DNA of 62,080 bases from a virus. Lineage: Duplodnaviria > Caudoviricetes. The notes beneath the pieces are model-generated. The model was not told the DNA's origin. It ran no database searches and was given only the letters and a program-made list of their open reading frames with translations. Each line of letters starts with the position of its first letter. Within the stretch, counting starts at the first letter, position 1. Of the stretch, positions 1-62,080 are shown piece by piece. The stretch is from positions 1 through 62,080 of the IMG/VR virus record IMGVR_UViG_3300031963_000147; one strand, given 5' to 3'. The position numbers and the translations under genes were made by a program.

Positions 1-2
1 GA

Positions 3-491
3 CGATCAGAAGTAGGCCGAAAGGGAGGACTTGCAAAAGCAGGGAAAACAGAGCCCAAGCCTGAGAAGATCAAGCCGAAAAAGAAGGAGAAGTATCAACC
101 ATCGAAGGACGGAGCAGCTTTTGCTGAATGGTTCCTGAAAACATACAAGCCTGAATCAGCCAACATAAATTCAGAAACTCTTCTCAAATGGGCATCCGTC
201 TATGACGATCTTATTACCAAAGACAAGAAGACAAAAGAAGACGTTGTGAACGCTGTGAAGTGGGCAAAAACAGACGAATTTTGGAAGACCAATTTTCTCA
301 GCCCATTGAAATTGAGAACCAAAAACAAAGAAGGAATTTACTACATTGACGTATTTATTCAGAAGGCCGTTGAGCACCTGAATTCAAAGAAACGATCAAA
401 ATCAGAACTTGCAGGTACAGCCCCGCTTCCTGGACAATTAAGACACCCGATCACCGGAGAATGGTATTTCCCTGATAAGAAGAAAGCATGA
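3..491 (+). CDS. Phage replication initiator / replisome organiser, 5'-truncated by the window edge
   Basis: Frame is open from nt 3 (RSEVGRKGGLAKA...) into the 246-491 ORF. RSExGRKGG and W..DEFW..N.LSP.KLR segments are typical of phage initiators; ATGA overlap with dnaB. Confidence 0.6.
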   Translation, partial: RSEVGRKGGLAKAGKTEPKPEKIKPKKKEKYQPSKDGAAFAEWFLKTYKPESANINSETLLKWASVYDDLITKDKKTKEDVVNAVKWAKTDEFWKTNFLSPLKLRTKNKEGIYYIDVFIQKAVEHLNSKKRSKSELAGTAPLPGQLRHPITGEWYFPDKKKA

Positions 492-1996
492 ACCAGCAGT
501 CACATAATAAGAGATACACCAAGAAAAAACCTTTGCCAGATATGTCAGAGGTAATGGGGAAGATGCCGCCTAACGCAATAGACTTGGAGGCTGGTGTCAT
601 TGGCGCGATCATGCTCGAAAAAAATGCAATCATTCAAGTTGCAGACGACCTGAAACCGGATGTTTTTTATGACGCAAAGCACAAACTGATTTACAGAGCA
701 ATATCAGAACTTCACAGAAAGCAGCAGCCGATTGATATTTTAACGGTAACACACCAGCTCCGGAAGTTTGGAGAACTAGAAGCAGCCGGAGGTCCTTTGT
801 ATGTATCACAACTGACAGACAGAGTTTCTTCCTCTGCAAACATTACAACGCATTCGAAGATCATCGTTGAGAAATACATTCTCAGGGAAATGGCATTATT
901 AGGAAGCCAAGTGCACGCAATGGCTATGGATGATATGACTGACGTTTTCGACGTTATGGATCACCACAACAGGGAGATAAATCGGATTTATTCAGAGAAC
1001 GTAAAAGCAGACGCCGTATCGGTTAAATCCCTGCTTAAAGCCATGCTTTCTGATGTTGAAGACAGAAACAAAGGAGGATCTGGAGGACAGTTGTTTTCGG
1101 GAATATCGGCAGTTGACAATATTACTTCTGGATGGGGAAGAGGTGAATTAATTGTGATAGGCGCCCGTCCTGGGATGGGGAAAACGGCATTTATCCTTTC
1201 TTGTGCACTGAATCAGGCACAACGAGGCGAGCCGGTGGCTATTTTCTCTTTGGAAATGACCAAACTTCAAATCTTGTACAGGCTGGCATCAATCGTTACC
1301 GGTATTGATCTGGAAACATTGTCAAAGAAAAAGCTGGATGATTCAAGGTGGATTCAACTGAGCCAAGCAATAGGCAAACTTGAATCACTTCCTATATTCA
1401 TTGACGATACTCCGGGTATCAACATTGTAGACCTTCGGGCCAAGTGTATGAGGCTGACGCAAAAAGAAGGCATCAAGTGCGTGTACGTTGACTACCTGCA
1501 GCTTATTACAATAAAACTAGCCGACAACAGAAGCAGAGAGAATGAAGTTTCTGAAATATCAAAATCCTTGAAAGTAGCGGCAAAAGAATGTGACATTCCT
1601 GTGGTGGCTTTGTCTCAACTTTCCAGACAGGTTGAAATGCGCCCCGTACATGATCGCAGACCCAAACTTTCGGATTTACGTGAATCAGGAAGCGTCGAGC
1701 AAGATGCAGACCAAGTGGCTTTCTTGTTCCGCCCAGAATACTACAACATCACCGAGGATGCCAACGGCGTATCTACTTCTGGGATAGGAGAATTCATTGT
1801 GACAAAAAACAGAAACGGCGGAACCGGAACAGCAATAATGAGATTTATCAATTATCTTGCACACTACTTGGATTACATTGCCGACACATGGACGCCAACA
1901 CAAAAAGTACGATTAGAAGAACATTCAGACGCTCGATCTGAATCAATCAAGCCTAACGACAGATGGGCAACATCAAACGAACCAGCACCTTTTTAA
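488..1996 (+). CDS. dnaB: Replicative DNA helicase DnaB
   Basis: N-terminal PPNAIDLEAGVIGA, Walker A GARPGMGKT, FSLEM, VDYLQL, LSQLSR, LRESGSVEQDAD, KNRNG. Confidence 0.97.
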   Translation: MNQQSHNKRYTKKKPLPDMSEVMGKMPPNAIDLEAGVIGAIMLEKNAIIQVADDLKPDVFYDAKHKLIYRAISELHRKQQPIDILTVTHQLRKFGELEAAGGPLYVSQLTDRVSSSANITTHSKIIVEKYILREMALLGSQVHAMAMDDMTDVFDVMDHHNREINRIYSENVKADAVSVKSLLKAMLSDVEDRNKGGSGGQLFSGISAVDNITSGWGRGELIVIGARPGMGKTAFILSCALNQAQRGEPVAIFSLEMTKLQILYRLASIVTGIDLETLSKKKLDDSRWIQLSQAIGKLESLPIFIDDTPGINIVDLRAKCMRLTQKEGIKCVYVDYLQLITIKLADNRSRENEVSEISKSLKVAAKECDIPVVALSQLSRQVEMRPVHDRRPKLSDLRESGSVEQDADQVAFLFRPEYYNITEDANGVSTSGIGEFIVTKNRNGGTGTAIMRFINYLAHYLDYIADTWTPTQKVRLEEHSDARSESIKPNDRWATSNEPAPF

Positions 1997-2008
1997 ATAC
2001 TAAATGAC

Positions 2009-2194
2009 ATGATCTACCCAAATGAAACACCCGCATTTTCAGAAGCAATTTGCAATTCAATAAATGCAGACAAAGACCTGAAGCCAGGAGACAAAGTAAC
2101 CGTTCTCGCATGGATGAAAGACCGAGTACAAGTTTTTATCAGCGGACAAAAGCGCTGGGTAAAAGCATCTAACTTCAATCCAGTGAAACCATGA
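2009..2194 (+). CDS. Small hypothetical protein (possible SH3-like beta fold)
   Basis: 61-aa ORF, ATG start, ATGA-coupled to the next gene; LKPGDKVTV...KRWV pattern. Confidence 0.55.
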   Translation: MIYPNETPAFSEAICNSINADKDLKPGDKVTVLAWMKDRVQVFISGQKRWVKASNFNPVKP

Positions 2195-2553
2195 GAATCA
2201 ACTTGACAAATCCGGCAAATCCAATGTTCCGAGCCGGACAGGACGTGATATGTATAGAAGGCCATCCGGATCCAAACGGCGTGAAAAAAGACGTGATTTA
2301 TACTATCAATGAAGTCCTTTGCCAGACGTGCGGATGTGGAATAAACTTCCTTGTAGATGTAGGCATAACGGACTATGTAAACACCGTCGGACACAACGCT
2401 CAGTGTCAAGGATGTCAACAGATTGTAGGAAAACACGACGGCAAGTGGTGGTTTTCCGAAAAACGATTTGCTCCGCTTCAAACACTTGGAGAAGAAGTTG
2501 ACCTGGAAGAATCACTTCGGGAGATATTCGAAAAAAAGCCTTTTGAACTTTAA
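2191..2553 (+). CDS. Hypothetical protein with Cys pairs (possible Zn ribbon)
   Basis: 120 aa; CQTCGC and CQGC motifs; coupled to the upstream ORF. Confidence 0.65.
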   Translation: MRINLTNPANPMFRAGQDVICIEGHPDPNGVKKDVIYTINEVLCQTCGCGINFLVDVGITDYVNTVGHNAQCQGCQQIVGKHDGKWWFSEKRFAPLQTLGEEVDLEESLREIFEKKPFEL

Positions 2554-2661
2554 TCAGATGAAGAGACAATCAATCATATCCTACCTTAGCAACAATAGCG
2601 ACGGTACATTTCAAGCGGCCATGAATAGCTGGGCGCAACAACTTAATTCAGATTTACCAAG

Positions 2662-2838
2662 ATGAAAAGACCAAGAATCAAAACAAGACCCCTCGCGGGA
2701 AGCAGCATGTTGAGAAAGGCTATGCTTGCACATGCGATCAATAATTCAAACAACAACTTCCGGGAAAACTACGCTCCGTCATTCATCCCAAATGACGAGA
2801 ATAGATCAATCGGAGATCAAGGAGAAGGAAAGGAATAA
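2662..2838 (+). CDS. Small hypothetical protein (58 aa, not in the ORF track)
   Basis: ATG at 2662 (MKRPRIKTRPLAG...); its TAA overlaps the ninG ATG (TAATG). Confidence 0.45.
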   Translation: MKRPRIKTRPLAGSSMLRKAMLAHAINNSNNNFRENYAPSFIPNDENRSIGDQGEGKE

Positions 2839-3482
2839 TGCCCAAGTGTAAAGCCTGCAAAAAAGCATTCAATCCTCAGTACCCTAAACAGGCGTGCTGC
2901 TCTATTCGTTGTGCCATCGAACTTTCAAAGATCAAGGATGAAGTTCAGAAACAGGAAATGCGTCATGTAAGAGAATGGAAAAAAGCAAAGAAAACAGAGC
3001 ACAAAAAACATGGTCATTATGAATCTGACCTTCAGACCGAGATCAATGCGATCATCCGAATCATTGATAAAGGACAATACTGCATCAGTCATCAAGGACC
3101 TGGGAAAAAAATAAACGCTGGTCACTACCATTCAGTAGGGGCAAACAACTCTATCCGCTTTAACCTTCTCAACATTTGGCTGCAGTGTGAATCCTGTAAC
3201 GGATACAAATCATCCAACAGAAGCGGATACGATGTCGGTCTGGTGGCAATCTTCGGACAAGATCACTGGCTCTACATAAATCAGGGAATTGTCAGGGATT
3301 ATCCGATCATCAAAATGTCAATACCTGAACTGATTGAGAAAACCAAGCTGGCGCGAAGCATCAAGAACAGACTTCTTGCAAATCCTCCATTAATCATGTC
3401 AGACGAAGACCGGTGGAGAATCAGAGAAGAGATCAACGAAGAAATAGGAATTTATCATAAATCACAATTTTATCAGCCATGA
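2838..3482 (+). CDS. ninG: NinG/Rap-like HNH recombination endonuclease
   Basis: N-terminal CxxC...CSxxC, then CIS...NAGHY.SVGA....RF...NI..QC..CN...S.N, the lambda NinG pattern. Confidence 0.85.
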   Translation: MPKCKACKKAFNPQYPKQACCSIRCAIELSKIKDEVQKQEMRHVREWKKAKKTEHKKHGHYESDLQTEINAIIRIIDKGQYCISHQGPGKKINAGHYHSVGANNSIRFNLLNIWLQCESCNGYKSSNRSGYDVGLVAIFGQDHWLYINQGIVRDYPIIKMSIPELIEKTKLARSIKNRLLANPPLIMSDEDRWRIREEINEEIGIYHKSQFYQP

Positions 3483-3880
3483 GCAACAACCAGAGAAAAG
3501 TAACCATCACAGGAACCATTTATCGGATAGGCGAAGCAAAACAAGTGTCCGACAACTTCACTGTAAAACCGATCGTGCTTCAAGTCATAGAAACATACGG
3601 AAGCCCTCCAAAGCAAAAGAAGCACCTTATCGAGTTTCAGTTTGCCAATTCCAGAATATCTGAAATCAATCCATACACGGAGGGAGAAGAAGTGACTATT
3701 GAAGCTGAATTAACCGGAAGAGAATGGAACGACAAGATATTCCTGCAGCTTTCCGGGTGGGCCTGTAAACCAAGAGAAAGGCAGAACATATCTGATCTGC
3801 CGGCACAAACGCCATCCGCACCGACTGAATCAAGTCCGAGACAGGCGTACACACCTGCCGACGATGATCTTCCTTTCTGA
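3479..3880 (+). CDS. DUF3127 OB-fold single-stranded DNA-binding protein
   Basis: ITGTI...F...IEFQF...GEEVTIEAELTGREWNDK.F..LSGW core plus an acidic SSB-type tail (DDDLPF). Confidence 0.85.
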   Translation: MSNNQRKVTITGTIYRIGEAKQVSDNFTVKPIVLQVIETYGSPPKQKKHLIEFQFANSRISEINPYTEGEEVTIEAELTGREWNDKIFLQLSGWACKPRERQNISDLPAQTPSAPTESSPRQAYTPADDDLPF

Positions 3881-3883
3881 AAC

Positions 3884-3912
3884 AAAAAAGCCCCTCCGTT
3901 GAGGGGCTTTTT
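3884..3912. terminator. Bidirectional intrinsic terminator between convergent modules
   Basis: AAAAAAGCCCCTC-CGTT-GAGGGGCTTTTT, with A and T tracts on both sides. Confidence 0.85.
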
Positions 3913-3970
3913 AAATTATGCCTAAACCTTTTCATGTGCTTGTCTACCAGTTAACAGACAAACGTGGGTG

Positions 3971-4438
3971 TCAAATATACACAGTATTTTTCTGCACAGC
4001 AATCATTCTTGCACGGCGGATCTCTTCGGATTTATTCACATTTGCCAAGTCACTGAATCTCCAATTATCCACCGTCACACCAACTTTGTTTTGTCTCCAA
4101 AGAACGCAGGCTTCATGCGGCAATTCTTCGGTGACAACAAACCGGTTTTCACTTCCTTGTGGAGCCTTGGAAAATACAATGCCTGCATATTTTCGAACCG
4201 CACCTTCCAGCCATGTGGCGATTGCGCAAAATCCCTGATTCTCTTCGTGAATCAAGTATTCATCTGCGGCAATATCCAACCGATCAGTAACGGTAAATTT
4301 AGAGCGCACCGATGATTCCGGTATCTGCGCGAAAGGAATGTTGTCTGACCCACACGGGAAAACAACGCCGATGTATGTTGTGGAGCCTGGAGAAACTTCA
4401 ATCTCCAACAGGTCTCCTTTGGGTGTAGCCTTTATCAT
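3971..4438 (-). CDS. Hypothetical protein (end of late region)
   Basis: 155-aa ATG ORF in the - strand block. Confidence 0.65.
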   Translation of the reverse strand: MIKATPKGDLLEIEVSPGSTTYIGVVFPCGSDNIPFAQIPESSVRSKFTVTDRLDIAADEYLIHEENQGFCAIATWLEGAVRKYAGIVFSKAPQGSENRFVVTEELPHEACVLWRQNKVGVTVDNWRFSDLANVNKSEEIRRARMIAVQKNTVYI

Positions 4439-4455
4439 TTTGCTTCCTCCTTGAT

Positions 4456-5235
4456 TTAAAGTTTGAATTTGATTTCACCTGAATCAAGGTCGAGTTCAGA
4501 CCAAGATTCCCATTCCTTCGCCCCAAGGGGAGAATTGATAAACACCAAGCGGATCTTGCATCCAGGCGTTACTTGGAAAGAATGGCTTCCAACGTCATAT
4601 CCCGGAGCATTTGCCTGAACGATACCAACAGAAGACGCACTTGCATCCAAGATGGCGAAATGTTTCAATCGGGGCGTGTATGCCGGCTTTTGAAGCGCTG
4701 GTGATACGCATTCCCATTTTCCGCCATTAGCATCAATCATTTGCCAACTTACGGCAAAAGAGGACATGGATTCAGGACTGAAGGGCATCCTCCACTGAGA
4801 AAGAGGATTTGTCAGCAGAAAGTCTGAATAAAACATCTTCTGGATAAAAATGTTATTGTAAACCTTCGTTTCATCCTTTGTCATGTAGGAATGGATGGAG
4901 GAAAATTCCTTTTCCTTCCTTGGGCGCACCACATAATAACCGGTAGGAAACTTGATTTTGTACCCGCCATTAAACGGTTCAATTTCACAGTTTACTCCAG
5001 AGCGCAGTTCGCCGGAAAGAAGCAGATCAGTTCCCAAAGACTGTGCTCCGAGCTGTTCCATCCAAAGGCATTGCTTTTTCTCTGTGCGAACTACTCTTCC
5101 AGATGAAGATTCAATCACAGGCACGGTGAGAATTTCCGGCTTGTAATTCATCCTGGAGACCATCACGCAGTCTTCAAGGAAAACATTCTCAGGTATGATG
5201 CCCAGAATGTCGGGTGAATACTCTACTTTATTCAT
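4456..5235 (-). CDS. Hypothetical protein
   Basis: 259-aa ATG ORF, tightly packed with neighbours. Confidence 0.7.
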   Translation of the reverse strand: MNKVEYSPDILGIIPENVFLEDCVMVSRMNYKPEILTVPVIESSSGRVVRTEKKQCLWMEQLGAQSLGTDLLLSGELRSGVNCEIEPFNGGYKIKFPTGYYVVRPRKEKEFSSIHSYMTKDETKVYNNIFIQKMFYSDFLLTNPLSQWRMPFSPESMSSFAVSWQMIDANGGKWECVSPALQKPAYTPRLKHFAILDASASSVGIVQANAPGYDVGSHSFQVTPGCKIRLVFINSPLGAKEWESWSELDLDSGEIKFKL

Positions 5236-5248
5236 TGAGTTGGGGGAT

Positions 5249-5539
5249 TTACGGTATAGATTCCTCCGCAGGCGGTGTTTCCGCCGGAGGAATTACCAGG
5301 TTGTTTTCCATGCAAAAAGCGACAAACGCGAAGTCTGGGCTCCAGTCAAGGAGCTCGGCCAAACGATCTTTTTTTGCTTGATTGGACTGAATGAGGTCAA
5401 TCATCTGACCATGAACTCCAGCAACCGTGGTAGGTTGTCCTGAATCCAGCGCCAGTGTTGCTACCGATCCATTACTTGATCTGGTCACGTTCATTTGAAC
5501 GCGGGTTGGTGAAAGAACTGAGAATGTGTATTGTGCCAT
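5249..5539 (-). CDS. Hypothetical protein (possible tail-fibre accessory)
   Basis: 96 aa, directly downstream of the fibre-like gene. Confidence 0.6.
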   Translation of the reverse strand: MAQYTFSVLSPTRVQMNVTRSSNGSVATLALDSGQPTTVAGVHGQMIDLIQSNQAKKDRLAELLDWSPDFAFVAFCMENNLVIPPAETPPAEESIP

Positions 5540-5542
5540 TTT

Positions 5543-7234
5543 TTAGTATGTGCTTTCGAGTGATCCCCAGAAGGAAGATATTGGCGCTGATGGGGCGGCA
5601 GCATTGTTTTGAACCTTCATTGTAGCCCTGTCTCCGGCTGCATAGGTCGTTGTATTTACCAGGTCTGAATAAATACCAGCAGCACTTCCAGCGGCAATCG
5701 TAACCGATGTTGCTCCGTCAGAAAAAGCGCCCATTCCGGTTGCTGCTCTGGGATTAATGACAAGCGACCCTCCAGCGGACTGCGCTCCATTGATATAAAC
5801 ATACAACCTTTGATATACACCTCCGATACCGATCACGACTGCCCTGTTTACCTCCGTAGTGGAATCGGTTCCTATACCAAAGTAAAACGAGTAAAACGTA
5901 GTAGTAGATGCCGCCACTGTGTCTGAAAGTGGAGACATGAAAATAGGGGTGATGTTCTTAATCCCTAGCGTAGTTCTTTGAGCCGCAGCGTTAGCGTCAT
6001 CAAGTATGGCTCTTCCAGCAGCGGTGCAGTCTATTTCTTCAATCGTCCCCGCTCCGGCTGTTGACCTACCTAGAATCTTGTCCGTAGCCGATACGTTTTG
6101 AATCTTCGCGTAAGTCACTGCTTGGTCGGCAATTCCGTTGGTTGCAACCTTTGCGTATTCCGCTTCTCCGGTGGATGCGTTTTGAAGAATAAGAGGCAAA
6201 CCAACCGTGGCGGATCCTGCTGCAACATTCGGCGTTCCAATAAACAAAGCATTGGACAATACCTCGAAGAAAGTGCGGACACCGGCGCCAAATGCTTGAA
6301 GGACACCTTTGTATGTTCCTCCGCCCATATCATACGCCCTGGTTCCCGCATACTTTGTTCCAGTAGAGTTTATGATCGTTGTGGCTACCTCGGATGAATC
6401 AGCATGAATAATCCCGTCTTGGCTTCCGTTGGTAGAAACCACTTCGAATTCACCGGCAACGTTTATGTAGTAATTCAGGAATTTATCCCACGTAAAGCTA
6501 TTGCCGTCACCATCTACCGTATTGTCCTTGTCCATGGTGGCACCGGCGTCGATGGTCCCCTGCAGATCACTTCCTCCTGTGCCGCCTCCTGAGTTATCGA
6601 ACCAAACACAGAACTGTGCATTTGCATCGTAGGTGGTAAGCCCATCAATCACAGTGGCATCCCATGTCGCTACCGTACCGACAGCAGCATATCCGGTAAT
6701 CTCAAAAACAGTGAATTTCGTCTTGTCGGCCTTGGAAATAAAGTACACCCATGCCCCAGACACATAATGATGAAGCAGGTTGGTGAAGTCTTGTCCTATG
6801 TTCGACAGAAAAGAAACAGAAAGTTTTCCAGTTCCTGAATCATAATACCAGTCTCCATCACCAACAGGGGAATCATATTCGTACTCCGTCCAGCAGCAGT
6901 CTTGTGTATTTGGATTTGAATCGTCACAGCAACATCCTTTGAGAATATTGCCCACCAAGTATTGATAGATAAGCTGTGCACGGGTGTTGTAATCATCCGG
7001 AGTAGTCCGCGTAGTAGAAAGTGCCGTGTATGTTCTGGTGCTTACCCCGTCGCTGATCTCGGTTATCGCGTACACATAGAATTCAAACCATCCATCGTCA
7101 CAAAGCAGGCGGACCTTCCCGTTTGTCAGGTCCATTTCCTTAATTACAGTGATTGGCCGAATCAAATTTGATCCGTTCCAGAACAACACAAGGTTGCTGG
7201 CAATTTTCTGTATCTTGGTAACGGTGACTATCAT
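5543..7234 (-). CDS. Putative tail fibre / virion appendage protein
   Basis: 563 aa, G/T/A/S-rich. Fibre-type segments IADQAVTYAKIQNV and AGRAILDDANAAAQRTTLG; beta-rich C-terminus. Confidence 0.7.
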   Translation of the reverse strand: MIVTVTKIQKIASNLVLFWNGSNLIRPITVIKEMDLTNGKVRLLCDDGWFEFYVYAITEISDGVSTRTYTALSTTRTTPDDYNTRAQLIYQYLVGNILKGCCCDDSNPNTQDCCWTEYEYDSPVGDGDWYYDSGTGKLSVSFLSNIGQDFTNLLHHYVSGAWVYFISKADKTKFTVFEITGYAAVGTVATWDATVIDGLTTYDANAQFCVWFDNSGGGTGGSDLQGTIDAGATMDKDNTVDGDGNSFTWDKFLNYYINVAGEFEVVSTNGSQDGIIHADSSEVATTIINSTGTKYAGTRAYDMGGGTYKGVLQAFGAGVRTFFEVLSNALFIGTPNVAAGSATVGLPLILQNASTGEAEYAKVATNGIADQAVTYAKIQNVSATDKILGRSTAGAGTIEEIDCTAAGRAILDDANAAAQRTTLGIKNITPIFMSPLSDTVAASTTTFYSFYFGIGTDSTTEVNRAVVIGIGGVYQRLYVYINGAQSAGGSLVINPRAATGMGAFSDGATSVTIAAGSAAGIYSDLVNTTTYAAGDRATMKVQNNAAAPSAPISSFWGSLESTY

Positions 7235-7947
7235 TCTGCGGATGTTTGTGCTAATTCCTGAATCTCTTCATCAGTAGCAAATTTCGCAAACTCTTCCAGT
7301 GTCTTGAATGATTCAGCCCATTTTGTTTTGGAGAATTTATCCTCCGTCCATCCGTCAGCGGACAGATCATCGAAAACATCGAACCAGTTTTCCCTGGCTT
7401 CTCTCTTGGTTGTCTTACCGGTAGACGCCGGTTTTTTAGGCTTCTCGGTCACAGTGGTCAATCCGGATGATGCGGGGAAGAATCTCCGGGCGATCTCTTG
7501 GACGGTCAGCCGTTTGCCTGTTGCGGCCAATTCATTACGATACTGGATGAATGGGTCAACGTCTATTCCGGATTCAAGCATGCTGTCCAACAATCTTTCT
7601 ACTCCCTTGGTCTTGTACTCCATGACCTTCTTTCGGTTCCAGACAACGATCTCCTTTTCAGAAATAGGATCACCGGAATATTTCACTTCGACGGACTGTT
7701 CGAGAAGCAGCAAAAGCGCCTTCAGTTCTGCCAGGTCGTAAGCTGATTCAGACGATGTTTTATCGTGCACCCTTCCGCAATATTGCCTTCCCTGTGATTC
7801 TACCCAACATTCGATTATGTGTGGTGGGCTTGGGCGCGGAGGCGACACAAAAGAATACGGAACCGACAGCAGGTTAAGTTTTCCCCGCACTTCCTTGATG
7901 ACAAGGTGCGTCTTTGAGAATGGATTTGCGATGTTGATCTCAATCAT
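7231..7947 (-). CDS. Hypothetical protein
   Basis: 238 aa, ATGA-coupled on both sides. Confidence 0.7.
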   Translation of the reverse strand: MIEINIANPFSKTHLVIKEVRGKLNLLSVPYSFVSPPRPSPPHIIECWVESQGRQYCGRVHDKTSSESAYDLAELKALLLLLEQSVEVKYSGDPISEKEIVVWNRKKVMEYKTKGVERLLDSMLESGIDVDPFIQYRNELAATGKRLTVQEIARRFFPASSGLTTVTEKPKKPASTGKTTKREARENWFDVFDDLSADGWTEDKFSKTKWAESFKTLEEFAKFATDEEIQELAQTSAE

Positions 7948-8462
7948 ATCTGTGCGAGCTGGAAGTGCATTGGATCGAGCCTTGAACGGAAATGTCCACC
8001 CCAGTCAAAGCCGGCGTCGGTGAAACATTTGACAAATTCAGGGCTGAACTTTCCTTTTGTTCCAAGCTGATTTTCAAAAGCATTGAAGTCTACTGCTATG
8101 GCCCACGCGTGCAGGGAAAGGAATTTCACCGCCTCTTCTAAATCCCCTCTGGTCACAGCGCTGTTGTATTCATCTTCATACCCGCGAATAGGACGAACGT
8201 TGAAGCATCCGTCGAAAGTGCACACCTCGGTAATGCAGTTGGTCTGAATCAAGTTTTCAAATGCGGCCCCAAGCGGAGCCACCAAGTCTTTGTTGCAGAA
8301 AATCTTTGCTGGAATCTGATTGATTTCATACTTGGAAGGAACATCCCACATAATCATGTGGCCTTTTACCTTTCCTGGGAAACCATATTTTTCAAAACAT
8401 TGCTGAGAATTAACCATAAATACCGGATTTTTATATATTTGTGCCCGTTCTGCTGCTGTCAT
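7944..8462 (-). CDS. Endolysin, peptidase M15 (L-Ala-D-Glu peptidase-like)
   Basis: FNVR, SLHAWAIAVD (SxHxxxxAxD) and WGG...DPMHFQ Zn-binding motifs. Confidence 0.88.
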   Translation of the reverse strand: MTAAERAQIYKNPVFMVNSQQCFEKYGFPGKVKGHMIMWDVPSKYEINQIPAKIFCNKDLVAPLGAAFENLIQTNCITEVCTFDGCFNVRPIRGYEDEYNSAVTRGDLEEAVKFLSLHAWAIAVDFNAFENQLGTKGKFSPEFVKCFTDAGFDWGGHFRSRLDPMHFQLAQI

Positions 8463-8513
8463 TTACAGGCGGTTAGGGTCTAAAAGCCAGAAGGGATTCT
8501 CGGAACACTCTGG

Positions 8514-8550
8514 AAAAAGCGCCGGTCCATTCGACTTCCGGCGCTTTTTT
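8514..8550. terminator. Intrinsic terminator (symmetric A/T tracts)
   Basis: AAAAAGCGCCGG-N-CCGGCGCTTTTTT. Confidence 0.75.
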
Positions 8551-8553
8551 CGT

Positions 8554-9066
8554 TTAGAGCGCCGAGTTTAAGTTAAACGACAGTGGATTAAGCTGATACT
8601 GAACCTTTTTACCTTTAAAGTAGTAGTCTCCTTGCTGAAGGATGTTTCGCGCAACTTCTTTATTGCTTGTGTTGAATACAATCACCCTGGCTCCGGCAGG
8701 CGATATAGCGTTGTGCATTTGATCTGGCCGGTAAAGAACCATTTCCCCGGATTCCATTACGTCACCATTGATTAAATCAACAATCGTTCCTCCGAGAACC
8801 TTTACAATACAGTAGTGAGGATGCTTGTGTTTGGGAATGAATGAATGATTTGTGAATACCAATTCTGTGATTCTGACGTGATCGTTGGCGTATCGCTCGG
8901 TTATCATCACACCTTCGGAGCCCCCATTCAAAATTGTGCTCTTCTCCGGTATTGCCATTGCGATGTTGTCAACAACCTCGTAGTGAGACTTCATTGGCTT
9001 CATTAATTCCAGTGAAGTTGCCATCTGGCGGGCAAACTCTTTTGCATACGGATTCTTTGTTCCCAT
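8554..9066 (-). CDS. Cupin-fold protein
   Basis: IPKHKHPH...VLGG.....GE.V...PDQMHNA.S, a two-motif cupin metal-binding pattern. Confidence 0.65.
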   Translation of the reverse strand: MGTKNPYAKEFARQMATSLELMKPMKSHYEVVDNIAMAIPEKSTILNGGSEGVMITERYANDHVRITELVFTNHSFIPKHKHPHYCIVKVLGGTIVDLINGDVMESGEMVLYRPDQMHNAISPAGARVIVFNTSNKEVARNILQQGDYYFKGKKVQYQLNPLSFNLNSAL

Positions 9067-9067
9067 C

Positions 9068-9346
9068 TTAATGAGTTTTGATGTATTCCTTGATGTCCTT
9101 GATGTCGCTGGAAAGCTGTCCGAAATTCCTGAGCGTTTCGTTTACTTGGGCAAACGTCTCCGCATAGGATCTGGTCATTTCCAAAAGCTGCTTATTGGCT
9201 TCCTTGCGGTCCTTTCGTTCCCTGGTAAGAAACAAGACAAGCACGATAAGCCCTACAAACATGAAGATAATTAGAATACCGTACACGGTATCCGGAGACG
9301 TTTGAAATGATTTATCAATCACCTGATTTACGGTATTCTCGTTCAT
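9068..9346 (-). CDS. Putative holin (single TM, BhlA-like topology)
   Basis: 92 aa; one strong TM (VYGILIIFMFVGLIVLVLFL) followed by a basic/coiled tail; close to the endolysin. Confidence 0.55.
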   Translation of the reverse strand: MNENTVNQVIDKSFQTSPDTVYGILIIFMFVGLIVLVLFLTRERKDRKEANKQLLEMTRSYAETFAQVNETLRNFGQLSSDIKDIKEYIKTH

Positions 9347-9365
9347 TACGGTATCAGTGTTTTCG

Positions 9366-9373
9366 CAAATTTA
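9366..9373 (-). promoter_or_regulatory. Bacteroidota -7 promoter element upstream of the lysis genes
   Basis: TAAATTTG on the - strand (TAnnTTTG), 19 nt before the holin ATG. Confidence 0.55.
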
Positions 9374-12300
9374 TTGTGCTCGGCGTCTTCTCTCTCCATC
9401 CCTCATTTTCTTTTTCACAATGATTTCAGCTTTCTTTTGAAGCATGTTTTTTACTCCTTCGGGCACTTCTTCCCCTCCGTTTTCGTAGAGGTATTTGCCT
9501 TCCAGCTTCAATGTTTCCTTCTTCAACATGTCTGTGTATCCGCCATAAGTGTTGGTAGACACGCCGACAGAACCGATCAAAGTGAATACAGAAGCCAGTT
9601 CGGTAGACTGCTCTTGATAGTTTTCGACTACCGAGGCAATGTACATTGGAACAAACAGTTCGGTAAGCTGATCTTTGAGCAAGACAGGGTTGCCATATTC
9701 GTCGATCATCTGCCCATACTTGTTCTTTTCTGCCATTCCTTTTTCAAGTATGGCCGCTGCTGTTGGATGAAGTTTTCCCTGAAACAGTTTGTATGTAAGC
9801 CTCAGCCAATTAGTGTTTGCCCTTCCGGTCTCTTCGTTGTACTCTCCCATTTCAACAGTTTCGCCATACTGGTTCACAATTTCTTGGGTGTACATTCTGG
9901 CTTGGAAGGTGAGCATCTGTGATCTACCTCCCCATGGGTCAACCCTTGTGTCTCCAACTTTGATTTTGGCAAAGTCTGAAGATCGAGGATCCAGACTTAC
10001 CGAAACTCCGTCTTTATCATCGTCGTCATCCCCGCCAAACAGTGATCGGAACAAAAGCACGAAAGCCGCCGACGTTCCGTATGTAGCCAGCCAGTTTTCA
10101 AGCGCTACCCTTTGGGCAACACTTAATTTAGGACGGCCACTCTCCATGTCAGTTTTCTGCAGGAAGTAAATAAATCCGATCGGCGTAGTCTGCTTAATCA
10201 CCGAAGACCAGTTCTTTGCCGAGAACAAAAGGTATGACAACCCTTTTGTGAGGGCCGCTTTATACTTTGGGCTTCCTGGCACGGCTCCGCGTCCGGTGTA
10301 GGTGTTAATCACCTTGGCAAGATTCTCAAATTCGCGCTTGTTGTTCTGAATCGTGTATCCACGCGCCAACAGCATTTTACGTCCGCGCTCGTACTCCCGA
10401 ATCCGCAGGTAGTTCAGATATGCGGAAGCCCCGCGTTCCGTCACCTTCATCGGGTTCAATTCTTTGACGCGCTCCCCGACGCGCTCCCCGAATATCGCCT
10501 TTGCTGCTCCGCCAACAGGAACGTCATAAATTTTGTGACCAAGAGCACCAAAGACAAAGCCTTCCTCTGCCTTGCTGATGTCACCTCCGAATTCGGACAA
10601 TTCCAAACCAGCGACCATGGCTTCTGTGTACCACGGCAAGTCCTTCACCATGTTCTGAATCCGCTTGATCGTAGATTCATTAGCTGCAGCTATTCCAAGT
10701 TGCTTGATCGCCTGAAGAAGCTCTCCCTGCTGAGTAAGGGCGTATTTCATCGTAAGCGGTCCGCCTTGAATCAATATTGGCGAAAATTCCAGCGAAGCAC
10801 GAACTGTTTTTGGCAAATTCCACGCTTCATTGAACGCATTCCATCTAGCTTCTGAATTTTTGAAGTTTCTCAGTGAAGCATCCAAGATGTCCTGATCTAC
10901 CTTGTCTTTCAATTCCCGGAGACGGGCCCGTTTTCTAGCAAGTTCTGTATCTTCGACCAGCGGCGTTCTTTTCTTCGGAGCATAGTCCTTCTCTCGCAAT
11001 CTTCTCTCGTACTCCTGAATCAGCTTTTCGGTGTTCTTCTTCGCATTGGCTAGCCTTTGCGCCTCAATCACGCCAGCTTCCTTTCTTGCTTCCTTCAACC
11101 GTGCCTGAAGCGCTTTCAAAACTTCCCTTTTTGCCTCAATCTCCGGTGTGCTTACCTTTTCCTTTGACTTGAATTTAAGGTCGTTGCTGTCCAGCGCCTT
11201 TTGTGTGCTTTCAATAGCGTAGTCCAAAAGACGGATGGCAGCATTAATCCTGCGTGACTGGCTCATTTCTTCGCCAAACAGCGCATCGCGTTCCTTCCTT
11301 AATTCAGCAAGCCTTTCCTTCAGGTCTTTTACGGTCTGATCGTAGGCAACTCCACGCTTGGATTTTTCAATCCTCATACCGGTCTCGATCTCGCGCTCTA
11401 TGTCTTGAATCGCGTTTGTCAACCTGGTCTTGATAGCATCCAGCGCAGTTTTAAGCTGGCGTTCACTTGCTTCCTGATCTACCGGAAGATCCTTCATGGC
11501 CTCCCGAAGCTCCTTCATCTTCAATCGGATGTCCGGATCGGTAGGTTCCCTTTGAAGTCCTGAGCGCAGTGGTGAAAGTCCTGTTTGAACGTCTTCAAGG
11601 CCGGAAATGATACGACCAATATTCTTGGCTTTACGAAGTGCTTTCGAAATATCATCCGAAGCCATTTCGATAGTCCTTCCGTAACCAGTGATCGCATCGC
11701 GCACCTCCCGTTCACTGAATTTGTAGTCTGGGAACGCTTCGTCTACTACCAACCGAACCTGCTCGGTGATGTCTTCAATCGTTTCGTATCCTTCAGCAAC
11801 CAGTGAACGCAGGAATGAATTAGGAATGACCAGATTCCCTTCATCCGTCATGTACGGCTCCGGAACGCCTTCTTCTTGGTAATAGTCTGCAAACTTCTGT
11901 ATTGCCTCAGTCTTCTTTTCTGGATTAAGAGACTTGTACCACTCTGTGTTTTGCAGGTAATCAATCCCCTTTTTGACGGCCTGAGCAAGAGACTGTGTTG
12001 TATCAAATGTTGTGGCAACTATTTCAACTGCCGTATCCCATGCGATAACAGCCGGTGAAGCGGAATTGAAAACGTCTGGCCTGGCAAGTTTCGCCTTGCG
12101 GATACGGTCCGAGATTTTCTCTCTTTCCTTCTGAGGAAGTTTCCTGCCGGAAGTTTCCCTGGCAATGTTTTCCTTAATGATGGAAATTGCTACTTCTGCG
12201 TCCAGCCTTTCCTTGTCGGCGGCAAGCTGCTTGATCTCCTCCCGAAGTGAATTCATTTCCTCCTCGTACTCTCTCCACTTCTTCTCTACCAGTTCAGGAA

Positions 12301-15300
12301 TATTGCTGTCACCGGATGCCGTTCTGTATTCGCTGAATTTCTTCTCGATGTCAAAGCCGATGTCGTAATTTTCGTAGATGTACTTGTAGATGTTCACCCC
12401 ACGACCGGCATTGGTTCCTCTTTCAGAAAGGATCCGCAACAAATCAGGAACAGCCTTTGTGTCTCCAAGCATATCCGGATTCATCATGGCCTTGGCAATT
12501 ACGATCGCTCCGATGTCGTCAGGAACCAGACGGCTTACAACAGCTTCTTTGAATGCTGTTGCCATACCAACTGAATCAATAAAGTCTTGCGCGATAATAT
12601 CTGCCTCGTATGCTGTGCGCACATGGTATTGGTCAAAGCCCATTTTCTCAATGGACTGCTTCAGCGCATCCTCGGCCATTCCGCGCATAGCTCTTCCGGC
12701 AACGGAAGCCTCTCTTACGTCTCCGCTTCCGCTGATATTGAAGTCATAGTCAACTGACCCAGAAACCGGTTGTTCTTTGGTTGATTCAACAGGATCTGGA
12801 CCAACGGTGAGCGCGGCATCTATAAAGTCCTGAATCGTGCCTTGTGATTCAATTACCTGTTTTACCGTAGGTTCCTCATTAATCAGGCGGATAATATCTT
12901 CCCGTGAATAACCGGTATTGTACGCTCCGACAACTGCAGCACGAACCTTGTCCATCATTTGTTCTTCCGGTGAAAGCTGGTATTCAGCTCCTCCGCGAAC
13001 TACCTTTTGGTATGAATTTGCCACCGGTGTACCCGTGCGTACCGCTTCAGCAAACTTTCCGGCGAAGGTTTTCAGTTCGGATACGTTATCCAGGTTGATT
13101 TCAAAAGTGTCCTTTCCGGTAAAGAACTTGATTAATGAATTGAAGAAAGCCTTGATCTTATCCCAAAGAGGTGTGTTTTTGTACCCGTCCAGTTTACCGG
13201 CAGCTACTGCAGCAAGGAATTCAATCACCGCTTCTTTTTTCTGCTGGTTAGGGTCTGCATAACGACTACCGAAAGCAACAAACTTTGACAGCGTCGGGTC
13301 TGATTCAATTTGAGAATACAGTCCGTCGAGCAATTCTGGATTCATCTCAATCATTATCGCCATGATCGGGTGTGCCGCTTCATGGAACAATGTGGTGTCT
13401 CCAATTTTATTTACGTTCAAATGAATTTCACCACTGATCGGGTCGTATGCGGCAGAAGTATCTGCATTTGCAGGATCTTCTCCCATTGCTTCCAGTGCGC
13501 TTGCATAGCTTTCCGCATCATTATGAATTACTACACGCGCTCCAGGATCAACATTTTTCAATGCTGATACTACCTTGTCAATCTGTGCACGCAGCTTTTC
13601 ATCCGTGATCGTAGCAACGTCTCCGGTGGCCTTTTGGTATTCCGCAGCGGCGTCGTCAAGGTCTTCCTCTGGGTTAGCGTTTTGCCCTTGATTTCTCTCC
13701 CTTTCTTCGCGTGCCTTTTCTTCTTCTTCAAGTTCTTTCAGGATGGCGTCTCTCTTTTCTTTTGCCTGCTTTAATCCCTCGATGTCTTTTGGGTCCGCAA
13801 CTAAATCTGGTTGCGCTTCATATTCAGCGATATTTTTTTCAATGCCAGACTTTACGCGCTCGTAGTAATTTATGTCTTCCAAAACATTTTCACGAAGCGA
13901 TGATATAGCCCGCAATATCGTCCACCATTCAAACTCTCTTCCTGACCTAACAATGGTCTTTATTGTCTTTCCTTTATATTCAAGATACAGGCTTCGGTAA
14001 CCTTTGTCGTTACTAGGGGCGCTTGTAACAATCTCAATTCCTCCTATTTCACCAATCTTTACAACTTCGATTGAACCCCTATCAAGAAGGCTTTTTATTC
14101 TATTAGCAATTTCCTTGTAAAACTCTTTGCTCTGTTCCGTGGATTTTGTGTCAAACTGCTTTCCGGAAACGGTTGCCGTAAACACGGGGAAGTTAGGAAC
14201 TGTTATTTCTTTTTGCTTTTCTTTACCGTTTTCATCAACAGTAATTTCTATAATTTTTCTGTCACCTTCATTGTTTATTGTGGATTTGGCAATTTCAGCA
14301 ACCTCTTTGCTTATATCAATCCACCGATTATATGAATTAAGGCTTGACTTTTCGTTTTTAATCCTTTCGTCTCTCAGCGCATTCGCTCTCTTGGCAGATT
14401 CAATCCTGTTCTCAAACTTCCGTATCTGGCCGCCGAGCTTTTCAATATCCAACAGCCTTGTGTCTCCACTTATCGCCGCTGCAATTTCGCTGAGCGTCAT
14501 GCTTTCACCATCTTCAAAGTCCATTTCACGCACACCTCTACCTCCGGCGCGGAACGAATCTATCCCCGCTTGCTTTTTAGCAAGAAGCCCAAATCTGTAC
14601 GCGTCGATCGTTTCTTCTGTCCCGTAATAGTAGATGGCAACCTCTTCGTTCATATTTCCCTGGCGAATACCCCGTCCATTGCGCTGCTCCATATCTGACG
14701 GCCTCCACTGAGCGTCTAAGTGGTGCATAGCAACTACTCTTCTCTGAACGTTTACTCCGGTTCCCATTTTTTTGGTAGAGCCAATCAACACCCGGACTTC
14801 CCCGTTGTTTACCTTTAAGAAAAGCTCTTCCTTCTTCGCTTTTGTTGGAGCATCGTGAATGAAGGCTATTTCATTTTCAGGTATGCCCATTCGAACCAGC
14901 TTTTTCTTCATTTCGGCATAAACACTAAACGATTCAGTGTCTTCTGCTTGGAAAATAACGCTTTCTGCTTCTGAAGGAGACATTTCAAAAACAGTAACAA
15001 GCGCCTCTTTAATTTGAGCTCTGTCTTTCAGTTTCCAAATGGCGTCAGCTCCAGAATATTCAGCAATGGATTCTTCACCCATTCTTTCTACCATTTCGTC
15101 ATAAACCCTTTTGCCGATAGGAGCCGCTTTATCTTTTGGAACACCCAAGTCAGAAAATATGAGTTGCGTGCCTTTTATGTCTTGTGAATCAATATAATGC
15201 TGGTACACCTTGTCGGCAGCTACCTGTATTTTACCTCCGTCTTCCGGCATTTTTGGAAATACCATTCGAGGATCAATACTTGCCTTTGACCCAAGCGTAG

Positions 15301-18300
15301 TAAGATTAATGCCTAATGATTTTTCCCATGAATCAGGAACATCTATTCCCACCGCCAAAAGCGGCCCCACACTTCCTGTTCTTGACGCCTCATAAATCGC
15401 GTCGGTAATTGCTCTTTGGCTTTCTGATTGCTTGATAAGTACAACTTCTGGTTTGCCTCCCTTGATTTTTGGTCGTGGCAACTGAAGATTATGAACGGCC
15501 CTGATGTCTGATACTTCAGTGTACATCGTGGCAAGTTCAGTGACGTTGACGAACTTATTTAGCCTTGTTTTACTCTTAATAACTCCGGCAACGTTCTTTT
15601 CCATTGTAGCACTTACAATTCCAAACGTATTTATGAACTGGTCGATGCTATTCATGCCTAGTTTCTTCAGCAAGGACGGGCGAATAAACTGAAATATGTT
15701 GTAAAGCTCGGTAAGCGAGTTTGATATTGGTGTTCCAGAAGCAAAACATACTCCTTTATCGCCACTATGAATATACTGCAGGTAACGGCAGATCATTTTC
15801 AGGTTTGCTGCCTTATTTGATCCCGCAGGATTTCCTAATCCTGAAACATTTCTCATGCCTGTGTGAAAGGCAAGGTTTTTAAACTCTTGGCTCTCATCAA
15901 TAAAGAGCATATCAAGCCCCATATCACCCATGTTGATCTTGGTGGCATACTCTCCTTTGTCTTGCAGTTTGTTGAGCTTAGTGGTCATGTTTTCAATCTT
16001 TTCTTGCAGTGCTTTAAGCTGTTTCTTTGAAAACATGTCTCTTTCCCCACTAGAATTTCCTTTGATTTCAGCAATAGCATCCATGAGTTCTTCAATCTCA
16101 TTCTGAATGTACTTTTCTTCGAAATCAGGAGGCAGAGTGAGTGTGCCCAAATTCTCATGAGAAATAATCACAAGGTCCCAGTCATTGTTTGCTACCTGAG
16201 AAAAGAATCGCTGTCTGTTTGCTGCTGAAAAATCAGTTTCTTTTGGAGCAAGAATTTTCAATCCAGGATATGCTTGCGTAAGCTCTTTGTACATACCTGG
16301 GATTACAGATTTCATAGTACAGATAACAGGCTTATTTACAAGCCCCATCTGCTTCATCTTGATCGCCGCCGATCCAAGAACCAGTGTTTTTCCGGCCCCA
16401 ACAATATGATCGACCATTCCGCCCATCTTCTGAACCAACAGCATCACCGCGTCTTTTTGGTGAGGGCGAAGTTCTATCCCTTGAAGCCCAGGGAACGTCA
16501 GTGTGCTTCCACTGTATTCCTTGATTACGGTCCCGTTAAATACCCTGTTGTAAATCTCGGCAAGCTCTTTTTTGAATGTTGGATCGGTAACAACAAGCTG
16601 TGAAAACGCATCTTGAAGTTTTTCTACCTTATCTCTTACTGATTGCTCCAAAACAGGCAGCGGAGTTTTTGAGTCGTCTCTGCTATTTGTCATGAAGTAA
16701 GGCCCAATTTTTTTAGTGAATGCTGCCTCAATTACGTCGCCCACCTGCTTTTTTGTTCCGTGTTCTCCAAGCGCCTCATATTCTCCGCCGACCACCGAAG
16801 AAACAATATTGTATTTGTCTGTGGCTTTTGAGTATGTGACTTTTACTTTCCCTGAACCGAAAACAACATCCAGAAAGGACTGATAATAATTTACCGGTAT
16901 CCAACCCGCGCCAAGAGTAAATGTGATGTCTTCGGCTGGAATTGGGTCTGGAATAACTTTGGACAGGGCTTCTGCGTTTCGATCATACTTGGAGCTTATC
17001 TTTCTCCATTCATTCGCCTGATCGAGTTTTTCCCGTACGTTTCCAGAAAGGTATTCAGATGCTTCAATTACGCTTCCGTCTGGTGTTTCAAAGACTAAAT
17101 CGCCCATTGCCTTCACTGCTTCTTCATCGCTGGAAAGATCCATGACCTCCCGAACAAATGGAACGTTGACGTGACCAAAGGCATTGATTGAATAAGCAAT
17201 GGCATCCGCAGGATTGTTTGTCCTCTCAAATGCGGGACGATCTGCCCCTGCGGACTTATAGACTACATCAGCAAACTTTCCGTCAGGGCGAATAAGTCCA
17301 AGAACAGCAAACGCGTCTGGGTCTTTCTGAATGATTTGTGAAATAACGGATCTTCCACTAAGTAGTGAAGTGATGTTCTGCACTTTTACCCGCTTCACAA
17401 AGGAATTCAATAAATCAAGTATCTCAACCCTTTGAGCAGAAGCGTCTTCCGACGCCCTGTCCTTTGACAGAATATCAAAATACAGATTTTTCAGATTAAT
17501 GAAATCGTCGAGGGTCTGGCGGTCCTTGTCTGGCGGAAGTCTTGTAATCTCCACAACATTGTGTACGCCCTGCAGTTTGTCGTAATCAATAACCGTAAAA
17601 TACTTGCCACCCTTCTTAATGACACCACCGGAAACCATTCTTCCATCCGGTGTCATCTGCAAAATTTCATCAACCTCTTTTTCCTTGTGCTTATATGGTT
17701 GAATAGGCATTTTAGATGCCAGTTCCTGAAGTTTTGCCGCTACTTGTTCTGGTTCCGGAGCGCCGGTAAGGGTGTATCCCCTGTCCTCGCTGTACAGACC
17801 GCCTGCCAGATACTTTTCTCCAAAAACGTTTTCTTTGTTCTTGGCAAAATATTCGTTGTATTCAATAAATTGTTTTGGTCTGTCCGGCTTGTTATGCGGA
17901 GCAAGTTCTTTTACAATCTTGCTGATTGGATGATCTTCGCCGGATGGCAACCCGATTGGCTCCTGTCTTTTTCTGAGCAGAATAATATCCGTCACAACCT
18001 GTGTGCCGGCATCCGCATTGAAAGCCTGTTCACCAAGCCTAACCGCGCCAACAAATTCGCATGTTTGCAGAATAAGGTCTCTGGTTGACTGGTTTTCTCT
18101 TGTGTCAAGAGTATTTGCTGTTGTGAGGATAGCAATATATCCTCCGGGGCGAACTACATCAATGGCTTTTGCGAAGAAGTATGTATGCAGTTTTTTCTGC
18201 GATGCCTTCCAAAGCCCTCCTTTCTTATCCAAAACTGGATCGTAAATGTCCTGCTTTCCAAAAGGAATGTTCGAAATAAACAGGTCAAACGAATTTGAAG

Positions 18301-21300
18301 GCAATGAAGCGCGTTCAATCGGACTGTTTTTAATCAGAGAATTCGGATATAGATACTTGGACACAAGTGCGCTGACTACATCCATGTCAACCCCAGTAAT
18401 ACGGCTGTTGCTCATGGTTGTTTTAGGCATTCCGCCAATAAAGCGACCACTTCCAACAGAGCCCTCCAATATCCGTCCTCCGGTGAATCCAGCAGCGGTC
18501 ACTCCCTCCCACATTGCCCGGATAATCGGCAAAGAGGTGTAGTACGCACTTCGGGTAGAGGACTTGGCTGTTGCCAGTGGGTTTGTCTTGGTCTTTTTGC
18601 CGATTGAATCCAGAAGCGATATGATCCTGCGGGATTCATCATAAAACTGAAGACTTGATTTATTCCACCTTTCACGATCATCATCCAGAAGTATTTCCGA
18701 AAGCGGACCTAATCCATTGTACTTGGAAAGTGCCTCCTTTTGTTCGTCTGTGGCAAACTGATCTGGATTGTCTAGCAGTGAATCAATTATTTCCAATGCA
18801 GCAATATTGTCTTCATACGCCTGCTTTTTGGAGAACGTTTTGTTCGCTGTCCTTTCCCAGTTTTCCGGATAGACAAAGTTCTGCTGAATGTCGGGGTCTA
18901 GTCTGTCAGGCTGAACAAGCTCTGTATTGCCTGTGCCTGCGCCTCCTGTTCCTGCATTGTCGGCAGGTACATCTCCAGGTATTGTTGATAGAGATCCACC
19001 ATTATTTTCATTCGCTTTTCCGCCTCCTGTGGTGCTACCTCGTTCACCTCCTTGCGTTCCTGCTCCGGCATTGATTCCAGTATCAGAGCCACCGGCCCCT
19101 CTACCGTCTTGATTAATTGTTTCTCCAGACTGGTCATTTTGTTCGGCATTAAATTCATATTCATCCACGACGGATTCTGAATCCATCTGTTTTTTCTGCT
19201 CTGGTGTTGCCCCCGTCATTTTGAATGACATATAGGCCGCTTTCATTGCGGGAATAATAGCTTCTCCCATCCTGGCAACAGCGTCTTCAGCTACCTCTGC
19301 AAATGTCAGTATTCCAAGTTCTGCGTATTTGGCAATGATTCTTACGGCTATTTCAAGCTGCTTGGGATTCAGACCTGCGTTGAGGTTGCCCATTTCATTT
19401 CCGAGCTCTCCCCATAAATCATCAAGGTCTTTGTTCTTGATCTTGCTGATTCGCTCTTGGCGCTTGGTTGGTTTCTCCGCCGGTTTTTCTTGTGGTTTTG
19501 GCATTTTGCCAATAACGACGTTTGGCGCGGGTATCCCTGATTGTTCAACGATGTCCTTAATCACTTCCTGCGGTGTCTTTTCGCCAGAAAGAAGATCCTG
19601 AACGTCTTTTACCTCTTGTGAAGGTGAATTTTTATTTATGTAGTCAACAACATACGGGATGGCCTCTTTAGCAAAAATGGTAGCAAGCTCTTTGGATGTT
19701 GGAGCAGGTGATTTTGGAGCTCCCCATCCATACGGCGCCCCCGTTCCTGATATGTTTATTCTCTGGTTCGGACCTACATACTGATCCCGACCCTTTTTTG
19801 TCCTGTCTTCTACTCGGTAGAAAATCTCACTGAGCGTGTAGTTGTCGTATGACCGGTTGTATTCTGGTTCATACTTAAATGCCGCATACAGGGTAAGAGG
19901 TGTGCCTGGAATAGAAAGTTCAACATACACATCACCACCTGCGGGAGCAATGTTTGCTCGAACTCCATTTTTACCAATTTCCCATCCGGTCATTTGGGCA
20001 ATATCCTTCATAAATGAAGTTATTTCCCGCTTGGCCTTTTTGCCAATTTCGTAGCTGGGTATCTCGTGGTCAATGTCGTCTGTTGTATAAACCTCGGTCA
20101 GCTTTTTGATCTTTTTGCCTACCGCGTTTATCTGCGCCTCTATTTTTTCGAGGGCTTCCCGAACTGTTTCTGGCGTTCTAGCAGCTCCTGCCTCTTTGAT
20201 TGCAGATTCTGCATCACTTTCGACAGTCTCGATAGATCGTTCGTCGATTGCTTCTGATTGTTCTTCATTGTCTTGGGTTTCTTGGGTTTCTTCCTCCCTG
20301 ATCGCTGATTTTACCCGACCATAGGTTTCATTGATAAGGTCTACTGCCTCGTCTCCGATAATCTTGCGGACACCTTTTTCGTTGTCGGCAATTTGTTCCT
20401 GAATTTCCTTTATCGCTGCGTCTGGATTCTCTTTGATTCCTTCTTTCCATGCAGTAGCCTGGATTGACTTCGATGGTGAATCAAGTACGAGCTGCGTGAT
20501 CTTGTCTTTGGGAGAAGCGTTTTTGGATTCTTTGCCGGCATTTAGCGCATTCTGAATATTTGCATTTAATTCATCCAAATGATCGGCAAGCGGAGCAAGT
20601 GCCTTTGGTGATTGGCTTTGTGGGGCCGTAGTCAGTGCTTCTGGCGCATACTTTTTAACGTATTCAGTATATACGCCTTCTACAATACGAGCGATTTTTT
20701 GAGCATCGCTTTTTGATGCATTCGCAGGCAGTATGATTCCAACACCAGCGGCAGTAGTTCTGCCTGCTGTTTTGCCCATGATACCAACATGAATTTCCTT
20801 TCTTCCGTCTGCGTACTGATGAATTCGTTCTTTCACAAACACTCCTGCAGTACCGATTTTGTCCCTTTCTCCACCGCGAGCGTCTACTTCAAGCCCAACG
20901 TCGTTGAAATGCAGTTTAGAATCGTTTACATACGGAACAATTTTAACGTCCTTCGTGTTTATGGGCGCTGGATTTTTATTGCCGCTTTCAATCTGTGCTG
21001 CAGGAACCTCTTCTGCCTGTGCTTCTTCTCCTTGGAATTCTTTTTCACCGGCGTTTGCTACGTCAGAAGTAAGAGCGTCACCAATGGCTCCTTCAAGCCT
21101 GGAAGCAAGGTCAATGAATTGCTGAACAAGCGGATTAATGTTGTCCGGAATGTCTTCTTTGTCAACGATGTTTCCTTTTGAATCAACCAAGTTGAATTCT
21201 TCTCCACTCATATCAACTTCGAACTTGTATCCCAGATTGGAAAGTTCATTGTTGATCTCTGCAAGTCTTCTGCCTATTGGCGATGCAGTTCGGAGAATGT

Positions 21301-24300
21301 CTTCGTTGGTGATCTCGTTGGTAGCAGGCGTAGACTTACCTTCTAAAGCAGCAAGCTCCGCGTCGTATTCGGCGTCGGTTGGTAAAACAACTTCAACATC
21401 AGATGTAAATATTTGCGGAAGCGCAGCATTAACATTGTATTCTCCGTTGGCTCTTTTTTCTGTTATTGCTATGCCTGACGTGTTTTCTTCCCATACGTCG
21501 TTTTCATTTAAAAACAACGGTATCAACTGGTAAGATTCTGTTCCCCTTTTCGTCGTTTTTTTTCTGACTATTAAGGCATCTCCATCCTCGTTTTTAAATA
21601 TTGTTCCTTCTGGTATGCTTTCTAAAAATTCAAATTTTTCTTGCGGCGTTGATTTTCTACTAATTATGTCTTTTCTTCTGCTTTCTATATCCGCCTTTTT
21701 ATCTGCCGTGTCGATTGAATCAACATTACCGGCAGACGTGTCGATTTTTTCGCCTGTTTTCGACGTGTCGGGTGTTTTATTCCCTTCAATCTCCCGTGCA
21801 ACAGCAGAAAACGGATTGAACACCGGCTGCGCGATCATAGAAGGTCCCTGCGGATTCACCGGAGCTTTCCCCTCTTCTACTTCTTCGATCTCGGGAATAT
21901 ATCCTTCCTGAACTTGCTGAATGATCTTTGCCTTTTCTTCGTCGCTTTCTACGCTCTCTACCGGGGTATTCATCAATGCTTCTACATCCGGCTTCTCTTC
22001 CGTATTCTCTGAATCAGTTGCCTGCGGCTTAACCGCCGCTTTTGCAGCCTTTCTCTTCTCGAAAAAGCCCTTGATTCCTTCATTCAGATGATTCAGCATA
22101 GTAGCCGCACCCTTGCCAAATGCGGCAATACGAACCCTTTTTGTAGCTACCTGAGCAACTAAATCAGGATTGGTAAATACTTGCTCAGCATCCGCCGTTG
22201 AAAACAGATACTCGCTTCCGTCCGCATACTTGATTGAGAAGAATTCAGGATCCTTTCCATTAATGAAGTCTGCCGCCTGCTGCTGGTAGTCTTTTGCTTG
22301 TTCTTCGAAGACTTTTGCCAATACCGGATCGTCCGCGTACTGCGCTGCCTTAGCAAGTGCTTCATCTGCCCTGGATGAAATCCATGAATAAATCGAAGCA
22401 TCATTCGGGCTCAACTTCAGAGCTTTTGCCTTTTCCTGATATTTCTCAGCCTGAAGTACGTCGGCAATCATGCCGTCACGCTGCGCCTTGTCGATCTGTC
22501 CAGAAGTAAAAAGGTTGTCAATGGCGGCCTTTGTGAATTTAGACCCCTTATTGAATACTGTGTTGTAGACAAACTGGGTAGATTGGCCCTCAATCACATT
22601 GGAAAGAACGTCTTTGGATGCCTGTGCAGTAATGGCGTTTACCATTTCCTGCTTGTTACCGGTAGAATTTACCTGACCGGCCATCCCAAGAATAGCCACC
22701 GGAGCGATCGGCACAAACGTGTCCTGTGCCTGCTTGATAAAGTCACCGAAATTCATAGGACGCGTCCCAACCTTTCCGTCAGTCATGTCCACCATTTCCC
22801 ATGCGTTTCTGCCTTCGGAAATATTCTTCTCTGCGATGTTCTGCAGGGTTTCCTGAATCAATTCAGTTGAAAGTTCGATACCTCCGCCGACAAGCATACG
22901 TCCGCCAACGGTAGGAACCATTGAAAGACCTTTTGAAATAAACGGAAGACCCTCGAAGGCATACGCCCACATAATATCAAGCTGTGAATCAAAGCTCTTC
23001 TGCGCTGCTTCCTTGGCCTTGGCTACATTTCCGCCGGAGCGTTCAAATGCGTCGTTGTATGCGCGGCCAGCAATATCGGCGGATTCAGCAGTGAATCCAG
23101 CAACCGAAGCGGCAAGCATTTGAACCGAAGCGCCCATTCCAAGTCCGCCGGTTGTCATCGCTGCCGTTGTGCTTGCCAAAATGCTTGGCGTCATTCCTCC
23201 TCCAAGCTGTCCGGTCAGCGTCATCAGGTTTTTCAGATCAAAAAGGTCTGAAACTTTGTCGCTCTTCGGCGTGGCAACCATGTTCTTTTGAGCAAGGTAG
23301 TCACCGTACATTTCCAGTTCAGGAATATCCATGGAAGTAGCAAGTGCCTTCAGGCTTCCTCCAAATCCATTCATAAATGACCTTCCAAGCTGCGCGAATG
23401 GAGCCGTGAGAAGACCGGCTTCAAATGCCTGTCTTTCGGTGGCGTCCATAGATGCCATTCTCTCTTCCGCCGCCTGCTTGTAAGCATCCGAATACTTCTG
23501 TGAAAATTCAGCAGCCTTCTCTGGAGACACTTGGTATTCGGCAAGAAACTTCTCCTCGGCCTGCTTAATGCGTGCATCAGCCTGTTTTTTCAGGGCTTCT
23601 GCCGCTTGCTTGTATTGGTTCTGATACCGGGAATTGATCTCGTTCAGCTTTGTTGTGGCCTGATCGTATAGTGTCGAACTCGCTTTCTGAATTTCCGCGA
23701 TCTTGGCGTCACCTTCATTTTTGATCTGGTCAAATGTCGTTTTGTACTGATCCAACGGAATAGCACCGGCCTGAAATTGCTTGTTCAGCTCTTCCAGTCT
23801 GGCATTGTACTCCGCGTTCAGCGCATTTGCCTGTTGCTGCAGTTGCTCCTTTGCCTTTTTCTGTTGCTCAAATACTGGCAGTGCTTCTGATTCAGCCTGC
23901 TTCTGTATTTGATTAAAAAGAGCGCCGGTGGCGGCATCATATTTCAGCCTCTCCGCTTCGTCGGTAGTGAATTTCGCATCCATGTCGGCATTCACTTCTT
24001 TTTTGAACGCCTTTTCATACGGACTGAAAATTTCTTTTGCCCTCGGCTCGATCATCTTCATGTCTACCGTGGCGATCATGGTGTTGTAAAGCAACTTCTT
24101 GAAGCTGCTGTTTTCACCAAGCCCATACATGGCTGCCTGTCTGGTGGCGTATTCGTCCACAACCTCTGGATTCACAACGACGTGCCCGCTTTTGGACTTC
24201 ATGGTGAATTTGCCGACGTCGTTTCCGATCATGCTCTCAGCAAGTTCGTTGACAATAGGGCCCATCTTCTTTGTGTTGGATTCAGCCCATGTCTTTGCCG

Positions 24301-24907
24301 GCGTAACCAAACGATCAATCTCCTCGTTGGCCTTGCGGATCTGTTCTCTCTGCTCGTTTACGGTAGGCGCCCATGCTCCGGGAACACCGGCATAGGAAAT
24401 AAACCTTTCCACTTCCTTCTGGCCTTTTGCCTCGAAGTTTGTCTTCAGGCTCATAGCGTTACTAGCGCCTATCTGAGCATTTTCGTACTGGTTGGCAAGC
24501 GCCTTAATTTCAGCCTGCTTCTGCTGGTATTGCTGTTCGCTGAATTTCCCCAGTTCATTCCTTCCCTCGGCTTTGTTTCGCGCAACAATCTTGTCCGCAT
24601 GACTAGCAATTTCTTCTCCACTCGGAATAGAAGGCTTTTGCGGCGCGTTTGAACCTTGACCAGACCCCGCCGCGCTGCCTGGTTCCGCCCCCTTTAGCTT
24701 TTCGACAAATGATTCGGGGGTGTGCGTGAATTTGTCCCCGTAGGCGTCTTTCATTACGCCGTATATCTTCTTTTGATATTCCGGATCATTGCTGATCTTT
24801 TCATCAAATGATTCAGGTGTATGGGTGAATTTGTCTCCATACGCTTCTTTCATAATACCATAAAGTTTTTGGCTGTATGGCTGTCCGGTTTCTACCTTTT
24901 TTCCCAT
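9371..24907 (-). CDS. Giant polyvalent virion cargo protein with DarB-like N6-adenine methyltransferase + SF2/SNF2 helicase and an HExxH zincin-like domain
   Basis: 5,178 aa. MTase motif I ILEGSVGSGRF (~18460) and motif IV ISNIPF (~18270); helicase HQKDAV, VGAGKT (~16390), IDESQEF (~15890), SGTPISN, QRNGRGIRQGN (~14670); LFHEAAH (~13375). Follows the muzzle and cargo genes. Confidence 0.88.
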   Translation of the reverse strand: MGKKVETGQPYSQKLYGIMKEAYGDKFTHTPESFDEKISNDPEYQKKIYGVMKDAYGDKFTHTPESFVEKLKGAEPGSAAGSGQGSNAPQKPSIPSGEEIASHADKIVARNKAEGRNELGKFSEQQYQQKQAEIKALANQYENAQIGASNAMSLKTNFEAKGQKEVERFISYAGVPGAWAPTVNEQREQIRKANEEIDRLVTPAKTWAESNTKKMGPIVNELAESMIGNDVGKFTMKSKSGHVVVNPEVVDEYATRQAAMYGLGENSSFKKLLYNTMIATVDMKMIEPRAKEIFSPYEKAFKKEVNADMDAKFTTDEAERLKYDAATGALFNQIQKQAESEALPVFEQQKKAKEQLQQQANALNAEYNARLEELNKQFQAGAIPLDQYKTTFDQIKNEGDAKIAEIQKASSTLYDQATTKLNEINSRYQNQYKQAAEALKKQADARIKQAEEKFLAEYQVSPEKAAEFSQKYSDAYKQAAEERMASMDATERQAFEAGLLTAPFAQLGRSFMNGFGGSLKALATSMDIPELEMYGDYLAQKNMVATPKSDKVSDLFDLKNLMTLTGQLGGGMTPSILASTTAAMTTGGLGMGASVQMLAASVAGFTAESADIAGRAYNDAFERSGGNVAKAKEAAQKSFDSQLDIMWAYAFEGLPFISKGLSMVPTVGGRMLVGGGIELSTELIQETLQNIAEKNISEGRNAWEMVDMTDGKVGTRPMNFGDFIKQAQDTFVPIAPVAILGMAGQVNSTGNKQEMVNAITAQASKDVLSNVIEGQSTQFVYNTVFNKGSKFTKAAIDNLFTSGQIDKAQRDGMIADVLQAEKYQEKAKALKLSPNDASIYSWISSRADEALAKAAQYADDPVLAKVFEEQAKDYQQQAADFINGKDPEFFSIKYADGSEYLFSTADAEQVFTNPDLVAQVATKRVRIAAFGKGAATMLNHLNEGIKGFFEKRKAAKAAVKPQATDSENTEEKPDVEALMNTPVESVESDEEKAKIIQQVQEGYIPEIEEVEEGKAPVNPQGPSMIAQPVFNPFSAVAREIEGNKTPDTSKTGEKIDTSAGNVDSIDTADKKADIESRRKDIISRKSTPQEKFEFLESIPEGTIFKNEDGDALIVRKKTTKRGTESYQLIPLFLNENDVWEENTSGIAITEKRANGEYNVNAALPQIFTSDVEVVLPTDAEYDAELAALEGKSTPATNEITNEDILRTASPIGRRLAEINNELSNLGYKFEVDMSGEEFNLVDSKGNIVDKEDIPDNINPLVQQFIDLASRLEGAIGDALTSDVANAGEKEFQGEEAQAEEVPAAQIESGNKNPAPINTKDVKIVPYVNDSKLHFNDVGLEVDARGGERDKIGTAGVFVKERIHQYADGRKEIHVGIMGKTAGRTTAAGVGIILPANASKSDAQKIARIVEGVYTEYVKKYAPEALTTAPQSQSPKALAPLADHLDELNANIQNALNAGKESKNASPKDKITQLVLDSPSKSIQATAWKEGIKENPDAAIKEIQEQIADNEKGVRKIIGDEAVDLINETYGRVKSAIREEETQETQDNEEQSEAIDERSIETVESDAESAIKEAGAARTPETVREALEKIEAQINAVGKKIKKLTEVYTTDDIDHEIPSYEIGKKAKREITSFMKDIAQMTGWEIGKNGVRANIAPAGGDVYVELSIPGTPLTLYAAFKYEPEYNRSYDNYTLSEIFYRVEDRTKKGRDQYVGPNQRINISGTGAPYGWGAPKSPAPTSKELATIFAKEAIPYVVDYINKNSPSQEVKDVQDLLSGEKTPQEVIKDIVEQSGIPAPNVVIGKMPKPQEKPAEKPTKRQERISKIKNKDLDDLWGELGNEMGNLNAGLNPKQLEIAVRIIAKYAELGILTFAEVAEDAVARMGEAIIPAMKAAYMSFKMTGATPEQKKQMDSESVVDEYEFNAEQNDQSGETINQDGRGAGGSDTGINAGAGTQGGERGSTTGGGKANENNGGSLSTIPGDVPADNAGTGGAGTGNTELVQPDRLDPDIQQNFVYPENWERTANKTFSKKQAYEDNIAALEIIDSLLDNPDQFATDEQKEALSKYNGLGPLSEILLDDDRERWNKSSLQFYDESRRIISLLDSIGKKTKTNPLATAKSSTRSAYYTSLPIIRAMWEGVTAAGFTGGRILEGSVGSGRFIGGMPKTTMSNSRITGVDMDVVSALVSKYLYPNSLIKNSPIERASLPSNSFDLFISNIPFGKQDIYDPVLDKKGGLWKASQKKLHTYFFAKAIDVVRPGGYIAILTTANTLDTRENQSTRDLILQTCEFVGAVRLGEQAFNADAGTQVVTDIILLRKRQEPIGLPSGEDHPISKIVKELAPHNKPDRPKQFIEYNEYFAKNKENVFGEKYLAGGLYSEDRGYTLTGAPEPEQVAAKLQELASKMPIQPYKHKEKEVDEILQMTPDGRMVSGGVIKKGGKYFTVIDYDKLQGVHNVVEITRLPPDKDRQTLDDFINLKNLYFDILSKDRASEDASAQRVEILDLLNSFVKRVKVQNITSLLSGRSVISQIIQKDPDAFAVLGLIRPDGKFADVVYKSAGADRPAFERTNNPADAIAYSINAFGHVNVPFVREVMDLSSDEEAVKAMGDLVFETPDGSVIEASEYLSGNVREKLDQANEWRKISSKYDRNAEALSKVIPDPIPAEDITFTLGAGWIPVNYYQSFLDVVFGSGKVKVTYSKATDKYNIVSSVVGGEYEALGEHGTKKQVGDVIEAAFTKKIGPYFMTNSRDDSKTPLPVLEQSVRDKVEKLQDAFSQLVVTDPTFKKELAEIYNRVFNGTVIKEYSGSTLTFPGLQGIELRPHQKDAVMLLVQKMGGMVDHIVGAGKTLVLGSAAIKMKQMGLVNKPVICTMKSVIPGMYKELTQAYPGLKILAPKETDFSAANRQRFFSQVANNDWDLVIISHENLGTLTLPPDFEEKYIQNEIEELMDAIAEIKGNSSGERDMFSKKQLKALQEKIENMTTKLNKLQDKGEYATKINMGDMGLDMLFIDESQEFKNLAFHTGMRNVSGLGNPAGSNKAANLKMICRYLQYIHSGDKGVCFASGTPISNSLTELYNIFQFIRPSLLKKLGMNSIDQFINTFGIVSATMEKNVAGVIKSKTRLNKFVNVTELATMYTEVSDIRAVHNLQLPRPKIKGGKPEVVLIKQSESQRAITDAIYEASRTGSVGPLLAVGIDVPDSWEKSLGINLTTLGSKASIDPRMVFPKMPEDGGKIQVAADKVYQHYIDSQDIKGTQLIFSDLGVPKDKAAPIGKRVYDEMVERMGEESIAEYSGADAIWKLKDRAQIKEALVTVFEMSPSEAESVIFQAEDTESFSVYAEMKKKLVRMGIPENEIAFIHDAPTKAKKEELFLKVNNGEVRVLIGSTKKMGTGVNVQRRVVAMHHLDAQWRPSDMEQRNGRGIRQGNMNEEVAIYYYGTEETIDAYRFGLLAKKQAGIDSFRAGGRGVREMDFEDGESMTLSEIAAAISGDTRLLDIEKLGGQIRKFENRIESAKRANALRDERIKNEKSSLNSYNRWIDISKEVAEIAKSTINNEGDRKIIEITVDENGKEKQKEITVPNFPVFTATVSGKQFDTKSTEQSKEFYKEIANRIKSLLDRGSIEVVKIGEIGGIEIVTSAPSNDKGYRSLYLEYKGKTIKTIVRSGREFEWWTILRAISSLRENVLEDINYYERVKSGIEKNIAEYEAQPDLVADPKDIEGLKQAKEKRDAILKELEEEEKAREERERNQGQNANPEEDLDDAAAEYQKATGDVATITDEKLRAQIDKVVSALKNVDPGARVVIHNDAESYASALEAMGEDPANADTSAAYDPISGEIHLNVNKIGDTTLFHEAAHPIMAIMIEMNPELLDGLYSQIESDPTLSKFVAFGSRYADPNQQKKEAVIEFLAAVAAGKLDGYKNTPLWDKIKAFFNSLIKFFTGKDTFEINLDNVSELKTFAGKFAEAVRTGTPVANSYQKVVRGGAEYQLSPEEQMMDKVRAAVVGAYNTGYSREDIIRLINEEPTVKQVIESQGTIQDFIDAALTVGPDPVESTKEQPVSGSVDYDFNISGSGDVREASVAGRAMRGMAEDALKQSIEKMGFDQYHVRTAYEADIIAQDFIDSVGMATAFKEAVVSRLVPDDIGAIVIAKAMMNPDMLGDTKAVPDLLRILSERGTNAGRGVNIYKYIYENYDIGFDIEKKFSEYRTASGDSNIPELVEKKWREYEEEMNSLREEIKQLAADKERLDAEVAISIIKENIARETSGRKLPQKEREKISDRIRKAKLARPDVFNSASPAVIAWDTAVEIVATTFDTTQSLAQAVKKGIDYLQNTEWYKSLNPEKKTEAIQKFADYYQEEGVPEPYMTDEGNLVIPNSFLRSLVAEGYETIEDITEQVRLVVDEAFPDYKFSEREVRDAITGYGRTIEMASDDISKALRKAKNIGRIISGLEDVQTGLSPLRSGLQREPTDPDIRLKMKELREAMKDLPVDQEASERQLKTALDAIKTRLTNAIQDIEREIETGMRIEKSKRGVAYDQTVKDLKERLAELRKERDALFGEEMSQSRRINAAIRLLDYAIESTQKALDSNDLKFKSKEKVSTPEIEAKREVLKALQARLKEARKEAGVIEAQRLANAKKNTEKLIQEYERRLREKDYAPKKRTPLVEDTELARKRARLRELKDKVDQDILDASLRNFKNSEARWNAFNEAWNLPKTVRASLEFSPILIQGGPLTMKYALTQQGELLQAIKQLGIAAANESTIKRIQNMVKDLPWYTEAMVAGLELSEFGGDISKAEEGFVFGALGHKIYDVPVGGAAKAIFGERVGERVKELNPMKVTERGASAYLNYLRIREYERGRKMLLARGYTIQNNKREFENLAKVINTYTGRGAVPGSPKYKAALTKGLSYLLFSAKNWSSVIKQTTPIGFIYFLQKTDMESGRPKLSVAQRVALENWLATYGTSAAFVLLFRSLFGGDDDDDKDGVSVSLDPRSSDFAKIKVGDTRVDPWGGRSQMLTFQARMYTQEIVNQYGETVEMGEYNEETGRANTNWLRLTYKLFQGKLHPTAAAILEKGMAEKNKYGQMIDEYGNPVLLKDQLTELFVPMYIASVVENYQEQSTELASVFTLIGSVGVSTNTYGGYTDMLKKETLKLEGKYLYENGGEEVPEGVKNMLQKKAEIIVKKKMRDGERRRRAQ

Positions 24908-24910
24908 GCT

Positions 24911-26449
24911 TTAGTTCGGGTCTATTTCGGGGTTAAAGTTTCCTTTTTCTTGTGACGACGCTCCTTTCTTCTTCAGGTCTGCGATCACCTCTTCTACTCT
25001 CTTAATCGCTTTCGCAACACTTTTGCTTTCATTGTCGTCCATGATCGACGCTTTCGGGTCGAGCTTTTTCAGGCTGGAAAGATATGCTTCATTTGTAGCA
25101 AGCGCCTCTGCCATTTTTGATTTTTGCTCCCCAGAATATGCTGATGCCTTTTGCTTGTTTGCCGAAAGGTCGGTCTGCGCTTCCCAGTTTTTTACCCCGC
25201 CATAAAAGTCCGCATTTCCGGATGCCGCCTTGAATGACGCCTCGTTGCGATCAAGATCAACTACTTGCATTGTTCCTGAGCCATACGCGGTCAAAACACC
25301 TTTATCGGCGATCACTTTGTCTTCTGATACGCCGTATTTGGCCGCCATCTCTGCCTTCTGTTGATATAAATCAACTCCCTCTCTTATGGGTGATTGACCG
25401 ACAACCTTCATGGATTCACCTTGAAGATGCCACTTGCCATCATTTCCGACAAATGCGTTTACCTGTCCTCCTAGTATCAGGTTTCCTCCATCTGGCGTCT
25501 CGTATCGCTGCGGTGTAAGACCTTCAAATGCCACGTAGTCTGCCCGTCCTTCACTTGTTGGATACTTGGACTGAGGAACCATGGTGAATTTCTTTGAACC
25601 ACCGGCACCGAAGTTTCTTGCGGCCAGTTTTGCTTCTTTGGCTGCTTCACTGTTGTTCGTTTTTCCGGGCTTGTAGTTCCTGTAAAACTCGTCCTCGTTT
25701 GATTTATAGATGTATTCTGCCGCGTCCTGAACGGTTTCGTGTGGCATACCCGCGTCCTTGGCCTGTTTCAGTGCTGAATCAAGTTCTGCTTTGTTTCTGG
25801 ATAATTTCATCACTGCCGGTCCCATAAAATCTTCCTTGGAAACTTCGGTATATGCTCCGTTGGTTTCTGGTTTCGGGATCAATTCAGCGGCCCATTCTAC
25901 CGGGTCAAACTTGGGTGTGAAAAATTCAGCAAATGCGCCCTGAAGGTATTCTTTCTTTTTAGACGGATCTGGAATAGCCACCGCGTTCTGCAGGATGCTT
26001 GTGTAATCATTGTAGTTGAACTGGTCTGGATTCTCTTCCACGATCTTACCGGCGGCCTCTGTCATGTCCTGAATTTCCTTTCCGGCGGATTGAAGCCCCA
26101 AAATCCTTGCGCGGGTATTGGCAAACTCCTTTTCAAATTCCGGATTCTGATAAAGGTCTATTCCGGAAGATTCCAGTTCAGCCTTTCTTTTGGCTAAATC
26201 GTCGATTTCTTTTACAACTTGGTCGCGTGTCGGCGCATACAGTTCCTTTGGATAAAGTTTGTCCAGGCTGTAATTTTCCCGGAAGGCTTTTCGGTTTGCT
26301 GCCTGCTGGTTAGCCTGCTGCACCATCATGTTCATTTTTCGCGTGTTGTACGCGCTCCAAAACTGGTCAATATTAAATGACCCGCCAAGCATCGGACTTG
26401 GAACCGGAGATTTTATCCCGCGATATGGTGAATTAGGTTCTAGTGCCAT
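24911..26449 (-). CDS. Putative internal virion (ejected cargo) protein
   Basis: 512 aa, helical and Q/A/K-rich; lies between the small cargo gene and the giant gene, the usual podovirus ejectosome position. Confidence 0.55.
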   Translation of the reverse strand: MALEPNSPYRGIKSPVPSPMLGGSFNIDQFWSAYNTRKMNMMVQQANQQAANRKAFRENYSLDKLYPKELYAPTRDQVVKEIDDLAKRKAELESSGIDLYQNPEFEKEFANTRARILGLQSAGKEIQDMTEAAGKIVEENPDQFNYNDYTSILQNAVAIPDPSKKKEYLQGAFAEFFTPKFDPVEWAAELIPKPETNGAYTEVSKEDFMGPAVMKLSRNKAELDSALKQAKDAGMPHETVQDAAEYIYKSNEDEFYRNYKPGKTNNSEAAKEAKLAARNFGAGGSKKFTMVPQSKYPTSEGRADYVAFEGLTPQRYETPDGGNLILGGQVNAFVGNDGKWHLQGESMKVVGQSPIREGVDLYQQKAEMAAKYGVSEDKVIADKGVLTAYGSGTMQVVDLDRNEASFKAASGNADFYGGVKNWEAQTDLSANKQKASAYSGEQKSKMAEALATNEAYLSSLKKLDPKASIMDDNESKSVAKAIKRVEEVIADLKKKGASSQEKGNFNPEIDPN

Positions 26450-26451
26450 CG

Positions 26452-27192
26452 TTAATCAAGTTGAATCTCCGCAGCGTCGTATATTGGTGTAGATGCAGTA
26501 ATGTTTCCGTAGTCCGAGGGAACGTATGCGCTAAACACTCCGTAGTTCTCCACCGGCGCTGCCGTCAGTGGATTGTTATTGGTGTTTCCTGTTGTGGACT
26601 TGTTCAATGAATTCAGGTAAGCGTCAATTTGCTTGTTCTGCGCATATCCTCCCAGTGCACTCATAGCCTGAGAAGATCCGCCGCCGATCAAATTGTTCCC
26701 GTTTCCGATCATGTTGTACGCCTGATCCATCTTGCGCATAAACGGCTGCATGGTATTGATGTCGAAAAGACGTTTTTCCTCTTCGCCCATTCTCCAAAGT
26801 TCCTGATTCAAGAAACTCTGGCGCCCCATGTAGTTTTCAGCCGCTCTGAATCCAATTTCATTTTGGCTTCTCATTCTGTTTCCAAAAAGACGAAGAGCTG
26901 CATTCATGTAGTCAGCACTTCCGGAAGCACCTGGAGCCATTGTGCTCATGCCGCTGGAAAGTGACATATCAAGGTTGTTTTCCAGATAGTCTTGGCCTGG
27001 CATGCTGAATGAAGCAGCAAGGTTGCGTGCCCTTGCTAGTGCTTCTTTGGATGAATCAGGAATGGTGGCCTGCGGATCAATCAATCCTTCGAGCATGTCT
27101 TTTCCCACGCGTCGATCTCTGATTCCCATCCCCATATTTATCGCGCTCATACCAAGCTGAGCGATCATCATTGCTGTCATCGGATCTATCAT
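26452..27192 (-). CDS. Putative internal virion / membrane-channel cargo protein
   Basis: 246 aa; Met/Gly/Ala-rich hydrophobic N-terminus (MIDPMTAMMIAQLGMSAINMGMG) typical of the first ejected protein. Confidence 0.55.
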   Translation of the reverse strand: MIDPMTAMMIAQLGMSAINMGMGIRDRRVGKDMLEGLIDPQATIPDSSKEALARARNLAASFSMPGQDYLENNLDMSLSSGMSTMAPGASGSADYMNAALRLFGNRMRSQNEIGFRAAENYMGRQSFLNQELWRMGEEEKRLFDINTMQPFMRKMDQAYNMIGNGNNLIGGGSSQAMSALGGYAQNKQIDAYLNSLNKSTTGNTNNNPLTAAPVENYGVFSAYVPSDYGNITASTPIYDAAEIQLD

Positions 27193-27196
27193 GTGG

Positions 27197-27204
27197 CAAA
27201 TTTA
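27197..27204 (-). promoter_or_regulatory. Bacteroidota -7 element
   Basis: TAAATTTG 4 nt before the ATG at 27192. Confidence 0.5.
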
Positions 27205-30200
27205 TTTAGGTTCACGTTGTAAATCGAATTCAATGTTTGCTGAAAATATCACGCATTCTGCTTCTGCATCATCAGCGGTGATCTTGTGTGTAATCGAAGA
27301 GCCTATCAGGTCTCTTCCGGAAACAAGTGCTTTATCTGCTGAATCAAGGTCCGGAATCTCCGGAACAATATTGCTCTTGTCTTTCAGGTACGGAGCCCAG
27401 ATAAATTCTTCAATCGGACGGAAGACTGCGGATGGTATTTCGCTGGTCATTCCATTTGGGTAATTTATGGTAGCCGGCACAGTGATCTCCTCCGCTTTCC
27501 AAAGAGCATTTGTCTTCAGGCCAATCGCCAATGGCTTTTTCATCACGTTTGGACCCTGATTAAACACAAAGGTCAAAGAAGGTGGACCATAAACGGTTCC
27601 GTAGAAATTCAGATTCTCTCCCTGATTGTGCTTGTACAACTGCCATTCGTCCGTTGAAATCAAAGTAGAAAGAAGTGTTTCTCCCCATTCCATCGGGTAA
27701 TCTATCCTATGAGACCACTGATTTTTTTCGTAGTTGAATACAATGGCGTTTATCTGCCCGAAGAACGGCTTGTAAAATGTGATGTACTCCTTGTTTAATG
27801 GGTCAATCACCGAAAATACCTTTGGCTGGAAAAATGACACAGACGAAAACTGATCGCTCCATTCAAAAGCAAATTTGGAGAACTTGAATTGACCGTCACA
27901 TATTGAATAGTGTCCGCCGTCGGTAAGTTTGGCCCAAGTCTTCCGCCATAAATCAAAGAAAAATAGCTGGTTGTCGATCAAACGCACAGTTCTTGGATGA
28001 ACAGTTCCATACGGCACCTCTTTGCCTGGAGCGCCGAAGGTCGTGCTTACAAACGCGGGCTGAGAAACAGCGCCGTCGGCCCCAACACTGTACGTTCCGG
28101 TGTAGACCGGCGTAGTAACAATATCCTGAATTACATGCAGTGTTTTACCACTGTATTTCATTGCCCTGATCGTGCCGTTCTTTTCATTCAGGCTGATCCG
28201 GTTCTTTGTGCCGTTGAAATTGCACAGGTTATTCAGCAGGGTCTGGTCGATGATCGTTCCGCTGTGAATTGCGTCTGCTTTGTAATGATACCTCCTGTTT
28301 TCTGGGTTTTCTACCGCCAGTCTTCCCAAATGATAAAAGTCCGAAATGTAAAAATCAGACCTTGCAGGATCCTCGATGTATGAATACGCGGCAACCAAGA
28401 ACGAACCGGAAAGGGCTGAATCATTCAGTCTTTGGCGATAATACACGTTGCCCCAGTCAAGCGCCACAACCGCCGGAGCAGCGGATGATTCTGATACGTT
28501 GATCTGGTCTAGAACAAATTCAATTTTGCCCCCTGCTGTGTCAGAAAAATCATACAAAGTAGCGTCAGCAAGAGCAGAATAATACTGTCCGGGCGCACCT
28601 TCCAAAATATAAGGAATTTCAATAATTTGAACGTCTCCGTTAGAGTTTGTCAATCGGATTGTTGTGGCCCTTGGGTTTCCCACATAAGCGCCCATGTTTA
28701 GGTATGCCACTAACGTGCTTCCGACCGGACACCCTCCAAGAACGTCTTGCATAGTGCTGAATCCTCCGCCTTTGTGATACCTGGTTGTCAGGTGAGCATC
28801 ACCTATTTCTCCATCATAAATTTCCCACCACGGAGCGTTTTCATCAATCACCGGTGGCTGGAAAATCTCAAATATCTGTGATGTGTACCCTAATTCATTG
28901 GATGTTTCTGAGCCGAGAATGCCTAAATCAAACTGAGAAACCCAGATACACGGACGATCTCCTACTCCTTCTGAAAGACTAGCCTTCAATACCTGCATTT
29001 CATTGTAGCTGTCTGTGTATGGCGCGGGATCTGTTGTCGCTGAATTCAGGTTTTTCCGGATGAACCGGACAATATCGCCTACCTGCGGAACATAATCGTA
29101 TTTGGCACCGTATTGTTTCTGATACAGGTCGTCGTAGGTGATCTTGTATGCGTTTTGGAATCCAGGGTCAACCTCCAAGCGGAACAGCGATAACTGAACG
29201 CCTCTGAATGGAGCAAAGCGAACTACGATCTGATATGAATCAGCCCAGATAGGCGGAAGATTATTGATCGTCATGTTCACCGTCACGTAATACGGATTGT
29301 CCCGATTCACAAAAGCATCTCTGGCCTCCTCCAGTGAAGGAAACGGAATGTTTATCAAAACATCTTCCTGCCTGGCTTCTTTTTGAACTGTCCCGTCTCT
29401 TAATCCGCGATCATAATACTGAAGAGCCAAGTAATAGTTCCAGCCCTGTTTGACTTCTCGTTGTAATCCAGAGCGACGGGTTGGCCGGTTTTTGTTTGAT
29501 GGGTCATTAAGAGCGACTACACCAAACGGAACAATCACAAAAGTCTGTGTGGCTGGATTTATTGCCTGAACAGTAGAAAAAAGACCGCCAAAAGTGTTGT
29601 TTTTCTCAACAAACACAATCCCAAACTCTTCATTGATCTGATTCGCCCACGCTTCCGCAATTATGTCTTGAACCGCTGTTACCTGAAGCGCAACAGTAGG
29701 CTGAGTAAGCGCATCGGCAATGTTTTGCTCTGTAAGCGTATAGGTTAAAAGAACAAAGCCAAGGTTCGGAGTTGTTATTTCAACCTGAAGAGTATAGGTG
29801 TCTCCTGGAGAAAAATTAAATGTTGTGTACCCAGCCGTCACTTCGCTTCCTATCACTATTTCTGCGGAAGAAAGAGGCATATCATTCAGACCGTAGATAT
29901 AAAGGGTCTGAAAATTCCACCTGTAATTCTTTATTTCATGGCACGTATGCGAAAGCGTATAATCAACCTCTACATTGTCGTAGTTCTGCCAAAAGTCTCC
30001 ATACGCAAGTTCGTTGGTCTGCATGTACTCCTGAGCACCTACCACCTGCGGCATGTTGCTGTTGTTGTACAAAATACCAAGCTCATTGATCTCCGAAGTA
30101 ACCGGCTTCAGTGCGTTGTTGTTGAAGAACTTGTATTCATAAACATCATCGTCAGGGGTTCCGGTTATCACCTTATCAAGTTCAAAACATACCAACCATG

Positions 30201-31038
30201 GTCCGCCATTTGTCCGAACCGCTATTCTCAGCTTCTTCACCCGGTAAGGACCGGTCTGAATAGTCACCCCAATGTAGTTGTCATTCCACGGAGTAGCGTA
30301 ATCCGGCCCCTGTACCCAGTCCTGATTTACCGGAAGGGCCATATCTGATATAGGTGAATAAGTTGACCATTCGCCGTCGGCATAACCAAATTGATAGGCA
30401 AACTCGAATGAAAGCTGCTTGATAAAGTTCGGCTTATCCGGTTCCGTTCCGTAAGCAACTGCCGGCCCCTTCCATGGCGGCCACTTCAGTGCTTCAATGC
30501 TTCTTAAATCAATGTAGTTGTACAGGCCGTCAAGAGCATCCTGCACATTTATTCGCATCGGCGGATTGAACAGCCTGCCGGTATTCAGCGGCTCCGGATC
30601 GTCAAAGAAAAACTGAGAATCTTCCCGGCCATCAGTCCACGAAAGAAGATTGTTGGAAATATGCGCCCAGATAATCGGGTAATTCAGATCAAAGTTGAGC
30701 TGCGGACCACTTATCAGCGCATAATACAGGTTCATCTCATTGAAAAACACAATGATGCTGTGAAACCCGTTTGAATTATGGTAGAAAACAACCATGGCCT
30801 TTTGTTCTACCCATGGCGCCATGCCAATACATGTATTTGTGCCATTGGGTAAAAAGTCTGCGCTGATCTCTACGCTTTCATTTCCCAGAAAGGATGTGCG
30901 TGCACCGTCAGCGGACTTTTCAATAGACCCTACGCGCAGGTAATATGCGTCTCGAAGGTCTCCGTTGGGAATAACCCTGTCTTCATCATCTGAATTCAGT
31001 TTGCCCCCAAAGTATATGTCAACGTTTCTTCCTGCCAT
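27202..31038 (-). CDS. Tail muzzle/nozzle ('stabilisation') protein, crAss-like/podovirus type
   Basis: About 1,278 aa from the ATG at 31038. N-terminal GGKLNSDDEDRVIPNGDLRDA..LRV, FEFAYQFGYADGEWSTYSP and beta-propeller-like C-terminus; downstream of ring-protein-sized genes. Confidence 0.7.
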   Translation of the reverse strand: MAGRNVDIYFGGKLNSDDEDRVIPNGDLRDAYYLRVGSIEKSADGARTSFLGNESVEISADFLPNGTNTCIGMAPWVEQKAMVVFYHNSNGFHSIIVFFNEMNLYYALISGPQLNFDLNYPIIWAHISNNLLSWTDGREDSQFFFDDPEPLNTGRLFNPPMRINVQDALDGLYNYIDLRSIEALKWPPWKGPAVAYGTEPDKPNFIKQLSFEFAYQFGYADGEWSTYSPISDMALPVNQDWVQGPDYATPWNDNYIGVTIQTGPYRVKKLRIAVRTNGGPWLVCFELDKVITGTPDDDVYEYKFFNNNALKPVTSEINELGILYNNSNMPQVVGAQEYMQTNELAYGDFWQNYDNVEVDYTLSHTCHEIKNYRWNFQTLYIYGLNDMPLSSAEIVIGSEVTAGYTTFNFSPGDTYTLQVEITTPNLGFVLLTYTLTEQNIADALTQPTVALQVTAVQDIIAEAWANQINEEFGIVFVEKNNTFGGLFSTVQAINPATQTFVIVPFGVVALNDPSNKNRPTRRSGLQREVKQGWNYYLALQYYDRGLRDGTVQKEARQEDVLINIPFPSLEEARDAFVNRDNPYYVTVNMTINNLPPIWADSYQIVVRFAPFRGVQLSLFRLEVDPGFQNAYKITYDDLYQKQYGAKYDYVPQVGDIVRFIRKNLNSATTDPAPYTDSYNEMQVLKASLSEGVGDRPCIWVSQFDLGILGSETSNELGYTSQIFEIFQPPVIDENAPWWEIYDGEIGDAHLTTRYHKGGGFSTMQDVLGGCPVGSTLVAYLNMGAYVGNPRATTIRLTNSNGDVQIIEIPYILEGAPGQYYSALADATLYDFSDTAGGKIEFVLDQINVSESSAAPAVVALDWGNVYYRQRLNDSALSGSFLVAAYSYIEDPARSDFYISDFYHLGRLAVENPENRRYHYKADAIHSGTIIDQTLLNNLCNFNGTKNRISLNEKNGTIRAMKYSGKTLHVIQDIVTTPVYTGTYSVGADGAVSQPAFVSTTFGAPGKEVPYGTVHPRTVRLIDNQLFFFDLWRKTWAKLTDGGHYSICDGQFKFSKFAFEWSDQFSSVSFFQPKVFSVIDPLNKEYITFYKPFFGQINAIVFNYEKNQWSHRIDYPMEWGETLLSTLISTDEWQLYKHNQGENLNFYGTVYGPPSLTFVFNQGPNVMKKPLAIGLKTNALWKAEEITVPATINYPNGMTSEIPSAVFRPIEEFIWAPYLKDKSNIVPEIPDLDSADKALVSGRDLIGSSITHKITADDAEAECVIFSANIEFDLQREPK

Positions 31039-31039
31039 A

Positions 31040-31825
31040 TTATCTGATCGCAAATCCGGATGATCTCCATACCATATCCTGACCCTCGTTTTCCGTCAGC
31101 ATTTTCGCCAATGAGTTTGAATCAAACAGCCTTCTTTCGTAATCGTCTTTGAATACGGCAACCATATCTTTTGCCAATGCACGCACTTTCGGGCGAAGCT
31201 GGCATATACGGTAGATCAAAAACGCTTCAAACGCAGCGCGATATGCTTGCGGAACCAATGTGCCTGGATTAACGTCGGCGCCGGAAGACAGGTATTCAAT
31301 AAACGTATCTCCCACGCGAAGATTCTCAGAAAACCGGATGCAGTTGTTCTGGTAATCTGGGCGGTAGTAATTCAAGGCATATCCGCCGCCTTGTCCATAC
31401 AGAACCGGAACCCATGTGCTTGTTCCGTTCAATCCGTATGGAGACAGGTAAAATCCAAGATTCTGATTTGGTGAATCCTGGGTGATCTCCGTTTCACATT
31501 TGGCAATCGGCTGAGAAAGGTCAATGTCCTCATTCAATCCGAGGATATGAATCATGCCGGCATTCCACCCGGCCATGCGGTATGCAATTTTGGTGTACCG
31601 GATATAATCCGAGGGAAAAGACCATACGCGTGTTTTCAGCGTGATGGGAAAATGTACCGTCTTCAGTGATGGCATGTGAAAGCCCCGGAGACGATCTGAA
31701 TAATACGCCATGGCAATATTCATCAACCATGCACTGTCACTTCCAGACATGCCGTATTCAGTCATTTGATCTATGACTGAATCACAAATGCTCTGTATGT
31801 TGGATATTCTTACTGCGTTGTTCAT
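31040..31825 (-). CDS. Putative tail ring/tubular (adaptor) protein
   Basis: 261 aa; FPSDYIRYTKI motif and IEYLS..........LVP pattern of P22 gp4/T7 gp11-like ring proteins; position. Confidence 0.6.
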   Translation of the reverse strand: MNNAVRISNIQSICDSVIDQMTEYGMSGSDSAWLMNIAMAYYSDRLRGFHMPSLKTVHFPITLKTRVWSFPSDYIRYTKIAYRMAGWNAGMIHILGLNEDIDLSQPIAKCETEITQDSPNQNLGFYLSPYGLNGTSTWVPVLYGQGGGYALNYYRPDYQNNCIRFSENLRVGDTFIEYLSSGADVNPGTLVPQAYRAAFEAFLIYRICQLRPKVRALAKDMVAVFKDDYERRLFDSNSLAKMLTENEGQDMVWRSSGFAIR

Positions 31826-32394
31826 CTGCGTGCTTTAGCTTGCATCATATCTCTGTGTGAATCATTCTGCTTTTCAGGCAGTGATTGAACCCTCATGCGC
31901 TGAACAACAAGATCCAGCCATTTTGTTTCGTTGCCCTGAAGAATCACCGGCGCATCATAGTCCAATTCACTGAAATTCGGAATGTACAATACGCTGGCGG
32001 TCGAATTTACCGGTGTAGTAGAAAACGAGATATATTCTCCTTCAACTTTTGCTACCGGTATTCCAGGTGACATGGATTGATATACAAAGAACTTTGCCGC
32101 CGGAACGATATTGAAGCGCTGAACGCCGCTAGAAATGTAAAAAACACCTTTTGGACCAATCGGGGGATATGCCAGCGCTGTTTTGTTGTACGCTGCAGTT
32201 GTGCTGACAGTAATATCCTCGGTGATCGCCATTGCTTCCGCAGCGGCGGGGTTGTCCGAAACCAGATCGTCATAAACCACACCAAGAGCAGCCTCGATTG
32301 ATTGAGGATGATAGGTTCCCCGAATATCCGCTGGCGCGTCACCTCCGGCAAGGTAAATCTGAACAAGTTCTATTGCTGCCTGCTTTACTATCAT
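31822..32394 (-). CDS. Putative tail ring protein
   Basis: 190 aa, coupled within the ring-gene run. Confidence 0.5.
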   Translation of the reverse strand: MIVKQAAIELVQIYLAGGDAPADIRGTYHPQSIEAALGVVYDDLVSDNPAAAEAMAITEDITVSTTAAYNKTALAYPPIGPKGVFYISSGVQRFNIVPAAKFFVYQSMSPGIPVAKVEGEYISFSTTPVNSTASVLYIPNFSELDYDAPVILQGNETKWLDLVVQRMRVQSLPEKQNDSHRDMMQAKARR

Positions 32395-33125
32395 TCAGTT
32401 CCTTGTCTTGATTGTTGAACAAATGAATTTTGAAGATCCTGCTGAGAATGGATGCTTCTGGAAATAACTCGAACCAGCGCTTCTACATAATCATCCAAAG
32501 CTGATTCAGGCCAGTCAGGTTGAGTAGATGTTGTCGGATCATAAATCACAGTACCGTTTGAAACTGTATATCCGAGAACCGCCGGAACCGGACGGCGCAG
32601 GATGGTAAGACCAATCTGCTTGATGTTGGCCGGAGCCACCATAAGAGCCGGTACATATTCTTCATTTCCCTGCAAATCTTGCTGGAAAACAGTGGTGTAA
32701 CAAGCAATCGGATATTTGGCCTTTGGCTTCAGGACTTTTGTTGATCTCCGGTAATTAAAGGTAGCATCATCCAAAAATTCCAAGTTGTTGAACTCCCTAG
32801 ATGCCTGACAGTTCTTATTCAGGAACGTGGATGAATACCCGCTGGATGGATAGTAAAAATCATCCGGAAGAATCACCCTGCCGAAGCTGTCTACTGATAG
32901 TTTTGGAGTTTCCGGTGTTCCGTATGTCTTGAACAAATGAATCAGGTTCGTGGAAAGTATCCTGGTCTTTTCGTAGTCCTTGATGTACCCGTCCAAAACC
33001 TCGATGTCTGCCCATGGCAATGATTGATTGAACTTCATCGGAGAAAACGCCTGTCCATACTGATCTTTTCCGATCAATAGCAGAACTCGGTTCCAAACGT
33101 CACCTATGTTAATCAGGTTAGCCAT
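32391..33125 (-). CDS. Putative tail ring protein
   Basis: 244 aa; K.Q.G...SP..FN, LPDDFYY and LRRP.P motifs resembling crAss-like ring proteins. Confidence 0.6.
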   Translation of the reverse strand: MANLINIGDVWNRVLLLIGKDQYGQAFSPMKFNQSLPWADIEVLDGYIKDYEKTRILSTNLIHLFKTYGTPETPKLSVDSFGRVILPDDFYYPSSGYSSTFLNKNCQASREFNNLEFLDDATFNYRRSTKVLKPKAKYPIACYTTVFQQDLQGNEEYVPALMVAPANIKQIGLTILRRPVPAVLGYTVSNGTVIYDPTTSTQPDWPESALDDYVEALVRVISRSIHSQQDLQNSFVQQSRQGTE

Positions 33126-35935
33126 TAATAGTGTTCAACAAAAAATCTCCATTTAAAACCTGTCAAAACTTGGTTGTTTCTGAAAAAGACGCCAAGTGCG
33201 CCGGAAATCCATTGGTCAACTGTTTGCCCCGGATTGTAAGGGTTGTCTATTTGTCCTTGGTAGACATTACCAATGACAGAAATTCCTCCAATTTGAGCGC
33301 TGTTGTAAAACACTTCGCCCCAAACGGTTCCTGCATCACCAACATTAGCAGTCAAATCACCCACCCCTAATGTTGCTCCAGCCATAGCGTATGTATTTCC
33401 TCCGCTTGCGGGCAAAGTACCCGCAGACATTCCATCTACCGTAACAAAAGCGCCGGTAGACGGGTCGTAAAGGTTTTTTGCTGTTGCCATACTTGTAAGA
33501 AGGCCTCCTGTAAATCCCGTTGCGCTCAAATTTGTGTACCACTTAATTTTGGTAATACCAAGCCACGGAGTACCTTCTTTAAACATAACAGATTGAAGTC
33601 CTGGAGGTGTTGTTGGTGCCGGATCAATCATTATGTTTGGAGTAAGAAGCCCGTTATAGGCATATCCCGTTCCTGCATAAACGCTTGTTCTTTCAACTTG
33701 ATTGGCATTGTTTGCGGCCATAATCATATTGAAGCCACCAGACGTGTTTGAAATAATGTCTCCACTGTCATACTGCGCTGTTGCGGGTGGCGTCCAAGTC
33801 CAAGCGCCAGGCAGAGGATTCTCGATGCAAATAAACTCGTAGCTTTTCCCATCGGGCGGAACCAGTACAGGCGTGTCTATTGGCAAATTGTTTATCTGCC
33901 CACCTGGGTTCGAGGGATAAAGGACAAGCATAGCGTTTGTCATATTTACAACGATCGTTGACTTTCCTGTTACTGGTTGTGGCAGTTTTGTACAGTAATC
34001 AGAAGCCGTAATGGTCCTGAATACGTTTACTCCATACTGCATAACAGATGTTGTCGAACTGTTTGTTCCTTCAGCAACAAGATTGTCATAAACAGAAAGA
34101 ACCTGTGCTGGCGACGCAGAAGGAATCCACTCTGCATCCCCGATATTGTTTCCTATACATTCATATCTTGTTCCATTATATTCTACAATAGCTCCTATTG
34201 CCCATCCATGAGCAACATCCCAATCAATCGTAGGCGCTGAAGAAACAATGCTAAAGTTGTATCCTTTTGTAACTGTTTTGTTTTCACCTGCTTGCGTTGG
34301 ATGAAAAACTTGAATGCTAGAACCGTTGTCTGCAGAATTTGTGTCTTCACTTGCAGACTTATACGTTGTTTGAGGCGTATTAATTCCTGAATTTCCAGAC
34401 GTAAAAACAGCTTCTTCGCCGTTGTTGTTTTGAATGGTTCCTATTTGCTGACCGGCTTCATTTTGGAAAATAGCATATTTAGCCCCAAACGAGTCCGAAA
34501 CTTTAGCCTCATTTCCCGCATCAATGACTTGTTGCAAATTAGGGCCGGAAACAGTATAAACCTCCCAAACCGCCGCGCCGGTGGTCGGGTCTGTGCATCG
34601 GTATGAAATGCCGCTTTGTTTGTCCGTCCACACCGCGTAAATCTGAACACCCGCAGAAGCATCATCGTTTACCGTCGGAGGGTTGCCGCCACCGTCGTAA
34701 AGTCTCCACTGAATCAATGAATTCAGTGTCTCCAAGTAGGTGATCTCGTCGGAAGGAAGGTTCTGAATCTTCTTATACGTGCTTTCATCGCATCCGCAGG
34801 AACAACCAAGCGACCCGATCGCCTCATTAATAAGGTCAACCATTTCCTTGTACTTCACCCAGTCTGAGCAGTCCTGAGATACCCATGCCATATTCAGCCA
34901 GGTAAGGATATTGATAAGTGAAGCAAGGTTGGCAGATGTTCCGCCGGAGGAAAGGTCCTGTTGTGTTTTTGCCAAAAGTTCCAGAACACATTTTTGAATC
35001 CCGCAAAGGCTGGAAGAGCAAATGACTGTTTCAGTGACAATTTTCGTGAATGAATAAGTCACAATCAGCCCGTCATTCTGCGTGTACGTCACGGTTCCGG
35101 ACAACTGAATTTGCCATGGTCCTTCATACAATTCACTTACCGTTCCAGTCACCGGAGCATCCGTGCCGTTGAAAACAACGTCGGAAGTATTGTATGGAAT
35201 CTTTGTCCACTGCGGGTGCATGAATCGCAGTGAAGAGGAAACAAGCTGCTGATCTCCATAAACGGTTTCGTCTGAAGAGGTGATGTATCCATAAAGGCCG
35301 GAACGACAACTGTACTGTGTGTTGAGAACCGGAACAACCTGAACGCATGGGTTCCATGTGTATGCCTGAGACCATGCATCATGTGCAATAGTAAATGCAA
35401 TGCCAGGTCCGCCGATGGATTCAGTTGTCAGTGTGTTTGAAACATAAATCCGAGACTGCGGATCTGAATATTCAGTAGACGCCACAACCCTTGCGCCGTT
35501 GTTTCCTGGGTTCGCTGCACCAGATACCGTGAATGCGTCACCGGCTTCCAAGAACTGATAAAGCCAGTTGTTGTTTGCAAAATACCGGTTATCCGGAGCA
35601 CCAGTCACACCAACGTTGATGTTTGCTGGATTCAGGTAAAGCTGAAGATTCAGCGTGTATTCTCCGGGAGCAATGCTGTCAACACCGGCATTCTCTACCG
35701 TTGGAAGATCAATCGGGGCCGACTGTGTTGCGCCGCCTCCAAGATTGATACACGGAGCCGCCGGCGTCCATGTTATTACGGCAGTACCGTCGGGACCCAA
35801 AAGAGACCCTATGATTTTGGCTCCAAGTGTCGCCAAATTCATTCCGTAATCAGTGAGGTAATCGGTGAGCGCGGTAACAACGCCTGTATTGTCGTTGTCG
35901 TTGAATTCCAGACTAAAAGATTGTGATAGTGCCAT
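33125..35935 (-). CDS. Large structural protein (tail hub/fibre or head appendage)
   Basis: 936 aa, T/G/N/S-rich. Repeated PT...D...G......W..........W modules, a CSCGC segment and LQQVIDAGN. Confidence 0.6.
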   Translation of the reverse strand: MALSQSFSLEFNDNDNTGVVTALTDYLTDYGMNLATLGAKIIGSLLGPDGTAVITWTPAAPCINLGGGATQSAPIDLPTVENAGVDSIAPGEYTLNLQLYLNPANINVGVTGAPDNRYFANNNWLYQFLEAGDAFTVSGAANPGNNGARVVASTEYSDPQSRIYVSNTLTTESIGGPGIAFTIAHDAWSQAYTWNPCVQVVPVLNTQYSCRSGLYGYITSSDETVYGDQQLVSSSLRFMHPQWTKIPYNTSDVVFNGTDAPVTGTVSELYEGPWQIQLSGTVTYTQNDGLIVTYSFTKIVTETVICSSSLCGIQKCVLELLAKTQQDLSSGGTSANLASLINILTWLNMAWVSQDCSDWVKYKEMVDLINEAIGSLGCSCGCDESTYKKIQNLPSDEITYLETLNSLIQWRLYDGGGNPPTVNDDASAGVQIYAVWTDKQSGISYRCTDPTTGAAVWEVYTVSGPNLQQVIDAGNEAKVSDSFGAKYAIFQNEAGQQIGTIQNNNGEEAVFTSGNSGINTPQTTYKSASEDTNSADNGSSIQVFHPTQAGENKTVTKGYNFSIVSSAPTIDWDVAHGWAIGAIVEYNGTRYECIGNNIGDAEWIPSASPAQVLSVYDNLVAEGTNSSTTSVMQYGVNVFRTITASDYCTKLPQPVTGKSTIVVNMTNAMLVLYPSNPGGQINNLPIDTPVLVPPDGKSYEFICIENPLPGAWTWTPPATAQYDSGDIISNTSGGFNMIMAANNANQVERTSVYAGTGYAYNGLLTPNIMIDPAPTTPPGLQSVMFKEGTPWLGITKIKWYTNLSATGFTGGLLTSMATAKNLYDPSTGAFVTVDGMSAGTLPASGGNTYAMAGATLGVGDLTANVGDAGTVWGEVFYNSAQIGGISVIGNVYQGQIDNPYNPGQTVDQWISGALGVFFRNNQVLTGFKWRFFVEHY

Positions 35936-35943
35936 GATGGGTT

Positions 35944-35951
35944 CAAATGTA
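35944..35951 (-). promoter_or_regulatory. Bacteroidota -7 element
   Basis: TACATTTG 8 nt before the ATG at 35935, just after a terminator. Confidence 0.6.
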
Positions 35952-35955
35952 AAAG

Positions 35956-35981
35956 AAAGGGCGGCATAATCGCCGCCCTTT
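35956..35981 (-). terminator. Intrinsic terminator
   Basis: AAAGGGCGGC-ATAATC-GCCGCCCTTT; U-rich tail on the - strand. Confidence 0.8.
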
Positions 35982-36007
35982 GATAATTTATTTTCAGCAG
36001 TTTTTTC

Positions 36008-36946
36008 TTACGAATTCACCACGGCAGAAACCTCTTCGAAAAGAGCCGGATTCAGGGAAAGTTCTTCTCCCAGATTGAACTTCTTCTCTTTATCAGTATC
36101 TCCTTTTACCAGGCACAAATCAATGGAAAGAACGTCGGATTTTTTCAATTTCCACTTTCCTTCTTCTTCATAAATCACGCCTGATTTCACACCGGCATTC
36201 ACGCAAGAAGAAACTTCTTTTGACCCAATCTTCGGCATTTCCTTAATGGCAGATGCTTTTGCTTTTTCGTATGCGCTACGATCTTTCATCGCTTTCACAT
36301 ATTCAAAGAGATTGTCGCGGTCGAGGTCTTCGTTTCCTGCAGACTTCAAGTGGAGAATTTGCATGATCGCAAGAGCATGTTCGTACTTCATGCAGCTTTC
36401 TTCAAACAGGATTTCCTGCTCCAGAATGCGTTCCGGAGACGGACGGCGCTTGGTGGCGGCTTTCTTCTCAGGATGCACAAATTCAAAACGCGAATTGTGA
36501 TTTACGTGAGATCCGCCATGAATTCCCGGAAACATGCAATACACAAAAATTGCCTTTTCAACTTCTTCTTTGCCGAAACGTGCTCCGTCATAAATGACGA
36601 TGGGCGTTGAAACGGCATCAAAGTCTGGAATACCTGCGGCATTGAAGCGCGGAGGAACATCGGAATAGAAAACAGTCTGTTTTTGATTCAGATCATCCAG
36701 ATAAAAACCATCATTGGTAAGCGTTTGCGGTCTTGGCGCTGACTTGGATGATCGCACCATCTTTGATTCTTCCGTGGACTTTCCGCCGGCATAAATCTGC
36801 CTGGTGATTCGAGCACTGTCTTTGGCCTCGATAATTACCGATGCCTTTCCGTCTTTGAAACCTGGGTAATCCTGCTCGATTTTTTCCAAAAACGGTTTCA
36901 GTTCTTTGTCCAGAGTAAGCCGGACGCCTTTTTCATTGTAAATCAT
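36008..36946 (-). CDS. Hypothetical head-module protein downstream of the major capsid gene
   Basis: 312 aa; occupies the post-MCP slot seen in crAss-like head modules (inference from synteny). Confidence 0.6.
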   Translation of the reverse strand: MIYNEKGVRLTLDKELKPFLEKIEQDYPGFKDGKASVIIEAKDSARITRQIYAGGKSTEESKMVRSSKSAPRPQTLTNDGFYLDDLNQKQTVFYSDVPPRFNAAGIPDFDAVSTPIVIYDGARFGKEEVEKAIFVYCMFPGIHGGSHVNHNSRFEFVHPEKKAATKRRPSPERILEQEILFEESCMKYEHALAIMQILHLKSAGNEDLDRDNLFEYVKAMKDRSAYEKAKASAIKEMPKIGSKEVSSCVNAGVKSGVIYEEEGKWKLKKSDVLSIDLCLVKGDTDKEKKFNLGEELSLNPALFEEVSAVVNS

Positions 36947-36968
36947 AGCTTATTTGCTGTGTTTAATG

Positions 36969-36996
36969 AAAAAAGGAGGGGCTTTTATACCCCTCC
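36969..36996 (-). terminator. Intrinsic terminator after the major capsid gene
   Basis: GGAGGGG/CCCCTCC stem followed by a U6 tract on the - strand. Confidence 0.75.
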
Positions 36997-37013
36997 CGTT
37001 TTCAGGTTGATAA

Positions 37014-38414
37014 TTACGGTTTCTGCAAATACACGCACTGAGAAAGAGCGCGTTGTCCGAAGCCCATGAATGAGCGCATACCGAATGCGCGTTCATTAGC
37101 CTCGTTGGTAGGTCCGCCGTCAGCCAACCATCCAAGTGTACCAGTATTACCGATCAGGTTGTACTTGCCAAGAGACTTGTACCCCATTTCGATGATACCC
37201 ACAGGATTGTTGTTTCCGTCCTTCACGCGAACTGCTGGTGCTACAAAGCCCGCAGTAAGGAAAAGGTTGTTTGTCGGGTCAACACCAAACACACGATTTG
37301 CATCGTAGGAGATGTTGAGCTGACGGTTGTTCAGCGTCACGCCGTCGAGGATGGCCGTGTTCACGTCGAAACGACGGAGCAAACCATTACCAGACTGAGG
37401 AACGTTTTCGAACAGCAACTGCTCGGTGTGAGCAATAGACTGATTTACGTTCAGGTCGGTCACGGCAGACTGAGACACAAACATGCCTTGGAACGCACGG
37501 TAAGTGGTCTTTGGGTACATGTTCATAATTGGACCGAAAACGCCATTGGCTTTTACGGTGTCAATCACAGTGCGCTGCTGAGCGAGGGTGGCTGCGCCGG
37601 CGGTGTAGTTTACCAGTGTAGCGTCGGTGGAGAAGGCGTCCCACATACCGCGTGTGGTCATTGCCTGACCAGTTGCAGAAGTGTAGGCTCCGAGCCACAT
37701 TGCGCCTGCCTGCTGAACTGCCATGCGGCGTTCGCAGTCCATAACCTGCTTGTCTCCCCACATGGCGATAGCGTTTCCGTTTTCGTCAGTGTTGATCCAG
37801 AGCTGGTCGGTGAGAACGTCGGCAGTGGTTTTGATCTTTTCAGCAAAGCGCTGGAGCTTGGCAGACTGCTTTTCCACGTAGCTGTCCTTAGCATCTGGAA
37901 GTGACTGCGCGTCTTCCTGTTCTGCCAGGGTGTAGATCGCGTATTCCTTACCGGCTGAAGGCACAGTCCAGTTTGTGCCCTGAGAAGACACTGCTGTAAT
38001 TGTGAAGTCAGTACCGCCGTCAACGATGTTGGTGATTTGACCACGATTGACAGTTGGACCCATATCAATGATACGGTCGCCAATACGAGGGTAAATGCTT
38101 CGTTGTGATCCCAGGGTGTTAATCAGGGATGTGTTGATCGTAAACACCAGTGTGGTTGTCGCTGTTCCTGCGTCAGCCTTAACAACGATTTTCTCGTTGA
38201 AAGGAAGTTCGTCGAACCAGTTCCATCCGTCGGAGTTGTTTACAATGCGTCGTGCGCCCTGCATTTTCCAGAACACAAGTTCTTTGTAATACGGGTCGTT
38301 ACCGTAAGCGTCAATCATTTTTGACGCAAACTGCGGAGTAACGATGTCCAGACCTGTCATCCAAGTGTGCTGGTTGACCTGGCCGGAGTATGAGTTTGCG
38401 GGTTGAATTGCCAT
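37014..38414 (-). CDS. Major capsid protein (HK97 fold expected)
   Basis: 466 aa after portal and scaffold and followed by a terminator. WNWFDE, LQRFAEKIKTT, TRGMW and C-terminal MRSFMGF segments fit a Bacteroidota podophage MCP with an inserted beta domain. Confidence 0.75.
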   Translation of the reverse strand: MAIQPANSYSGQVNQHTWMTGLDIVTPQFASKMIDAYGNDPYYKELVFWKMQGARRIVNNSDGWNWFDELPFNEKIVVKADAGTATTTLVFTINTSLINTLGSQRSIYPRIGDRIIDMGPTVNRGQITNIVDGGTDFTITAVSSQGTNWTVPSAGKEYAIYTLAEQEDAQSLPDAKDSYVEKQSAKLQRFAEKIKTTADVLTDQLWINTDENGNAIAMWGDKQVMDCERRMAVQQAGAMWLGAYTSATGQAMTTRGMWDAFSTDATLVNYTAGAATLAQQRTVIDTVKANGVFGPIMNMYPKTTYRAFQGMFVSQSAVTDLNVNQSIAHTEQLLFENVPQSGNGLLRRFDVNTAILDGVTLNNRQLNISYDANRVFGVDPTNNLFLTAGFVAPAVRVKDGNNNPVGIIEMGYKSLGKYNLIGNTGTLGWLADGGPTNEANERAFGMRSFMGFGQRALSQCVYLQKP

Positions 38415-38454
38415 TTTCGTTTAAAGTTGTGTGGTTTTTGGCGGAAATTTTCAA

Positions 38455-39612
38455 TCAGGATCCAAACGCTTGTTCGAATGCTGACTGGCCGACAGGGGCC
38501 GCCGTTCTTCCCAGCGACGCAAACGGATCACCTCCGTTCGCTGCGATTTTTTTCGCCTCTGCCAAGTAATGACCTTTCACCTTGTCTTTCAGGGCAGAAA
38601 GGTTATCTTGGAGAAACTTTGCGATGCCTGCCTCGTCCATTGCGCTACGGAGTATGGCCTGCTGCACGATGTTAATGCCTTTTTCATCAGGCTTTGTTGA
38701 TACGAACAACTGATTCATGGCTCTCAGAGCATTTTTTACCGTGTCTTCACCGACTGCTACTGACAGCGATAATTCTCCGAGTTCTGGATCAGTTATTTTT
38801 ATCGTCCGAGGTGCTGAACTTTCGGAAAGAACTTTTTGAACCACCGGTTTCCATTGTTCAAAATTCTCTCCGGCCAGCTTATCTGCCTCTGCTTTTTGCT
38901 CTTGCAAAGATGAATAAAAATCTTTTGGCGACTTTATTGCCTCCAATTTTTGTTCAACATTTTTAAACAGGCCAATAGCCTTGATCTGAAGAGTGTCTTT
39001 TTCCTCTTCGTCAAGCAGGCTGGCATCCTCAATGTTGGGATTTACGCCGTGCTCTTTGGCAACTGCTTTGTAAACTTTGTCCCATCCCATTTCGGCAAGC
39101 TCAGGACTTTCCAAAAGCCTTGCTGCTGTAATAACAGCCAGCGGATTTTGTTTTACAGTATCCTTGCTCATGCCAACAATGTTCTTCATGGCTTTTTCAT
39201 CCTCAATCCCTGTTTGATTGTAAAAGTTAATCATGGGAGCAAACTTCTCCGGAATAGGATTCTTCGCGGACTGAAGTGTTGAAAAAGTTGATTCGATCTC
39301 AGTTTTCTTTGACCGGTATTCGCGGGCGTCATTTACATACGCCAACAGGTCGTCTTTTGATTTGATGTCTTCTCCAAATTCTGAGAAGTTGAATTCAGCA
39401 CTTGCGCCGGCATTGGCCGCCGGAGCCGCAGCACCTTCTCCAGCAGGTTTTTGTGCCCCGCCGTTACCTTCGCCTCCATCTCCGCCTGGAGCCTGTCTCT
39501 TCTCCGGATTGGCGGTGTAATATTCTTCAACCTTTGTGGCGGTTGTTTGCTCGTCCCATCCTTCCATCTGGTGTGAGAACTTCAATTCATCAGGTATCTG
39601 AGTGTTTTCCAT
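38455..39612 (-). CDS. Putative capsid scaffolding protein
   Basis: 385 aa, acidic and helical, disordered N-terminus; between portal and MCP. Confidence 0.55.
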   Translation of the reverse strand: MENTQIPDELKFSHQMEGWDEQTTATKVEEYYTANPEKRQAPGGDGGEGNGGAQKPAGEGAAAPAANAGASAEFNFSEFGEDIKSKDDLLAYVNDAREYRSKKTEIESTFSTLQSAKNPIPEKFAPMINFYNQTGIEDEKAMKNIVGMSKDTVKQNPLAVITAARLLESPELAEMGWDKVYKAVAKEHGVNPNIEDASLLDEEEKDTLQIKAIGLFKNVEQKLEAIKSPKDFYSSLQEQKAEADKLAGENFEQWKPVVQKVLSESSAPRTIKITDPELGELSLSVAVGEDTVKNALRAMNQLFVSTKPDEKGINIVQQAILRSAMDEAGIAKFLQDNLSALKDKVKGHYLAEAKKIAANGGDPFASLGRTAAPVGQSAFEQAFGS

Positions 39613-39632
39613 AGCTATAAATTAATTGTTGT

Positions 39633-41885
39633 TTACGCGGCTGGTTGGTTTACGCCTTCAAGAGACTTTTCCAAGACAATTTTCTCTTTGTCTCCCTGAA
39701 GTTGTTGCTGATTAACGGTCAGGTCTGCTTCCATCTGCTTTTGAATCTTGCTGCCATTAATCATTTCAAGCAGTTGGGCTTTCATCTGTTCGGTTTTCTG
39801 TTTTTGCTGTTCGGCTACGGCTGCTGACTGCTGCTGACCCTGGAATGTTTCCTGTGCCGCTGCGGATCTTTCCTCTGCCTGTTTTCTTGCTGCGCGTTCT
39901 TCAGATACAGCGAGCATCCATGCTGCCATCTGCATGTTTCCGTTTTCAAGTTCGTTCTTGATTGAAATGGCATCCGAAGTAGAAACTCCAGCGTATCCGT
40001 TTTTACCGGCTTTAATAGATTCAGCCAAAAGCGTTTCAATGAACTGCTTATCCCTTGCGCTCGGCTTGGCAATGATCTTTGTACCAATTTCATTCAGTGA
40101 ATGTGCTTCTTCTTCCATCACCGCACGCACGTATTGTGAGCCAACGGTGCGGGAATAGTATTCCTGTGCGGACTTTACATACTTGATCTTCTGAATCAGT
40201 TTGGCTGCAATTTTCTGAGCCAGTCTTGTCTTCAAGCGATTGTATGTGCTGATAAGGACGTAAAGAGCGCCCTGTGTAGCGGCGATTTCCTGTTCTCCCA
40301 ATCGAACAAGCTCTGGTCTTTGATCTGGATTTGCAGCTACTGCGTTGGTAAGGCCGGCAAGCGACTGAATCTGCATGGTGCAAATGTCAATTTGCCTTTG
40401 AATCACTTCCAGACCCTGTTGACCTACCGGCGGAATGTGGAAAATACCGGATTTAGGGTCAATTCTACCAAGCGTATCGCCTCTGGTGGCAATGAATACG
40501 TTTCCGGTGTCTTCCGCCAACTGAACAACGTCTGCGCCTTTCAGTATTCCATGGCCGAAGTCCATGTTTGCCAAAATACCAACGTCAAAAACGGTTTTTT
40601 CGCCTTTTACGCTCTGGCGTAGCGCTCTTTGTTTAAGAACGCACATCTGAATTTCATCCAGCCATGGTTTCCATGCCTGAACAATAGAAATGTCCCCAGT
40701 GTAGACCTGAACATAAGGGAAGGCAGGGCATCCGTCAGGTAAAAATGTTAGGTTTTTCTCCTGTCCATAGTCTACTACATACGGGAAGCCGCAAACCCTG
40801 ATACCGCAATAAATCTTGGTGTAATCGTAGGTCTCGGTCTTCTTGTTTTCCTTGTTAACTACCTTTCCGTATTCCTCTGGGAACATTTTGCCATCACTGG
40901 TCTTTGTCCAGTATTCGGTGTCAATGCTTTTGAAATAAAAACGGAATACACGCACCATCATGTCATAGTACGGGAACCGCTGAGTAACCGGATCTCGATT
41001 TACATAATTGTCGAGATTGTACCCTTTGTTGTTTTGGAAATTTGACCTGGCAATTTTCAGAATTTCTTCATCAGTCATGCCCGGATATGCCTCTTTGAGC
41101 TTTGGAATAAGCTCTTCCATGGTCATCCATTCGTAGTTTCCGGCATACGGCGGCTCTACTGTTTCATCTTTGATATAGGCCGTTTTAAAATCAAGAGCCG
41201 GAATGACCGTAAATCCTAACGAACCGTCTTTGTTGTCGTGAATCCGCGCATAAACGTGACTGGTAAGCAGCATTTCATCAATCGCTACTCCGCTTTGATA
41301 GTCTTCCCAGTTTGAAATAGCAAAAGCGTTTTCAACCATCTTGCTTAGGCCGGTTTCAAACTGAAGGTTGAATCCGCCCATTTTCTCATACATAGCAAGT
41401 TCGGGCAGGCTCTCCGGTGTCCAGTAGTGGTTTTTCAGCGGAACGCCCACCTGCTGACGGAGGGCGTTTTCCTGTGAATCATGCCACAGAAAAGATTTCA
41501 GGTATGACTTTTTTCCTCTGGCTTGCTTTGAAAGTGATTCAATCTGAATGTTGTATTCATTCTTTTTGATTTCAGAATGAAGCGTCGATCTGTGCTTTCT
41601 GGCTTCGGGGTGAATCTCCATCGAGATATTGTTGTATCCCCGGCGGAGCGTTCCGTCTTTTTTGGTTCCCCTGAATCGCTTTTCGTACTGAGTAGGATCT
41701 TGTCTTCCTTCCAGGTAAGTTCTCATTACCGAATAGAAGTTCATGTAGTCATTTCCTCCCCACTGCCAGCGAAGGTCTCGTTGGTCGTTCAAAAGAGCCT
41801 CAGAGACTTGAAGCCCGTATTCCTTTGACGCCTTTACTTTAGGGTCAACGTTTGAACTGGGGTAAGCGGTAATAACTGTATCCAT
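39633..41885 (-). CDS. Portal protein
   Basis: About 750 aa from the ATG at 41885, directly after TerL. K...EYGLQV..A, R.Y..G.Q....Y, LAGLT and a Q-rich coiled C-terminus as in P22/crAss-type portals. Confidence 0.8.
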   Translation of the reverse strand: MDTVITAYPSSNVDPKVKASKEYGLQVSEALLNDQRDLRWQWGGNDYMNFYSVMRTYLEGRQDPTQYEKRFRGTKKDGTLRRGYNNISMEIHPEARKHRSTLHSEIKKNEYNIQIESLSKQARGKKSYLKSFLWHDSQENALRQQVGVPLKNHYWTPESLPELAMYEKMGGFNLQFETGLSKMVENAFAISNWEDYQSGVAIDEMLLTSHVYARIHDNKDGSLGFTVIPALDFKTAYIKDETVEPPYAGNYEWMTMEELIPKLKEAYPGMTDEEILKIARSNFQNNKGYNLDNYVNRDPVTQRFPYYDMMVRVFRFYFKSIDTEYWTKTSDGKMFPEEYGKVVNKENKKTETYDYTKIYCGIRVCGFPYVVDYGQEKNLTFLPDGCPAFPYVQVYTGDISIVQAWKPWLDEIQMCVLKQRALRQSVKGEKTVFDVGILANMDFGHGILKGADVVQLAEDTGNVFIATRGDTLGRIDPKSGIFHIPPVGQQGLEVIQRQIDICTMQIQSLAGLTNAVAANPDQRPELVRLGEQEIAATQGALYVLISTYNRLKTRLAQKIAAKLIQKIKYVKSAQEYYSRTVGSQYVRAVMEEEAHSLNEIGTKIIAKPSARDKQFIETLLAESIKAGKNGYAGVSTSDAISIKNELENGNMQMAAWMLAVSEERAARKQAEERSAAAQETFQGQQQSAAVAEQQKQKTEQMKAQLLEMINGSKIQKQMEADLTVNQQQLQGDKEKIVLEKSLEGVNQPAA

Positions 41886-41891
41886 TGGATG

Positions 41892-41899
41892 CAAAACTA
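41892..41899 (-). promoter_or_regulatory. Bacteroidota -7 element
   Basis: TAGTTTTG 6 nt before the portal ATG. Confidence 0.55.
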
Positions 41900-41903
41900 T
41901 AAA

Positions 41904-44384
41904 TTATTCTCCATCAAGTGCAAAATCGTATAAATCAGTTCCGTCAAACACATTTGAGCTCTGATCCATTACGTCTGCATAATGTGATTCAGACCCCATC
42001 AGCGCAACTCCAAGCGCCGCCACAAGGTCGTTCTTTGGAAGATCATCTGGTGTTTCAACTTGGGAAATTTGTTCACACAGTTCCAGTGATGATTCTCTTT
42101 GGATGTCATATCTCACATAGTCACGCACTGAATTAAGAAGACGTTGCTTTTCTTCTCCCTGTGTTCGAACTCCGGGAAAATCGTTCAATCTTCCGGTGAC
42201 TGGATCAATCAAGTAGAGAATGTATCCCCAAACTTTCCATTCCCTGAATTTCTTCAGGATGACGGTCACGTTTGTTTCTGTTGATACATAAGAGCCATAC
42301 AATACGGCTGCCATCAACATATCTTCTGCATATTCATCCGTAGTGTCTGGCCTGTACAGATAGGTAAGGGCCGTGGTCCGGCTTTTCCAAATGTTACGTG
42401 GTGTACCGTCCGGATCTGCTTGGAAGTCTCTTTTGTAGTGCATTACGCCGCCTCCTTTGGACAGCTTTTTACTTCGGGTATCTTTCAGGTCGTATGCAAA
42501 CGGGTCAGTACCAAGAACAAATCGGTGGCGGACCGATTGTGATGGTCCCCACCATCCAGAAATTGAATCGTATTCCTTTTTGTTTTTCCATTCATCCGCC
42601 GGCTGGATATACATTTTGAATTTTCCTTTGCCTGGCTCTGCATCCTTGATTAAAACATTGGAAAGTTCATTTGTCTTCAGAAGAATGCCGTTTACTTCTT
42701 TGTGCTTAAACATGCTTCCGCCTTCCCATTCCAGATTCACTTCTCTTCCCTGCGGAGCTTCAGTGTCAAATTGCAAATACTCAATTTGCTTATTTAAACC
42801 CTCCATGTCCCATGTGTCTTGCGCTTGCGGAGGTCGGCTTGCTTCTCGAATATTGAAAGGATTGTTTCGAACTAAATAATCATACGTTTCGTAGTCTCCT
42901 ATCTCTTTAGCGGCAAGGCGTTCGCCGTTCAAATACGTTCTGCCTCCAATGTGCATTAATTCTCCCTTCAGATTGATATACGGCTCTTCCGGATCTTCAA
43001 TGATTGATTCTCCAAATTCATCAATACACTTGTCAAATCCATCAAAAGCAGGATTGAACAATGCAACAAGCCACGAAGGTGTTCTGCCTATATCAGTCCT
43101 TTTGTGATTGACCGACATCATAAATAACTGGAAGAATTCCCTTCCACCACCGGTAAACTGACCAAATGTGGAGAAGTACATGGCAAAACCAATGATCTCG
43201 TTGGAAACAGAAAGCGTCTCCCTGATCGTCCCCATGTGATCTTCTACAATACCTCCCTGCTCGTCCTTTCCGGATTCATCATTTCCATAGGTCCATAATC
43301 TGTTTCCGTCTACTGAAGTCATCTTCGAAGTACGAATAAGAATCTGGCCGTTGTGAGGACTTAATCCCAGATCAATAGCGCCTCTGTTCTTCGGTGAAAA
43401 GACTATCTTCTCTTCATAAACTCTGTGAGACGGCTTAAAGAAAAAAGGAACCGCCAAAAATGGAATCTTGACTTTCTCGGTATAAACGTCATCTTTTGCA
43501 GTGGTTTCTGATCTGGCCTGAATGATAAACCTTTCGCCTTTTGCCCGGAGCGTGCGGCAAACTCCTTTGCATCCCATGATGTAGGTCTTACCCTGTCCGC
43601 GCCTGGTTGCCCATACTACTCCGGCAATCGTTCTCTCTCCTTTGACTGTGCCTCCTTTTGAAGTATCAATCACATAAAATCCTTCATCCAGCTCGTAGTA
43701 GTTAATTCCCATGCGCTTTACATACATCAGCGCTGAGTTTTTCAAATTGAAATAACGTTCTACAATTTTGCCTTTTTCTTTACATGTCAGCTTGAATGTG
43801 TAATAGGCATCGGTAGTTGTTTCTGCCCACTTCAGGAATATGAATGTTCTTCGATCAATGTCACGATAAAACGGAAGCCCGTCTTCGCGTGATCGGTTCA
43901 TAATCGGATAGAATCCCAGGTAGAAATAGTGATCTCCGTCTATGTACGTTGGTCTGCCATTGATAAAACAGAACCATCCGTCTATCCACCTGTTTTTGGT
44001 CGTCTTAATCCATTGCAGTTCTGATTCATATTCTGCGGGATTCTCTTCAATCGCGTCCCAGATTTGTTCAGGCTCAGGAAATACCGGTTTCTTTTCTTTT
44101 CGACTTAATTCATCTGCCAGTGTTTGAACAAGCGTCTGAATTTTTGCCGGAACCTCAAAAATTTTCATCTTGTCCCGGTAGTAGTCAAACTTCTGTTTCT
44201 TCGGGCTCAGCCCATATCCGGGAATTTCTTTGATTAACTCTTCGTATGGAAGATTCTTGTACGCAAAAAAGGATTCAACAGTGGGAATTTCAAGACAAAT
44301 AGCAAATTCTCCATTTTTCCCTCCTAAATCAGCATCGTACTGATTGTAGTAGATATGCGTTTGCTCTTTCTTGTATTCAAACAT
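41904..44384 (-). CDS. terL: Terminase large subunit
   Basis: G.WCFING.PTYI.G.HY.YL, Walker A TRRGQGKT, Walker B YGNDESGK, nuclease GTDPF, YLYRP, ETN and D.VAA motifs. Confidence 0.88.
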   Translation of the reverse strand: MFEYKKEQTHIYYNQYDADLGGKNGEFAICLEIPTVESFFAYKNLPYEELIKEIPGYGLSPKKQKFDYYRDKMKIFEVPAKIQTLVQTLADELSRKEKKPVFPEPEQIWDAIEENPAEYESELQWIKTTKNRWIDGWFCFINGRPTYIDGDHYFYLGFYPIMNRSREDGLPFYRDIDRRTFIFLKWAETTTDAYYTFKLTCKEKGKIVERYFNLKNSALMYVKRMGINYYELDEGFYVIDTSKGGTVKGERTIAGVVWATRRGQGKTYIMGCKGVCRTLRAKGERFIIQARSETTAKDDVYTEKVKIPFLAVPFFFKPSHRVYEEKIVFSPKNRGAIDLGLSPHNGQILIRTSKMTSVDGNRLWTYGNDESGKDEQGGIVEDHMGTIRETLSVSNEIIGFAMYFSTFGQFTGGGREFFQLFMMSVNHKRTDIGRTPSWLVALFNPAFDGFDKCIDEFGESIIEDPEEPYINLKGELMHIGGRTYLNGERLAAKEIGDYETYDYLVRNNPFNIREASRPPQAQDTWDMEGLNKQIEYLQFDTEAPQGREVNLEWEGGSMFKHKEVNGILLKTNELSNVLIKDAEPGKGKFKMYIQPADEWKNKKEYDSISGWWGPSQSVRHRFVLGTDPFAYDLKDTRSKKLSKGGGVMHYKRDFQADPDGTPRNIWKSRTTALTYLYRPDTTDEYAEDMLMAAVLYGSYVSTETNVTVILKKFREWKVWGYILYLIDPVTGRLNDFPGVRTQGEEKQRLLNSVRDYVRYDIQRESSLELCEQISQVETPDDLPKNDLVAALGVALMGSESHYADVMDQSSNVFDGTDLYDFALDGE

Positions 44385-44390
44385 CAATCA

Positions 44391-44398
44391 CAAAAGTA
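44391..44398 (-). promoter_or_regulatory. Bacteroidota -7 element
   Basis: TACTTTTG 6 nt before the TerL ATG at 44384. Confidence 0.55.
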
Positions 44399-44810
44399 TG
44401 TGATTTTTTTTTAGACTTTAACTGTAAAGATTATTGTTATGAATAAAGAACTTCGGGTGTTTGATGCTGAGGAAAAGCACAGTTGTCCCATCCTTGCGTA
44501 AACAAGTCTGGACTGTACTTGATCCGGATAACTTCGGTATGTCTCGACGCCTCGGATTCGCACATTCATGTATGCAGAACATGAAATTTGCATCCATCGT
44601 TGAGCGTTATCTGCCTCGCTCCTGCTTCGGGTCTGATGCTTGTCTTCCCGCCTGAATTTCGCAGATCCAACAGTTTCAGGTTGTGTGCTATACCGCTGCT
44701 GTTAACCAACCGGCCTCACCCGCCTTACGTGACGGTTTATTGTTTAAGCTCACTTTCTTGCTGCTGTTTCTTTGGCTCAAAGTGCGCAGAGAACCAAAGT
44801 TCAGGGCAAC

Positions 44811-44945
44811 AAAAAAGCCCGTGTGGAGACCGGGCCTTTCTGCTTATCGTTTCGGAGAAGTCTTTTAACTCTCCTCCACTTAGTCATCTCTCCACAATGA
44901 GTAAGTGTTCGATTGTATGTTTAAAACACATTCCGCTGAATGATC
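44811..44945 (-). ncRNA. Candidate ~130-nt small RNA / attenuator
   Basis: TTTG-N21-TATATTTG promoter (44982-44950); terminator GCCCG-GTCTCCACA-CGGGC-T6 (44835-44811); no credible ORF between them. Confidence 0.45.
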
Positions 44946-44989
44946 GGGACAAATATAAATCTCAATTTTTATTCAAAGCAAATTTATTT

Positions 44990-45172
44990 TCAAAAACCTC
45001 TGTCATACTTGGAAGTAAAATGCCAAAGGCCGCATTTTTCGCACAAATACGGGCGGATAGGTATTTTATCCTTCCGGAACCGCTGGCCTCTGTTTTTGGG
45101 GTGCTTCTTGTATTGATTCAGCACTGTGCGGGCCTCTTTTTCAGAAACAAATCCTTTTTTCGAGCAAGCCAT
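44990..45172 (-). CDS. Small basic Zn-finger-like protein
   Basis: C.KK.F.....A...RPY.C..CG.WH.TS pattern; TACCTTTG -7 box 5 nt upstream. Confidence 0.65.
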   Translation of the reverse strand: MACSKKGFVSEKEARTVLNQYKKHPKNRGQRFRKDKIPIRPYLCEKCGLWHFTSKYDRGF

Positions 45173-45187
45173 AGGCGCAAAGGTAAA

Positions 45188-45784
45188 TCACTTCCTGTAC
45201 TTCTGGTATTTTGCCGTTAGCCGGTGACTGTACCTGGATGGAACATCCTTTTTGGTGTAATCCCACATGATCTGAACCCACAGCCTGTCTTCAATGGTGT
45301 GTTTTCCGGAAAGTATGCGCTTGATCCGCATGTGCCTGGTTACAAAGTTTGGCTCCAGAGCAATAAAAAGGTGGTCGATCATCAACGCCCGGTATTTCGG
45401 CATGTGCACCGACTTGAAAAATTGTGATTCACCTATTTTGTCGATTGTGGCCTGCATCAATCCGCGTATGCGAAGATCTTCGGCCACAGACAACAGTTTT
45501 GAAGCCCGTCTTTTTTTTGCCTTCCTGTGCATGATGGTGATTGCGTTTTTCTTTTTCCTGTATTCCTGTTTGCGCAGGACTTTTTCCCACATATCTACCA
45601 CTGAGTGATCCCAGTTTATGTTCCCTTTGCGTAAAATATTCGCATACCGGTCTCTTGGCCTTCTGCCATTGTACATTTTGAACAACGACCGGATAGAATA
45701 GCGATTTATAGCTACTCTCTTCACTATTGCAGCGGCCTTATGGTAATCTTTTGCGCTTGGCATATACCCTGTATGAATCAGCAA
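45188..45784 (-). CDS. Basic hypothetical protein (true start may be the ATG at 45763)
   Basis: Up to 198 aa, very K/R-rich, possibly nucleic-acid binding. Confidence 0.6.
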   Translation of the reverse strand: MLIHTGYMPSAKDYHKAAAIVKRVAINRYSIRSLFKMYNGRRPRDRYANILRKGNINWDHSVVDMWEKVLRKQEYRKKKNAITIMHRKAKKRRASKLLSVAEDLRIRGLMQATIDKIGESQFFKSVHMPKYRALMIDHLFIALEPNFVTRHMRIKRILSGKHTIEDRLWVQIMWDYTKKDVPSRYSHRLTAKYQKYRK

Positions 45785-45956
45785 ACCTTATGTGCTCCGG
45801 AACGCAGATAAAAACCGTTCCCTCAGTGGATTCAATGATGCCAATAGTGTTGCCATTGAAAACACCCCATTTATGGAATATTCCGAGGTGAGCGCCCATA
45901 AAATTGGCTTTGCGCTGCTCGTCCATTTTGTAAAAAAGAACTCGTCTGCCTGTCAT
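45738..45956 (-). CDS. Hypothetical protein (72 aa)
   Basis: ATG at 45956 overlaps the upstream stop (ATGA); G.FHKWG......IIE..EG.V....PE.IRF pattern seen in small phage proteins. Confidence 0.55.
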   Translation of the reverse strand: MTGRRVLFYKMDEQRKANFMGAHLGIFHKWGVFNGNTIGIIESTEGTVFICVPEHIRFADSYRVYAKRKRLP

Positions 45957-46633
45957 GCGCTTGCGTCTTTGTAAACGGATTGTGATTTTGCCCTGGATGG
46001 AACCGCCGGAACTTTTGGGATGATCGCCCAAGTTTCTTCCGGGCGAACATTCAGGTATGATTGAGCGACAAAAACTTCCAACTGGTATTCCTCAATGATC
46101 TTGGCCTCCTTCTGCATTAACCTGTCTTTGGCTTCCTCGTACTGCTTTCTTGTCTGCTCGATAAGCTGGCGCAGCTTCAATGAATCTTCCACGGTGAGAT
46201 CCTTGTAATCGTCCGTCTGGGAGAATTCGAGCCATTTATGCAGCTCTGATTCAGCGTGAATCATAATCTGGAAGTCAATCGGGTATTGCAGAGACCTGAA
46301 TACAACCGACTTCTTATTCACCGACGGAACCTTGTTCAACAACATGAATTCTATTGCCGGAGGATACCTGCCCTCTGGTCCTGTTTCTATTCCCAATTCC
46401 TTCATTACCCAGTTTTTCCGCTTACCAACGTGCTTTTGCTGGTCAATAGCCGGTGATCCTGGAGAATACATCAGTATGAGATACTTTAGGACAAACGCCG
46501 GATCGAGACTTTTCCCGTCCGGCGTTTGAAATAGTTCTTTGAACGGAACAAGGTCCGGAAATTCAAATACCTCTTCATCTGATTTAATCAGGTGAATCGG
46601 GTACTTAATTTTTTTGTACAGGTTCTTGTCCAT
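45953..46633 (-). CDS. Hypothetical protein (terminase small subunit candidate)
   Basis: About 226 aa, helical with a coiled C-terminal half, upstream of TerL; function is positional inference only. Confidence 0.4.
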   Translation of the reverse strand: MDKNLYKKIKYPIHLIKSDEEVFEFPDLVPFKELFQTPDGKSLDPAFVLKYLILMYSPGSPAIDQQKHVGKRKNWVMKELGIETGPEGRYPPAIEFMLLNKVPSVNKKSVVFRSLQYPIDFQIMIHAESELHKWLEFSQTDDYKDLTVEDSLKLRQLIEQTRKQYEEAKDRLMQKEAKIIEEYQLEVFVAQSYLNVRPEETWAIIPKVPAVPSRAKSQSVYKDASA

Positions 46634-46892
46634 TCTCTTCTGTGATGATTCCAATCAGCCCCAATTCATCCTGAAACAGCAGAAAATCTGCTCCGTCGAT
46701 CTGAATTTCCTGTCCTGTTCCCGATGGAAACAGAACGCGGTCTCCTACCTTGTAGTCATTGACTTCCGGACCAACACTGTAAACGTGCCCCAGACTTGGA
46801 GCCTTTTTAGATCCGTCCGGAATGTCAATTCCTATTTCACTGAGTGTTGGCTGAGGTGTGACCAGCACTTTTTTTCCTTTTACCTGTATCAT
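46605..46892 (-). CDS. groES: Co-chaperonin GroES
   Basis: KVLV...GIDIPD......G.VYSVGP.V...KVGDRVLF....G.EI.IDG..FL...E..LIGII. Confidence 0.92.
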   Translation of the reverse strand: MIQVKGKKVLVTPQPTLSEIGIDIPDGSKKAPSLGHVYSVGPEVNDYKVGDRVLFPSGTGQEIQIDGADFLLFQDELGLIGIITEENGQEPVQKN

Positions 46893-48469
46893 TTTTGATC
46901 GTTGTTTACAATAAGGGTGTCTGTGATTAAGAAAAGCGCCGCTACCGATGCTGCATTCTGCAAAGCTACTCGAAGCACTTTTGCTGGGTCAATAATTCCC
47001 AGTGAAGTGAGGTCTGAAACAAACCTTTTGGAGCGCATGTCGTAACCTTCATTCATTGCTGAAGGAAAACGCGGCGTATCTATTCCTCCGTTTGAAGTAT
47101 TCTTCATGTACGGAACCGCAAGAGCATTGTACACGATGTTTCTTCCCATGGATTCATCCACAGACAAATTGTTTTCTGATTGAAGGCATTCACGAAGAAT
47201 GAAGAACGTTGAACCTCCGCCTGGAAGATACCCTTCTTCAAATGCCGCCCGTGTAGCATTGATCGCGTCGTCTACGCGGTCAATTTTTTCGTTCAGTTCA
47301 CTACTGGTCTGTCCGCCGACTTTGAGAACGGCTACCTTACCAGACAAACGGGAAACCCGGTTTCTCATTTGATGATGTGTAGGAGAATCCCCGTCAATTT
47401 CAGCCATTTGCCGGCGAATACCGTTGATTCTTTCATCAGGATTTCCAGCACCTTCAAAAAGAATGGTGTTTTTCTCAGAAACCGTGACCTTTTTGACAAA
47501 TCCAAGTTTCTTGATGTCCTTTTGCGCCCGTTCTCCGGAATCTTTTGAATAGAAGTGTGCACCGGTGTACGCGCAAATATCCATGGCGATTTCCTTTCTC
47601 AAACTACCGTATTCCGGAAGCATCACTACGGATGCACGGATCAATCCTTTCAGGTGGTTGCCCAGAACTGTTGCCAGGGCCTCTCCTTCCATTCCGGAAC
47701 AAAAGAAGATGATTGGCTTGGGCTGCACTTCTTTCTCAGCAGCTTCTTTGATAACCGGCGTCAGGATGGATTCAATGTCAACGAATGAGTTGATGATTGA
47801 ATCTGTGACAAAAACGTAACAGTTTTCGGCTTCAAACGTTTGCTTTTGCTCGTTGTTTACCAGTTGAAAATGGAACCATCCGGACCCTACTTTCATGCCG
47901 GAAACAATTTCGGTGTACGTTTTTGTCGTTTCAGACGGCTCGTAAGCGACTTCTCCGCCCTTACCAACCGACCAGAACGCCTTTCCGATCAATTCCCCAA
48001 GCTCCCGATCATTGTTTGCTGATATGGTGGCAATATCAATCAGTTGTTTTTCCGTTTCGATCTGCATAGATGATTCAGAAATAGCCTTCACCACACGATC
48101 AACCGCATCTTCAATTCCGGACTTGACAAATACCGGTGAAGCACCTTCAGAGATCATCTTAAATCCTTCTTCAATGATGGCGTGTGTCAGCACGCAAGCC
48201 GTTGTGGTTCCGTCTCCGGCCATGTTCACTGTTTTTACGGCTGCTTCTTTAATGATAAGCGCTCCTTGATTTTCCGCGTGGTCCGCAAGCTCGATATGAC
48301 GAGCAACAGTCACCCCGTCTTTTGTGTTTTTGGGAACGCCGGCAGGCATTTCTATTACCACGTTTCTTCCTGCAGCACCAAGCGTGCTACCAACGGCAGT
48401 GGCTACCGTTTTCATTCCGGAGAACAGCTTTTTTTTGGCTTCTACGGAGAACAATACTGTTTTGCTCAT
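46889..48469 (-). CDS. groEL: Chaperonin GroEL
   Basis: TLG..GRNV, TKDGVTVA, AGDGTTT, TISAN, KVGG....E...K.DRVDDA..AT.AA.EEG..PGGG, GIIDPAKV.R.ALQNA; no GGM tail. Confidence 0.97.
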   Translation of the reverse strand: MSKTVLFSVEAKKKLFSGMKTVATAVGSTLGAAGRNVVIEMPAGVPKNTKDGVTVARHIELADHAENQGALIIKEAAVKTVNMAGDGTTTACVLTHAIIEEGFKMISEGASPVFVKSGIEDAVDRVVKAISESSMQIETEKQLIDIATISANNDRELGELIGKAFWSVGKGGEVAYEPSETTKTYTEIVSGMKVGSGWFHFQLVNNEQKQTFEAENCYVFVTDSIINSFVDIESILTPVIKEAAEKEVQPKPIIFFCSGMEGEALATVLGNHLKGLIRASVVMLPEYGSLRKEIAMDICAYTGAHFYSKDSGERAQKDIKKLGFVKKVTVSEKNTILFEGAGNPDERINGIRRQMAEIDGDSPTHHQMRNRVSRLSGKVAVLKVGGQTSSELNEKIDRVDDAINATRAAFEEGYLPGGGSTFFILRECLQSENNLSVDESMGRNIVYNALAVPYMKNTSNGGIDTPRFPSAMNEGYDMRSKRFVSDLTSLGIIDPAKVLRVALQNAASVAALFLITDTLIVNNDQK

Positions 48470-48472
48470 AAT

Positions 48473-49423
48473 TTATCTGATGGTTTTTGATTTACTGAAT
48501 GAAACTGATTCCTCCTCGATGGACAAAAGAGCGTATTCCTTTTTGAAATAGTAATACTCAGTGTCCAGGGTCCTGATCGCGTCGGGTTCCAAAATTATTG
48601 GAGGAATGGCGGGATTTATCACAAGCCTTTCTCCTTTTACAAACCCGTCTGGCGTGCTGCAGGCAGACCGGTAAATGTCAATTCCATGCCTGCGGGCACG
48701 ATCATTTGGAGCCCAAAGCAGTTTTTTGATCTCGTTTTCTTCCTTGGTGCACACCATGTACCCGTTCAGTGGAACCAGACCAGAAGAAGTGTTTTTGCAG
48801 ATCAATTCTTTGTAAGGAATGGTCACATACATGTTTCCGTCTACATCGTAAAAAAATGAATCAAAAATGTAGCTTCCTTCCCGGATTGTGTTGATGACGT
48901 ATTCACTGAAAAACACCTGATCGCCTTTTTTTATGTCAACCCAAGTGGATTTATCGAAATAAGAAGACACGATCATGTCTTTCTCGTTGTATGCGGATCT
49001 TGGTGCTTTTACCACAATCCCTTGGCGAACGGTGACGCGTGCATTTCCTTCGGTAGAATTCAGTTTCCCGATATTCATCCCGTTTTTGGATACTTCTGCG
49101 GTGACGTATGGAATTTTTATCAATACCCACCCGTCGTGCATCAGCATGTGGGATGCTTTACTTGGGTTTCCGCGAAACATCTTGTAGCAAAAGCGCTCAG
49201 GAATAACCGCATGTCTTCCGTTGTCGATCAAATTGAGCGACCCAAGCAAAAACATGACGTGATCTCCATACATGCACTGGCAGTCTCTTCCGGACATCAC
49301 TACACGGCCAAAATGAGGTGTTTTTACCTTGTCTTGCGGAATATAAAGCCCTGATTCACCTATTTCCTGAGTAGGAGCAACTGCAATTACAAGAGAATCT
49401 CTGGATGGATTTACAAAACTCAT
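48473..49423 (-). CDS. Protein with up to three tandem GroES-like domains
   Basis: Three segments with GroES-like patterns: PSRDSLVI..ESGLYIP..GRVV..GDHVMF; HDGWVLI..NG..I..GIVV..IKKGDQVFF; PLNGYMVC..LLW.P..VKGERLVI. Confidence 0.65.
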   Translation of the reverse strand: MSFVNPSRDSLVIAVAPTQEIGESGLYIPQDKVKTPHFGRVVMSGRDCQCMYGDHVMFLLGSLNLIDNGRHAVIPERFCYKMFRGNPSKASHMLMHDGWVLIKIPYVTAEVSKNGMNIGKLNSTEGNARVTVRQGIVVKAPRSAYNEKDMIVSSYFDKSTWVDIKKGDQVFFSEYVINTIREGSYIFDSFFYDVDGNMYVTIPYKELICKNTSSGLVPLNGYMVCTKEENEIKKLLWAPNDRARRHGIDIYRSACSTPDGFVKGERLVINPAIPPIILEPDAIRTLDTEYYYFKKEYALLSIEEESVSFSKSKTIR

Positions 49424-49596
49424 TCTTTTACCTCCTTCTTTGCTCTTTTAAGCGCACGGCGAATTTCATCGTCCAGTTTTTCCTGCACAAATTCTTTTAC
49501 TGCTTCTTCTCCTCCAAGAAGTTCAATATCGCATTTACGAATGCCGTAAGTCAGTGTTTTTTTCGCCTTGTGATCCGGCAGTTTTGTTCTTGACAT
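49420..49596 (-). CDS. Small basic protein (possible ribbon-helix-helix regulator)
   Basis: MSRTKLPDHKAKK...IELLGG.E.VKE; first gene of the late block, ATG at 49596. Confidence 0.5.
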   Translation of the reverse strand: MSRTKLPDHKAKKTLTYGIRKCDIELLGGEEAVKEFVQEKLDDEIRRALKRAKKEVKE

Positions 49597-49614
49597 AATG
49601 ACTGTTTGAAGATG

Positions 49615-49663
49615 CAATGTTAATAATAAATATGTTTTATTTATGAATTAATATTTATATTTG
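49615..49663. promoter_or_regulatory. Divergent AT-rich promoter region
   Basis: TATATTTG (+, 49656-49663) and TAACATTG (-, 49622-49615) back to back between divergent gene blocks. Confidence 0.6.
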
Positions 49664-49672
49664 TCCACAGAT

Positions 49673-49891
49673 ATGCTGTTCAATTTTAAATCAGAGCCGG
49701 TGACAAAAAAAGACGTGGCTTGTCCGTGTAGCGATTTTGTCGTTTCAATAGGTGCTTGTGCTTGCGCCAACATATCGGTAGAAAACCAGCAGCAAATGAG
49801 ATACAGGCACATGCTTTACAAGCCAAAATCAAATCTCGGAACCAAGCCAAAATCACTGGAACAAATTTTAAATCACGATAAACAGCCATGA
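49673..49891 (+). CDS. Hypothetical protein
   Basis: ATG 9 nt after the -7 box; ATGA overlap with the nuclease gene. Confidence 0.4.
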   Translation: MLFNFKSEPVTKKDVACPCSDFVVSIGACACANISVENQQQMRYRHMLYKPKSNLGTKPKSLEQILNHDKQP

Positions 49892-50646
49892 GCAGAACAA
49901 AACTTTTCTTTGACTTCGAATTTACCGGCCTTCACCAGAAAACTACACCTATATCTCTGGGCATCATGTCGGAACAGGGCCATTCGTTTTACGCTGAATT
50001 TTCCGATTATGATTCAGGGCAGTTAAATCAATGGATCATCGACAACGTAATGCCTCACTTGTCGGAAAAAGCAAAAATCAAATCAGGAAGTTTTGAAACA
50101 GTAGAAGTAAGCGACAAAAGTTTTGTTGTTTATGGAGACAAGATACGAATTGCCAACTGTTTAAACGGGTGGATTCAGCAATTTGAATCCGTTGAAATGT
50201 GGGGAGATTGCTTGGCCTATGACTGGGTATTGTTCTGCAATCTTTTTGGCGGAGCCCTTAACGTGCCACCAAACGTGTACTACATTCCTTTTGATTTGTG
50301 CACGCTTTTTCTGCAGAACGACATTGACCCTAATGTTGACCGGATTGAATGGGTTAAAAAACAATCTAGCTTCGGAAGTAATTTAGAAGGAAAAAAGCAC
50401 AACGCACTGTTTGACGCATCAATCATCGCTCAATGTGTAACAACAATACTACAAATAAAAGATCGCGTAGATCACTATCAGAACGAGATCCGGAAAATGA
50501 TGGATGTTATTGTTTACAACGGAGAAAACTATGCTGTTTTTGGCGGATTCATAAGCATGCGCATAAAAGATGGCAATAAGCCAACGGCAACAGTTTCTCG
50601 CGCAGCTCAAAACCAGTGCGTAAAAGAAATTTTGCCTGAAGGTTAG
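49888..50646 (+). CDS. DEDDh 3'-5' exonuclease (RNase AS/DUF5051-like)
   Basis: FFDFEFTGL (ExoI), AYDWV (ExoII), HNALFDA (ExoIII). Confidence 0.88.
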   Translation: MSRTKLFFDFEFTGLHQKTTPISLGIMSEQGHSFYAEFSDYDSGQLNQWIIDNVMPHLSEKAKIKSGSFETVEVSDKSFVVYGDKIRIANCLNGWIQQFESVEMWGDCLAYDWVLFCNLFGGALNVPPNVYYIPFDLCTLFLQNDIDPNVDRIEWVKKQSSFGSNLEGKKHNALFDASIIAQCVTTILQIKDRVDHYQNEIRKMMDVIVYNGENYAVFGGFISMRIKDGNKPTATVSRAAQNQCVKEILPEG

Positions 50647-50748
50647 CCTGCATGCGAACAATATTTTTCAAATATGAACGACGGCCTGAAAAACAAAATT
50701 TCAAACCACATTTTTCAATATCTCGAAACTTTTAAATCCTCAAATACA

Positions 50749-50997
50749 ATGCAAGACAACAACGCCACATCCAGAGCACTGACCTTTGGTGAAAAAGCAG
50801 CCGGAATCACTTTCAATCCCGGAAACAACCCCGAAGTAGACCACATCAAGCGAATGGTTGCTGATTTTATCGACCTCTGTAACGACGCCAGAGCAAATGC
50901 CACGGACCCTGAAAAGTCTAACTACTACTCCAAAGCCATCAACGAAATGGAGAAAGCTCAGATGCTTGCTGTGAAGGCCGCAACCTGGAGCCACTAA
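50749..50997 (+). CDS. Acb2/Tad1-like helical-hairpin protein (candidate nucleotide-signal sponge)
   Basis: 82 aa: T.GE...GI.FNP....V..IK...A..ID.C...S.A..E.E.A.M.AVKAATW, a two-helix hairpin pattern. Confidence 0.6.
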   Translation: MQDNNATSRALTFGEKAAGITFNPGNNPEVDHIKRMVADFIDLCNDARANATDPEKSNYYSKAINEMEKAQMLAVKAATWSH

Positions 50998-51075
50998 AAA
51001 AATGCCGGCAAAGCTGAATGGCAGTGAACAGGGATCATCACCCTTGCCGGCACCAAACAAATACCCAACATCAAC

Positions 51076-51348
51076 ATGAAAAAAGAAGGCTCAATCCAAA
51101 TTCACGACGCAAAGAAGTCAAAGAAAAACCCAAACGCCATGTACGAAGTAAAGTGTTTGGCCCCGAACAGCGAACCTCTTCAGGACGGAGAAACGGTCAA
51201 CGATGAAAAGGCCGTAAGAACTCACATCAAGTCTATGGCCGCCCTTTGGAAAACTCCGGACATCAGTCTGCTGAACATCATTGACTTCACCAAAGGTCAA
51301 AAGTTCTGCAAGCCAGGAGCAAGAAGAATTGCCAAACCAGCAAAATAA
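51076..51348 (+). CDS. YegP/DUF1508-like small protein
   Basis: YEVKCLAPNSEPLQDGE......AV...I.SM resembles the YegP repeat. Confidence 0.4.
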   Translation: MKKEGSIQIHDAKKSKKNPNAMYEVKCLAPNSEPLQDGETVNDEKAVRTHIKSMAALWKTPDISLLNIIDFTKGQKFCKPGARRIAKPAK

Positions 51349-51354
51349 CCGGCC

Positions 51355-51849
51355 ATGAACATATTCAAAAAGAAAAAGACCGAGGCAAACACAAAGCCGT
51401 TGGTCAAAAGGCTCATTCCAGAATTGGAAGGCTTAGGCAACATGTCCGCCGAAGAGCAAAGAAAAGTCTACCATCGTATCACAAACGATTTCCAGACCAT
51501 TCAAATACTCAACCGGCTCAACCGGCAAAAGGATGACTTCATGGGGCAAATAGCCAACCTGGAAAGGATCCTCAACCAAAAAGCCGGCTCAGAAGATGCG
51601 CTTCGGGCGGAAATTGAAGCCCTAAAAGCTGATCTCGACACCGAAAAAACTGTCAAAGCCGCAATTCAGTCAGAACACAGAGACTTGATTAAGTTCCTTG
51701 AAGAAAAAAACGGCGAGATACGAAGGCTTCAACGCTCTTGTGAAAGACTGAGCGAAACACCCAAAACCCAATCGCTCAGCGCAGAACTCAACGGAGCAAA
51801 AATCAAAATTGAGGTCCCCGCGCAAAACAATCAACCATCAATCTCTTAA
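51355..51849 (+). CDS. Coiled-coil protein
   Basis: 164 aa with a long heptad-rich central region. Confidence 0.65.
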   Translation: MNIFKKKKTEANTKPLVKRLIPELEGLGNMSAEEQRKVYHRITNDFQTIQILNRLNRQKDDFMGQIANLERILNQKAGSEDALRAEIEALKADLDTEKTVKAAIQSEHRDLIKFLEEKNGEIRRLQRSCERLSETPKTQSLSAELNGAKIKIEVPAQNNQPSIS

Positions 51850-51864
51850 TACCCAAGAATCAAA

Positions 51865-52524
51865 ATGACAGCAAGAGCCCCAGAACAAAGCGAAATAATC
51901 GCTCGAATCTGCCACCAAACCAACAAGGCATGGTGTGAAGCAAATGGAGATTTTACCCAAAAAGACTGGGAAAATGCCGAACAATGGCAACGAGACAGCG
52001 CCATTAAAGGCGTTGAATTCAGAATCCAAAACCCAGATTCCGGACCAGACGCTCAACACAACGCCTGGATGAAGGAAAAAACAGAACAGGGATGGATATT
52101 CGGAGAAACAAAAGACGCCGAAGCAAAAACTCACCCGTGCATTATCCCATACGAGCAGCTCCCCGAATTCCAAAGAAAAAAAGACGCCCTCTTCTGTGCC
52201 ATCGTAGACGCATTGAAATTTGAAATCAAAAGCCCCAAAAACAAAAACTTTGGAGAAGCACTCAAAGCTATTCAATCAGGAAAACGAATCGCCAGAGAAG
52301 GATGGAATGGAAAAGGAATGTTCGCCGTACTCTCTCCCGGAAAAAAGGACAACCCAAGTGAAAACTTCTGGAACGAGCACCTGAAAAAATATGCTCAGCT
52401 CACAGGAGGAACAATGACCGTCCGACCAGCATTTATGCTCAAAACAGCGCAGGAAGATGTCGCATATTGGACGCCATCAACAAGTGACATCCTCGCCGAA
52501 GACTGGATCATCCTGGAAGATTAA
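51865..52524 (+). CDS. RyR-domain + DUF2829 (Tad2-like) fusion protein
   Basis: N-terminal HNAWM.EK...GW.FG..KD...KTHPCI.PY..LP..Q..KD (RyR repeat); C-terminal NFGEAL....SGKRIAR.GWNGKGMF...W.PS..D.LAEDW (DUF2829/Tad2). Confidence 0.85.
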   Translation: MTARAPEQSEIIARICHQTNKAWCEANGDFTQKDWENAEQWQRDSAIKGVEFRIQNPDSGPDAQHNAWMKEKTEQGWIFGETKDAEAKTHPCIIPYEQLPEFQRKKDALFCAIVDALKFEIKSPKNKNFGEALKAIQSGKRIAREGWNGKGMFAVLSPGKKDNPSENFWNEHLKKYAQLTGGTMTVRPAFMLKTAQEDVAYWTPSTSDILAEDWIILED

Positions 52525-52568
52525 ACCCTACATTTGTTTCGGCTAATAAGTGCTCAAGCCAAAAAAAG

Positions 52569-52604
52569 AAGCCCCAACGATTTTAAAGTCAACGGGGCTT
52601 TTTT
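52569..52604 (+). terminator. Intrinsic terminator
   Basis: AAGCCCC-N18-GGGGCTTTTTT. Confidence 0.7.
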
Positions 52605-52650
52605 ACCTTTACACCCTCAATAACAACACAATAAATACCCAACAATCAAA

Positions 52651-53058
52651 ATGAAAATCCTCACCCACTCCCAAAAACTCAACGCCTTCCAACTCAATCC
52701 AGAATCACCATCTTACTTCTCCCTGGATCAAAACGGAAACTCCAACCTGTCCGCCGAAGCAACCCAAATCAAAAACCAAATCCTCAGAATCCACCCAACA
52801 GCTCAAATCAAATTCCTACCAATCGACAACGGCGGATCTATACTCATCGACAGCCAAAAACTCAACCCTACCGACTGGCTCGTCAAAACTTCAGAAAACA
52901 ACTGCTCTATCTTCTCTAACTCAGAAGTAAACGCCCTATTCACCATCGAAGACGCTCCTGAAGAAGACCAACAACAACCCACCCCTCAAATACCCCAGCC
53001 AAGTCAATCCTCAGAATCAGAAAACACTTCTCAACCCGAACCCGACCCAATCAACTAA
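52651..53058 (+). CDS. Hypothetical protein with acidic/proline-rich tail
   Basis: 135 aa, ATG after an A/C-rich leader; L.AFQ...L.P.DWLVK.......F....V..LF core; extremely G-poor coding strand. Confidence 0.6.
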   Translation: MKILTHSQKLNAFQLNPESPSYFSLDQNGNSNLSAEATQIKNQILRIHPTAQIKFLPIDNGGSILIDSQKLNPTDWLVKTSENNCSIFSNSEVNALFTIEDAPEEDQQQPTPQIPQPSQSSESENTSQPEPDPIN

Positions 53059-53085
53059 CACCACATCCACTCTCCAATAACCCCC

Positions 53086-53114
53086 AAAAGAGCCCCAAAA
53101 AGGCTCTTTTTTTT
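53086..53114 (+). terminator. Intrinsic terminator
   Basis: AAAAGAGCC-CCAAAAA-GGCTCTTTTTTTT. Confidence 0.7.
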
Positions 53115-53531
53115 ATCCCATAACCCAAGCCACCACCCACAATTTCAAAACCCCTAAAAACAACCCCAAAACAGCACACAACCACAACCCTAAACCCTAA
53201 CCAAAACCCAAAAACCAAAATAATAGTAACCAGGAAGAACGGAGCAGGCCCACCCCCTATCGCCGATTCCCGCATTTTGGAAAACGGATTTTTACGGATG
53301 GGGTGGGTTCGTTCGGTTCATTTTCGTTTTCAGGGTCGATTTTGGCAGGTCGATCATCTGCTGTTTGGAAAGGTGAAGTCAGGATCGAGGCATCGTGTTG
53401 CAAAATGGATGATCGAGGGGCAAATACGTCGTCTGCCTGCGCTGAAGGTGTGTTAATGATCGCTGATGACAGGGTAAAAAACGCACAAATGGGGCAAAAT
53501 AGCGCTGCATCTATCTGTCCTTCAATGCGTT

Positions 53532-53603
53532 GTAGCAATTGCTACCAATTGCTAGCATTTGCTACGTTTGCTAGGATTTGCTACGATTTTCTAGCAATTG
53601 CCA
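53532..53603. repeat. Helically phased TTGCTA array with a 14-bp palindrome
   Basis: TTGCTA at 53539, 53549, 53559, 53568 and 53578, variants at 53588 and 53598; GTAGCAATTGCTAC palindrome at 53532-53545. Confidence 0.8.
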
Positions 53604-53707
53604 CAATACACGGCAGCACACCGCCACCGCCACCGGCGAATCAGCCGAAGCAGCCCCCAAACACACCGCTAAACACAGCCAGAATTTCACCACCAAGCCA
53701 CAAAACA

Positions 53708-54052
53708 CAACGCGCTGGTAATCAACCAAAACACACCGCACAACAGCCCCGAATTATTGTATTCCCAGACAAATAAACCCAAAACATAACTGCCTGATCC
53801 TCAGATTCACCTTCCATTTTGCCCCCGACTGAAGACCAAAAAATCATTGGAAACCTAACCACACAACACAACACAACGCTGCAAATTCAGTCAAGAGCCT
53901 GGAATTCAGTACTTTATATGATCGTGAAAATCTCATGCATCTACACAATAAAATGATACTGAAAATCAATGTGTTAGGGGGTGCAATTTTTTGTTATGCG
54001 TGCATAATTCTTTAAAATCTATTCTCGTAAGTGCTTGATTTTATTGGTGTTT
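53708..54052. repeat. Five dispersed copies of a spaced palindrome YAA-N5-TGR-N3-TCA-N5-TTA
   Basis: Copies start at 53708, 53787, 53892 (complete), 53952 and 54028; several are partial. Confidence 0.55.
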
Positions 54053-54276
54053 ATTGTTGCGCGCGGGAATGTATTATAATTTTTTTGGTTGTGTGATAAA
54101 AACGGCTTCGCCGTTGGTGTGTGTGTTGTTGTATGAGTGTTGATAGCCTTTGGTATGAATCAAGTTTGGGCGCTTTTTTCCGGCCTATTTCGCATAAATC
54201 AGGTTTGGGCACTACCTTCTGAATCCCTTGTCAACAGCGGATTTAACAAAATAAATCTACGATATTTAAAAATAAA

Positions 54277-54309
54277 TTTGGAATAAGTATCTAAATCGTT
54301 GTAGTATTG
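54277..54309 (+). promoter_or_regulatory. Putative early promoter (-33/-7)
   Basis: TTTG (54277-54280), 21 nt, then TAGTATTG (54302-54309); an overlapping TAAATTTG at 54273-54280. Confidence 0.5.
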
Positions 54310-54334
54310 TCGGCAGATTTCAAACACACAAACT

Positions 54335-54526
54335 ATGTTCAAAACTTCTTCAAACAAAATCGCATCAGCCGCCTTCTGTGTGGCTGTTTTCTGCGTGGCC
54401 TGCTTCGTAGGCATTATGTGCTACGGCATGGCGACAGACGTTCGCATGAATTACCCGATGGGGTATTCCCTCACCGCAGGCGCTTCGCTCCTGTTGGTTG
54501 TTCTGTATTCTATCCGTCCTCGTTAA
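54335..54526 (+). CDS. Small two-TM membrane protein
   Basis: 63 aa, two hydrophobic helices; first gene after the promoter. Confidence 0.6.
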   Translation: MFKTSSNKIASAAFCVAVFCVACFVGIMCYGMATDVRMNYPMGYSLTAGASLLLVVLYSIRPR

Positions 54527-54544
54527 CTCTCTAAATCAAGCACA

Positions 54545-55000
54545 ATGAACACACAAGGACAGCAAATCTTTTTCGTCACCATCTTCAATGAGGACGGCAC
54601 ACAGAACACTGTGACATGCACTAGGAATGAATTCGCTAAAGTTGCATGGGACAACACGCTGTGCGAGCGCCGCTACACTGTGAGCAATGGCAATGAGCAG
54701 GATAATTACCCTCAATCAATCATGGAACGCATAGTGAACGACGGCTGCGTAGATGCTGCTACCATGAATTTCGGATGCGACGCTATTGCCGACCTGTATA
54801 GCATGATCGAGACTATTGGCATGGGATTCCACCCCGACACACCATTCGCCGACTATGTTACATACACCGGAAATCCTACCTTCACTACTGAAGAAGTTGA
54901 GAGGCTGAGCGCCATGCTTCAGGGCTGCTTCGATGAATTAGGCGACGATGTTTACAGCATCTGTATTAGCCTGAACGATCTAATCAACGCGGCAGAATAA
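54545..55000 (+). CDS. Hypothetical early protein
   Basis: 151 aa, acidic; GFHPDTPF.DY motif. Confidence 0.75.
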   Translation: MNTQGQQIFFVTIFNEDGTQNTVTCTRNEFAKVAWDNTLCERRYTVSNGNEQDNYPQSIMERIVNDGCVDAATMNFGCDAIADLYSMIETIGMGFHPDTPFADYVTYTGNPTFTTEEVERLSAMLQGCFDELGDDVYSICISLNDLINAAE

Positions 55001-55019
55001 TCCCCTAAACCACGTACTA

Positions 55020-55340
55020 ATGAGCAGAATCGACCAATTCGAAGATATGTTAGAGACATGGGTTTCTAACCACGCAGCCGACATGCTTGGCTGTGAGATC
55101 CTCAAATCAACGCTTCCTGAGACCAATCCTGAGCAGACCGATGATATGGCGCTTACAATAGTTTCGGTGACTGTTCCTGAATCAGAGATCAATCGCATTA
55201 ACGACGCAATGGACGCTGATTATAACGGGTTTTGCGCCTTGTTCATTGAGGCGGAAGAGTTTCATTTTATGTGGGAAAAGTCGGTTTTAATAGATACTGA
55301 ATCCTGCACTATCACATTCGACGTTCAATATTTCATCTAA
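55020..55340 (+). CDS. Highly acidic hypothetical protein
   Basis: 106 aa, D/E-rich with few K/R. Confidence 0.7.
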   Translation: MSRIDQFEDMLETWVSNHAADMLGCEILKSTLPETNPEQTDDMALTIVSVTVPESEINRINDAMDADYNGFCALFIEAEEFHFMWEKSVLIDTESCTITFDVQYFI

Positions 55341-55353
55341 CACACAACACAAC

Positions 55354-55632
55354 ATGTACACACAAGCACAATTTTTTCTCGGTGAATCAGCCATTTATCA
55401 GGGCATTCACAACAGCACGCAGTCATGGAATGGCTTTGCTTGCCCCGCATTCGATCTGCCTACCGTTAAGCAGATGATGAGAGACGGGTATATTCAGGGC
55501 ATTGAAACAGCAATGGTTGATGGCGTTGAGCGCGTCTACTTCGAATCGGTTGAGACCTGCCCCATACAGCACGAAGGAGTGAATTATTACCATATCGGAT
55601 TCGACGAATTGACATGGGAAATTGAAGAATAG
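55354..55632 (+). CDS. Hypothetical early protein
   Basis: 92 aa; WNGFACP.F motif. Confidence 0.75.
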   Translation: MYTQAQFFLGESAIYQGIHNSTQSWNGFACPAFDLPTVKQMMRDGYIQGIETAMVDGVERVYFESVETCPIQHEGVNYYHIGFDELTWEIEE

Positions 55633-55647
55633 CGCCTCCCACATTCA

Positions 55648-55697
55648 GGCCGCCGCCCCGCGTTTAACTGTGACAAGTTGCGCGGGGATTGGCGGTT
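55648..55697 (+). other. Conserved structured intergenic hairpin, copy 1
   Basis: GGCCGCC-G-CCCCGCG..TAACT-GTGACA-AGTTG-CGCGGGG-ATT-GGCGGTT. Confidence 0.8.
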
Positions 55698-55710
55698 AAA
55701 AACACACACA

Positions 55711-56763
55711 ATGAATACTACTATTAATCAAGAAAAAGGCTTTGAAAACGCCTATTACATTCTCAATTCCGACAACAAGGTAGAGCTGCATTTGAGTGGG
55801 TTAGAATCCTACCGCTCTTTATCTGAAACAGCCAAGACAGCCGTAAAACGAGCGTTTGTATGGGGTAGACAGCGCGGCGCTTGGGTGTCACGCTCAAAAG
55901 ACAGTGGAATACCGTATTCAATGAAGCACTACGGAATTCCTTTCCACGGAGAGCAAGAGCGCACAACCTACGAGGATGCGCGTGAGCGCAGAATAGAGAA
56001 GGCTGAACATAAGGCTGAACGCCACGAAGAATGGGCGGCGGCACGCGAAAGAAACGCCGTAAGCCTTCAGTCTGAATTCAACAAACTGCGTAAAGACTGG
56101 GCGTGGCTTACACAGCCAAACGTAAACACTTCGGGCGGCCGATCATTCACCAATAGTCGCAATAGCGTTATAGCAAGATACGACAAAGGCTTTGAGGAAA
56201 TGAAAGCCGCACAAAGACATGAAGAAAGAGCCGCTCACTTTCTTAAAATCGCATCTGAATCAGAACTGAAGTCGGAGAGTTATCTTATAAATCGGGTCAA
56301 AGAGAATGAGAAAAACGTGCGTGAATTTGCTCGGTTTACCGAAAACTATTCGGACAGACTGGAAACTATTGACGAGCAAAGCGACGATTGGAAGATTTGG
56401 TTAAAGGCTCGGATGAATTTTTACCAAACATGTTTTGAAAAACTAGAGTTCTTCATTTCTGCTTTGCGCGAATTGACGGCGCAGAAAAAAGAGGCGGGAG
56501 TTATGTGTGCGGAAGATATTCAGGAAAAGGTAGCAGGAAACGTAAAAGGAGATGTTAAGAAGTACCTGAAGGAAAAATACGGGGTGGACTTGGTTTCTTT
56601 TTCAAAAGCCTTTGGAGTAGGCGTAAATACATACTACTACATCAAGACGAAACAGCCGCTTCCGCTGGAATACCATTCGGGATGGGCTTCTGACTGCTCC
56701 GCGCAGATACGTCTTGCAAAAATTATAGCTGACATGGACGCGTTCAATCAGCAAAAAGCGTAA
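55711..56763 (+). CDS. DUF3560-like domain protein (start ATG 55711)
   Basis: ERR..KAE..AER....A......QP....S.GR.F...R......Y.KG.E....A.....RA...Y...R..E.E pattern; ACACACA-ATG start context. Confidence 0.65.
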   Translation: MNTTINQEKGFENAYYILNSDNKVELHLSGLESYRSLSETAKTAVKRAFVWGRQRGAWVSRSKDSGIPYSMKHYGIPFHGEQERTTYEDARERRIEKAEHKAERHEEWAAARERNAVSLQSEFNKLRKDWAWLTQPNVNTSGGRSFTNSRNSVIARYDKGFEEMKAAQRHEERAAHFLKIASESELKSESYLINRVKENEKNVREFARFTENYSDRLETIDEQSDDWKIWLKARMNFYQTCFEKLEFFISALRELTAQKKEAGVMCAEDIQEKVAGNVKGDVKKYLKEKYGVDLVSFSKAFGVGVNTYYYIKTKQPLPLEYHSGWASDCSAQIRLAKIIADMDAFNQQKA

Positions 56764-56777
56764 TACGTTTGATTAAG

Positions 56778-56825
56778 GCCGCCGCCCCGCTGTTAGGTTG
56801 AAACCTGAAGCGGGGATTTGGCGGC
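56778..56825 (+). other. Conserved structured intergenic hairpin, copy 2
   Basis: GCCGCC-G-CCCCGCT-G-TTAGG-TTGAAA-CCTGA-AGCGGGG-ATTT-GGCGGC. Confidence 0.8.
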
Positions 56826-56850
56826 AGAAACAAACAAATACACAAACACA

Positions 56851-57489
56851 ATGGCAACAAAAACACACCGCATGAGCATCGACGACTTGGCAGATGCTTA
56901 TCACCTCCAGTTAATCCACGCAGCAACCGAAAAAACCGTTCGCGGGTTCGGGCTTCCCTCCATGAATTCACCGAAGCATGTCATCGGCTTCAAGTCCTAC
57001 GAGCAGGCCGTGCAGTTTGTGAAGGAATGGGGCGGCGTCATATCGCTCTATGAACGCAGAGACGGAGCCAGCATGTACACGAACAGAGGGGAGCAGAACC
57101 GCGCACTGACGTATGAAGATTACCTTCAGGACGCTGGCGACAATTACCGCGTGTACGCGAATACCGCAGAAGACATTCAGGCGCGGAAAGAACATCTTCT
57201 CATATTGCTTGAAGAAGAAGACTTCGCGGGCGTATCAGATTACATTCTGCAGGCTGAAGAACTTGTGCGTGCCGCTGAAAATCTTCCTGACGAGGACTTC
57301 GTTTGCATCGCCAAGTATTCGCCGAGTAAATCAGATGCCGGAAACAATTTGTTTCCATGGGTATTTCATGTCTACATGCCACACGAGACAATGACCTACA
57401 AAGAAGACGTTACCACATACTATGTAGGCGTTGATCTTACCGACGTAGAGTTTGATGAATTCGGCGAAGAAGAGGAGGCAGAAGTATGA
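56851..57489 (+). CDS. Acidic hypothetical early protein (start ATG 56851)
   Basis: 212 aa; AAACACA-ATG context; acidic tail. Confidence 0.7.
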   Translation: MATKTHRMSIDDLADAYHLQLIHAATEKTVRGFGLPSMNSPKHVIGFKSYEQAVQFVKEWGGVISLYERRDGASMYTNRGEQNRALTYEDYLQDAGDNYRVYANTAEDIQARKEHLLILLEEEDFAGVSDYILQAEELVRAAENLPDEDFVCIAKYSPSKSDAGNNLFPWVFHVYMPHETMTYKEDVTTYYVGVDLTDVEFDEFGEEEEAEV

Positions 57490-57558
57490 CCAAAACAATC
57501 GACTGTTCAAACCCTAACCATTCAATAGTTTCAATAACCGTTTATCTCAATTAATCCG

Positions 57559-57702
57559 ATGAAAAAGAAACCCATATCATTCCTGCCCGAATCAGATCCG
57601 CGCAACAATACCATTGCGATGATCGAGGGCATAATGTTCCTTGCAATGGTGGCCGGAGCTGCCATTGCCCTGATCGGTTGCCTTATCTGGCAGCCATCGT
57701 AA
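57559..57702 (+). CDS. Small single-TM protein (47 aa, not in the ORF track)
   Basis: MKKKPISFLPESDPRNNTIAMIEGIMFLAMVAGAAIALIGCLIWQPS. Confidence 0.55.
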   Translation: MKKKPISFLPESDPRNNTIAMIEGIMFLAMVAGAAIALIGCLIWQPS

Positions 57703-57721
57703 GACTGTTTGTGTGTTAATC

Positions 57722-57768
57722 TGCACCGCCCCGCTGCCTGGCTGATACCAAGCGCGGGGATTGGTGTA
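57722..57768 (+). other. Conserved structured intergenic hairpin, copy 3
   Basis: TGCACC-G-CCCCGC..TGG-CTGATA-CCA..GCGGGG-ATT-GGTGTA; compensatory change in the lower stem. Confidence 0.75.
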
Positions 57769-57960
57769 TAGAGACGACGGTATAAATCAATGAATTAACC
57801 CTAATTAGCCGTTATCCTATAAATTAGCCGGATAGCTCATGAAGCAGGGAAAGCCTAGCATAACCACATCCGTATGAACGGACATTAAGTTATGGAAGGC
57901 AGCCGTAATTCATTGAATAACCGTAAATTGTGCCTATAAACCTCAATAAATTAACAGAAA

Positions 57961-58242
57961 ATGGAAACATCGCTGACTTTCACTGCTCGAAAAAAGCATT
58001 CGATGGTAGTTTATGAAGGAGAAATTGAATTTGACAAGGTATATTCCTACGAACTGGAAGCGAAGGTATCTTTAGACGGTCAACTAGCCGAAGCTAGTTT
58101 ATACGTCCGGAATGTGTGGGAAAAAGGCAGCGATCCGGAAGAGGATTCGGTAGGGGATGCTGTTTTCAAAATTGAGGAGGCAATAAAACGTGCGTTTATC
58201 AAGGCAAGAGTTAAAGAAGCAACACAAGCCGCGCAGCCATGA
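57961..58242 (+). CDS. Hypothetical protein
   Basis: 93 aa, ATG start, ATGA-coupled to the next gene. Confidence 0.65.
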   Translation: METSLTFTARKKHSMVVYEGEIEFDKVYSYELEAKVSLDGQLAEASLYVRNVWEKGSDPEEDSVGDAVFKIEEAIKRAFIKARVKEATQAAQP

Positions 58243-58484
58243 GCCTGAATCATCTCTTTTGGAAACCTGAATGTCCGATATGCGGCGAAGAGTATTCGGG
58301 CGATCATTGTCCAGGATGTTACGTCCGGTGCGAAGGATGCTTGAATTACTTCAACCGCGAAGACCTGCACCCGAACATTCAGACGGCAACTTACTTTTTA
58401 AAATTCTGCTGCGATAGATGCCTGAGAGAAGAGATAGAAGAATTAAATAACCCAAACTGCGAATACAATGAAAGCAACCAATGA
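58239..58484 (+). CDS. Cys-rich Zn-finger-like protein
   Basis: Four CxxC pairs in 81 aa. Confidence 0.6.
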   Translation: MSLNHLFWKPECPICGEEYSGDHCPGCYVRCEGCLNYFNREDLHPNIQTATYFLKFCCDRCLREEIEELNNPNCEYNESNQ

Positions 58485-58671
58485 GTTCAGAAAGTTTGCC
58501 ACAGATGAGCAAATTTTAGAATGTCTCATTTTATTTGAGACTCGTAAAATGGACGCGGCTAAACTATTGTCTGCATACGTCGCGCCTAAGTGGGGAATAA
58601 CCACACTAGAAGCCGTTGCCTTTCTTAAGAAAATGGCAGAAGAATTAAATCAACCAACATCAATAATTTAA
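58468..58671 (+). CDS. Hypothetical protein
   Basis: 67-aa ORF in a packed run. Confidence 0.6.
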   Translation: MKATNEFRKFATDEQILECLILFETRKMDAAKLLSAYVAPKWGITTLEAVAFLKKMAEELNQPTSII

Positions 58672-58876
58672 GACAATGAGCCATACGATTGAAGTAAAAC
58701 ATATTAATAAAGATAGAATCAGTATTCTTGGAAAAGAATATTGCTCAGAAGAATATTTGATAGAAATGATGCGAAGGGAATACTTAAGAGGCAGAGAAGA
58801 AGGAAGTCGTATTCATATTGCTCAAATACAATCTTGCTCAAATTGTGCAACCCAACATCAATAATTTAAGACAATG
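58654..58876 (+). repeat. 25-bp direct repeat CCAACATCAATAATTTAAGACAATG
   Basis: Identical at 58654-58678 and 58852-58876; each copy ends in a start codon. Confidence 0.9.
58676..58864 (+). CDS. Hypothetical protein bracketed by direct repeats
   Basis: 62 aa. Confidence 0.55.
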   Translation: MSHTIEVKHINKDRISILGKEYCSEEYLIEMMRREYLRGREEGSRIHIAQIQSCSNCATQHQ

Positions 58877-59134
58877 GAAATTCAATTTAACCCGAAAGAA
58901 GACAGTGGTAGCTTTAATTGGGAAACAGATTATTATCATCCCGATAACGCATTCACTATGCGGGATTTTTTAGACAACCATTTGCCGCCTGATTTTGAAG
59001 TGATACTAGATGATGGAAGTTATGCAGAAGTACAACATCACGCCACGGATGCTATTTTCTGTATTGCCGCAAAAGGCAACGGAGATTGTTTTCATCACGT
59101 AGTTGAGTGGCACATAATTTCACGTAACCATTAA
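58874..59134 (+). CDS. Hypothetical protein
   Basis: 86 aa. Confidence 0.6.
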   Translation: MEIQFNPKEDSGSFNWETDYYHPDNAFTMRDFLDNHLPPDFEVILDDGSYAEVQHHATDAIFCIAAKGNGDCFHHVVEWHIISRNH

Positions 59135-59157
59135 TCCAACCTCAATACTGAAATAAG

Positions 59158-59523
59158 ATGGAAGAAAAAAACACACTATACTGTGGCCTAGTTACTGAGA
59201 ACGAGATTTTATTGGCGGCTCAGAACGACAAGGATAAACAAACAAAATACGACAACGCATACGATAGAAAAAAAGGATTTATAGAGGGTGCTAAATGGGC
59301 TATTCGCCATATAAGAGAAGACGATAAACAACGCGTTAAATTGTACCGTGTAGAATTTGAAGGTTTATATCCAGCTGGAAACTGTCTTGTGCTTTTAGCA
59401 TATTCGCAACAAGAAGCTGAAATAATTGCAGGAAAAACGATAAGGCACACTAGTGAATTTGTGGTAAACGAAATCGCTATGAACGAGCCTAAGATTATCG
59501 AATATCTGTCAGGAGATTATTAA
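59158..59523 (+). CDS. Hypothetical protein
   Basis: 121 aa; GFIEGAKWA motif common in Bacteroidota phage small proteins. Confidence 0.65.
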   Translation: MEEKNTLYCGLVTENEILLAAQNDKDKQTKYDNAYDRKKGFIEGAKWAIRHIREDDKQRVKLYRVEFEGLYPAGNCLVLLAYSQQEAEIIAGKTIRHTSEFVVNEIAMNEPKIIEYLSGDY

Positions 59524-59556
59524 GTCTTCCATACATCTGCCAAAACCAATACAGCT

Positions 59557-59763
59557 ATGAACAATCCGCACTTAATGATTATGCCGGAGGAAGACACAGA
59601 ACTACTGTGTAGCGTCCTGTTTCAACGATTTACCGAAGTAATGGCCGCGAACAAAGCGCCAGACGCGGTAATTAATAAAGACTTGGAGGACAAACTCCGC
59701 AGCCTGTACTACCGCATGGTAGATCACCGTCGCAAACTCAATAAAATCAATAATAAGCTATGA
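59557..59763 (+). CDS. Hypothetical protein
   Basis: 68 aa, ATGA-coupled to the ATPase gene. Confidence 0.6.
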   Translation: MNNPHLMIMPEEDTELLCSVLFQRFTEVMAANKAPDAVINKDLEDKLRSLYYRMVDHRRKLNKINNKL

Positions 59764-61088
59764 AAATTGAATCAATTTCAGTCCGGAATCTGAAGGCTAT
59801 TTCAGAAATGGACGCTAACTTCGGCGGATGCACCGCCATCATCACCGGAAGCAACAACAAGGGAAAGTCCTCTTTCCTCACCGCCATCGCTGACCGCATT
59901 CGCGGACTTTCGCCTGAACATATCCTGAAGGAAAATGAATCCGAAGGAAAAGCCGAAATGATCCTGACCAGCGGAGATAAATTCATCTGGGAATTCGATG
60001 ATGAAAAGAAAGACAAGCTCACCTTTATTTCCCGTGACGGACTGAAGACCCGAAGCACAAAGGAAATCAATGAGCGTTTCTTTAAGCCTGTATTCGACAT
60101 TGATAAATTCCTGAACTCATCACCGAAGGAACAAAGCAAGATGCTCCAGGCTATTGCAGGAATTGACCTTACCGATATTCTTGCAGAATACAAGGCAGCA
60201 TACGATCACCGAACCGGATGCAATGCTGTTTACAAACAGGCAAGCGCCGCAGTCACCAGCCTAGGGACCGTTGATCCGGTGGAGACGGTTGACACTGAAT
60301 CAATCAAGGCCAAGATCAAGGAAGAAGAAGCGATACTAACCTCACTGGCAGAAGAGGCCCGTCAGAAGAATGAAGAAGCCATGCAGAAGTGGGAAGCTGA
60401 AAACAAGGTGCACCTCACCCGACTTGCTTCTGAAAACACGCTGAGGCAGAGCCAACGGGAGAAAAGGGACCAAGCGCAAGAACTGTCCCATAAACTGTTT
60501 CTGCTTGGGTACGAAAGTGAAGACCTTACAAAATGGATTGAATCACTTCCTTACTTGGATCCCCTGCCGATTGAACCACTTGAATCCCCATCATTCGGAT
60601 TGCTCATGCAGGACCGCACCAAGATCGAAGAGCTTCAGGCGCAACTTGATTCAGCGGAACAGACCAACACAAAGGCAGCCGAATACCTGAAATACCTGTC
60701 CGCAGTACAGGCCGTGGACGCCGCAGCGCTGAAGGCAAAAGAAGCAGACACCAAAGTGAAAGAAGTGGAAGCCCGCAAACAGCAAATGCTGCAGGAAGCT
60801 AAATTCCCAGACGGCATCGAATTGACCGAAGAAGGAATTACCGTTGAAGGTCTTCCGCTGGATAAAAAGCAGATCAGCACGAGTAAACTGTATTGCGCAG
60901 CCCTGAAGATTGCATCCATGCAGCTTGGCGTAGTGCGATCACTTCACTTCGATGCTTCTCCACTTGATCGTAATACCCTGAATGATATTCAGAAGTGGGC
61001 AGAGAACAACGACCTTCAGTTGCTCATTGAGCGTCCGTCATTTGAAGAGCAGGAAATTCAGTACGAGATCATTCATTCCCATGAATAA
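59760..61088 (+). CDS. SMC/Rad50-like ABC-ATPase with coiled coil (recombination module)
   Basis: MKI.SI.V.N.K.I, Walker A GSNNKGKSS, long coiled coil, degenerate signature ISTSK and Walker B LHFDA..LD. Confidence 0.8.
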   Translation: MKIESISVRNLKAISEMDANFGGCTAIITGSNNKGKSSFLTAIADRIRGLSPEHILKENESEGKAEMILTSGDKFIWEFDDEKKDKLTFISRDGLKTRSTKEINERFFKPVFDIDKFLNSSPKEQSKMLQAIAGIDLTDILAEYKAAYDHRTGCNAVYKQASAAVTSLGTVDPVETVDTESIKAKIKEEEAILTSLAEEARQKNEEAMQKWEAENKVHLTRLASENTLRQSQREKRDQAQELSHKLFLLGYESEDLTKWIESLPYLDPLPIEPLESPSFGLLMQDRTKIEELQAQLDSAEQTNTKAAEYLKYLSAVQAVDAAALKAKEADTKVKEVEARKQQMLQEAKFPDGIELTEEGITVEGLPLDKKQISTSKLYCAALKIASMQLGVVRSLHFDASPLDRNTLNDIQKWAENNDLQLLIERPSFEEQEIQYEIIHSHE

Positions 61089-61341
61089 CCTGGTTCAGAA
61101 CCTTCGCTTTGAGGAAGTCCGGGGCTTTTTATTGCCCCGGCTTTCTTACAGTTCTCAGGGATGCAGATATTACCACGCACGAAACCTTTCTGTGTTTTCA
61201 ATCTGGAAGCACGAGGTAAGGACCAAGTTAGGTGATGAGTGCCGGTATGAAATCATCCAACAAACCAAGCATCATCAATTTGAAATTAAACTCTTATCAG
61301 AAAATGGTACAGATCAACAACAGGCCGCACAAGAAGTCTGA
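61081..61341 (+). CDS. Hypothetical protein (start ATG 61081)
   Basis: 86 aa, overlapping the ATPase stop. Confidence 0.5.
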   Translation: MNNLVQNLRFEEVRGFLLPRLSYSSQGCRYYHARNLSVFSIWKHEVRTKLGDECRYEIIQQTKHHQFEIKLLSENGTDQQQAAQEV

Positions 61342-61570
61342 GCACTACTCCGGCAAAATCATTATGGCATTTCCAAACATGGAAAATGTAGAGTGGGAAT
61401 TTGAACTGGTTCGCACCACAAATGGAGTGGTAAAGGATCAGATCATATTTCCAGAGACAGAAGCCCTTCAAAGACTGGGCAAAACCGAAAGGGATTGTAT
61501 GACCCGCACCATATTAGAGTGCATCAAGCGCCAAAAAATCGACCAAACAGAACTGGAAAACACACACTGA
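61304..61570 (+). CDS. Hypothetical protein (start ATG 61304)
   Basis: 88 aa. Confidence 0.55.
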   Translation: MVQINNRPHKKSEHYSGKIIMAFPNMENVEWEFELVRTTNGVVKDQIIFPETEALQRLGKTERDCMTRTILECIKRQKIDQTELENTH

Positions 61571-61572
61571 AC

Positions 61573-61878
61573 ATGAAGCCATTCTCCGAAATGACCCAAG
61601 AGGAAATAAACAGCATGACCACAGAAGAGTTTTTGTCTGTTTCTCCCTTTGAAAAAAAGAGCTGCGCTGATTGCGCGCATTGCAAAGCCTCCATGTCATT
61701 GTGGTGCAGAAATGCAGAAGCCATAGCATATCGCGGCACATCTATTCCAGGTGTGATTAAATGCAAATTCTGGAAACCCAACTGGAGGTACATTGACCGA
61801 AAGTACAGAACTCCGGAGAACGGATATGTAAAGCCTACTTTCATTCAGAAAATCATTTCATACTTCACAAATTACTAA
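61573..61878 (+). CDS. Cys-containing hypothetical protein (start ATG 61573)
   Basis: SCADC.HC.....LWC...C.FW. Confidence 0.6.
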   Translation: MKPFSEMTQEEINSMTTEEFLSVSPFEKKSCADCAHCKASMSLWCRNAEAIAYRGTSIPGVIKCKFWKPNWRYIDRKYRTPENGYVKPTFIQKIISYFTNY

Positions 61879-61884
61879 ATCATC

Positions 61885-62080
61885 ATGGATTCAGAAGACT
61901 ACAAAGAACTCCGGGAGCGTGCTACCGCACTGAAAGCATCCAACAGAGCATCGGCAACGGAAGAAATACTAGCCCTGGCAACCCTGAGCCAGTACAAAGT
62001 CACCAAGTGCGATGAATATCACTACCGCGTGAATGATGAATACGATCTGTATCCGACAACGCGAAGGATATTCAAGATGG
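61885..62080 (+). CDS. Hypothetical protein, 3'-truncated
   Basis: MDSEDYKELRERA... open to the window end. Confidence 0.5.
   Translation, partial: MDSEDYKELRERATALKASNRASATEEILALATLSQYKVTKCDEYHYRVNDEYDLYPTTRRIFKM

Follow-up and report, generated by a model that had tools for sequence, protein, structure and literature searches.

A phage protein joining a RyR/Repeat12-type domain to a Tad2 domain, a predicted new pairing of counter-defence modules

Results

The gene and its surroundings

The window analysed here is the whole 62,080-nt stretch of IMG/VR record IMGVR_UViG_3300031963_000147, a virus fragment that is 61% complete. It encodes a 219-aa protein in which a RyR/Repeat12-type domain is followed by a Tad2 (DUF2829) domain, and the features of the locus are these:

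50674..50997, + strand: neighbour gene, 107 aa, with a marginal Acb2/Tad1-hairpin match, two genes upstream of the fusion gene
51851..51867, + strand: upstream motif ACCCAA[G/C]AATCAAAATG, ending in the start codon, with an exact repeat before the next ORF at 52637-52653
51865..52524, + strand: RyR-Tad2 fusion CDS, ATG start, 219 aa, TAA stop (stop included), both Pfam domains over cut-off
51880..52224, + strand: RyR/Repeat12-type domain, aa 6-120 (Pfam PF02026, identity to gp68, AF2 helices, Foldseek)
52225..52245, + strand: inter-domain linker, aa 121-127, IKSPKNK (in the AF2 model without secondary structure and with a dip in pLDDT)
52246..52518, + strand: Tad2 (DUF2829) sponge domain, aa 128-218 (Pfam PF11195, alignment to ModTad2 and SPO1 Tad2, Foldseek, homotetramer model)
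52565..52604, + strand: terminator-like hairpin with a U run, 40 nt past the stop codon

The upstream motif has three matches against 0.14 expected by chance, and no Shine-Dalgarno-like sequence is visible upstream of the gene when the sequence is read directly. The region downstream of the gene (52525-52650) folds as RNA at -22.5 kcal/mol (z = -3.3 against shuffles); a simple consensus terminator scan did not list the hairpin within it. An antisense ORF at 51838-52275 merely reflects conservation of the RyR coding sequence on the other strand.

The identical 219-aa protein is recorded from 12 contigs, and of the 120 clusters listed 15 others also carry both Pfam domains; the fusion is thus no one-off assembly error. 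The sequence-only reading of this DNA had assigned about 115 N-terminal residues to a RyR repeat and about 90 C-terminal residues to DUF2829, and every element of the two signatures is in place: H65-N-A-W68, G76-W-I-F-G80, K83-D84, K88-T-H90-P-C-I-I-P-Y96 and L99-P100 in the former, and F129-G-E-A-L133, G146-W-N-G-K-G-M-F153, W202-T-P-S205 and D208-I-L-A-E-D-W214 in the latter. The AF2 model (mean pLDDT 86.2) consists of two well-folded domains joined by a linker of seven residues (aa 121-127), a region of variable length in 13 aligned fusions, in which up to about 25 residues are inserted by comparison with the window protein.

No match was found for 12.5 kb of the window in a megablast search of 50,697 phage records, no tRNA genes are present, and among the large genes PHROGs and Pfam recognised only terminase, GroEL, DnaB and, weakly, methylase/helicase. 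The product of the neighbour gene at 50674..50997 matches Pfam PF24729 at 27.5 bits, just over the cut-off of 27 (E=3.5e-6), has no match in a PDB sequence search, and, as an AF2 model (pLDDT 82.4), has no Foldseek match at E<=1e-3, with T4 Vs.4 in seventh place at E=1.4; a profile built from 11 homologues matches Vs.4 (7uq2) only at E=0.031. Its assignment to Acb2 is marginal. As detected with our own HMM, this domain is fused to RyR in 12 of 150 RyR representatives and lies near RyR genes in 10 of 80 IMG/VR loci.

The RyR half carries the pocket residues of phage RyR proteins

Both halves match their families at levels well above chance. Pfam assigns aa 64-108 to RyR PF02026 (E=1.3e-11; 45.1 bits, cut-off 27.4), a match that the genome scan scored at 46.3 bits. 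In the AF2 model, the RyR half adopts a four-helix Repeat12-like fold (helices 6-26, 40-55, 63-74 and 101-120, pLDDT about 90), and Foldseek with the fusion model retrieved the Bt-human RyR Repeat12 chimera 6uhi (E=1.3e-4) and the RyR-like protein of B. thetaiotaomicron 6uag (E=1.2e-3), the modest TM-scores of these matches reflecting a query that contains two domains. By sequence, the same chimera 6uhi was found in the PDB at E=1.6e-22 and 35tm_A, a 139-aa 'RyR domain-containing protein', at E=3.5e-11; residues 1-63 alone gave chance-level PDB matches only (E 0.4-0.6).

[quoted passage not shown] RyR Tad, which is gp68 of Pectobacterium phage CB1, sequesters 1''-3' gcADPR with a Kd of 43 nM and also takes up 1''-2' gcADPR and cADPR; mutating pairs of its ligand residues weakens 1''-3' gcADPR binding about 100-fold, and W132A abolishes anti-Thoeris activity (10.64898/2026.06.04.730250). 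The RyR half of the window protein is 43% identical to gp68 in BLASTP (47/109, E 8e-33), and all six gp68 ligand residues (H129, W132, K147, H154, K170 and D171) are identical here (H65, W68, K83, H90, K106 and D107) and invariant across the 13 aligned fusions. RyDEP of DyoEdafos is a glycosidase with an H75/D117 catalytic dyad (PMC13232231), and the spacing of its H75, W78, H100 and D117 (+3, +25, +42) equals that of H65, W68, H90 and D107. The match to 35tm_A (query 31-116 on 41-127) has an offset of +10, consistent with RyDEP numbering, so that 35tm_A is probably the DyoEdafos protein; the residue equivalence between RyDEP and the window protein is drawn from this spacing and these coordinates. 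No mycobacteriophage was among the 60 matches listed in a tblastn search seeded with an Arthrobacter phage RyR protein.

Beside the DyoEdafos enzyme, six of eight RyDEP homologues are described as binding 2'/3'cADPR, two as failing to bind and none as cleaving (PMC13232231), and the two non-binders mean that conserved residues are no guarantee of binding. The sequence-only reading had cast the RyR domain as a binder or degrader of immune signals, whether ADPR-type or cyclic nucleotides. These homologues and the six retained ligand residues speak for the ADPR-type part, whereas for the RyR domain the CBASS or cyclic-nucleotide part found no support. A 'two-function' anti-Thoeris/CBASS protein can thus be put forward as a hypothesis, in which the CBASS part would fall to the Tad2 half by analogy only with the activity of other Tad2 clades.

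The Tad2 half belongs to a separate clade and may tetramerise

The Tad2 half matches Tad2-like PF11195 over aa 128-216 (E=5e-23; 81.9 bits, cut-off 25) and, among solved structures searched by sequence, ModTad2 (9eib/8v3e, E about 2e-20 to 2.6e-21) and SPO1 Tad2 (E 8.5e-12). Foldseek places it at TM-scores per target of 0.80-0.89 to SptTad2 and ModTad2 (8wjd, E 7e-9, TMt 0.80; 9eib, TMt 0.82; 8v3e, TMt 0.89). The SPO1 Tad2 contacts W25, N26, W73, S76, T78 and D79 align to W147, N148, W202, S205, S207 (T to S) and D208, positions that are invariant or nearly so in the 13 fusions, while the water-coordinating D67 and H71 are replaced by Q196 and A200.

In the Tad2 tree, the window protein falls in a starred clade of 22 rows, of which 19 in our sample are stand-alone proteins and none is a characterised member. 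The closest solved relative, ModTad2 (47% identity), sits in another clade, and the window clade has a 7-residue insertion relative to it. Tad2 specificity differs by clade and includes 3'cADPR, His-ADPR, N7-cADPR, cUMP/cCMP and cGG/cGAMP. ModTad2 keeps the same pocket residues and yet does not inhibit type I Thoeris, which shows that ligand range cannot be read from these residues.

Modelled as four copies, the protein gave a homotetramer score of 0.83 (three runs: 0.85, 0.83 and 0.83) against 0.00 for the best control, with at least 88% of contacts agreeing between runs and a partner pLDDT of at least 80. Of proteins solved as pairs, 20 of 30 reach the score mark, as does 1 of 23 proteins with a single-chain structure; these counts apply only roughly here because four copies and our own alignment were used. 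Tad2 tetramers have already been solved, and the pass may reflect the prediction model's memory of them. Every confident contact lies within aa 128-219. The Tad2 half may accordingly assemble the protein, on this model, as a homotetramer with inter-protomer pockets. A back-to-back homodimer via helices alpha1 and alpha4 is a feature of RyR-family crystal structures; the four-copy model, which passes via the Tad2 half, contains no confident RyR-RyR contact and is no evidence against RyR dimerisation.

RyR domains are fused to several counter-defence domains

How often RyR domains are fused to or lie next to known sponges was a question raised by the sequence-only reading; our sample contains 20 RyR+Tad2 fusions, fusions to Acb4, and adjacent RyR and Tad2 genes. 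The 20 fusions occur in both domain orders, and the fusion label on the Tad2 tree needs 10 changes, at least six of them forced by starred branches, as gains or losses. A RyR-domain tree (FastTree, 270 rows) has 9 starred branches out of 267 and so little resolution that it serves only as a rough second count. At loci L031-L034, a stand-alone Tad2 gene lies 44 nt downstream of the RyR gene, and its product groups with fused Tad2s.

Besides Tad2 and Acb4, phage RyR domains are fused to an Acb2-like hairpin, a gp5.9-like domain and further RyR repeats in tandem. Altogether, 112 of 150 RyR representatives have further parts beyond one RyR domain, the majority of these parts being uncharacterised; our own HMMs leave the extension unassigned in 88 of the 150, about 11 of which are Acb4 by Pfam. 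The middle roughly 90 residues of two three-part fusions (P0013 and P0020) look DUF2829-like by eye; Pfam does not assign them and we make no claim for them.

Among cultured phages, 14 records have one place covering at least 80% of the query. Neither of the two representatives checked contains a Tad2 domain: the 290-aa protein of Pseudomonas phage vB_Pae_BR228a has RyR and an unassigned C-terminal part, and the 114-aa protein of Aeromonas phage AS-sw has RyR only. The remaining 12 are the RefSeq copy of AS-sw and 11 Pseudomonas records, which agree with that of vB_Pae_BR228a in query span and identity.

Stand-alone RyR proteins reach 77% identity to the RyR half. For the Tad2 half, identity is 62-75% with stand-alone Tad2 proteins and no more than 48% with other fusions; by this measure, the pairing in the window protein is unique among the RyR-Tad2 fusions compared. 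The main texts of the literature searched do not mention RyR/Repeat12 as a partner of Tad2, and the supplementary tables of the two RyR preprints may include such fusions.

Discussion

Taken together, these observations favour, at a probability that we put at roughly 0.6, a two-module counter-defence protein that removes alarm nucleotides made by the TIR proteins of Thoeris. What the analysis shows directly is which domains are present, that their pocket residues are kept, that the fusion recurs and that a tetramer can be modelled; ligand binding, ligand range, sponge mode and timing of expression we infer. The repeated gain or loss of the fusion speaks for selection on this architecture, and the marginally supported Acb2/Tad1-hairpin-like gene two genes upstream provides a fitting context. 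As judged from its sequence, the protein is a novel combination of already known counter-defence modules with a predicted function. In the model, the RyR module, as a member of the RyDEP/RyR Tad family, would give each protomer a single deep pocket for 2'cADPR and 3'cADPR, and we hold it about four times likelier to be a non-catalytic sponge than a glycosidase. The Tad2 module would form a tetramer with inter-protomer pockets for ADPR-derived signals, for which 3'cADPR, His-ADPR or N7-cADPR are candidates, possibly with a cyclic nucleotide in a second type of pocket. One tetramer would then have four RyR pockets and two to four Tad2 pockets and could mop up the signal before ThsA-type effectors switch on. 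In characterised relatives the two modules prefer different ligands, so that the fusion probably lets a single early gene evade more Thoeris types.

An enzyme joined to a sponge would look much the same at the level of residues. Here, the RyR half would be a RyDEP-type inverting glycosidase that opens the ribose-ribose bond of 2'/3'cADPR to give linear ADPR, and the Tad2 half would sequester another signal or hold the same one for hand-over. We regard this arrangement as unlikely: H65/D107 do match the RyDEP dyad H75/D117 at equal spacing, with W68 and H90 retained too, but sponge-type gp68 has the same residues (H129/D171), which are thus not discriminating; the homologues tested beside DyoEdafos RyDEP, all eight of them, left the signals uncleaved, and no NARP1-type NAD+ salvage genes were found among the scanned neighbours of the fusion gene. 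Less likely still is that one half alone is an active signal binder while the other mainly multimerises, for instance a Tad2 core that raises the number or avidity of RyR pockets. The non-RyR domain of gp68 is described as taking part in dimerisation and as having no anti-Thoeris activity of its own, all confident contacts in our predicted tetramer fall in the Tad2 half, and the extra parts of the 112 multi-part RyR representatives are mostly uncharacterised, all of which would suit a scaffold. Against it, a mere scaffold would have no need of the Tad2 pocket residues that are kept in the window protein and in 13 of 13 aligned fusions, and stand-alone proteins 62-75% identical to the Tad2 half indicate that this module functions alone.

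A role outside immune signalling, with the DUF2829 half as an AcrIIA7-like anti-CRISPR or the RyR half binding ATP/ADP or NAD-derived metabolites for phage metabolism, seems to us highly improbable. AcrIIA7 chains (9kzr, 8kbi) resemble the Tad2 half in sequence only (E about 3e-10), and ATP analogues are ligands of eukaryotic Repeat12 domains (entries 6uhh and the 9l90-series). The preprint on the discovery of Tad2, however, argues that DUF2829 proteins are anti-Thoeris and not anti-CRISPR, AcrIIA7 has been solved with 1',2'-cADPR and cGG bound (title of entry 8kbk), and all active phage RyR proteins tested so far act on cADPR isomers.

Our preferred reading, two signal-binding modules in one chain, has close parallels among known proteins. 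RyR Tad gp68 (Pectobacterium phage vB_PatP_CB1) is likewise a two-domain protein with a phage Repeat12-like all-helical domain, which lies C-terminally, whereas that of the window protein is N-terminal; the gp68 partner is an N-terminal beta domain without activity of its own instead of a Tad2 domain. Moreover, gp68 lies in an N4-like hotspot beside the primase, and a location of the window gene in such an N4-type anti-signalling hotspot was dropped, the large genes scanned being without N4-like markers. RyDEP (mycobacteriophage DyoEdafos gp78; PMC13232231) shares the PF02026 family and the H/W/H/D spacing, but is described there as a single-domain dimeric glycosidase in a NARP1 operon rather than a Tad2 fusion. 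With ModTad2 (8V3E/9EIB), SPO1 Tad2 (8SME-G), SptTad2 and HgmTad2/AcrIIA7, the Tad2 half has in common the DUF2829 fold, the GWNG and W-x-P-S-x-S/T-D motifs and, as predicted, the tetramer; these characterised members are all stand-alone proteins of about 85-105 aa, whereas the Tad2 half is fused and in a separate starred clade.

The closest analogues in design are the dual-sponge fusions Acb4-Tad2 (Pasteurella phage Pm86), Tad2-Sequestin and Acb4-Sequestin (Pseudomonas phage Ab09 gp59), which carry two signal-sponge modules per polypeptide as predicted for the window protein. Each of their modules also occurs stand-alone in phages, as do relatives of both halves here (77% for RyR, 75% for Tad2); unlike these fusions, the window protein has a RyR/Repeat12 module as partner. 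Acb4-Tad2 of Pm86 has been shown by experiment to counter both Thoeris and CBASS of type I (10.1101/2025.07.12.664507), and Acb4-Sequestin of Ab09 is described as acting similarly (10.64898/2026.06.04.730250). Reasoning that a domain fused to a known sponge is itself a sponge has also been published, and led to Sequestin (10.1101/2025.07.12.664507).

If the preferred reading is true, the window protein would be a further natural case of several signal-interception modules packed into one small phage protein, with relevance for predicting the defence systems that a phage evades, for example in phage therapy, and for understanding Thoeris diversity. The conceptual advance is modest, as each module and the idea of fusing sponges have been published before and only the RyR-Tad2 pairing is new. 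The list of RyR partners (Tad2, Acb4, Acb2-like hairpin, gp5.9-like domain, tandem RyR and many unknowns) could, as was done for Sequestin, be mined for counter-defence families.

More tentatively, and with less likelihood than not, the phage RyR/Repeat12 module may be a promiscuous fusion hub for counter-defence domains, with the window protein as a one-of-a-kind pairing in which a RyR half for 2'/3'cADPR and a Tad2 clade could together cover Thoeris I, II, IV and VI. Were this so, 'guilt by fusion' would be applicable to the uncharacterised RyR extensions and might reveal new inhibitor families, signal sponges or others. The fusion to a gp5.9-like RecBCD-inhibitor domain hints at RyR partners beyond signalling.

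Domains and ligand residues of the fusion protein

The gene at 51865–52524 (+) encodes a 219-aa protein in which, as the sequence-only reading had proposed, a RyR domain and a Tad2 domain share one ORF, and Pfam, solved structures, AF2 and Foldseek all bear out both halves. Pfam places RyR (PF02026) at aa 64–108 (45.1 bits; cut-off 27.4) and Tad2-like (PF11195) at aa 128–216 (81.9 bits; cut-off 25); the PHROGs families matched by either half are all labelled 'unknown function'. The AF2 model (mean pLDDT 86.2, pTM 0.55) comprises a four-helix domain (aa 6–120), a linker (121–127) and an alpha/beta domain (128–218), and with it Foldseek retrieved Tad2 structures at a TM-score per target of 0.80–0.89 as well as Repeat12 entries of RyR (E 1e-4 to 1e-3). 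Among solved structures, the Tad2 half matches ModTad2 (E 2.6e-21), SptTad2 (2.9e-16), SPO1 Tad2 (8.5e-12) and the AcrIIA7/HgmTad2 chains (E ~3e-10), while the RyR half matches Repeat12 of RyR1–3, a B. thetaiotaomicron RyR-like protein and 35tm_A, a 139-aa chain labelled 'RyR domain-containing protein' in its structure entry. The identical fusion protein is on record from 12 contigs, and an antisense ORF (51838–52275) is a mere mirror of the conserved coding strand.

The suggestion that the phage RyR domain binds or degrades ADPR-type signals has been shown for homologues, according to two mid-2026 preprints (PMC13232231; 10.64898/2026.06.04.730250). In the former, RyDEP of mycobacteriophage DyoEdafos is a dimeric inverting glycosidase with the catalytic dyad H75/D117; W78 is placed at the adenine and H100 at the phosphates. 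Of eight further viral homologues from PF02026, six bind the signals without cleavage, two of these having been shown to be nanomolar sponges active in vivo. In the latter, the C-terminal RyR domain of RyR Tad (gp68 of Pectobacterium phage CB1) suffices to inhibit type I Thoeris; gp68 binds 1''-3' gcADPR with a Kd of 43 nM, as well as 1''-2' gcADPR and cADPR, and depends on H129/W132, K147/H154 and K170/D171. The window RyR half is 43% identical to gp68 over 109 aa (E 8e-33), and all six ligand residues are identical (H65, W68, K83, H90, K106, D107) and invariant across 13 aligned RyR–Tad2 fusions. The RyDEP residues appear to correspond as well, judging by a spacing identical to that in the window protein and by the 35tm_A match, whose offset of +10 is what RyDEP numbering predicts.

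In SPO1 Tad2, gcADPR is held between tetramer protomers via W25, N26, W73, S76, T78 and D79, which align with W147, N148, W202, S205, S207 and D208 of the window protein. The Tad2 family is functionally diverse, including cUMP/cCMP binding in a second pocket and Tad2_71, an inhibitor of Thoeris types I, II and IV; retention of the pocket therefore supports binding of an ADPR-type signal by the window Tad2 half, as a class rather than as one particular signal.

Proposed function and alternatives

We favour, at a probability of roughly 0.6, a model whereby the fusion protein is a dual-module sponge: the Tad2 half would form a tetramer core displaying four RyR pockets, the tetramer would soak up TIR-made ADPR-type signals, and Thoeris effectors would thereby stay off. 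A Tad2-cored tetramer fits the four-copy structure prediction, which scored 0.83 (runs 0.85, 0.83 and 0.83), the best of three controls scoring 0.00, with at least 88% contact agreement and partner pLDDT of at least 80. Among proteins of solved structure, 20 of 30 pairs and 1 of 23 single chains reach the score mark, a benchmark that applies only roughly to this case. All confident contacts of the four-copy model lie in aa 128–219, and the model has no bearing either way on RyR–RyR dimers. Because Tad2 tetramers have already been solved, this pass may echo those known structures. By analogy with the characterised relatives, the halves might be complementary, with RyR taking up 2'/3'cADPR, and His-ADPR, N7-cADPR or a cyclic nucleotide left to Tad2.

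A variant of the two-module reading, with a RyDEP-like glycosidase as the RyR half, seems unlikely to us; the His/Asp pair is common to enzyme and sponge members and so does not tell which of the two the RyR half is, and most of the viral homologues assayed bind without cleaving. We consider it slightly less probable still that one half is mainly a scaffold; pocket residues are retained in the Tad2 half. A role outside signal interception is very improbable.

Several elements of the dual-module sponge reading are already known: the anti-Thoeris role of the RyR module, whether as sponge or as enzyme, Tad2 itself, and the principle of sponge–sponge fusion. Acb4–Tad2, Tad2–Sequestin and Acb4–Sequestin fusions appear in two preprints (10.64898/2026.06.04.730250; 10.1101/2025.07.12.664507), the second of which already relies on 'guilt by fusion' for discovery. 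RyR fused to Tad2, Acb4 or an Acb2-like hairpin was not found in the literature covered, mostly open-access main texts; the passages searched in the RyR Tad preprint (10.64898/2026.06.04.730250) carry no mention of a RyR–Tad2 fusion, and 'Tad2' and 'fused' each occur 0 times in the RyDEP paper (PMC13232231).

Distribution of RyR fusions

The proposed survey of RyR domains fused to or neighbouring known sponges was run and yielded Tad2, Acb4 and Acb2-like partners. In a 5.8-billion-protein collection, 16 of the 120 matches listed, the window protein included, carry both Pfam domains, and 2 more carry RyR with the Acb2/Tad1 hairpin domain. A 1.84-billion representative library gave 8,768 proteins at E≤1e-3 (215 at E≤1e-30), and in the best 150 of these Pfam assigned RyR to 149 proteins, Acb4 (PF13876) to 11, Tad2 to 6 and the Acb2/Tad1 hairpin to 5. 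Both RyR–Tad2 orders are borne out by Pfam. Acb4–RyR is about twice as frequent as RyR with Tad2 among these 150.

Architectures among the best 150 of 8,768 representatives (purpose-built HMMs; partner counts are lower bounds, because the HMMs are narrow)
RyR with an unassigned extension (56 aa or longer): 88 (43 N-terminal, 42 C-terminal, 3 both)
Single RyR domain: 38
RyR–Acb2-like: 12
Tandem RyR–RyR: 6
RyR–Tad2: 3
Tad2–RyR: 2
X–Tad2: 1

An IMG/VR scan found at least 555 RyR relatives, and the best 80 loci were examined; beyond the loci listed below, 9 of these 80 have an Acb2-like gene in the flank covered.

RyR fusions and pairs among the best 80 IMG/VR loci (likewise lower bounds)
L007: RyR–Tad2 fusion with, like the window's, an Acb2-like gene upstream of it (1 locus)
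L040, L061, L048: RyR–Acb2-like fusions (3 loci)
L055: RyR–Acb2-like fusion, under the Pfam cut-off
L031–L034: RyR gene (5983–6348), then stand-alone Tad2 gene (6393–6716), same strand, 44 nt apart (one lineage, 4 loci)
L076:5677–6333: Acb4–RyR fusion (1 locus)
L053:5992–6486: 165-aa RyR plus T7 gp5.9-like RecBCD inhibitor domain (PF25708, E 1.7e-13, above cut-off)

The partner domain in L053 is counter-defence in kind but unrelated to nucleotide signalling. Six proteins of the mixed genome/metagenome library (P0121, P0134, P0138, P0140, P0157 and P0213; 240–303 aa) carry two tandem RyR domains, an arrangement that recalls animal ryanodine receptors, where a tandem of RyR domains makes up each Repeat12 unit. 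A 290-aa RyR-domain protein with an unassigned C-terminal extension (L088:1489–2358), from Pseudomonas phage vB_Pae_BR228a and 11 records like it, is annotated as 'alanyl-tRNA synthetase', which is likely wrong.

Origin of the pairing

On a quick IQ-TREE tree of 143 Tad2 domains, sampled with a bias towards the window query's relatives, the label 'RyR-fused' changes 10 times, at least 6 changes being forced by supported branches; shuffled labels gave a mean of 19.1 changes, with 0 of 500 shuffles as low as 10. The poorly resolved RyR tree gave 15 changes over all 270 rows, and 10 (at least 4 forced) with labelled rows only. The window Tad2 half is the sole RyR-fused member of a supported 22-row clade, with 62–75% identity to 17 stand-alone Tad2 proteins and at most 48% to the Tad2 halves of the other sampled fusions; the RyR half is about 75–77% identical to stand-alone RyR proteins and two fusions alike. 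From clade position and identities, the window pairing arose independently, through a joining or a domain swap, and is so far unique within this query-biased sample. The stand-alone Tad2 of L031–L034 falls in a supported clade of RyR-fused Tad2 domains, and these two genes look like the same combination in unfused, or split, form.

The window's Tad2 subtype (61–63% identity) also occurs in P0241 (193 aa), a library protein, and at L003:5672–6229 (186 aa). Their N-terminal domains are two others, unrelated and without Pfam assignment; that of P0241 has, by eye only, a faint RyR-like HxxW...LSEEEK pattern.

Genomic neighbourhood

The window is itself a virus record and is linear, with an estimated completeness of 61%, a G+C content of ~45% and no tRNA genes in its 62,080 bp. 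A divergently oriented structural/packaging block (terminase, GroEL) precedes the same-strand block of small genes, starting at 49888, that contains the fusion gene.

Features around the fusion gene and elsewhere in the window
9371–24907, −: one ORF of 5,178 aa; Helicase_C 34.1 bits, above cut-off
46889–48469, −: phage-encoded GroEL-type chaperonin (phrog_5725, E 8e-121)
48473–49423, −: adjoining ORF with weak GroES-like N-terminus (E 7e-5)
49888–50646, +: 252-aa DEDD-type 3'-5' exonuclease (Pfam Rv2179c-like, E 4e-10; phrog_2259 'RNase H', E 3e-49), gene 1 of the block with the Acb2-like and RyR–Tad2 genes
51076–51348, +: small ORF, 90 aa
51355–51849, +: small ORF, 164 aa
52565–52604: hairpin then U run, 40 nt past the fusion stop (RNA fold)
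52651–53058, +: small ORF, 135 aa

The start codons of the fusion ORF and of the next ORF each close a motif, ACCCAA[G/C]AATCAAAATG (3 matches, 0.14 expected), and the folded 126 nt including the hairpin reach −22.5 kcal/mol (z −3.3). The three flanking small ORFs, which match no Pfam or PHROGs family over threshold, are by position candidates for further counter-defence genes; the 164-aa ORF has a sub-threshold coiled-coil-type match (CENP-F_leu_zip, Pfam). The 5,178-aa ORF, with SNF2, ResIII and Eco57I-methylase matches that are all sub-threshold, resembles the giant polyvalent/anti-restriction virion proteins of some phages, and a piece at IMG/VR locus L008 is 32% identical to it.

What the first reader, a model, noticed from the sequence alone, without database searches (positions are those of the whole stretch)
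55648..57768. Three-copy covarying structured motif (G/AUU internal loop, NUGANA apical loop) punctuating the early gene run
Seen: three intergenic copies (55648-55697, 56778-56825, 57722-57768), each 14-19 nt after a stop codon, share one architecture. A lower stem (CGCC/GGCG twice, CACC/GGTG in copy 3, a compensatory change) is followed by a single G opposite AUU(U), an invariant CCCCGC/GCGGGG stem, a short upper stem whose sequence differs entirely between copies yet still pairs (TAACT/AGTTG, TTAGG/CCTGA, TGG/CCA), and a loop GUGACA / UUGAAA / CUGAUA (consensus NUGANA). Every copy uses G-U wobbles that work only on the + strand, and none has a U tract, so they are not intrinsic terminators. 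Inference: a selected single-stranded (probably RNA) motif that I cannot assign to a known family. Candidate roles are a boxB/put-like antitermination signal, T7-style RNase III processing or stabilising sites, a protein-binding element, or an attC-like recombination site for shuffling early gene cassettes.
Basis: partly seen in the sequence, partly recalled or inferred. Interest (0 to 1): 0.85.

Follow-up and report, generated by a model that had tools for sequence, protein, structure and literature searches.

The report
Conserved hairpin between phage gene cassettes
The three hairpins are real copies of a previously undescribed, widely shared structured element that sits between small genes in the early operons of phages of Flavobacterium-like bacteria and marks the points where such genes are swapped between phages.

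Summary
The window has exactly three co-oriented copies of a two-tier bulged hairpin (55648-55697, 56778-56825, 57722-57768), each followed by an A-rich tail. None occurs in shuffled sequence and nothing in Rfam matches.

They belong to a larger family. A covariance model finds the element in 50 other viral or metagenomic stretches, often 2-4 copies each. It almost always lies a few bases after a stop codon and 2-26 nt before the next ATG, on the strand of the flanking genes. Both stems covary. U-G and G-U wobbles favour the gene strand. The NUGANA loop is only a subfamily trait. The most conserved part is the 3' half, GGGG-(A/C/U)UU-(U)GGYGGUA-N-AAA.

Close relatives and population contigs keep the hairpin while the genes on either side are replaced, inserted or lost. 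It therefore acts as a cassette joint.

It is not a canonical terminator: these exist nearby with U tracts. It is not the host-type promoter either: it has no TAnnTTTG. It is not an attC, nut, Rfam or GenBank-phage match.

Best reading (0.42): an intercistronic RNA punctuation element in early polycistronic mRNA, acting in attenuation, processing or 3'-end protection and supplying a Shine-Dalgarno-less leader. Its conservation makes it a PeSL-like recombination joint. No RNA data exist, so the molecular function is inferred.

The parts
55648..55705 (+). Copy 1: two-tier hairpin 55648-55697 plus A-rich tail to 55705. Lies between ORF 55354-55632 and ORF 55711-56763.
   Evidence: Pattern match. 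Fold -32.1 kcal/mol. CM hit 55645-55705, 55.2 bits. It is an island of 92% identity in relative L122 between unrelated flanks. Population contigs diverge at 55652 and at 55704/55706.
56778..56833 (+). Copy 2: hairpin 56778-56825 plus tail. Lies between ORF 55711-56763 and ORF 56851-57489.
   Evidence: Pattern match. Fold -34.3 kcal/mol, z -5.93. CM hit 56774-56833, 68.6 bits. Homology with L122 resumes at 56757, just before it. A contig in run X9 runs on unlike before 56779.
57722..57777 (+). Copy 3: hairpin 57722-57768 plus tail. Follows the 47-aa ORF 57559-57702 and is followed by about 190 nt of non-coding DNA before ORF 57961-58242.
   Evidence: Pattern match. Fold -28.7 kcal/mol. CM hit 57718-57777, 56.4 bits. 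The lower stem carries double (compensatory) changes relative to copies 1 and 2.
54273..54280 (+). Candidate host-type -7 promoter box (TAAATTTG) in the 378-nt gap 53957-54334. It may start the transcription unit 54335-57702 that carries the three copies.
   Evidence: TANNTTTG scan. Gap sequence. Consensus taken from passages of PMC7366714. This is an inference, not a measurement.
52565..52605 (+). Canonical hairpin plus U-tract terminator upstream in the same + strand gene run. It serves as a contrast to the motif. Coordinates are approximate.
   Evidence: Seen in the fold of the intergenic stretch 52525-52650; coordinates read by eye from that fold. A second one at 53086-53110 plus its T run is listed.

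Best explanation
The three elements belong to a conserved family of intercistronic punctuation hairpins. The family is found in the early, same-strand operons of phages of Bacteroidota, probably hosts like Flavobacteriia.

The element is transcribed as part of a polycistronic early mRNA. The + strand folds into a lower stem (CCRCC/GGYGG), a 2-3 nt 3'-side bulge ((A/C/U)UU), a C-run/G-run middle stem and a variable apex. An A-rich tail follows and runs into the next start codon.

I infer three things about its action:
- The hairpin marks cistron boundaries at the RNA level. It may weakly attenuate or pause transcription, be cut at or beside the bulge, or protect the 3' end of the upstream cistron.
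- The unstructured tail supplies the adenine-rich, Shine-Dalgarno-less leader of the next cistron.
- The same roughly 50 nt recur beside unrelated genes, so they also serve as patches of homology. Small accessory-gene cassettes are exchanged, inserted and lost at these patches, as at the PeSL elements of T4-like phages.

Shown: the family, its structure and covariation, its fixed position between stop and start, and its place at mosaic breakpoints. Inferred: that it acts as RNA, and which RNA-level step it controls.
For: 1. Family. CM R1 gives full-length hits at E<=1e-3 in 23 of 56 stretches, 8 of 13 and 19 of 72. Several stretches carry multiple co-oriented copies: L045 has 3, L058 has 3, L194 has 4 and L200 has 3.

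2. Structure. Of the cells in the model's 13 pairs, 88.7% (24 distinct sequences), 90.2% (16 distinct) and 94.7% (16 distinct) form standard pairs. Covariation scores are 0.169, 0.262 and 0.326 against shuffled means of 0.064, 0.147 and 0.149, with 0 of 500 shuffles as high. Structures slid by 1-3 columns reach at most 54.9%, 64.3% and 56.5% paired. The third set was ascertained only through a 3'-side 15-mer, so its 5' half is an unbiased test.

3. Strand. In that third set, one pair reads CG 10, UG 6, other 0. Another reads GU 8, AU 7, other 1. Wobbles are tolerated on the gene strand, where the other strand would have A-C mismatches. All hits point the same way as the flanking ORFs.

4. Position. 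The element starts -4 to 24 nt after an upstream stop in 47 of 50 hits. It ends 2-26 nt before a downstream ATG in 47 of 50 (near-identical contigs included). Downstream ORFs of different groups are not homologous.

5. Not a start or end signal of the usual kind. Canonical U-tract terminators lie in the same gene run. In the 96%-complete record behind L030 and in L045, a -7-box-like promoter region (preceded in L045 by a U-tract terminator) comes before the first early ORF, and the motif follows that ORF.

6. The tail fits the Bacteroidota leader rule of adenines at -3, -6 and -11 to -15 (passages of PMC7366714). Only 5 of 42 ORFs in the window have a Shine-Dalgarno-like word.

7. Joint. In L122 the gene between copies 1 and 2 is replaced by two other ORFs, while copy 1 survives as a 92% island. 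L021 against L008 shows a 68-aa ORF cassette inserted right after the motif. L045 has two extra ORF-plus-motif units relative to L011. In runs X8, X9 and X10, contigs match only 55652-55704/55706 and run on into one other upstream and two other downstream sequences.

8. Host. TerL matches 87 GenBank phage records, 86 of them phages of Flavobacterium, Cellulophaga, Tenacibaculum or Maribacter, at about 26% identity in the listed rows.
Against: - No RNA data exist, so expression, ends and cleavage are unknown.
- The energy difference between strands is weak. The + strand is more stable in only 24 of 42 distinct members (mean -24.7 against -22.8 kcal/mol). Window copy 3 folds better on the - strand. 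A DNA-level or single-stranded-DNA role is therefore not excluded.
- A generic boundary hairpin would not need the conserved bulge, the invariant CC/GG pairs and the conserved GGYGGUA. These point to a specific binding partner that this reading does not name.
- Short-form relatives have only about 13-15 base pairs, which is short for a classical RNase III site (substrate length recalled).
- Only 3 of the 7 gene junctions of the putative unit 54335-57702 carry the element, so it is not needed at every boundary.
- The alignments were fitted to the model, and the shuffles ignore relatedness. The covariation statistics therefore overstate significance.
- The conservation could partly reflect recent spread by recombination rather than function.
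Confidence: 0.42

Rival explanations
1. Composite terminator/promoter cassette in the strict PeSL sense. The hairpin attenuates upstream transcription, and the tail (TA-N-AAA), with the TGA-containing loop in one subfamily, is a promoter that gives very short leaders.
For: PeSLs have this make-up and the same position from stop codon to ATG (passages of PMC2839356; abstract of PMC4122927). By my own count on sequences printed, the distance from the loop TGA to the tail TA is nearly constant (24-27 nt), while the 5' distance varies (2-9 nt). The single copy in the 96%-complete 28-kb record lies at the late-to-early module border.
Against: The motif holds no TAnnTTTG -7 box (consensus from PMC7366714). 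The sigma-70-type scan lists no site at the three copies. The hexamer spacing would be 19-21 nt by my count. The TGA loop is absent from many members. In L030 and L045 a -7-box-like promoter region already stands upstream of the first early ORF, before the motif.
Confidence: 0.12
2. Cis-acting antitermination or elongation-control RNA, nut/put-like in function. The hairpin, placed after the first early gene(s), binds RNA polymerase or a phage or host factor and lets transcription read through downstream terminators.
For: In L030 and L045 the motif sits just after the first early ORF and before the replication genes. This is the place of nutR/tR1 in lambda (recalled). The conserved bulge and neighbouring pairs suggest a specific partner. 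No + strand TAnnTTTG box lies downstream of copy 3 up to 62 kb, so the later genes may depend on read-through.
Against: Up to 3-4 copies occur within about 1-3 kb, which is redundant for such a site. No conserved box lies upstream of the hairpin and no loop is conserved. In the window the first copy lies 1.4 kb and four ORFs downstream of the candidate promoter.
Confidence: 0.12
3. Operator for a translational repressor or a target for a specific endoribonuclease (phage or host). It would shut off or time the expression of the accessory early genes beside it.
For: Sequence-level conservation of the 3' half next to the translation start region. Strict placement 2-26 nt before ATG in 47 of 50 hits.
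Against: No shared neighbouring protein was seen. Window ORFs against 24 motif-bearing stretches gave only a DnaB match. The ORFs upstream of the motif in the window and in L030 are unrelated. The fuller co-occurrence analysis failed when the script machine was lost.
Confidence: 0.1
4. A selfish or neutral palindromic repeat (REP/MITE-like). It spreads by recombination and has no function for the phage beyond being a patch of homology.
For: Mosaic breakpoints lie at the element. Hairpins with the same CCCCGC...GCGGGGATT core occur in 84 of 401 genomes of one sampled phylum, that of a MAG titled Bacteroidetes. These include other multi-copy repeat families (15, 8 and 4 matches in single genomes) that lack the lower stem and tail.
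Against: Covariation keeps both stems over divergent members. Orientation and distances to stop and start are fixed. Copy numbers are low, at 1-4 per record.
Confidence: 0.08
5. Folded single-stranded DNA site for a dedicated recombinase (attC-like or IS200/REP-like) that moves the cassettes.
For: The layout resembles an attC: outer stem, unpaired bases on one strand, inner stem, variable apex. ORF-plus-site units are co-oriented, and the number of units varies. Clusters of attC sites without an integrase have been reported in virulent phages, including a Polaribacter phage (passages of PMC9892861).
Against: The R' box GTTRRRY and its partner are not conserved; the 3' half reads GGYGGUA in most members. 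No tyrosine recombinase (PF00589) and no Y1 transposase (PF01797) was found in 5 of 5 records, one of them 96% complete. The breakpoints seen fit plain homologous exchange.
Confidence: 0.05
6. RNA anti-CRISPR (a solitary repeat mimic) that soaks up a host Cas6-type enzyme.
For: Racrs are solitary hairpin repeats in viral intergenic regions (abstract and passages of PMC10651486). The inner hairpin with an A-rich 3' flank recalls some class 1 repeats. That resemblance is recalled and was not tested.
Against: No matching repeat array was found. The strict pattern gave no multi-match arrays in genome contigs. Rfam gave no hit at E<=10. The outer stem, long variable apex and fixed stop-to-start placement are not repeat-like. 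The inner stem covaries freely.
Confidence: 0.04

Closest known systems
PeSL (promoter-early stem-loop) cassettes of T4-like phages (PMC2839356, PMC4122927)
   Same: Both are short repeated intergenic elements that fill the space from a stop codon to the next ATG. Both contain a G+C-rich stem-loop, flank small orphan genes in plastic early regions, and lie at insertion, deletion and replacement boundaries between close relatives.
   Different: The conserved part of a PeSL is a sigma-70 consensus promoter plus a Shine-Dalgarno site. Here no host-type promoter box is present. The conserved part is a two-tier bulged hairpin with covarying stems and a Shine-Dalgarno-less A-rich tail. The family also crosses unrelated phage types, from a 28-kb record that is 96% complete to this roughly 100-kb phage.
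RNase III processing sites of the T7 early region (recalled, no call)
   Same: Both are intercistronic in an early polycistronic mRNA. Both are bipartite helices interrupted by an asymmetric internal loop or bulge, occur in several related copies per genome, and have no U tract. The window copies have 18-20 predicted base pairs.
   Different: Cleavage is untested. Short-form relatives have only about 13-15 pairs. Sequence conservation is stronger than RNase III is known to need. There is no sequence relation.
Morons and boundary sequences of lambdoid phages (recalled, no call)
   Same: Both concern accessory genes inserted between neighbours as self-contained units, and short conserved sequences at module joints.
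   Different: Morons carry their own promoter and U-tract terminator. Here the units share one conserved structured element and appear to lie inside an operon.
Integron attC sites and CALINs in phages (PMC9892861)
   Same: Both are imperfect hairpins with unpaired bases on one strand and a variable apex. Both form ORF-plus-site units in one orientation.
   Different: R-box consensus is absent and no integrase was found. The conserved bases lie in the inner stem and 3' half, not at a crossover box.
Lambda nut and HK022 put antitermination RNAs (recalled, no call)
   Same: Both are hairpin RNAs inside early operons, found after the first early gene in the small relatives.
   Different: There is no boxA-like conserved flank and no conserved loop. 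Up to four copies occur close together. The element is a single two-tier hairpin.

Membership tests
PeSL (T4-like phages) | Repeated element that fills the gap from an upstream stop to the downstream ATG, with a stable G+C-rich stem-loop | tested here: met
   47 of 50 hits start -4 to 24 nt after a stop, and 47 of 50 end 2-26 nt before an ATG.
PeSL (T4-like phages) | Contains a consensus early promoter of the host's primary sigma factor | tested here: not met
   No TANNTTTG inside any of the three elements. No sigma-70-type site at them. Promoter activity itself is not testable here.
PeSL (T4-like phages) | Lies at insertion, deletion or replacement boundaries between closely related phages | tested here: met
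   L122 against the window. L021/L008 and L011/L045. Contigs of runs X8-X10.
Intrinsic (Rho-independent) terminator | G+C-rich hairpin directly followed by a U tract | tested here: not met
   The 3' flanks are (A/C/U)UU followed by GGYGG. The copies are not listed by the terminator scan, which does list canonical sites at 53086 and 61119. A further one lies in 52525-52650.
T7-type RNase III site | About two turns of helix with an internal loop, cleaved by RNase III | tested here: inconclusive
   Helix length is met in the window copies at 18-20 pairs and not in short-form relatives at 13-15 pairs. Cleavage is not testable with these tools.
Lambda nut site | Conserved boxA next to a short boxB hairpin with a conserved pentaloop | tested here: not met
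   The 5' flank and the apical loop are not conserved in the alignments. The definition of the boxes is recalled.
Integron attC | R''/R' boxes (GTTRRRY at the 3' end) forming the outer stem | tested here: not met
   The outer stem is CCRCC/GGYGG in most members. Consensus taken from PMC9892861. The attC covariance model was not available.
Integron attC | An integron integrase (tyrosine recombinase) in the element or host | tested here: not met
   PF00589 is absent from 5 of 5 virus records, one 96% complete. The control rang in 14 of 14 genomes. Host genomes were not tested.
REP/RAYT or IS200/IS605 ends | A Y1 (HUH) transposase that recognises the hairpin | tested here: not met
   PF01797 is absent from 5 of 5 records. 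Host genomes were not tested.
RNA anti-CRISPR (Racr / solitary repeat unit) | Sequence and fold similar to a CRISPR repeat of the host | not tested
   No repeat library was on hand. Indirect evidence only: no Rfam hit at E<=10, and no arrays among 55 genome stretches with the strict pattern.
Any Rfam 15 family | Score at or above the family's gathering threshold | tested here: not met
   0 matches in the whole window. Of 2 matches at E<=10 in 55600-57850, neither lies on a hairpin.

The most novel reading that the evidence does not exclude
The element is the recombination site of an integron-like cassette system of phages. The folded gene-strand hairpin, with its one-sided bulge and variable apex, would be recognised by a recombinase not yet identified, possibly host-encoded. 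That enzyme would excise and insert ORF-plus-hairpin units. This would explain both the strict architecture and the varying number of units between relatives.
Probability: 0.05. Interest if true: 0.9.

Novelty: new variant of a known kind. Interest (0 to 1): 0.6.

Why it matters
Almost nothing is known about how phages of Bacteroidota organise and regulate early transcripts. These hosts do not use Shine-Dalgarno sites, and their RNA processing is poorly mapped.

This work provides a conserved, covarying element found in 50 viral or metagenomic stretches beside the window, from several phage types. It gives a concrete handle: a defined RNA to test for cleavage, attenuation or factor binding in a Flavobacterium model.

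The element marks where accessory genes are exchanged. This window has a Tad2-like anti-defence gene in the same gene run. The element could therefore serve as a marker for finding hypervariable accessory-gene cassettes in metagenomic phage genomes. It also extends the PeSL idea of regulatory repeats as engines of modular shuffling beyond T4-like phages.

Tried and rejected
Relatives by protein. The search for related loci with the 350-aa ORF between copies 1 and 2, and with the 442-aa ATPase-like ORF, found no relative in viral contigs. blastn of 55300-58000 and of two motif copies against GenBank phages gave no match.

Pattern scans.
- The strict pattern in genome contigs gave 55 stretches, each with one match. 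They came from many phyla, mostly G+C-rich. By eye most look like coding or chance hairpins without the outer stem and tail. I did not run the CM on these 55.
- Of the 80 metagenome stretches, I passed only 6 to the CM: L058, L059, L073, L089, L099 and L122. I chose them because, 39 showed an outer stem.
Its hits are mostly chance: 53 of the 72 new stretches had no CM hit at E<=1e-3.

Host genomes. CM R1 found nothing in one genome labelled Bacteroidetes or in 151 genomes of its phylum. Only a few candidates per genome were scored, so this is a weak blank and I do not use it as evidence.

Crass-like reading. I first took the 5178-aa ORF for a crAss-like virion RNA polymerase and considered N4-like hairpin promoters. 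Pfam shows only methylase and helicase domains. Passages of the phi14:2 preprint say that early transcripts there share no upstream motif. I dropped this line.

Expression. No RNA holder was listed.

Energy asymmetry between strands was tried as a test of an RNA role and proved weak. A shared upstream protein was tried and not found. RNAalifold on the model-fitted alignments recovered only the inner stem.

Supplementary files of the papers were not opened. Those of the PeSL and Racr papers may list motifs that bear on the comparison.


Full report
WHAT IS THERE. The window is a linear viral record of 62,080 bases, estimated to be 61% complete. The pattern CCGCCCCGC-N(10-30)-GCGGGGATT occurs three times, all on the + strand, at 55653-55690, 56782-56818 and 57726-57762. 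It occurs in none of 100 shuffles.

- an outer stem of 7-8 pairs;
- a 2-3 nt bulge on the 3' side, which can also be drawn as G opposite AUU;
- the stem CCCCGC/GCGGGG;
- an upper stem that differs between copies but pairs;
- a six-base loop with UGA.

The energies are -32.1, -34.3 and -28.7 kcal/mol (z -3.85 to -5.93). The hairpins start 15, 14 and 19 nt after stop codons. Copies 1 and 2 end 13 and 25 nt before the next ATG. Copy 3 is followed by about 190 nt without an ORF. No copy has a U tract. A covariance model (R1) run without filters finds only these three in the window. Rfam has nothing, either at gathering scores for the whole window or at E<=10 around the copies.

THE PHAGE AND ITS HOST. 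The - strand carries a large terminase, a GroEL and a 5178-aa ORF with methylase- and helicase-like domains. The + strand run from 49.9 kb carries an RNase H-like exonuclease, a Tad2-like protein and many small ORFs without family. The terminase matches 87 GenBank phage records, 86 of which infect Flavobacterium, Cellulophaga, Tenacibaculum or Maribacter, at about 26% identity in the listed rows. Only 5 of 42 ORFs of 120 aa or more have a Shine-Dalgarno-like word upstream. This fits what is written about Bacteroidetes mRNAs (passages of PMC7366714). A Bacteroidota host is therefore likely but not shown.

A FAMILY, NOT THREE DUPLICATES. Scans of public contigs with the strict pattern brought near-identical relatives (L073, L099, L122). 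They also brought unrelated viral contigs with the same core, an outer stem of different sequence and the same kind of tail.

R1 then found full-length matches at E<=1e-3 in three sets:
- 23 of 56 stretches. These 56 were all 50 viral stretches plus 6 of the 80 metagenome stretches, picked by eye.
- 8 of 13 stretches found with a 3'-half pattern.
- 19 of 72 stretches found with a bare 3'-side 15-mer.

Many stretches hold several co-oriented copies: L045 three, L058 three, L194 four, L200 three.

In the more distant members the inner stem itself changes: CCCCCCG/CGGGGGG, CCCCGG/CCGGGG, CCCCAG/CUGGGG, GCCGCGC/GCGCGGU. The apex ranges from a 9-nt loop to a 20-nt stem-loop. The UGA loop is common in one subfamily and absent from many others. 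What stays is the 3' half GGGG-(A/C/U)UU-(U)GGYGGUA-N-AAA and the ability of the 5' half to pair with it.

Pair counts on three model-fitted alignments give 88.7%, 90.2% and 94.7% of cells paired. Covariation scores were reached by 0 of 500 shuffles. Structures slid by 1-3 columns reach at most 54.9%, 64.3% and 56.5% paired. The first alignment is blurred because copies with a 2-nt bulge are one column out of register. Two caveats apply: the alignments lean towards the model, and the shuffles ignore relatedness. The third set is the cleanest test, because only its 3' strand was used to find it.

WHICH STRAND. Minimum free energies do not settle it. The + strand is the more stable in only 24 of 42 distinct members, and window copy 3 folds better on the - strand. 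The wobble pattern does lean one way. In the third set one pair reads CG 10, UG 6 and no mismatch. Another reads GU 8, AU 7 and one mismatch. On the other strand these would be A-C mismatches. Every hit also points the same way as its flanking ORFs. I take this as moderate support for a role of the gene strand as a single strand. That strand is most simply the mRNA, though single-stranded DNA is not excluded.

WHERE IT SITS. In 50 hits (32 and 18, near-identical contigs included), the model match starts -4 to 24 nt after the stop of an upstream ORF in 47. It ends 2-26 nt before a downstream ATG in 47. The exceptions are window copy 3, two copies at contig ends and three with longer gaps. The downstream ORFs of different contig groups are unrelated. 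So are the upstream ORFs of the window and of L030.

The same + strand run of the window has ordinary terminators with U tracts (52525-52650, 53086-53118, 61119-61150). The motif is therefore not this system's normal terminator. The host-type -7 box TAnnTTTG occurs in the gap before the unit that carries the copies (54273-54280) but not inside any copy.

In L030 the record is 96% complete, 28 kb, and has a single copy. There a stretch resembling the -33/-7 promoter (read by eye) precedes the first early ORF, and the motif follows that ORF, ahead of the replication genes. L045 shows a U-tract terminator, an AT-rich stretch holding a near-match to the -7 box (one mismatch, read by eye), a first small ORF and then three ORF-plus-motif units. 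The element thus lies inside early transcription units, at cistron boundaries.

MOSAIC JOINTS. L122 is about 92-97% identical to the window in shared segments. It keeps copy 1 as a 100-nt island of 92% identity (55630-55725) between unrelated sequence. It has two other ORFs (78 and 427 aa) in place of the 350-aa ORF between copies 1 and 2, and it resumes homology at 56757. Among the short-form phages, L021 differs from L008 by a 68-aa ORF inserted directly after the motif and by a replaced segment directly before it. L045 has two extra ORF-plus-motif units relative to L011.

Contigs of three other DNA runs (X8, X9, X10) match only 55652-55704/55706. They continue into one other upstream and two other downstream sequences. 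Summed contig depth peaks at that bin, and contigs break at 55658-55681 as at a repeat. The element is therefore a point of exchange for small gene cassettes. This is the behaviour described for PeSL elements of T4-like phages (passages of PMC2839356; abstract of PMC4122927).

No tyrosine recombinase and no Y1 transposase is encoded in five motif-bearing records. The attC R box is not conserved (for the consensus). Plain homologous recombination is thus the simplest mechanism.

WHAT IT PROBABLY DOES. I commit, at 0.42, to an RNA-level punctuation role. The hairpin forms in the early polycistronic transcript at selected cistron boundaries. The inner hairpin followed by (A/C/U)UU resembles a truncated host-type terminator. 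CCCCGC...GCGGGGATT hairpins, often extended to AAT...ATT palindromes, occur in 84 of 401 genomes of the sampled phylum. I read this as a sign of weak attenuation or pausing. The one-sided bulge in a bipartite helix is the layout of the T7 early RNase III sites (recalled). Cleavage there would leave a protective 3' hairpin on the upstream cistron. The tail places adenines where Bacteroidetes leaders are enriched for them.

None of these steps is measured. The conserved bulge and GGYGGUA argue for a specific partner that I cannot name. For that reason the antitermination and operator rivals each keep about a tenth of the probability.

COMPARISON AND NOVELTY. The element works like a PeSL in its position and its evolutionary effect. 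It fails the PeSL membership test on the promoter, and it differs in having a conserved, covarying two-tier hairpin.

It is in no Rfam family and in no GenBank phage searched. Two full-text searches did not turn up a description of it: 'Flavobacterium phage / intergenic / stem-loop / early genes' and 'bacteriophage / intercistronic / conserved hairpin / gene cassettes / mosaic'. I read only the listings of these. That is a limited search, not proof of absence from print.

I rate it a new variant of a known kind, with interest 0.6. It is real, widespread and testable, but its mechanism is open.

Noticed in passing
window 53539-53606 (and 54140-54158): Four to five tandem copies of a unit of about 10-19 nt (TTGCTAGCAT-like), spaced 10-20 nt apart. 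They lie inside or beside ORF 53303-53776. They look like iterons, so this may be an origin or an operator (family D1).
   Followed up: no
window 57925-57959, 58642-58676, 58840-58874: A second repeated leader, different from the hairpin motif, lies directly upstream of three small ORFs that follow copy 3 (family D2). No + strand TAnnTTTG box lies downstream of 56771, so how these genes are transcribed is unclear.
   Followed up: partly
window 51865-52524 (+): A 219-aa protein with a RyR domain and a Tad2-like (Thoeris anti-defence 2) domain (E 5e-23). It lies in the same + strand gene run as the hairpins.
   Followed up: no
window 9371-24907 (-): A single 5178-aa ORF with weak Eco57I-type methylase and SNF2/helicase domain matches. 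It is a giant multi-domain protein, not an evident virion RNA polymerase.
   Followed up: partly
window 46889-48469 (-): A phage-encoded GroEL-type chaperonin (PHROG 5725, E 3e-121) lies next to the structural genes.
   Followed up: no
window 53059-53302: After a canonical terminator comes a stretch of about 150 nt made almost only of C and A. It is very poor in G and T, and is predicted to be unstructured.
   Followed up: no
whole window: TANNTTTG occurs 26 times against 41.6 expected (all 100 shuffles have at least 26). Several matches lie just upstream of gene starts, as expected if the word is a real promoter box that is avoided elsewhere.
   Followed up: no
G058, G328, G167 and G172 (loci L208-L212): Genomes of the sampled phylum, that of a MAG titled Bacteroidetes, hold other multi-copy repeat families built round the same CCCCGC-loop-GCGGGGATT hairpin (15, 8, 4 and 3 matches per genome). 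They have different flanks and lack the phage element's outer stem and tail.
   Followed up: partly
window 56764-56771: A TAnnTTTG word (TACGTTTG) lies right between the stop of the 350-aa ORF and copy 2. It is not kept in the close relative L122 or in a contig of run X9, where the first base differs. It is probably a chance match.
   Followed up: yes
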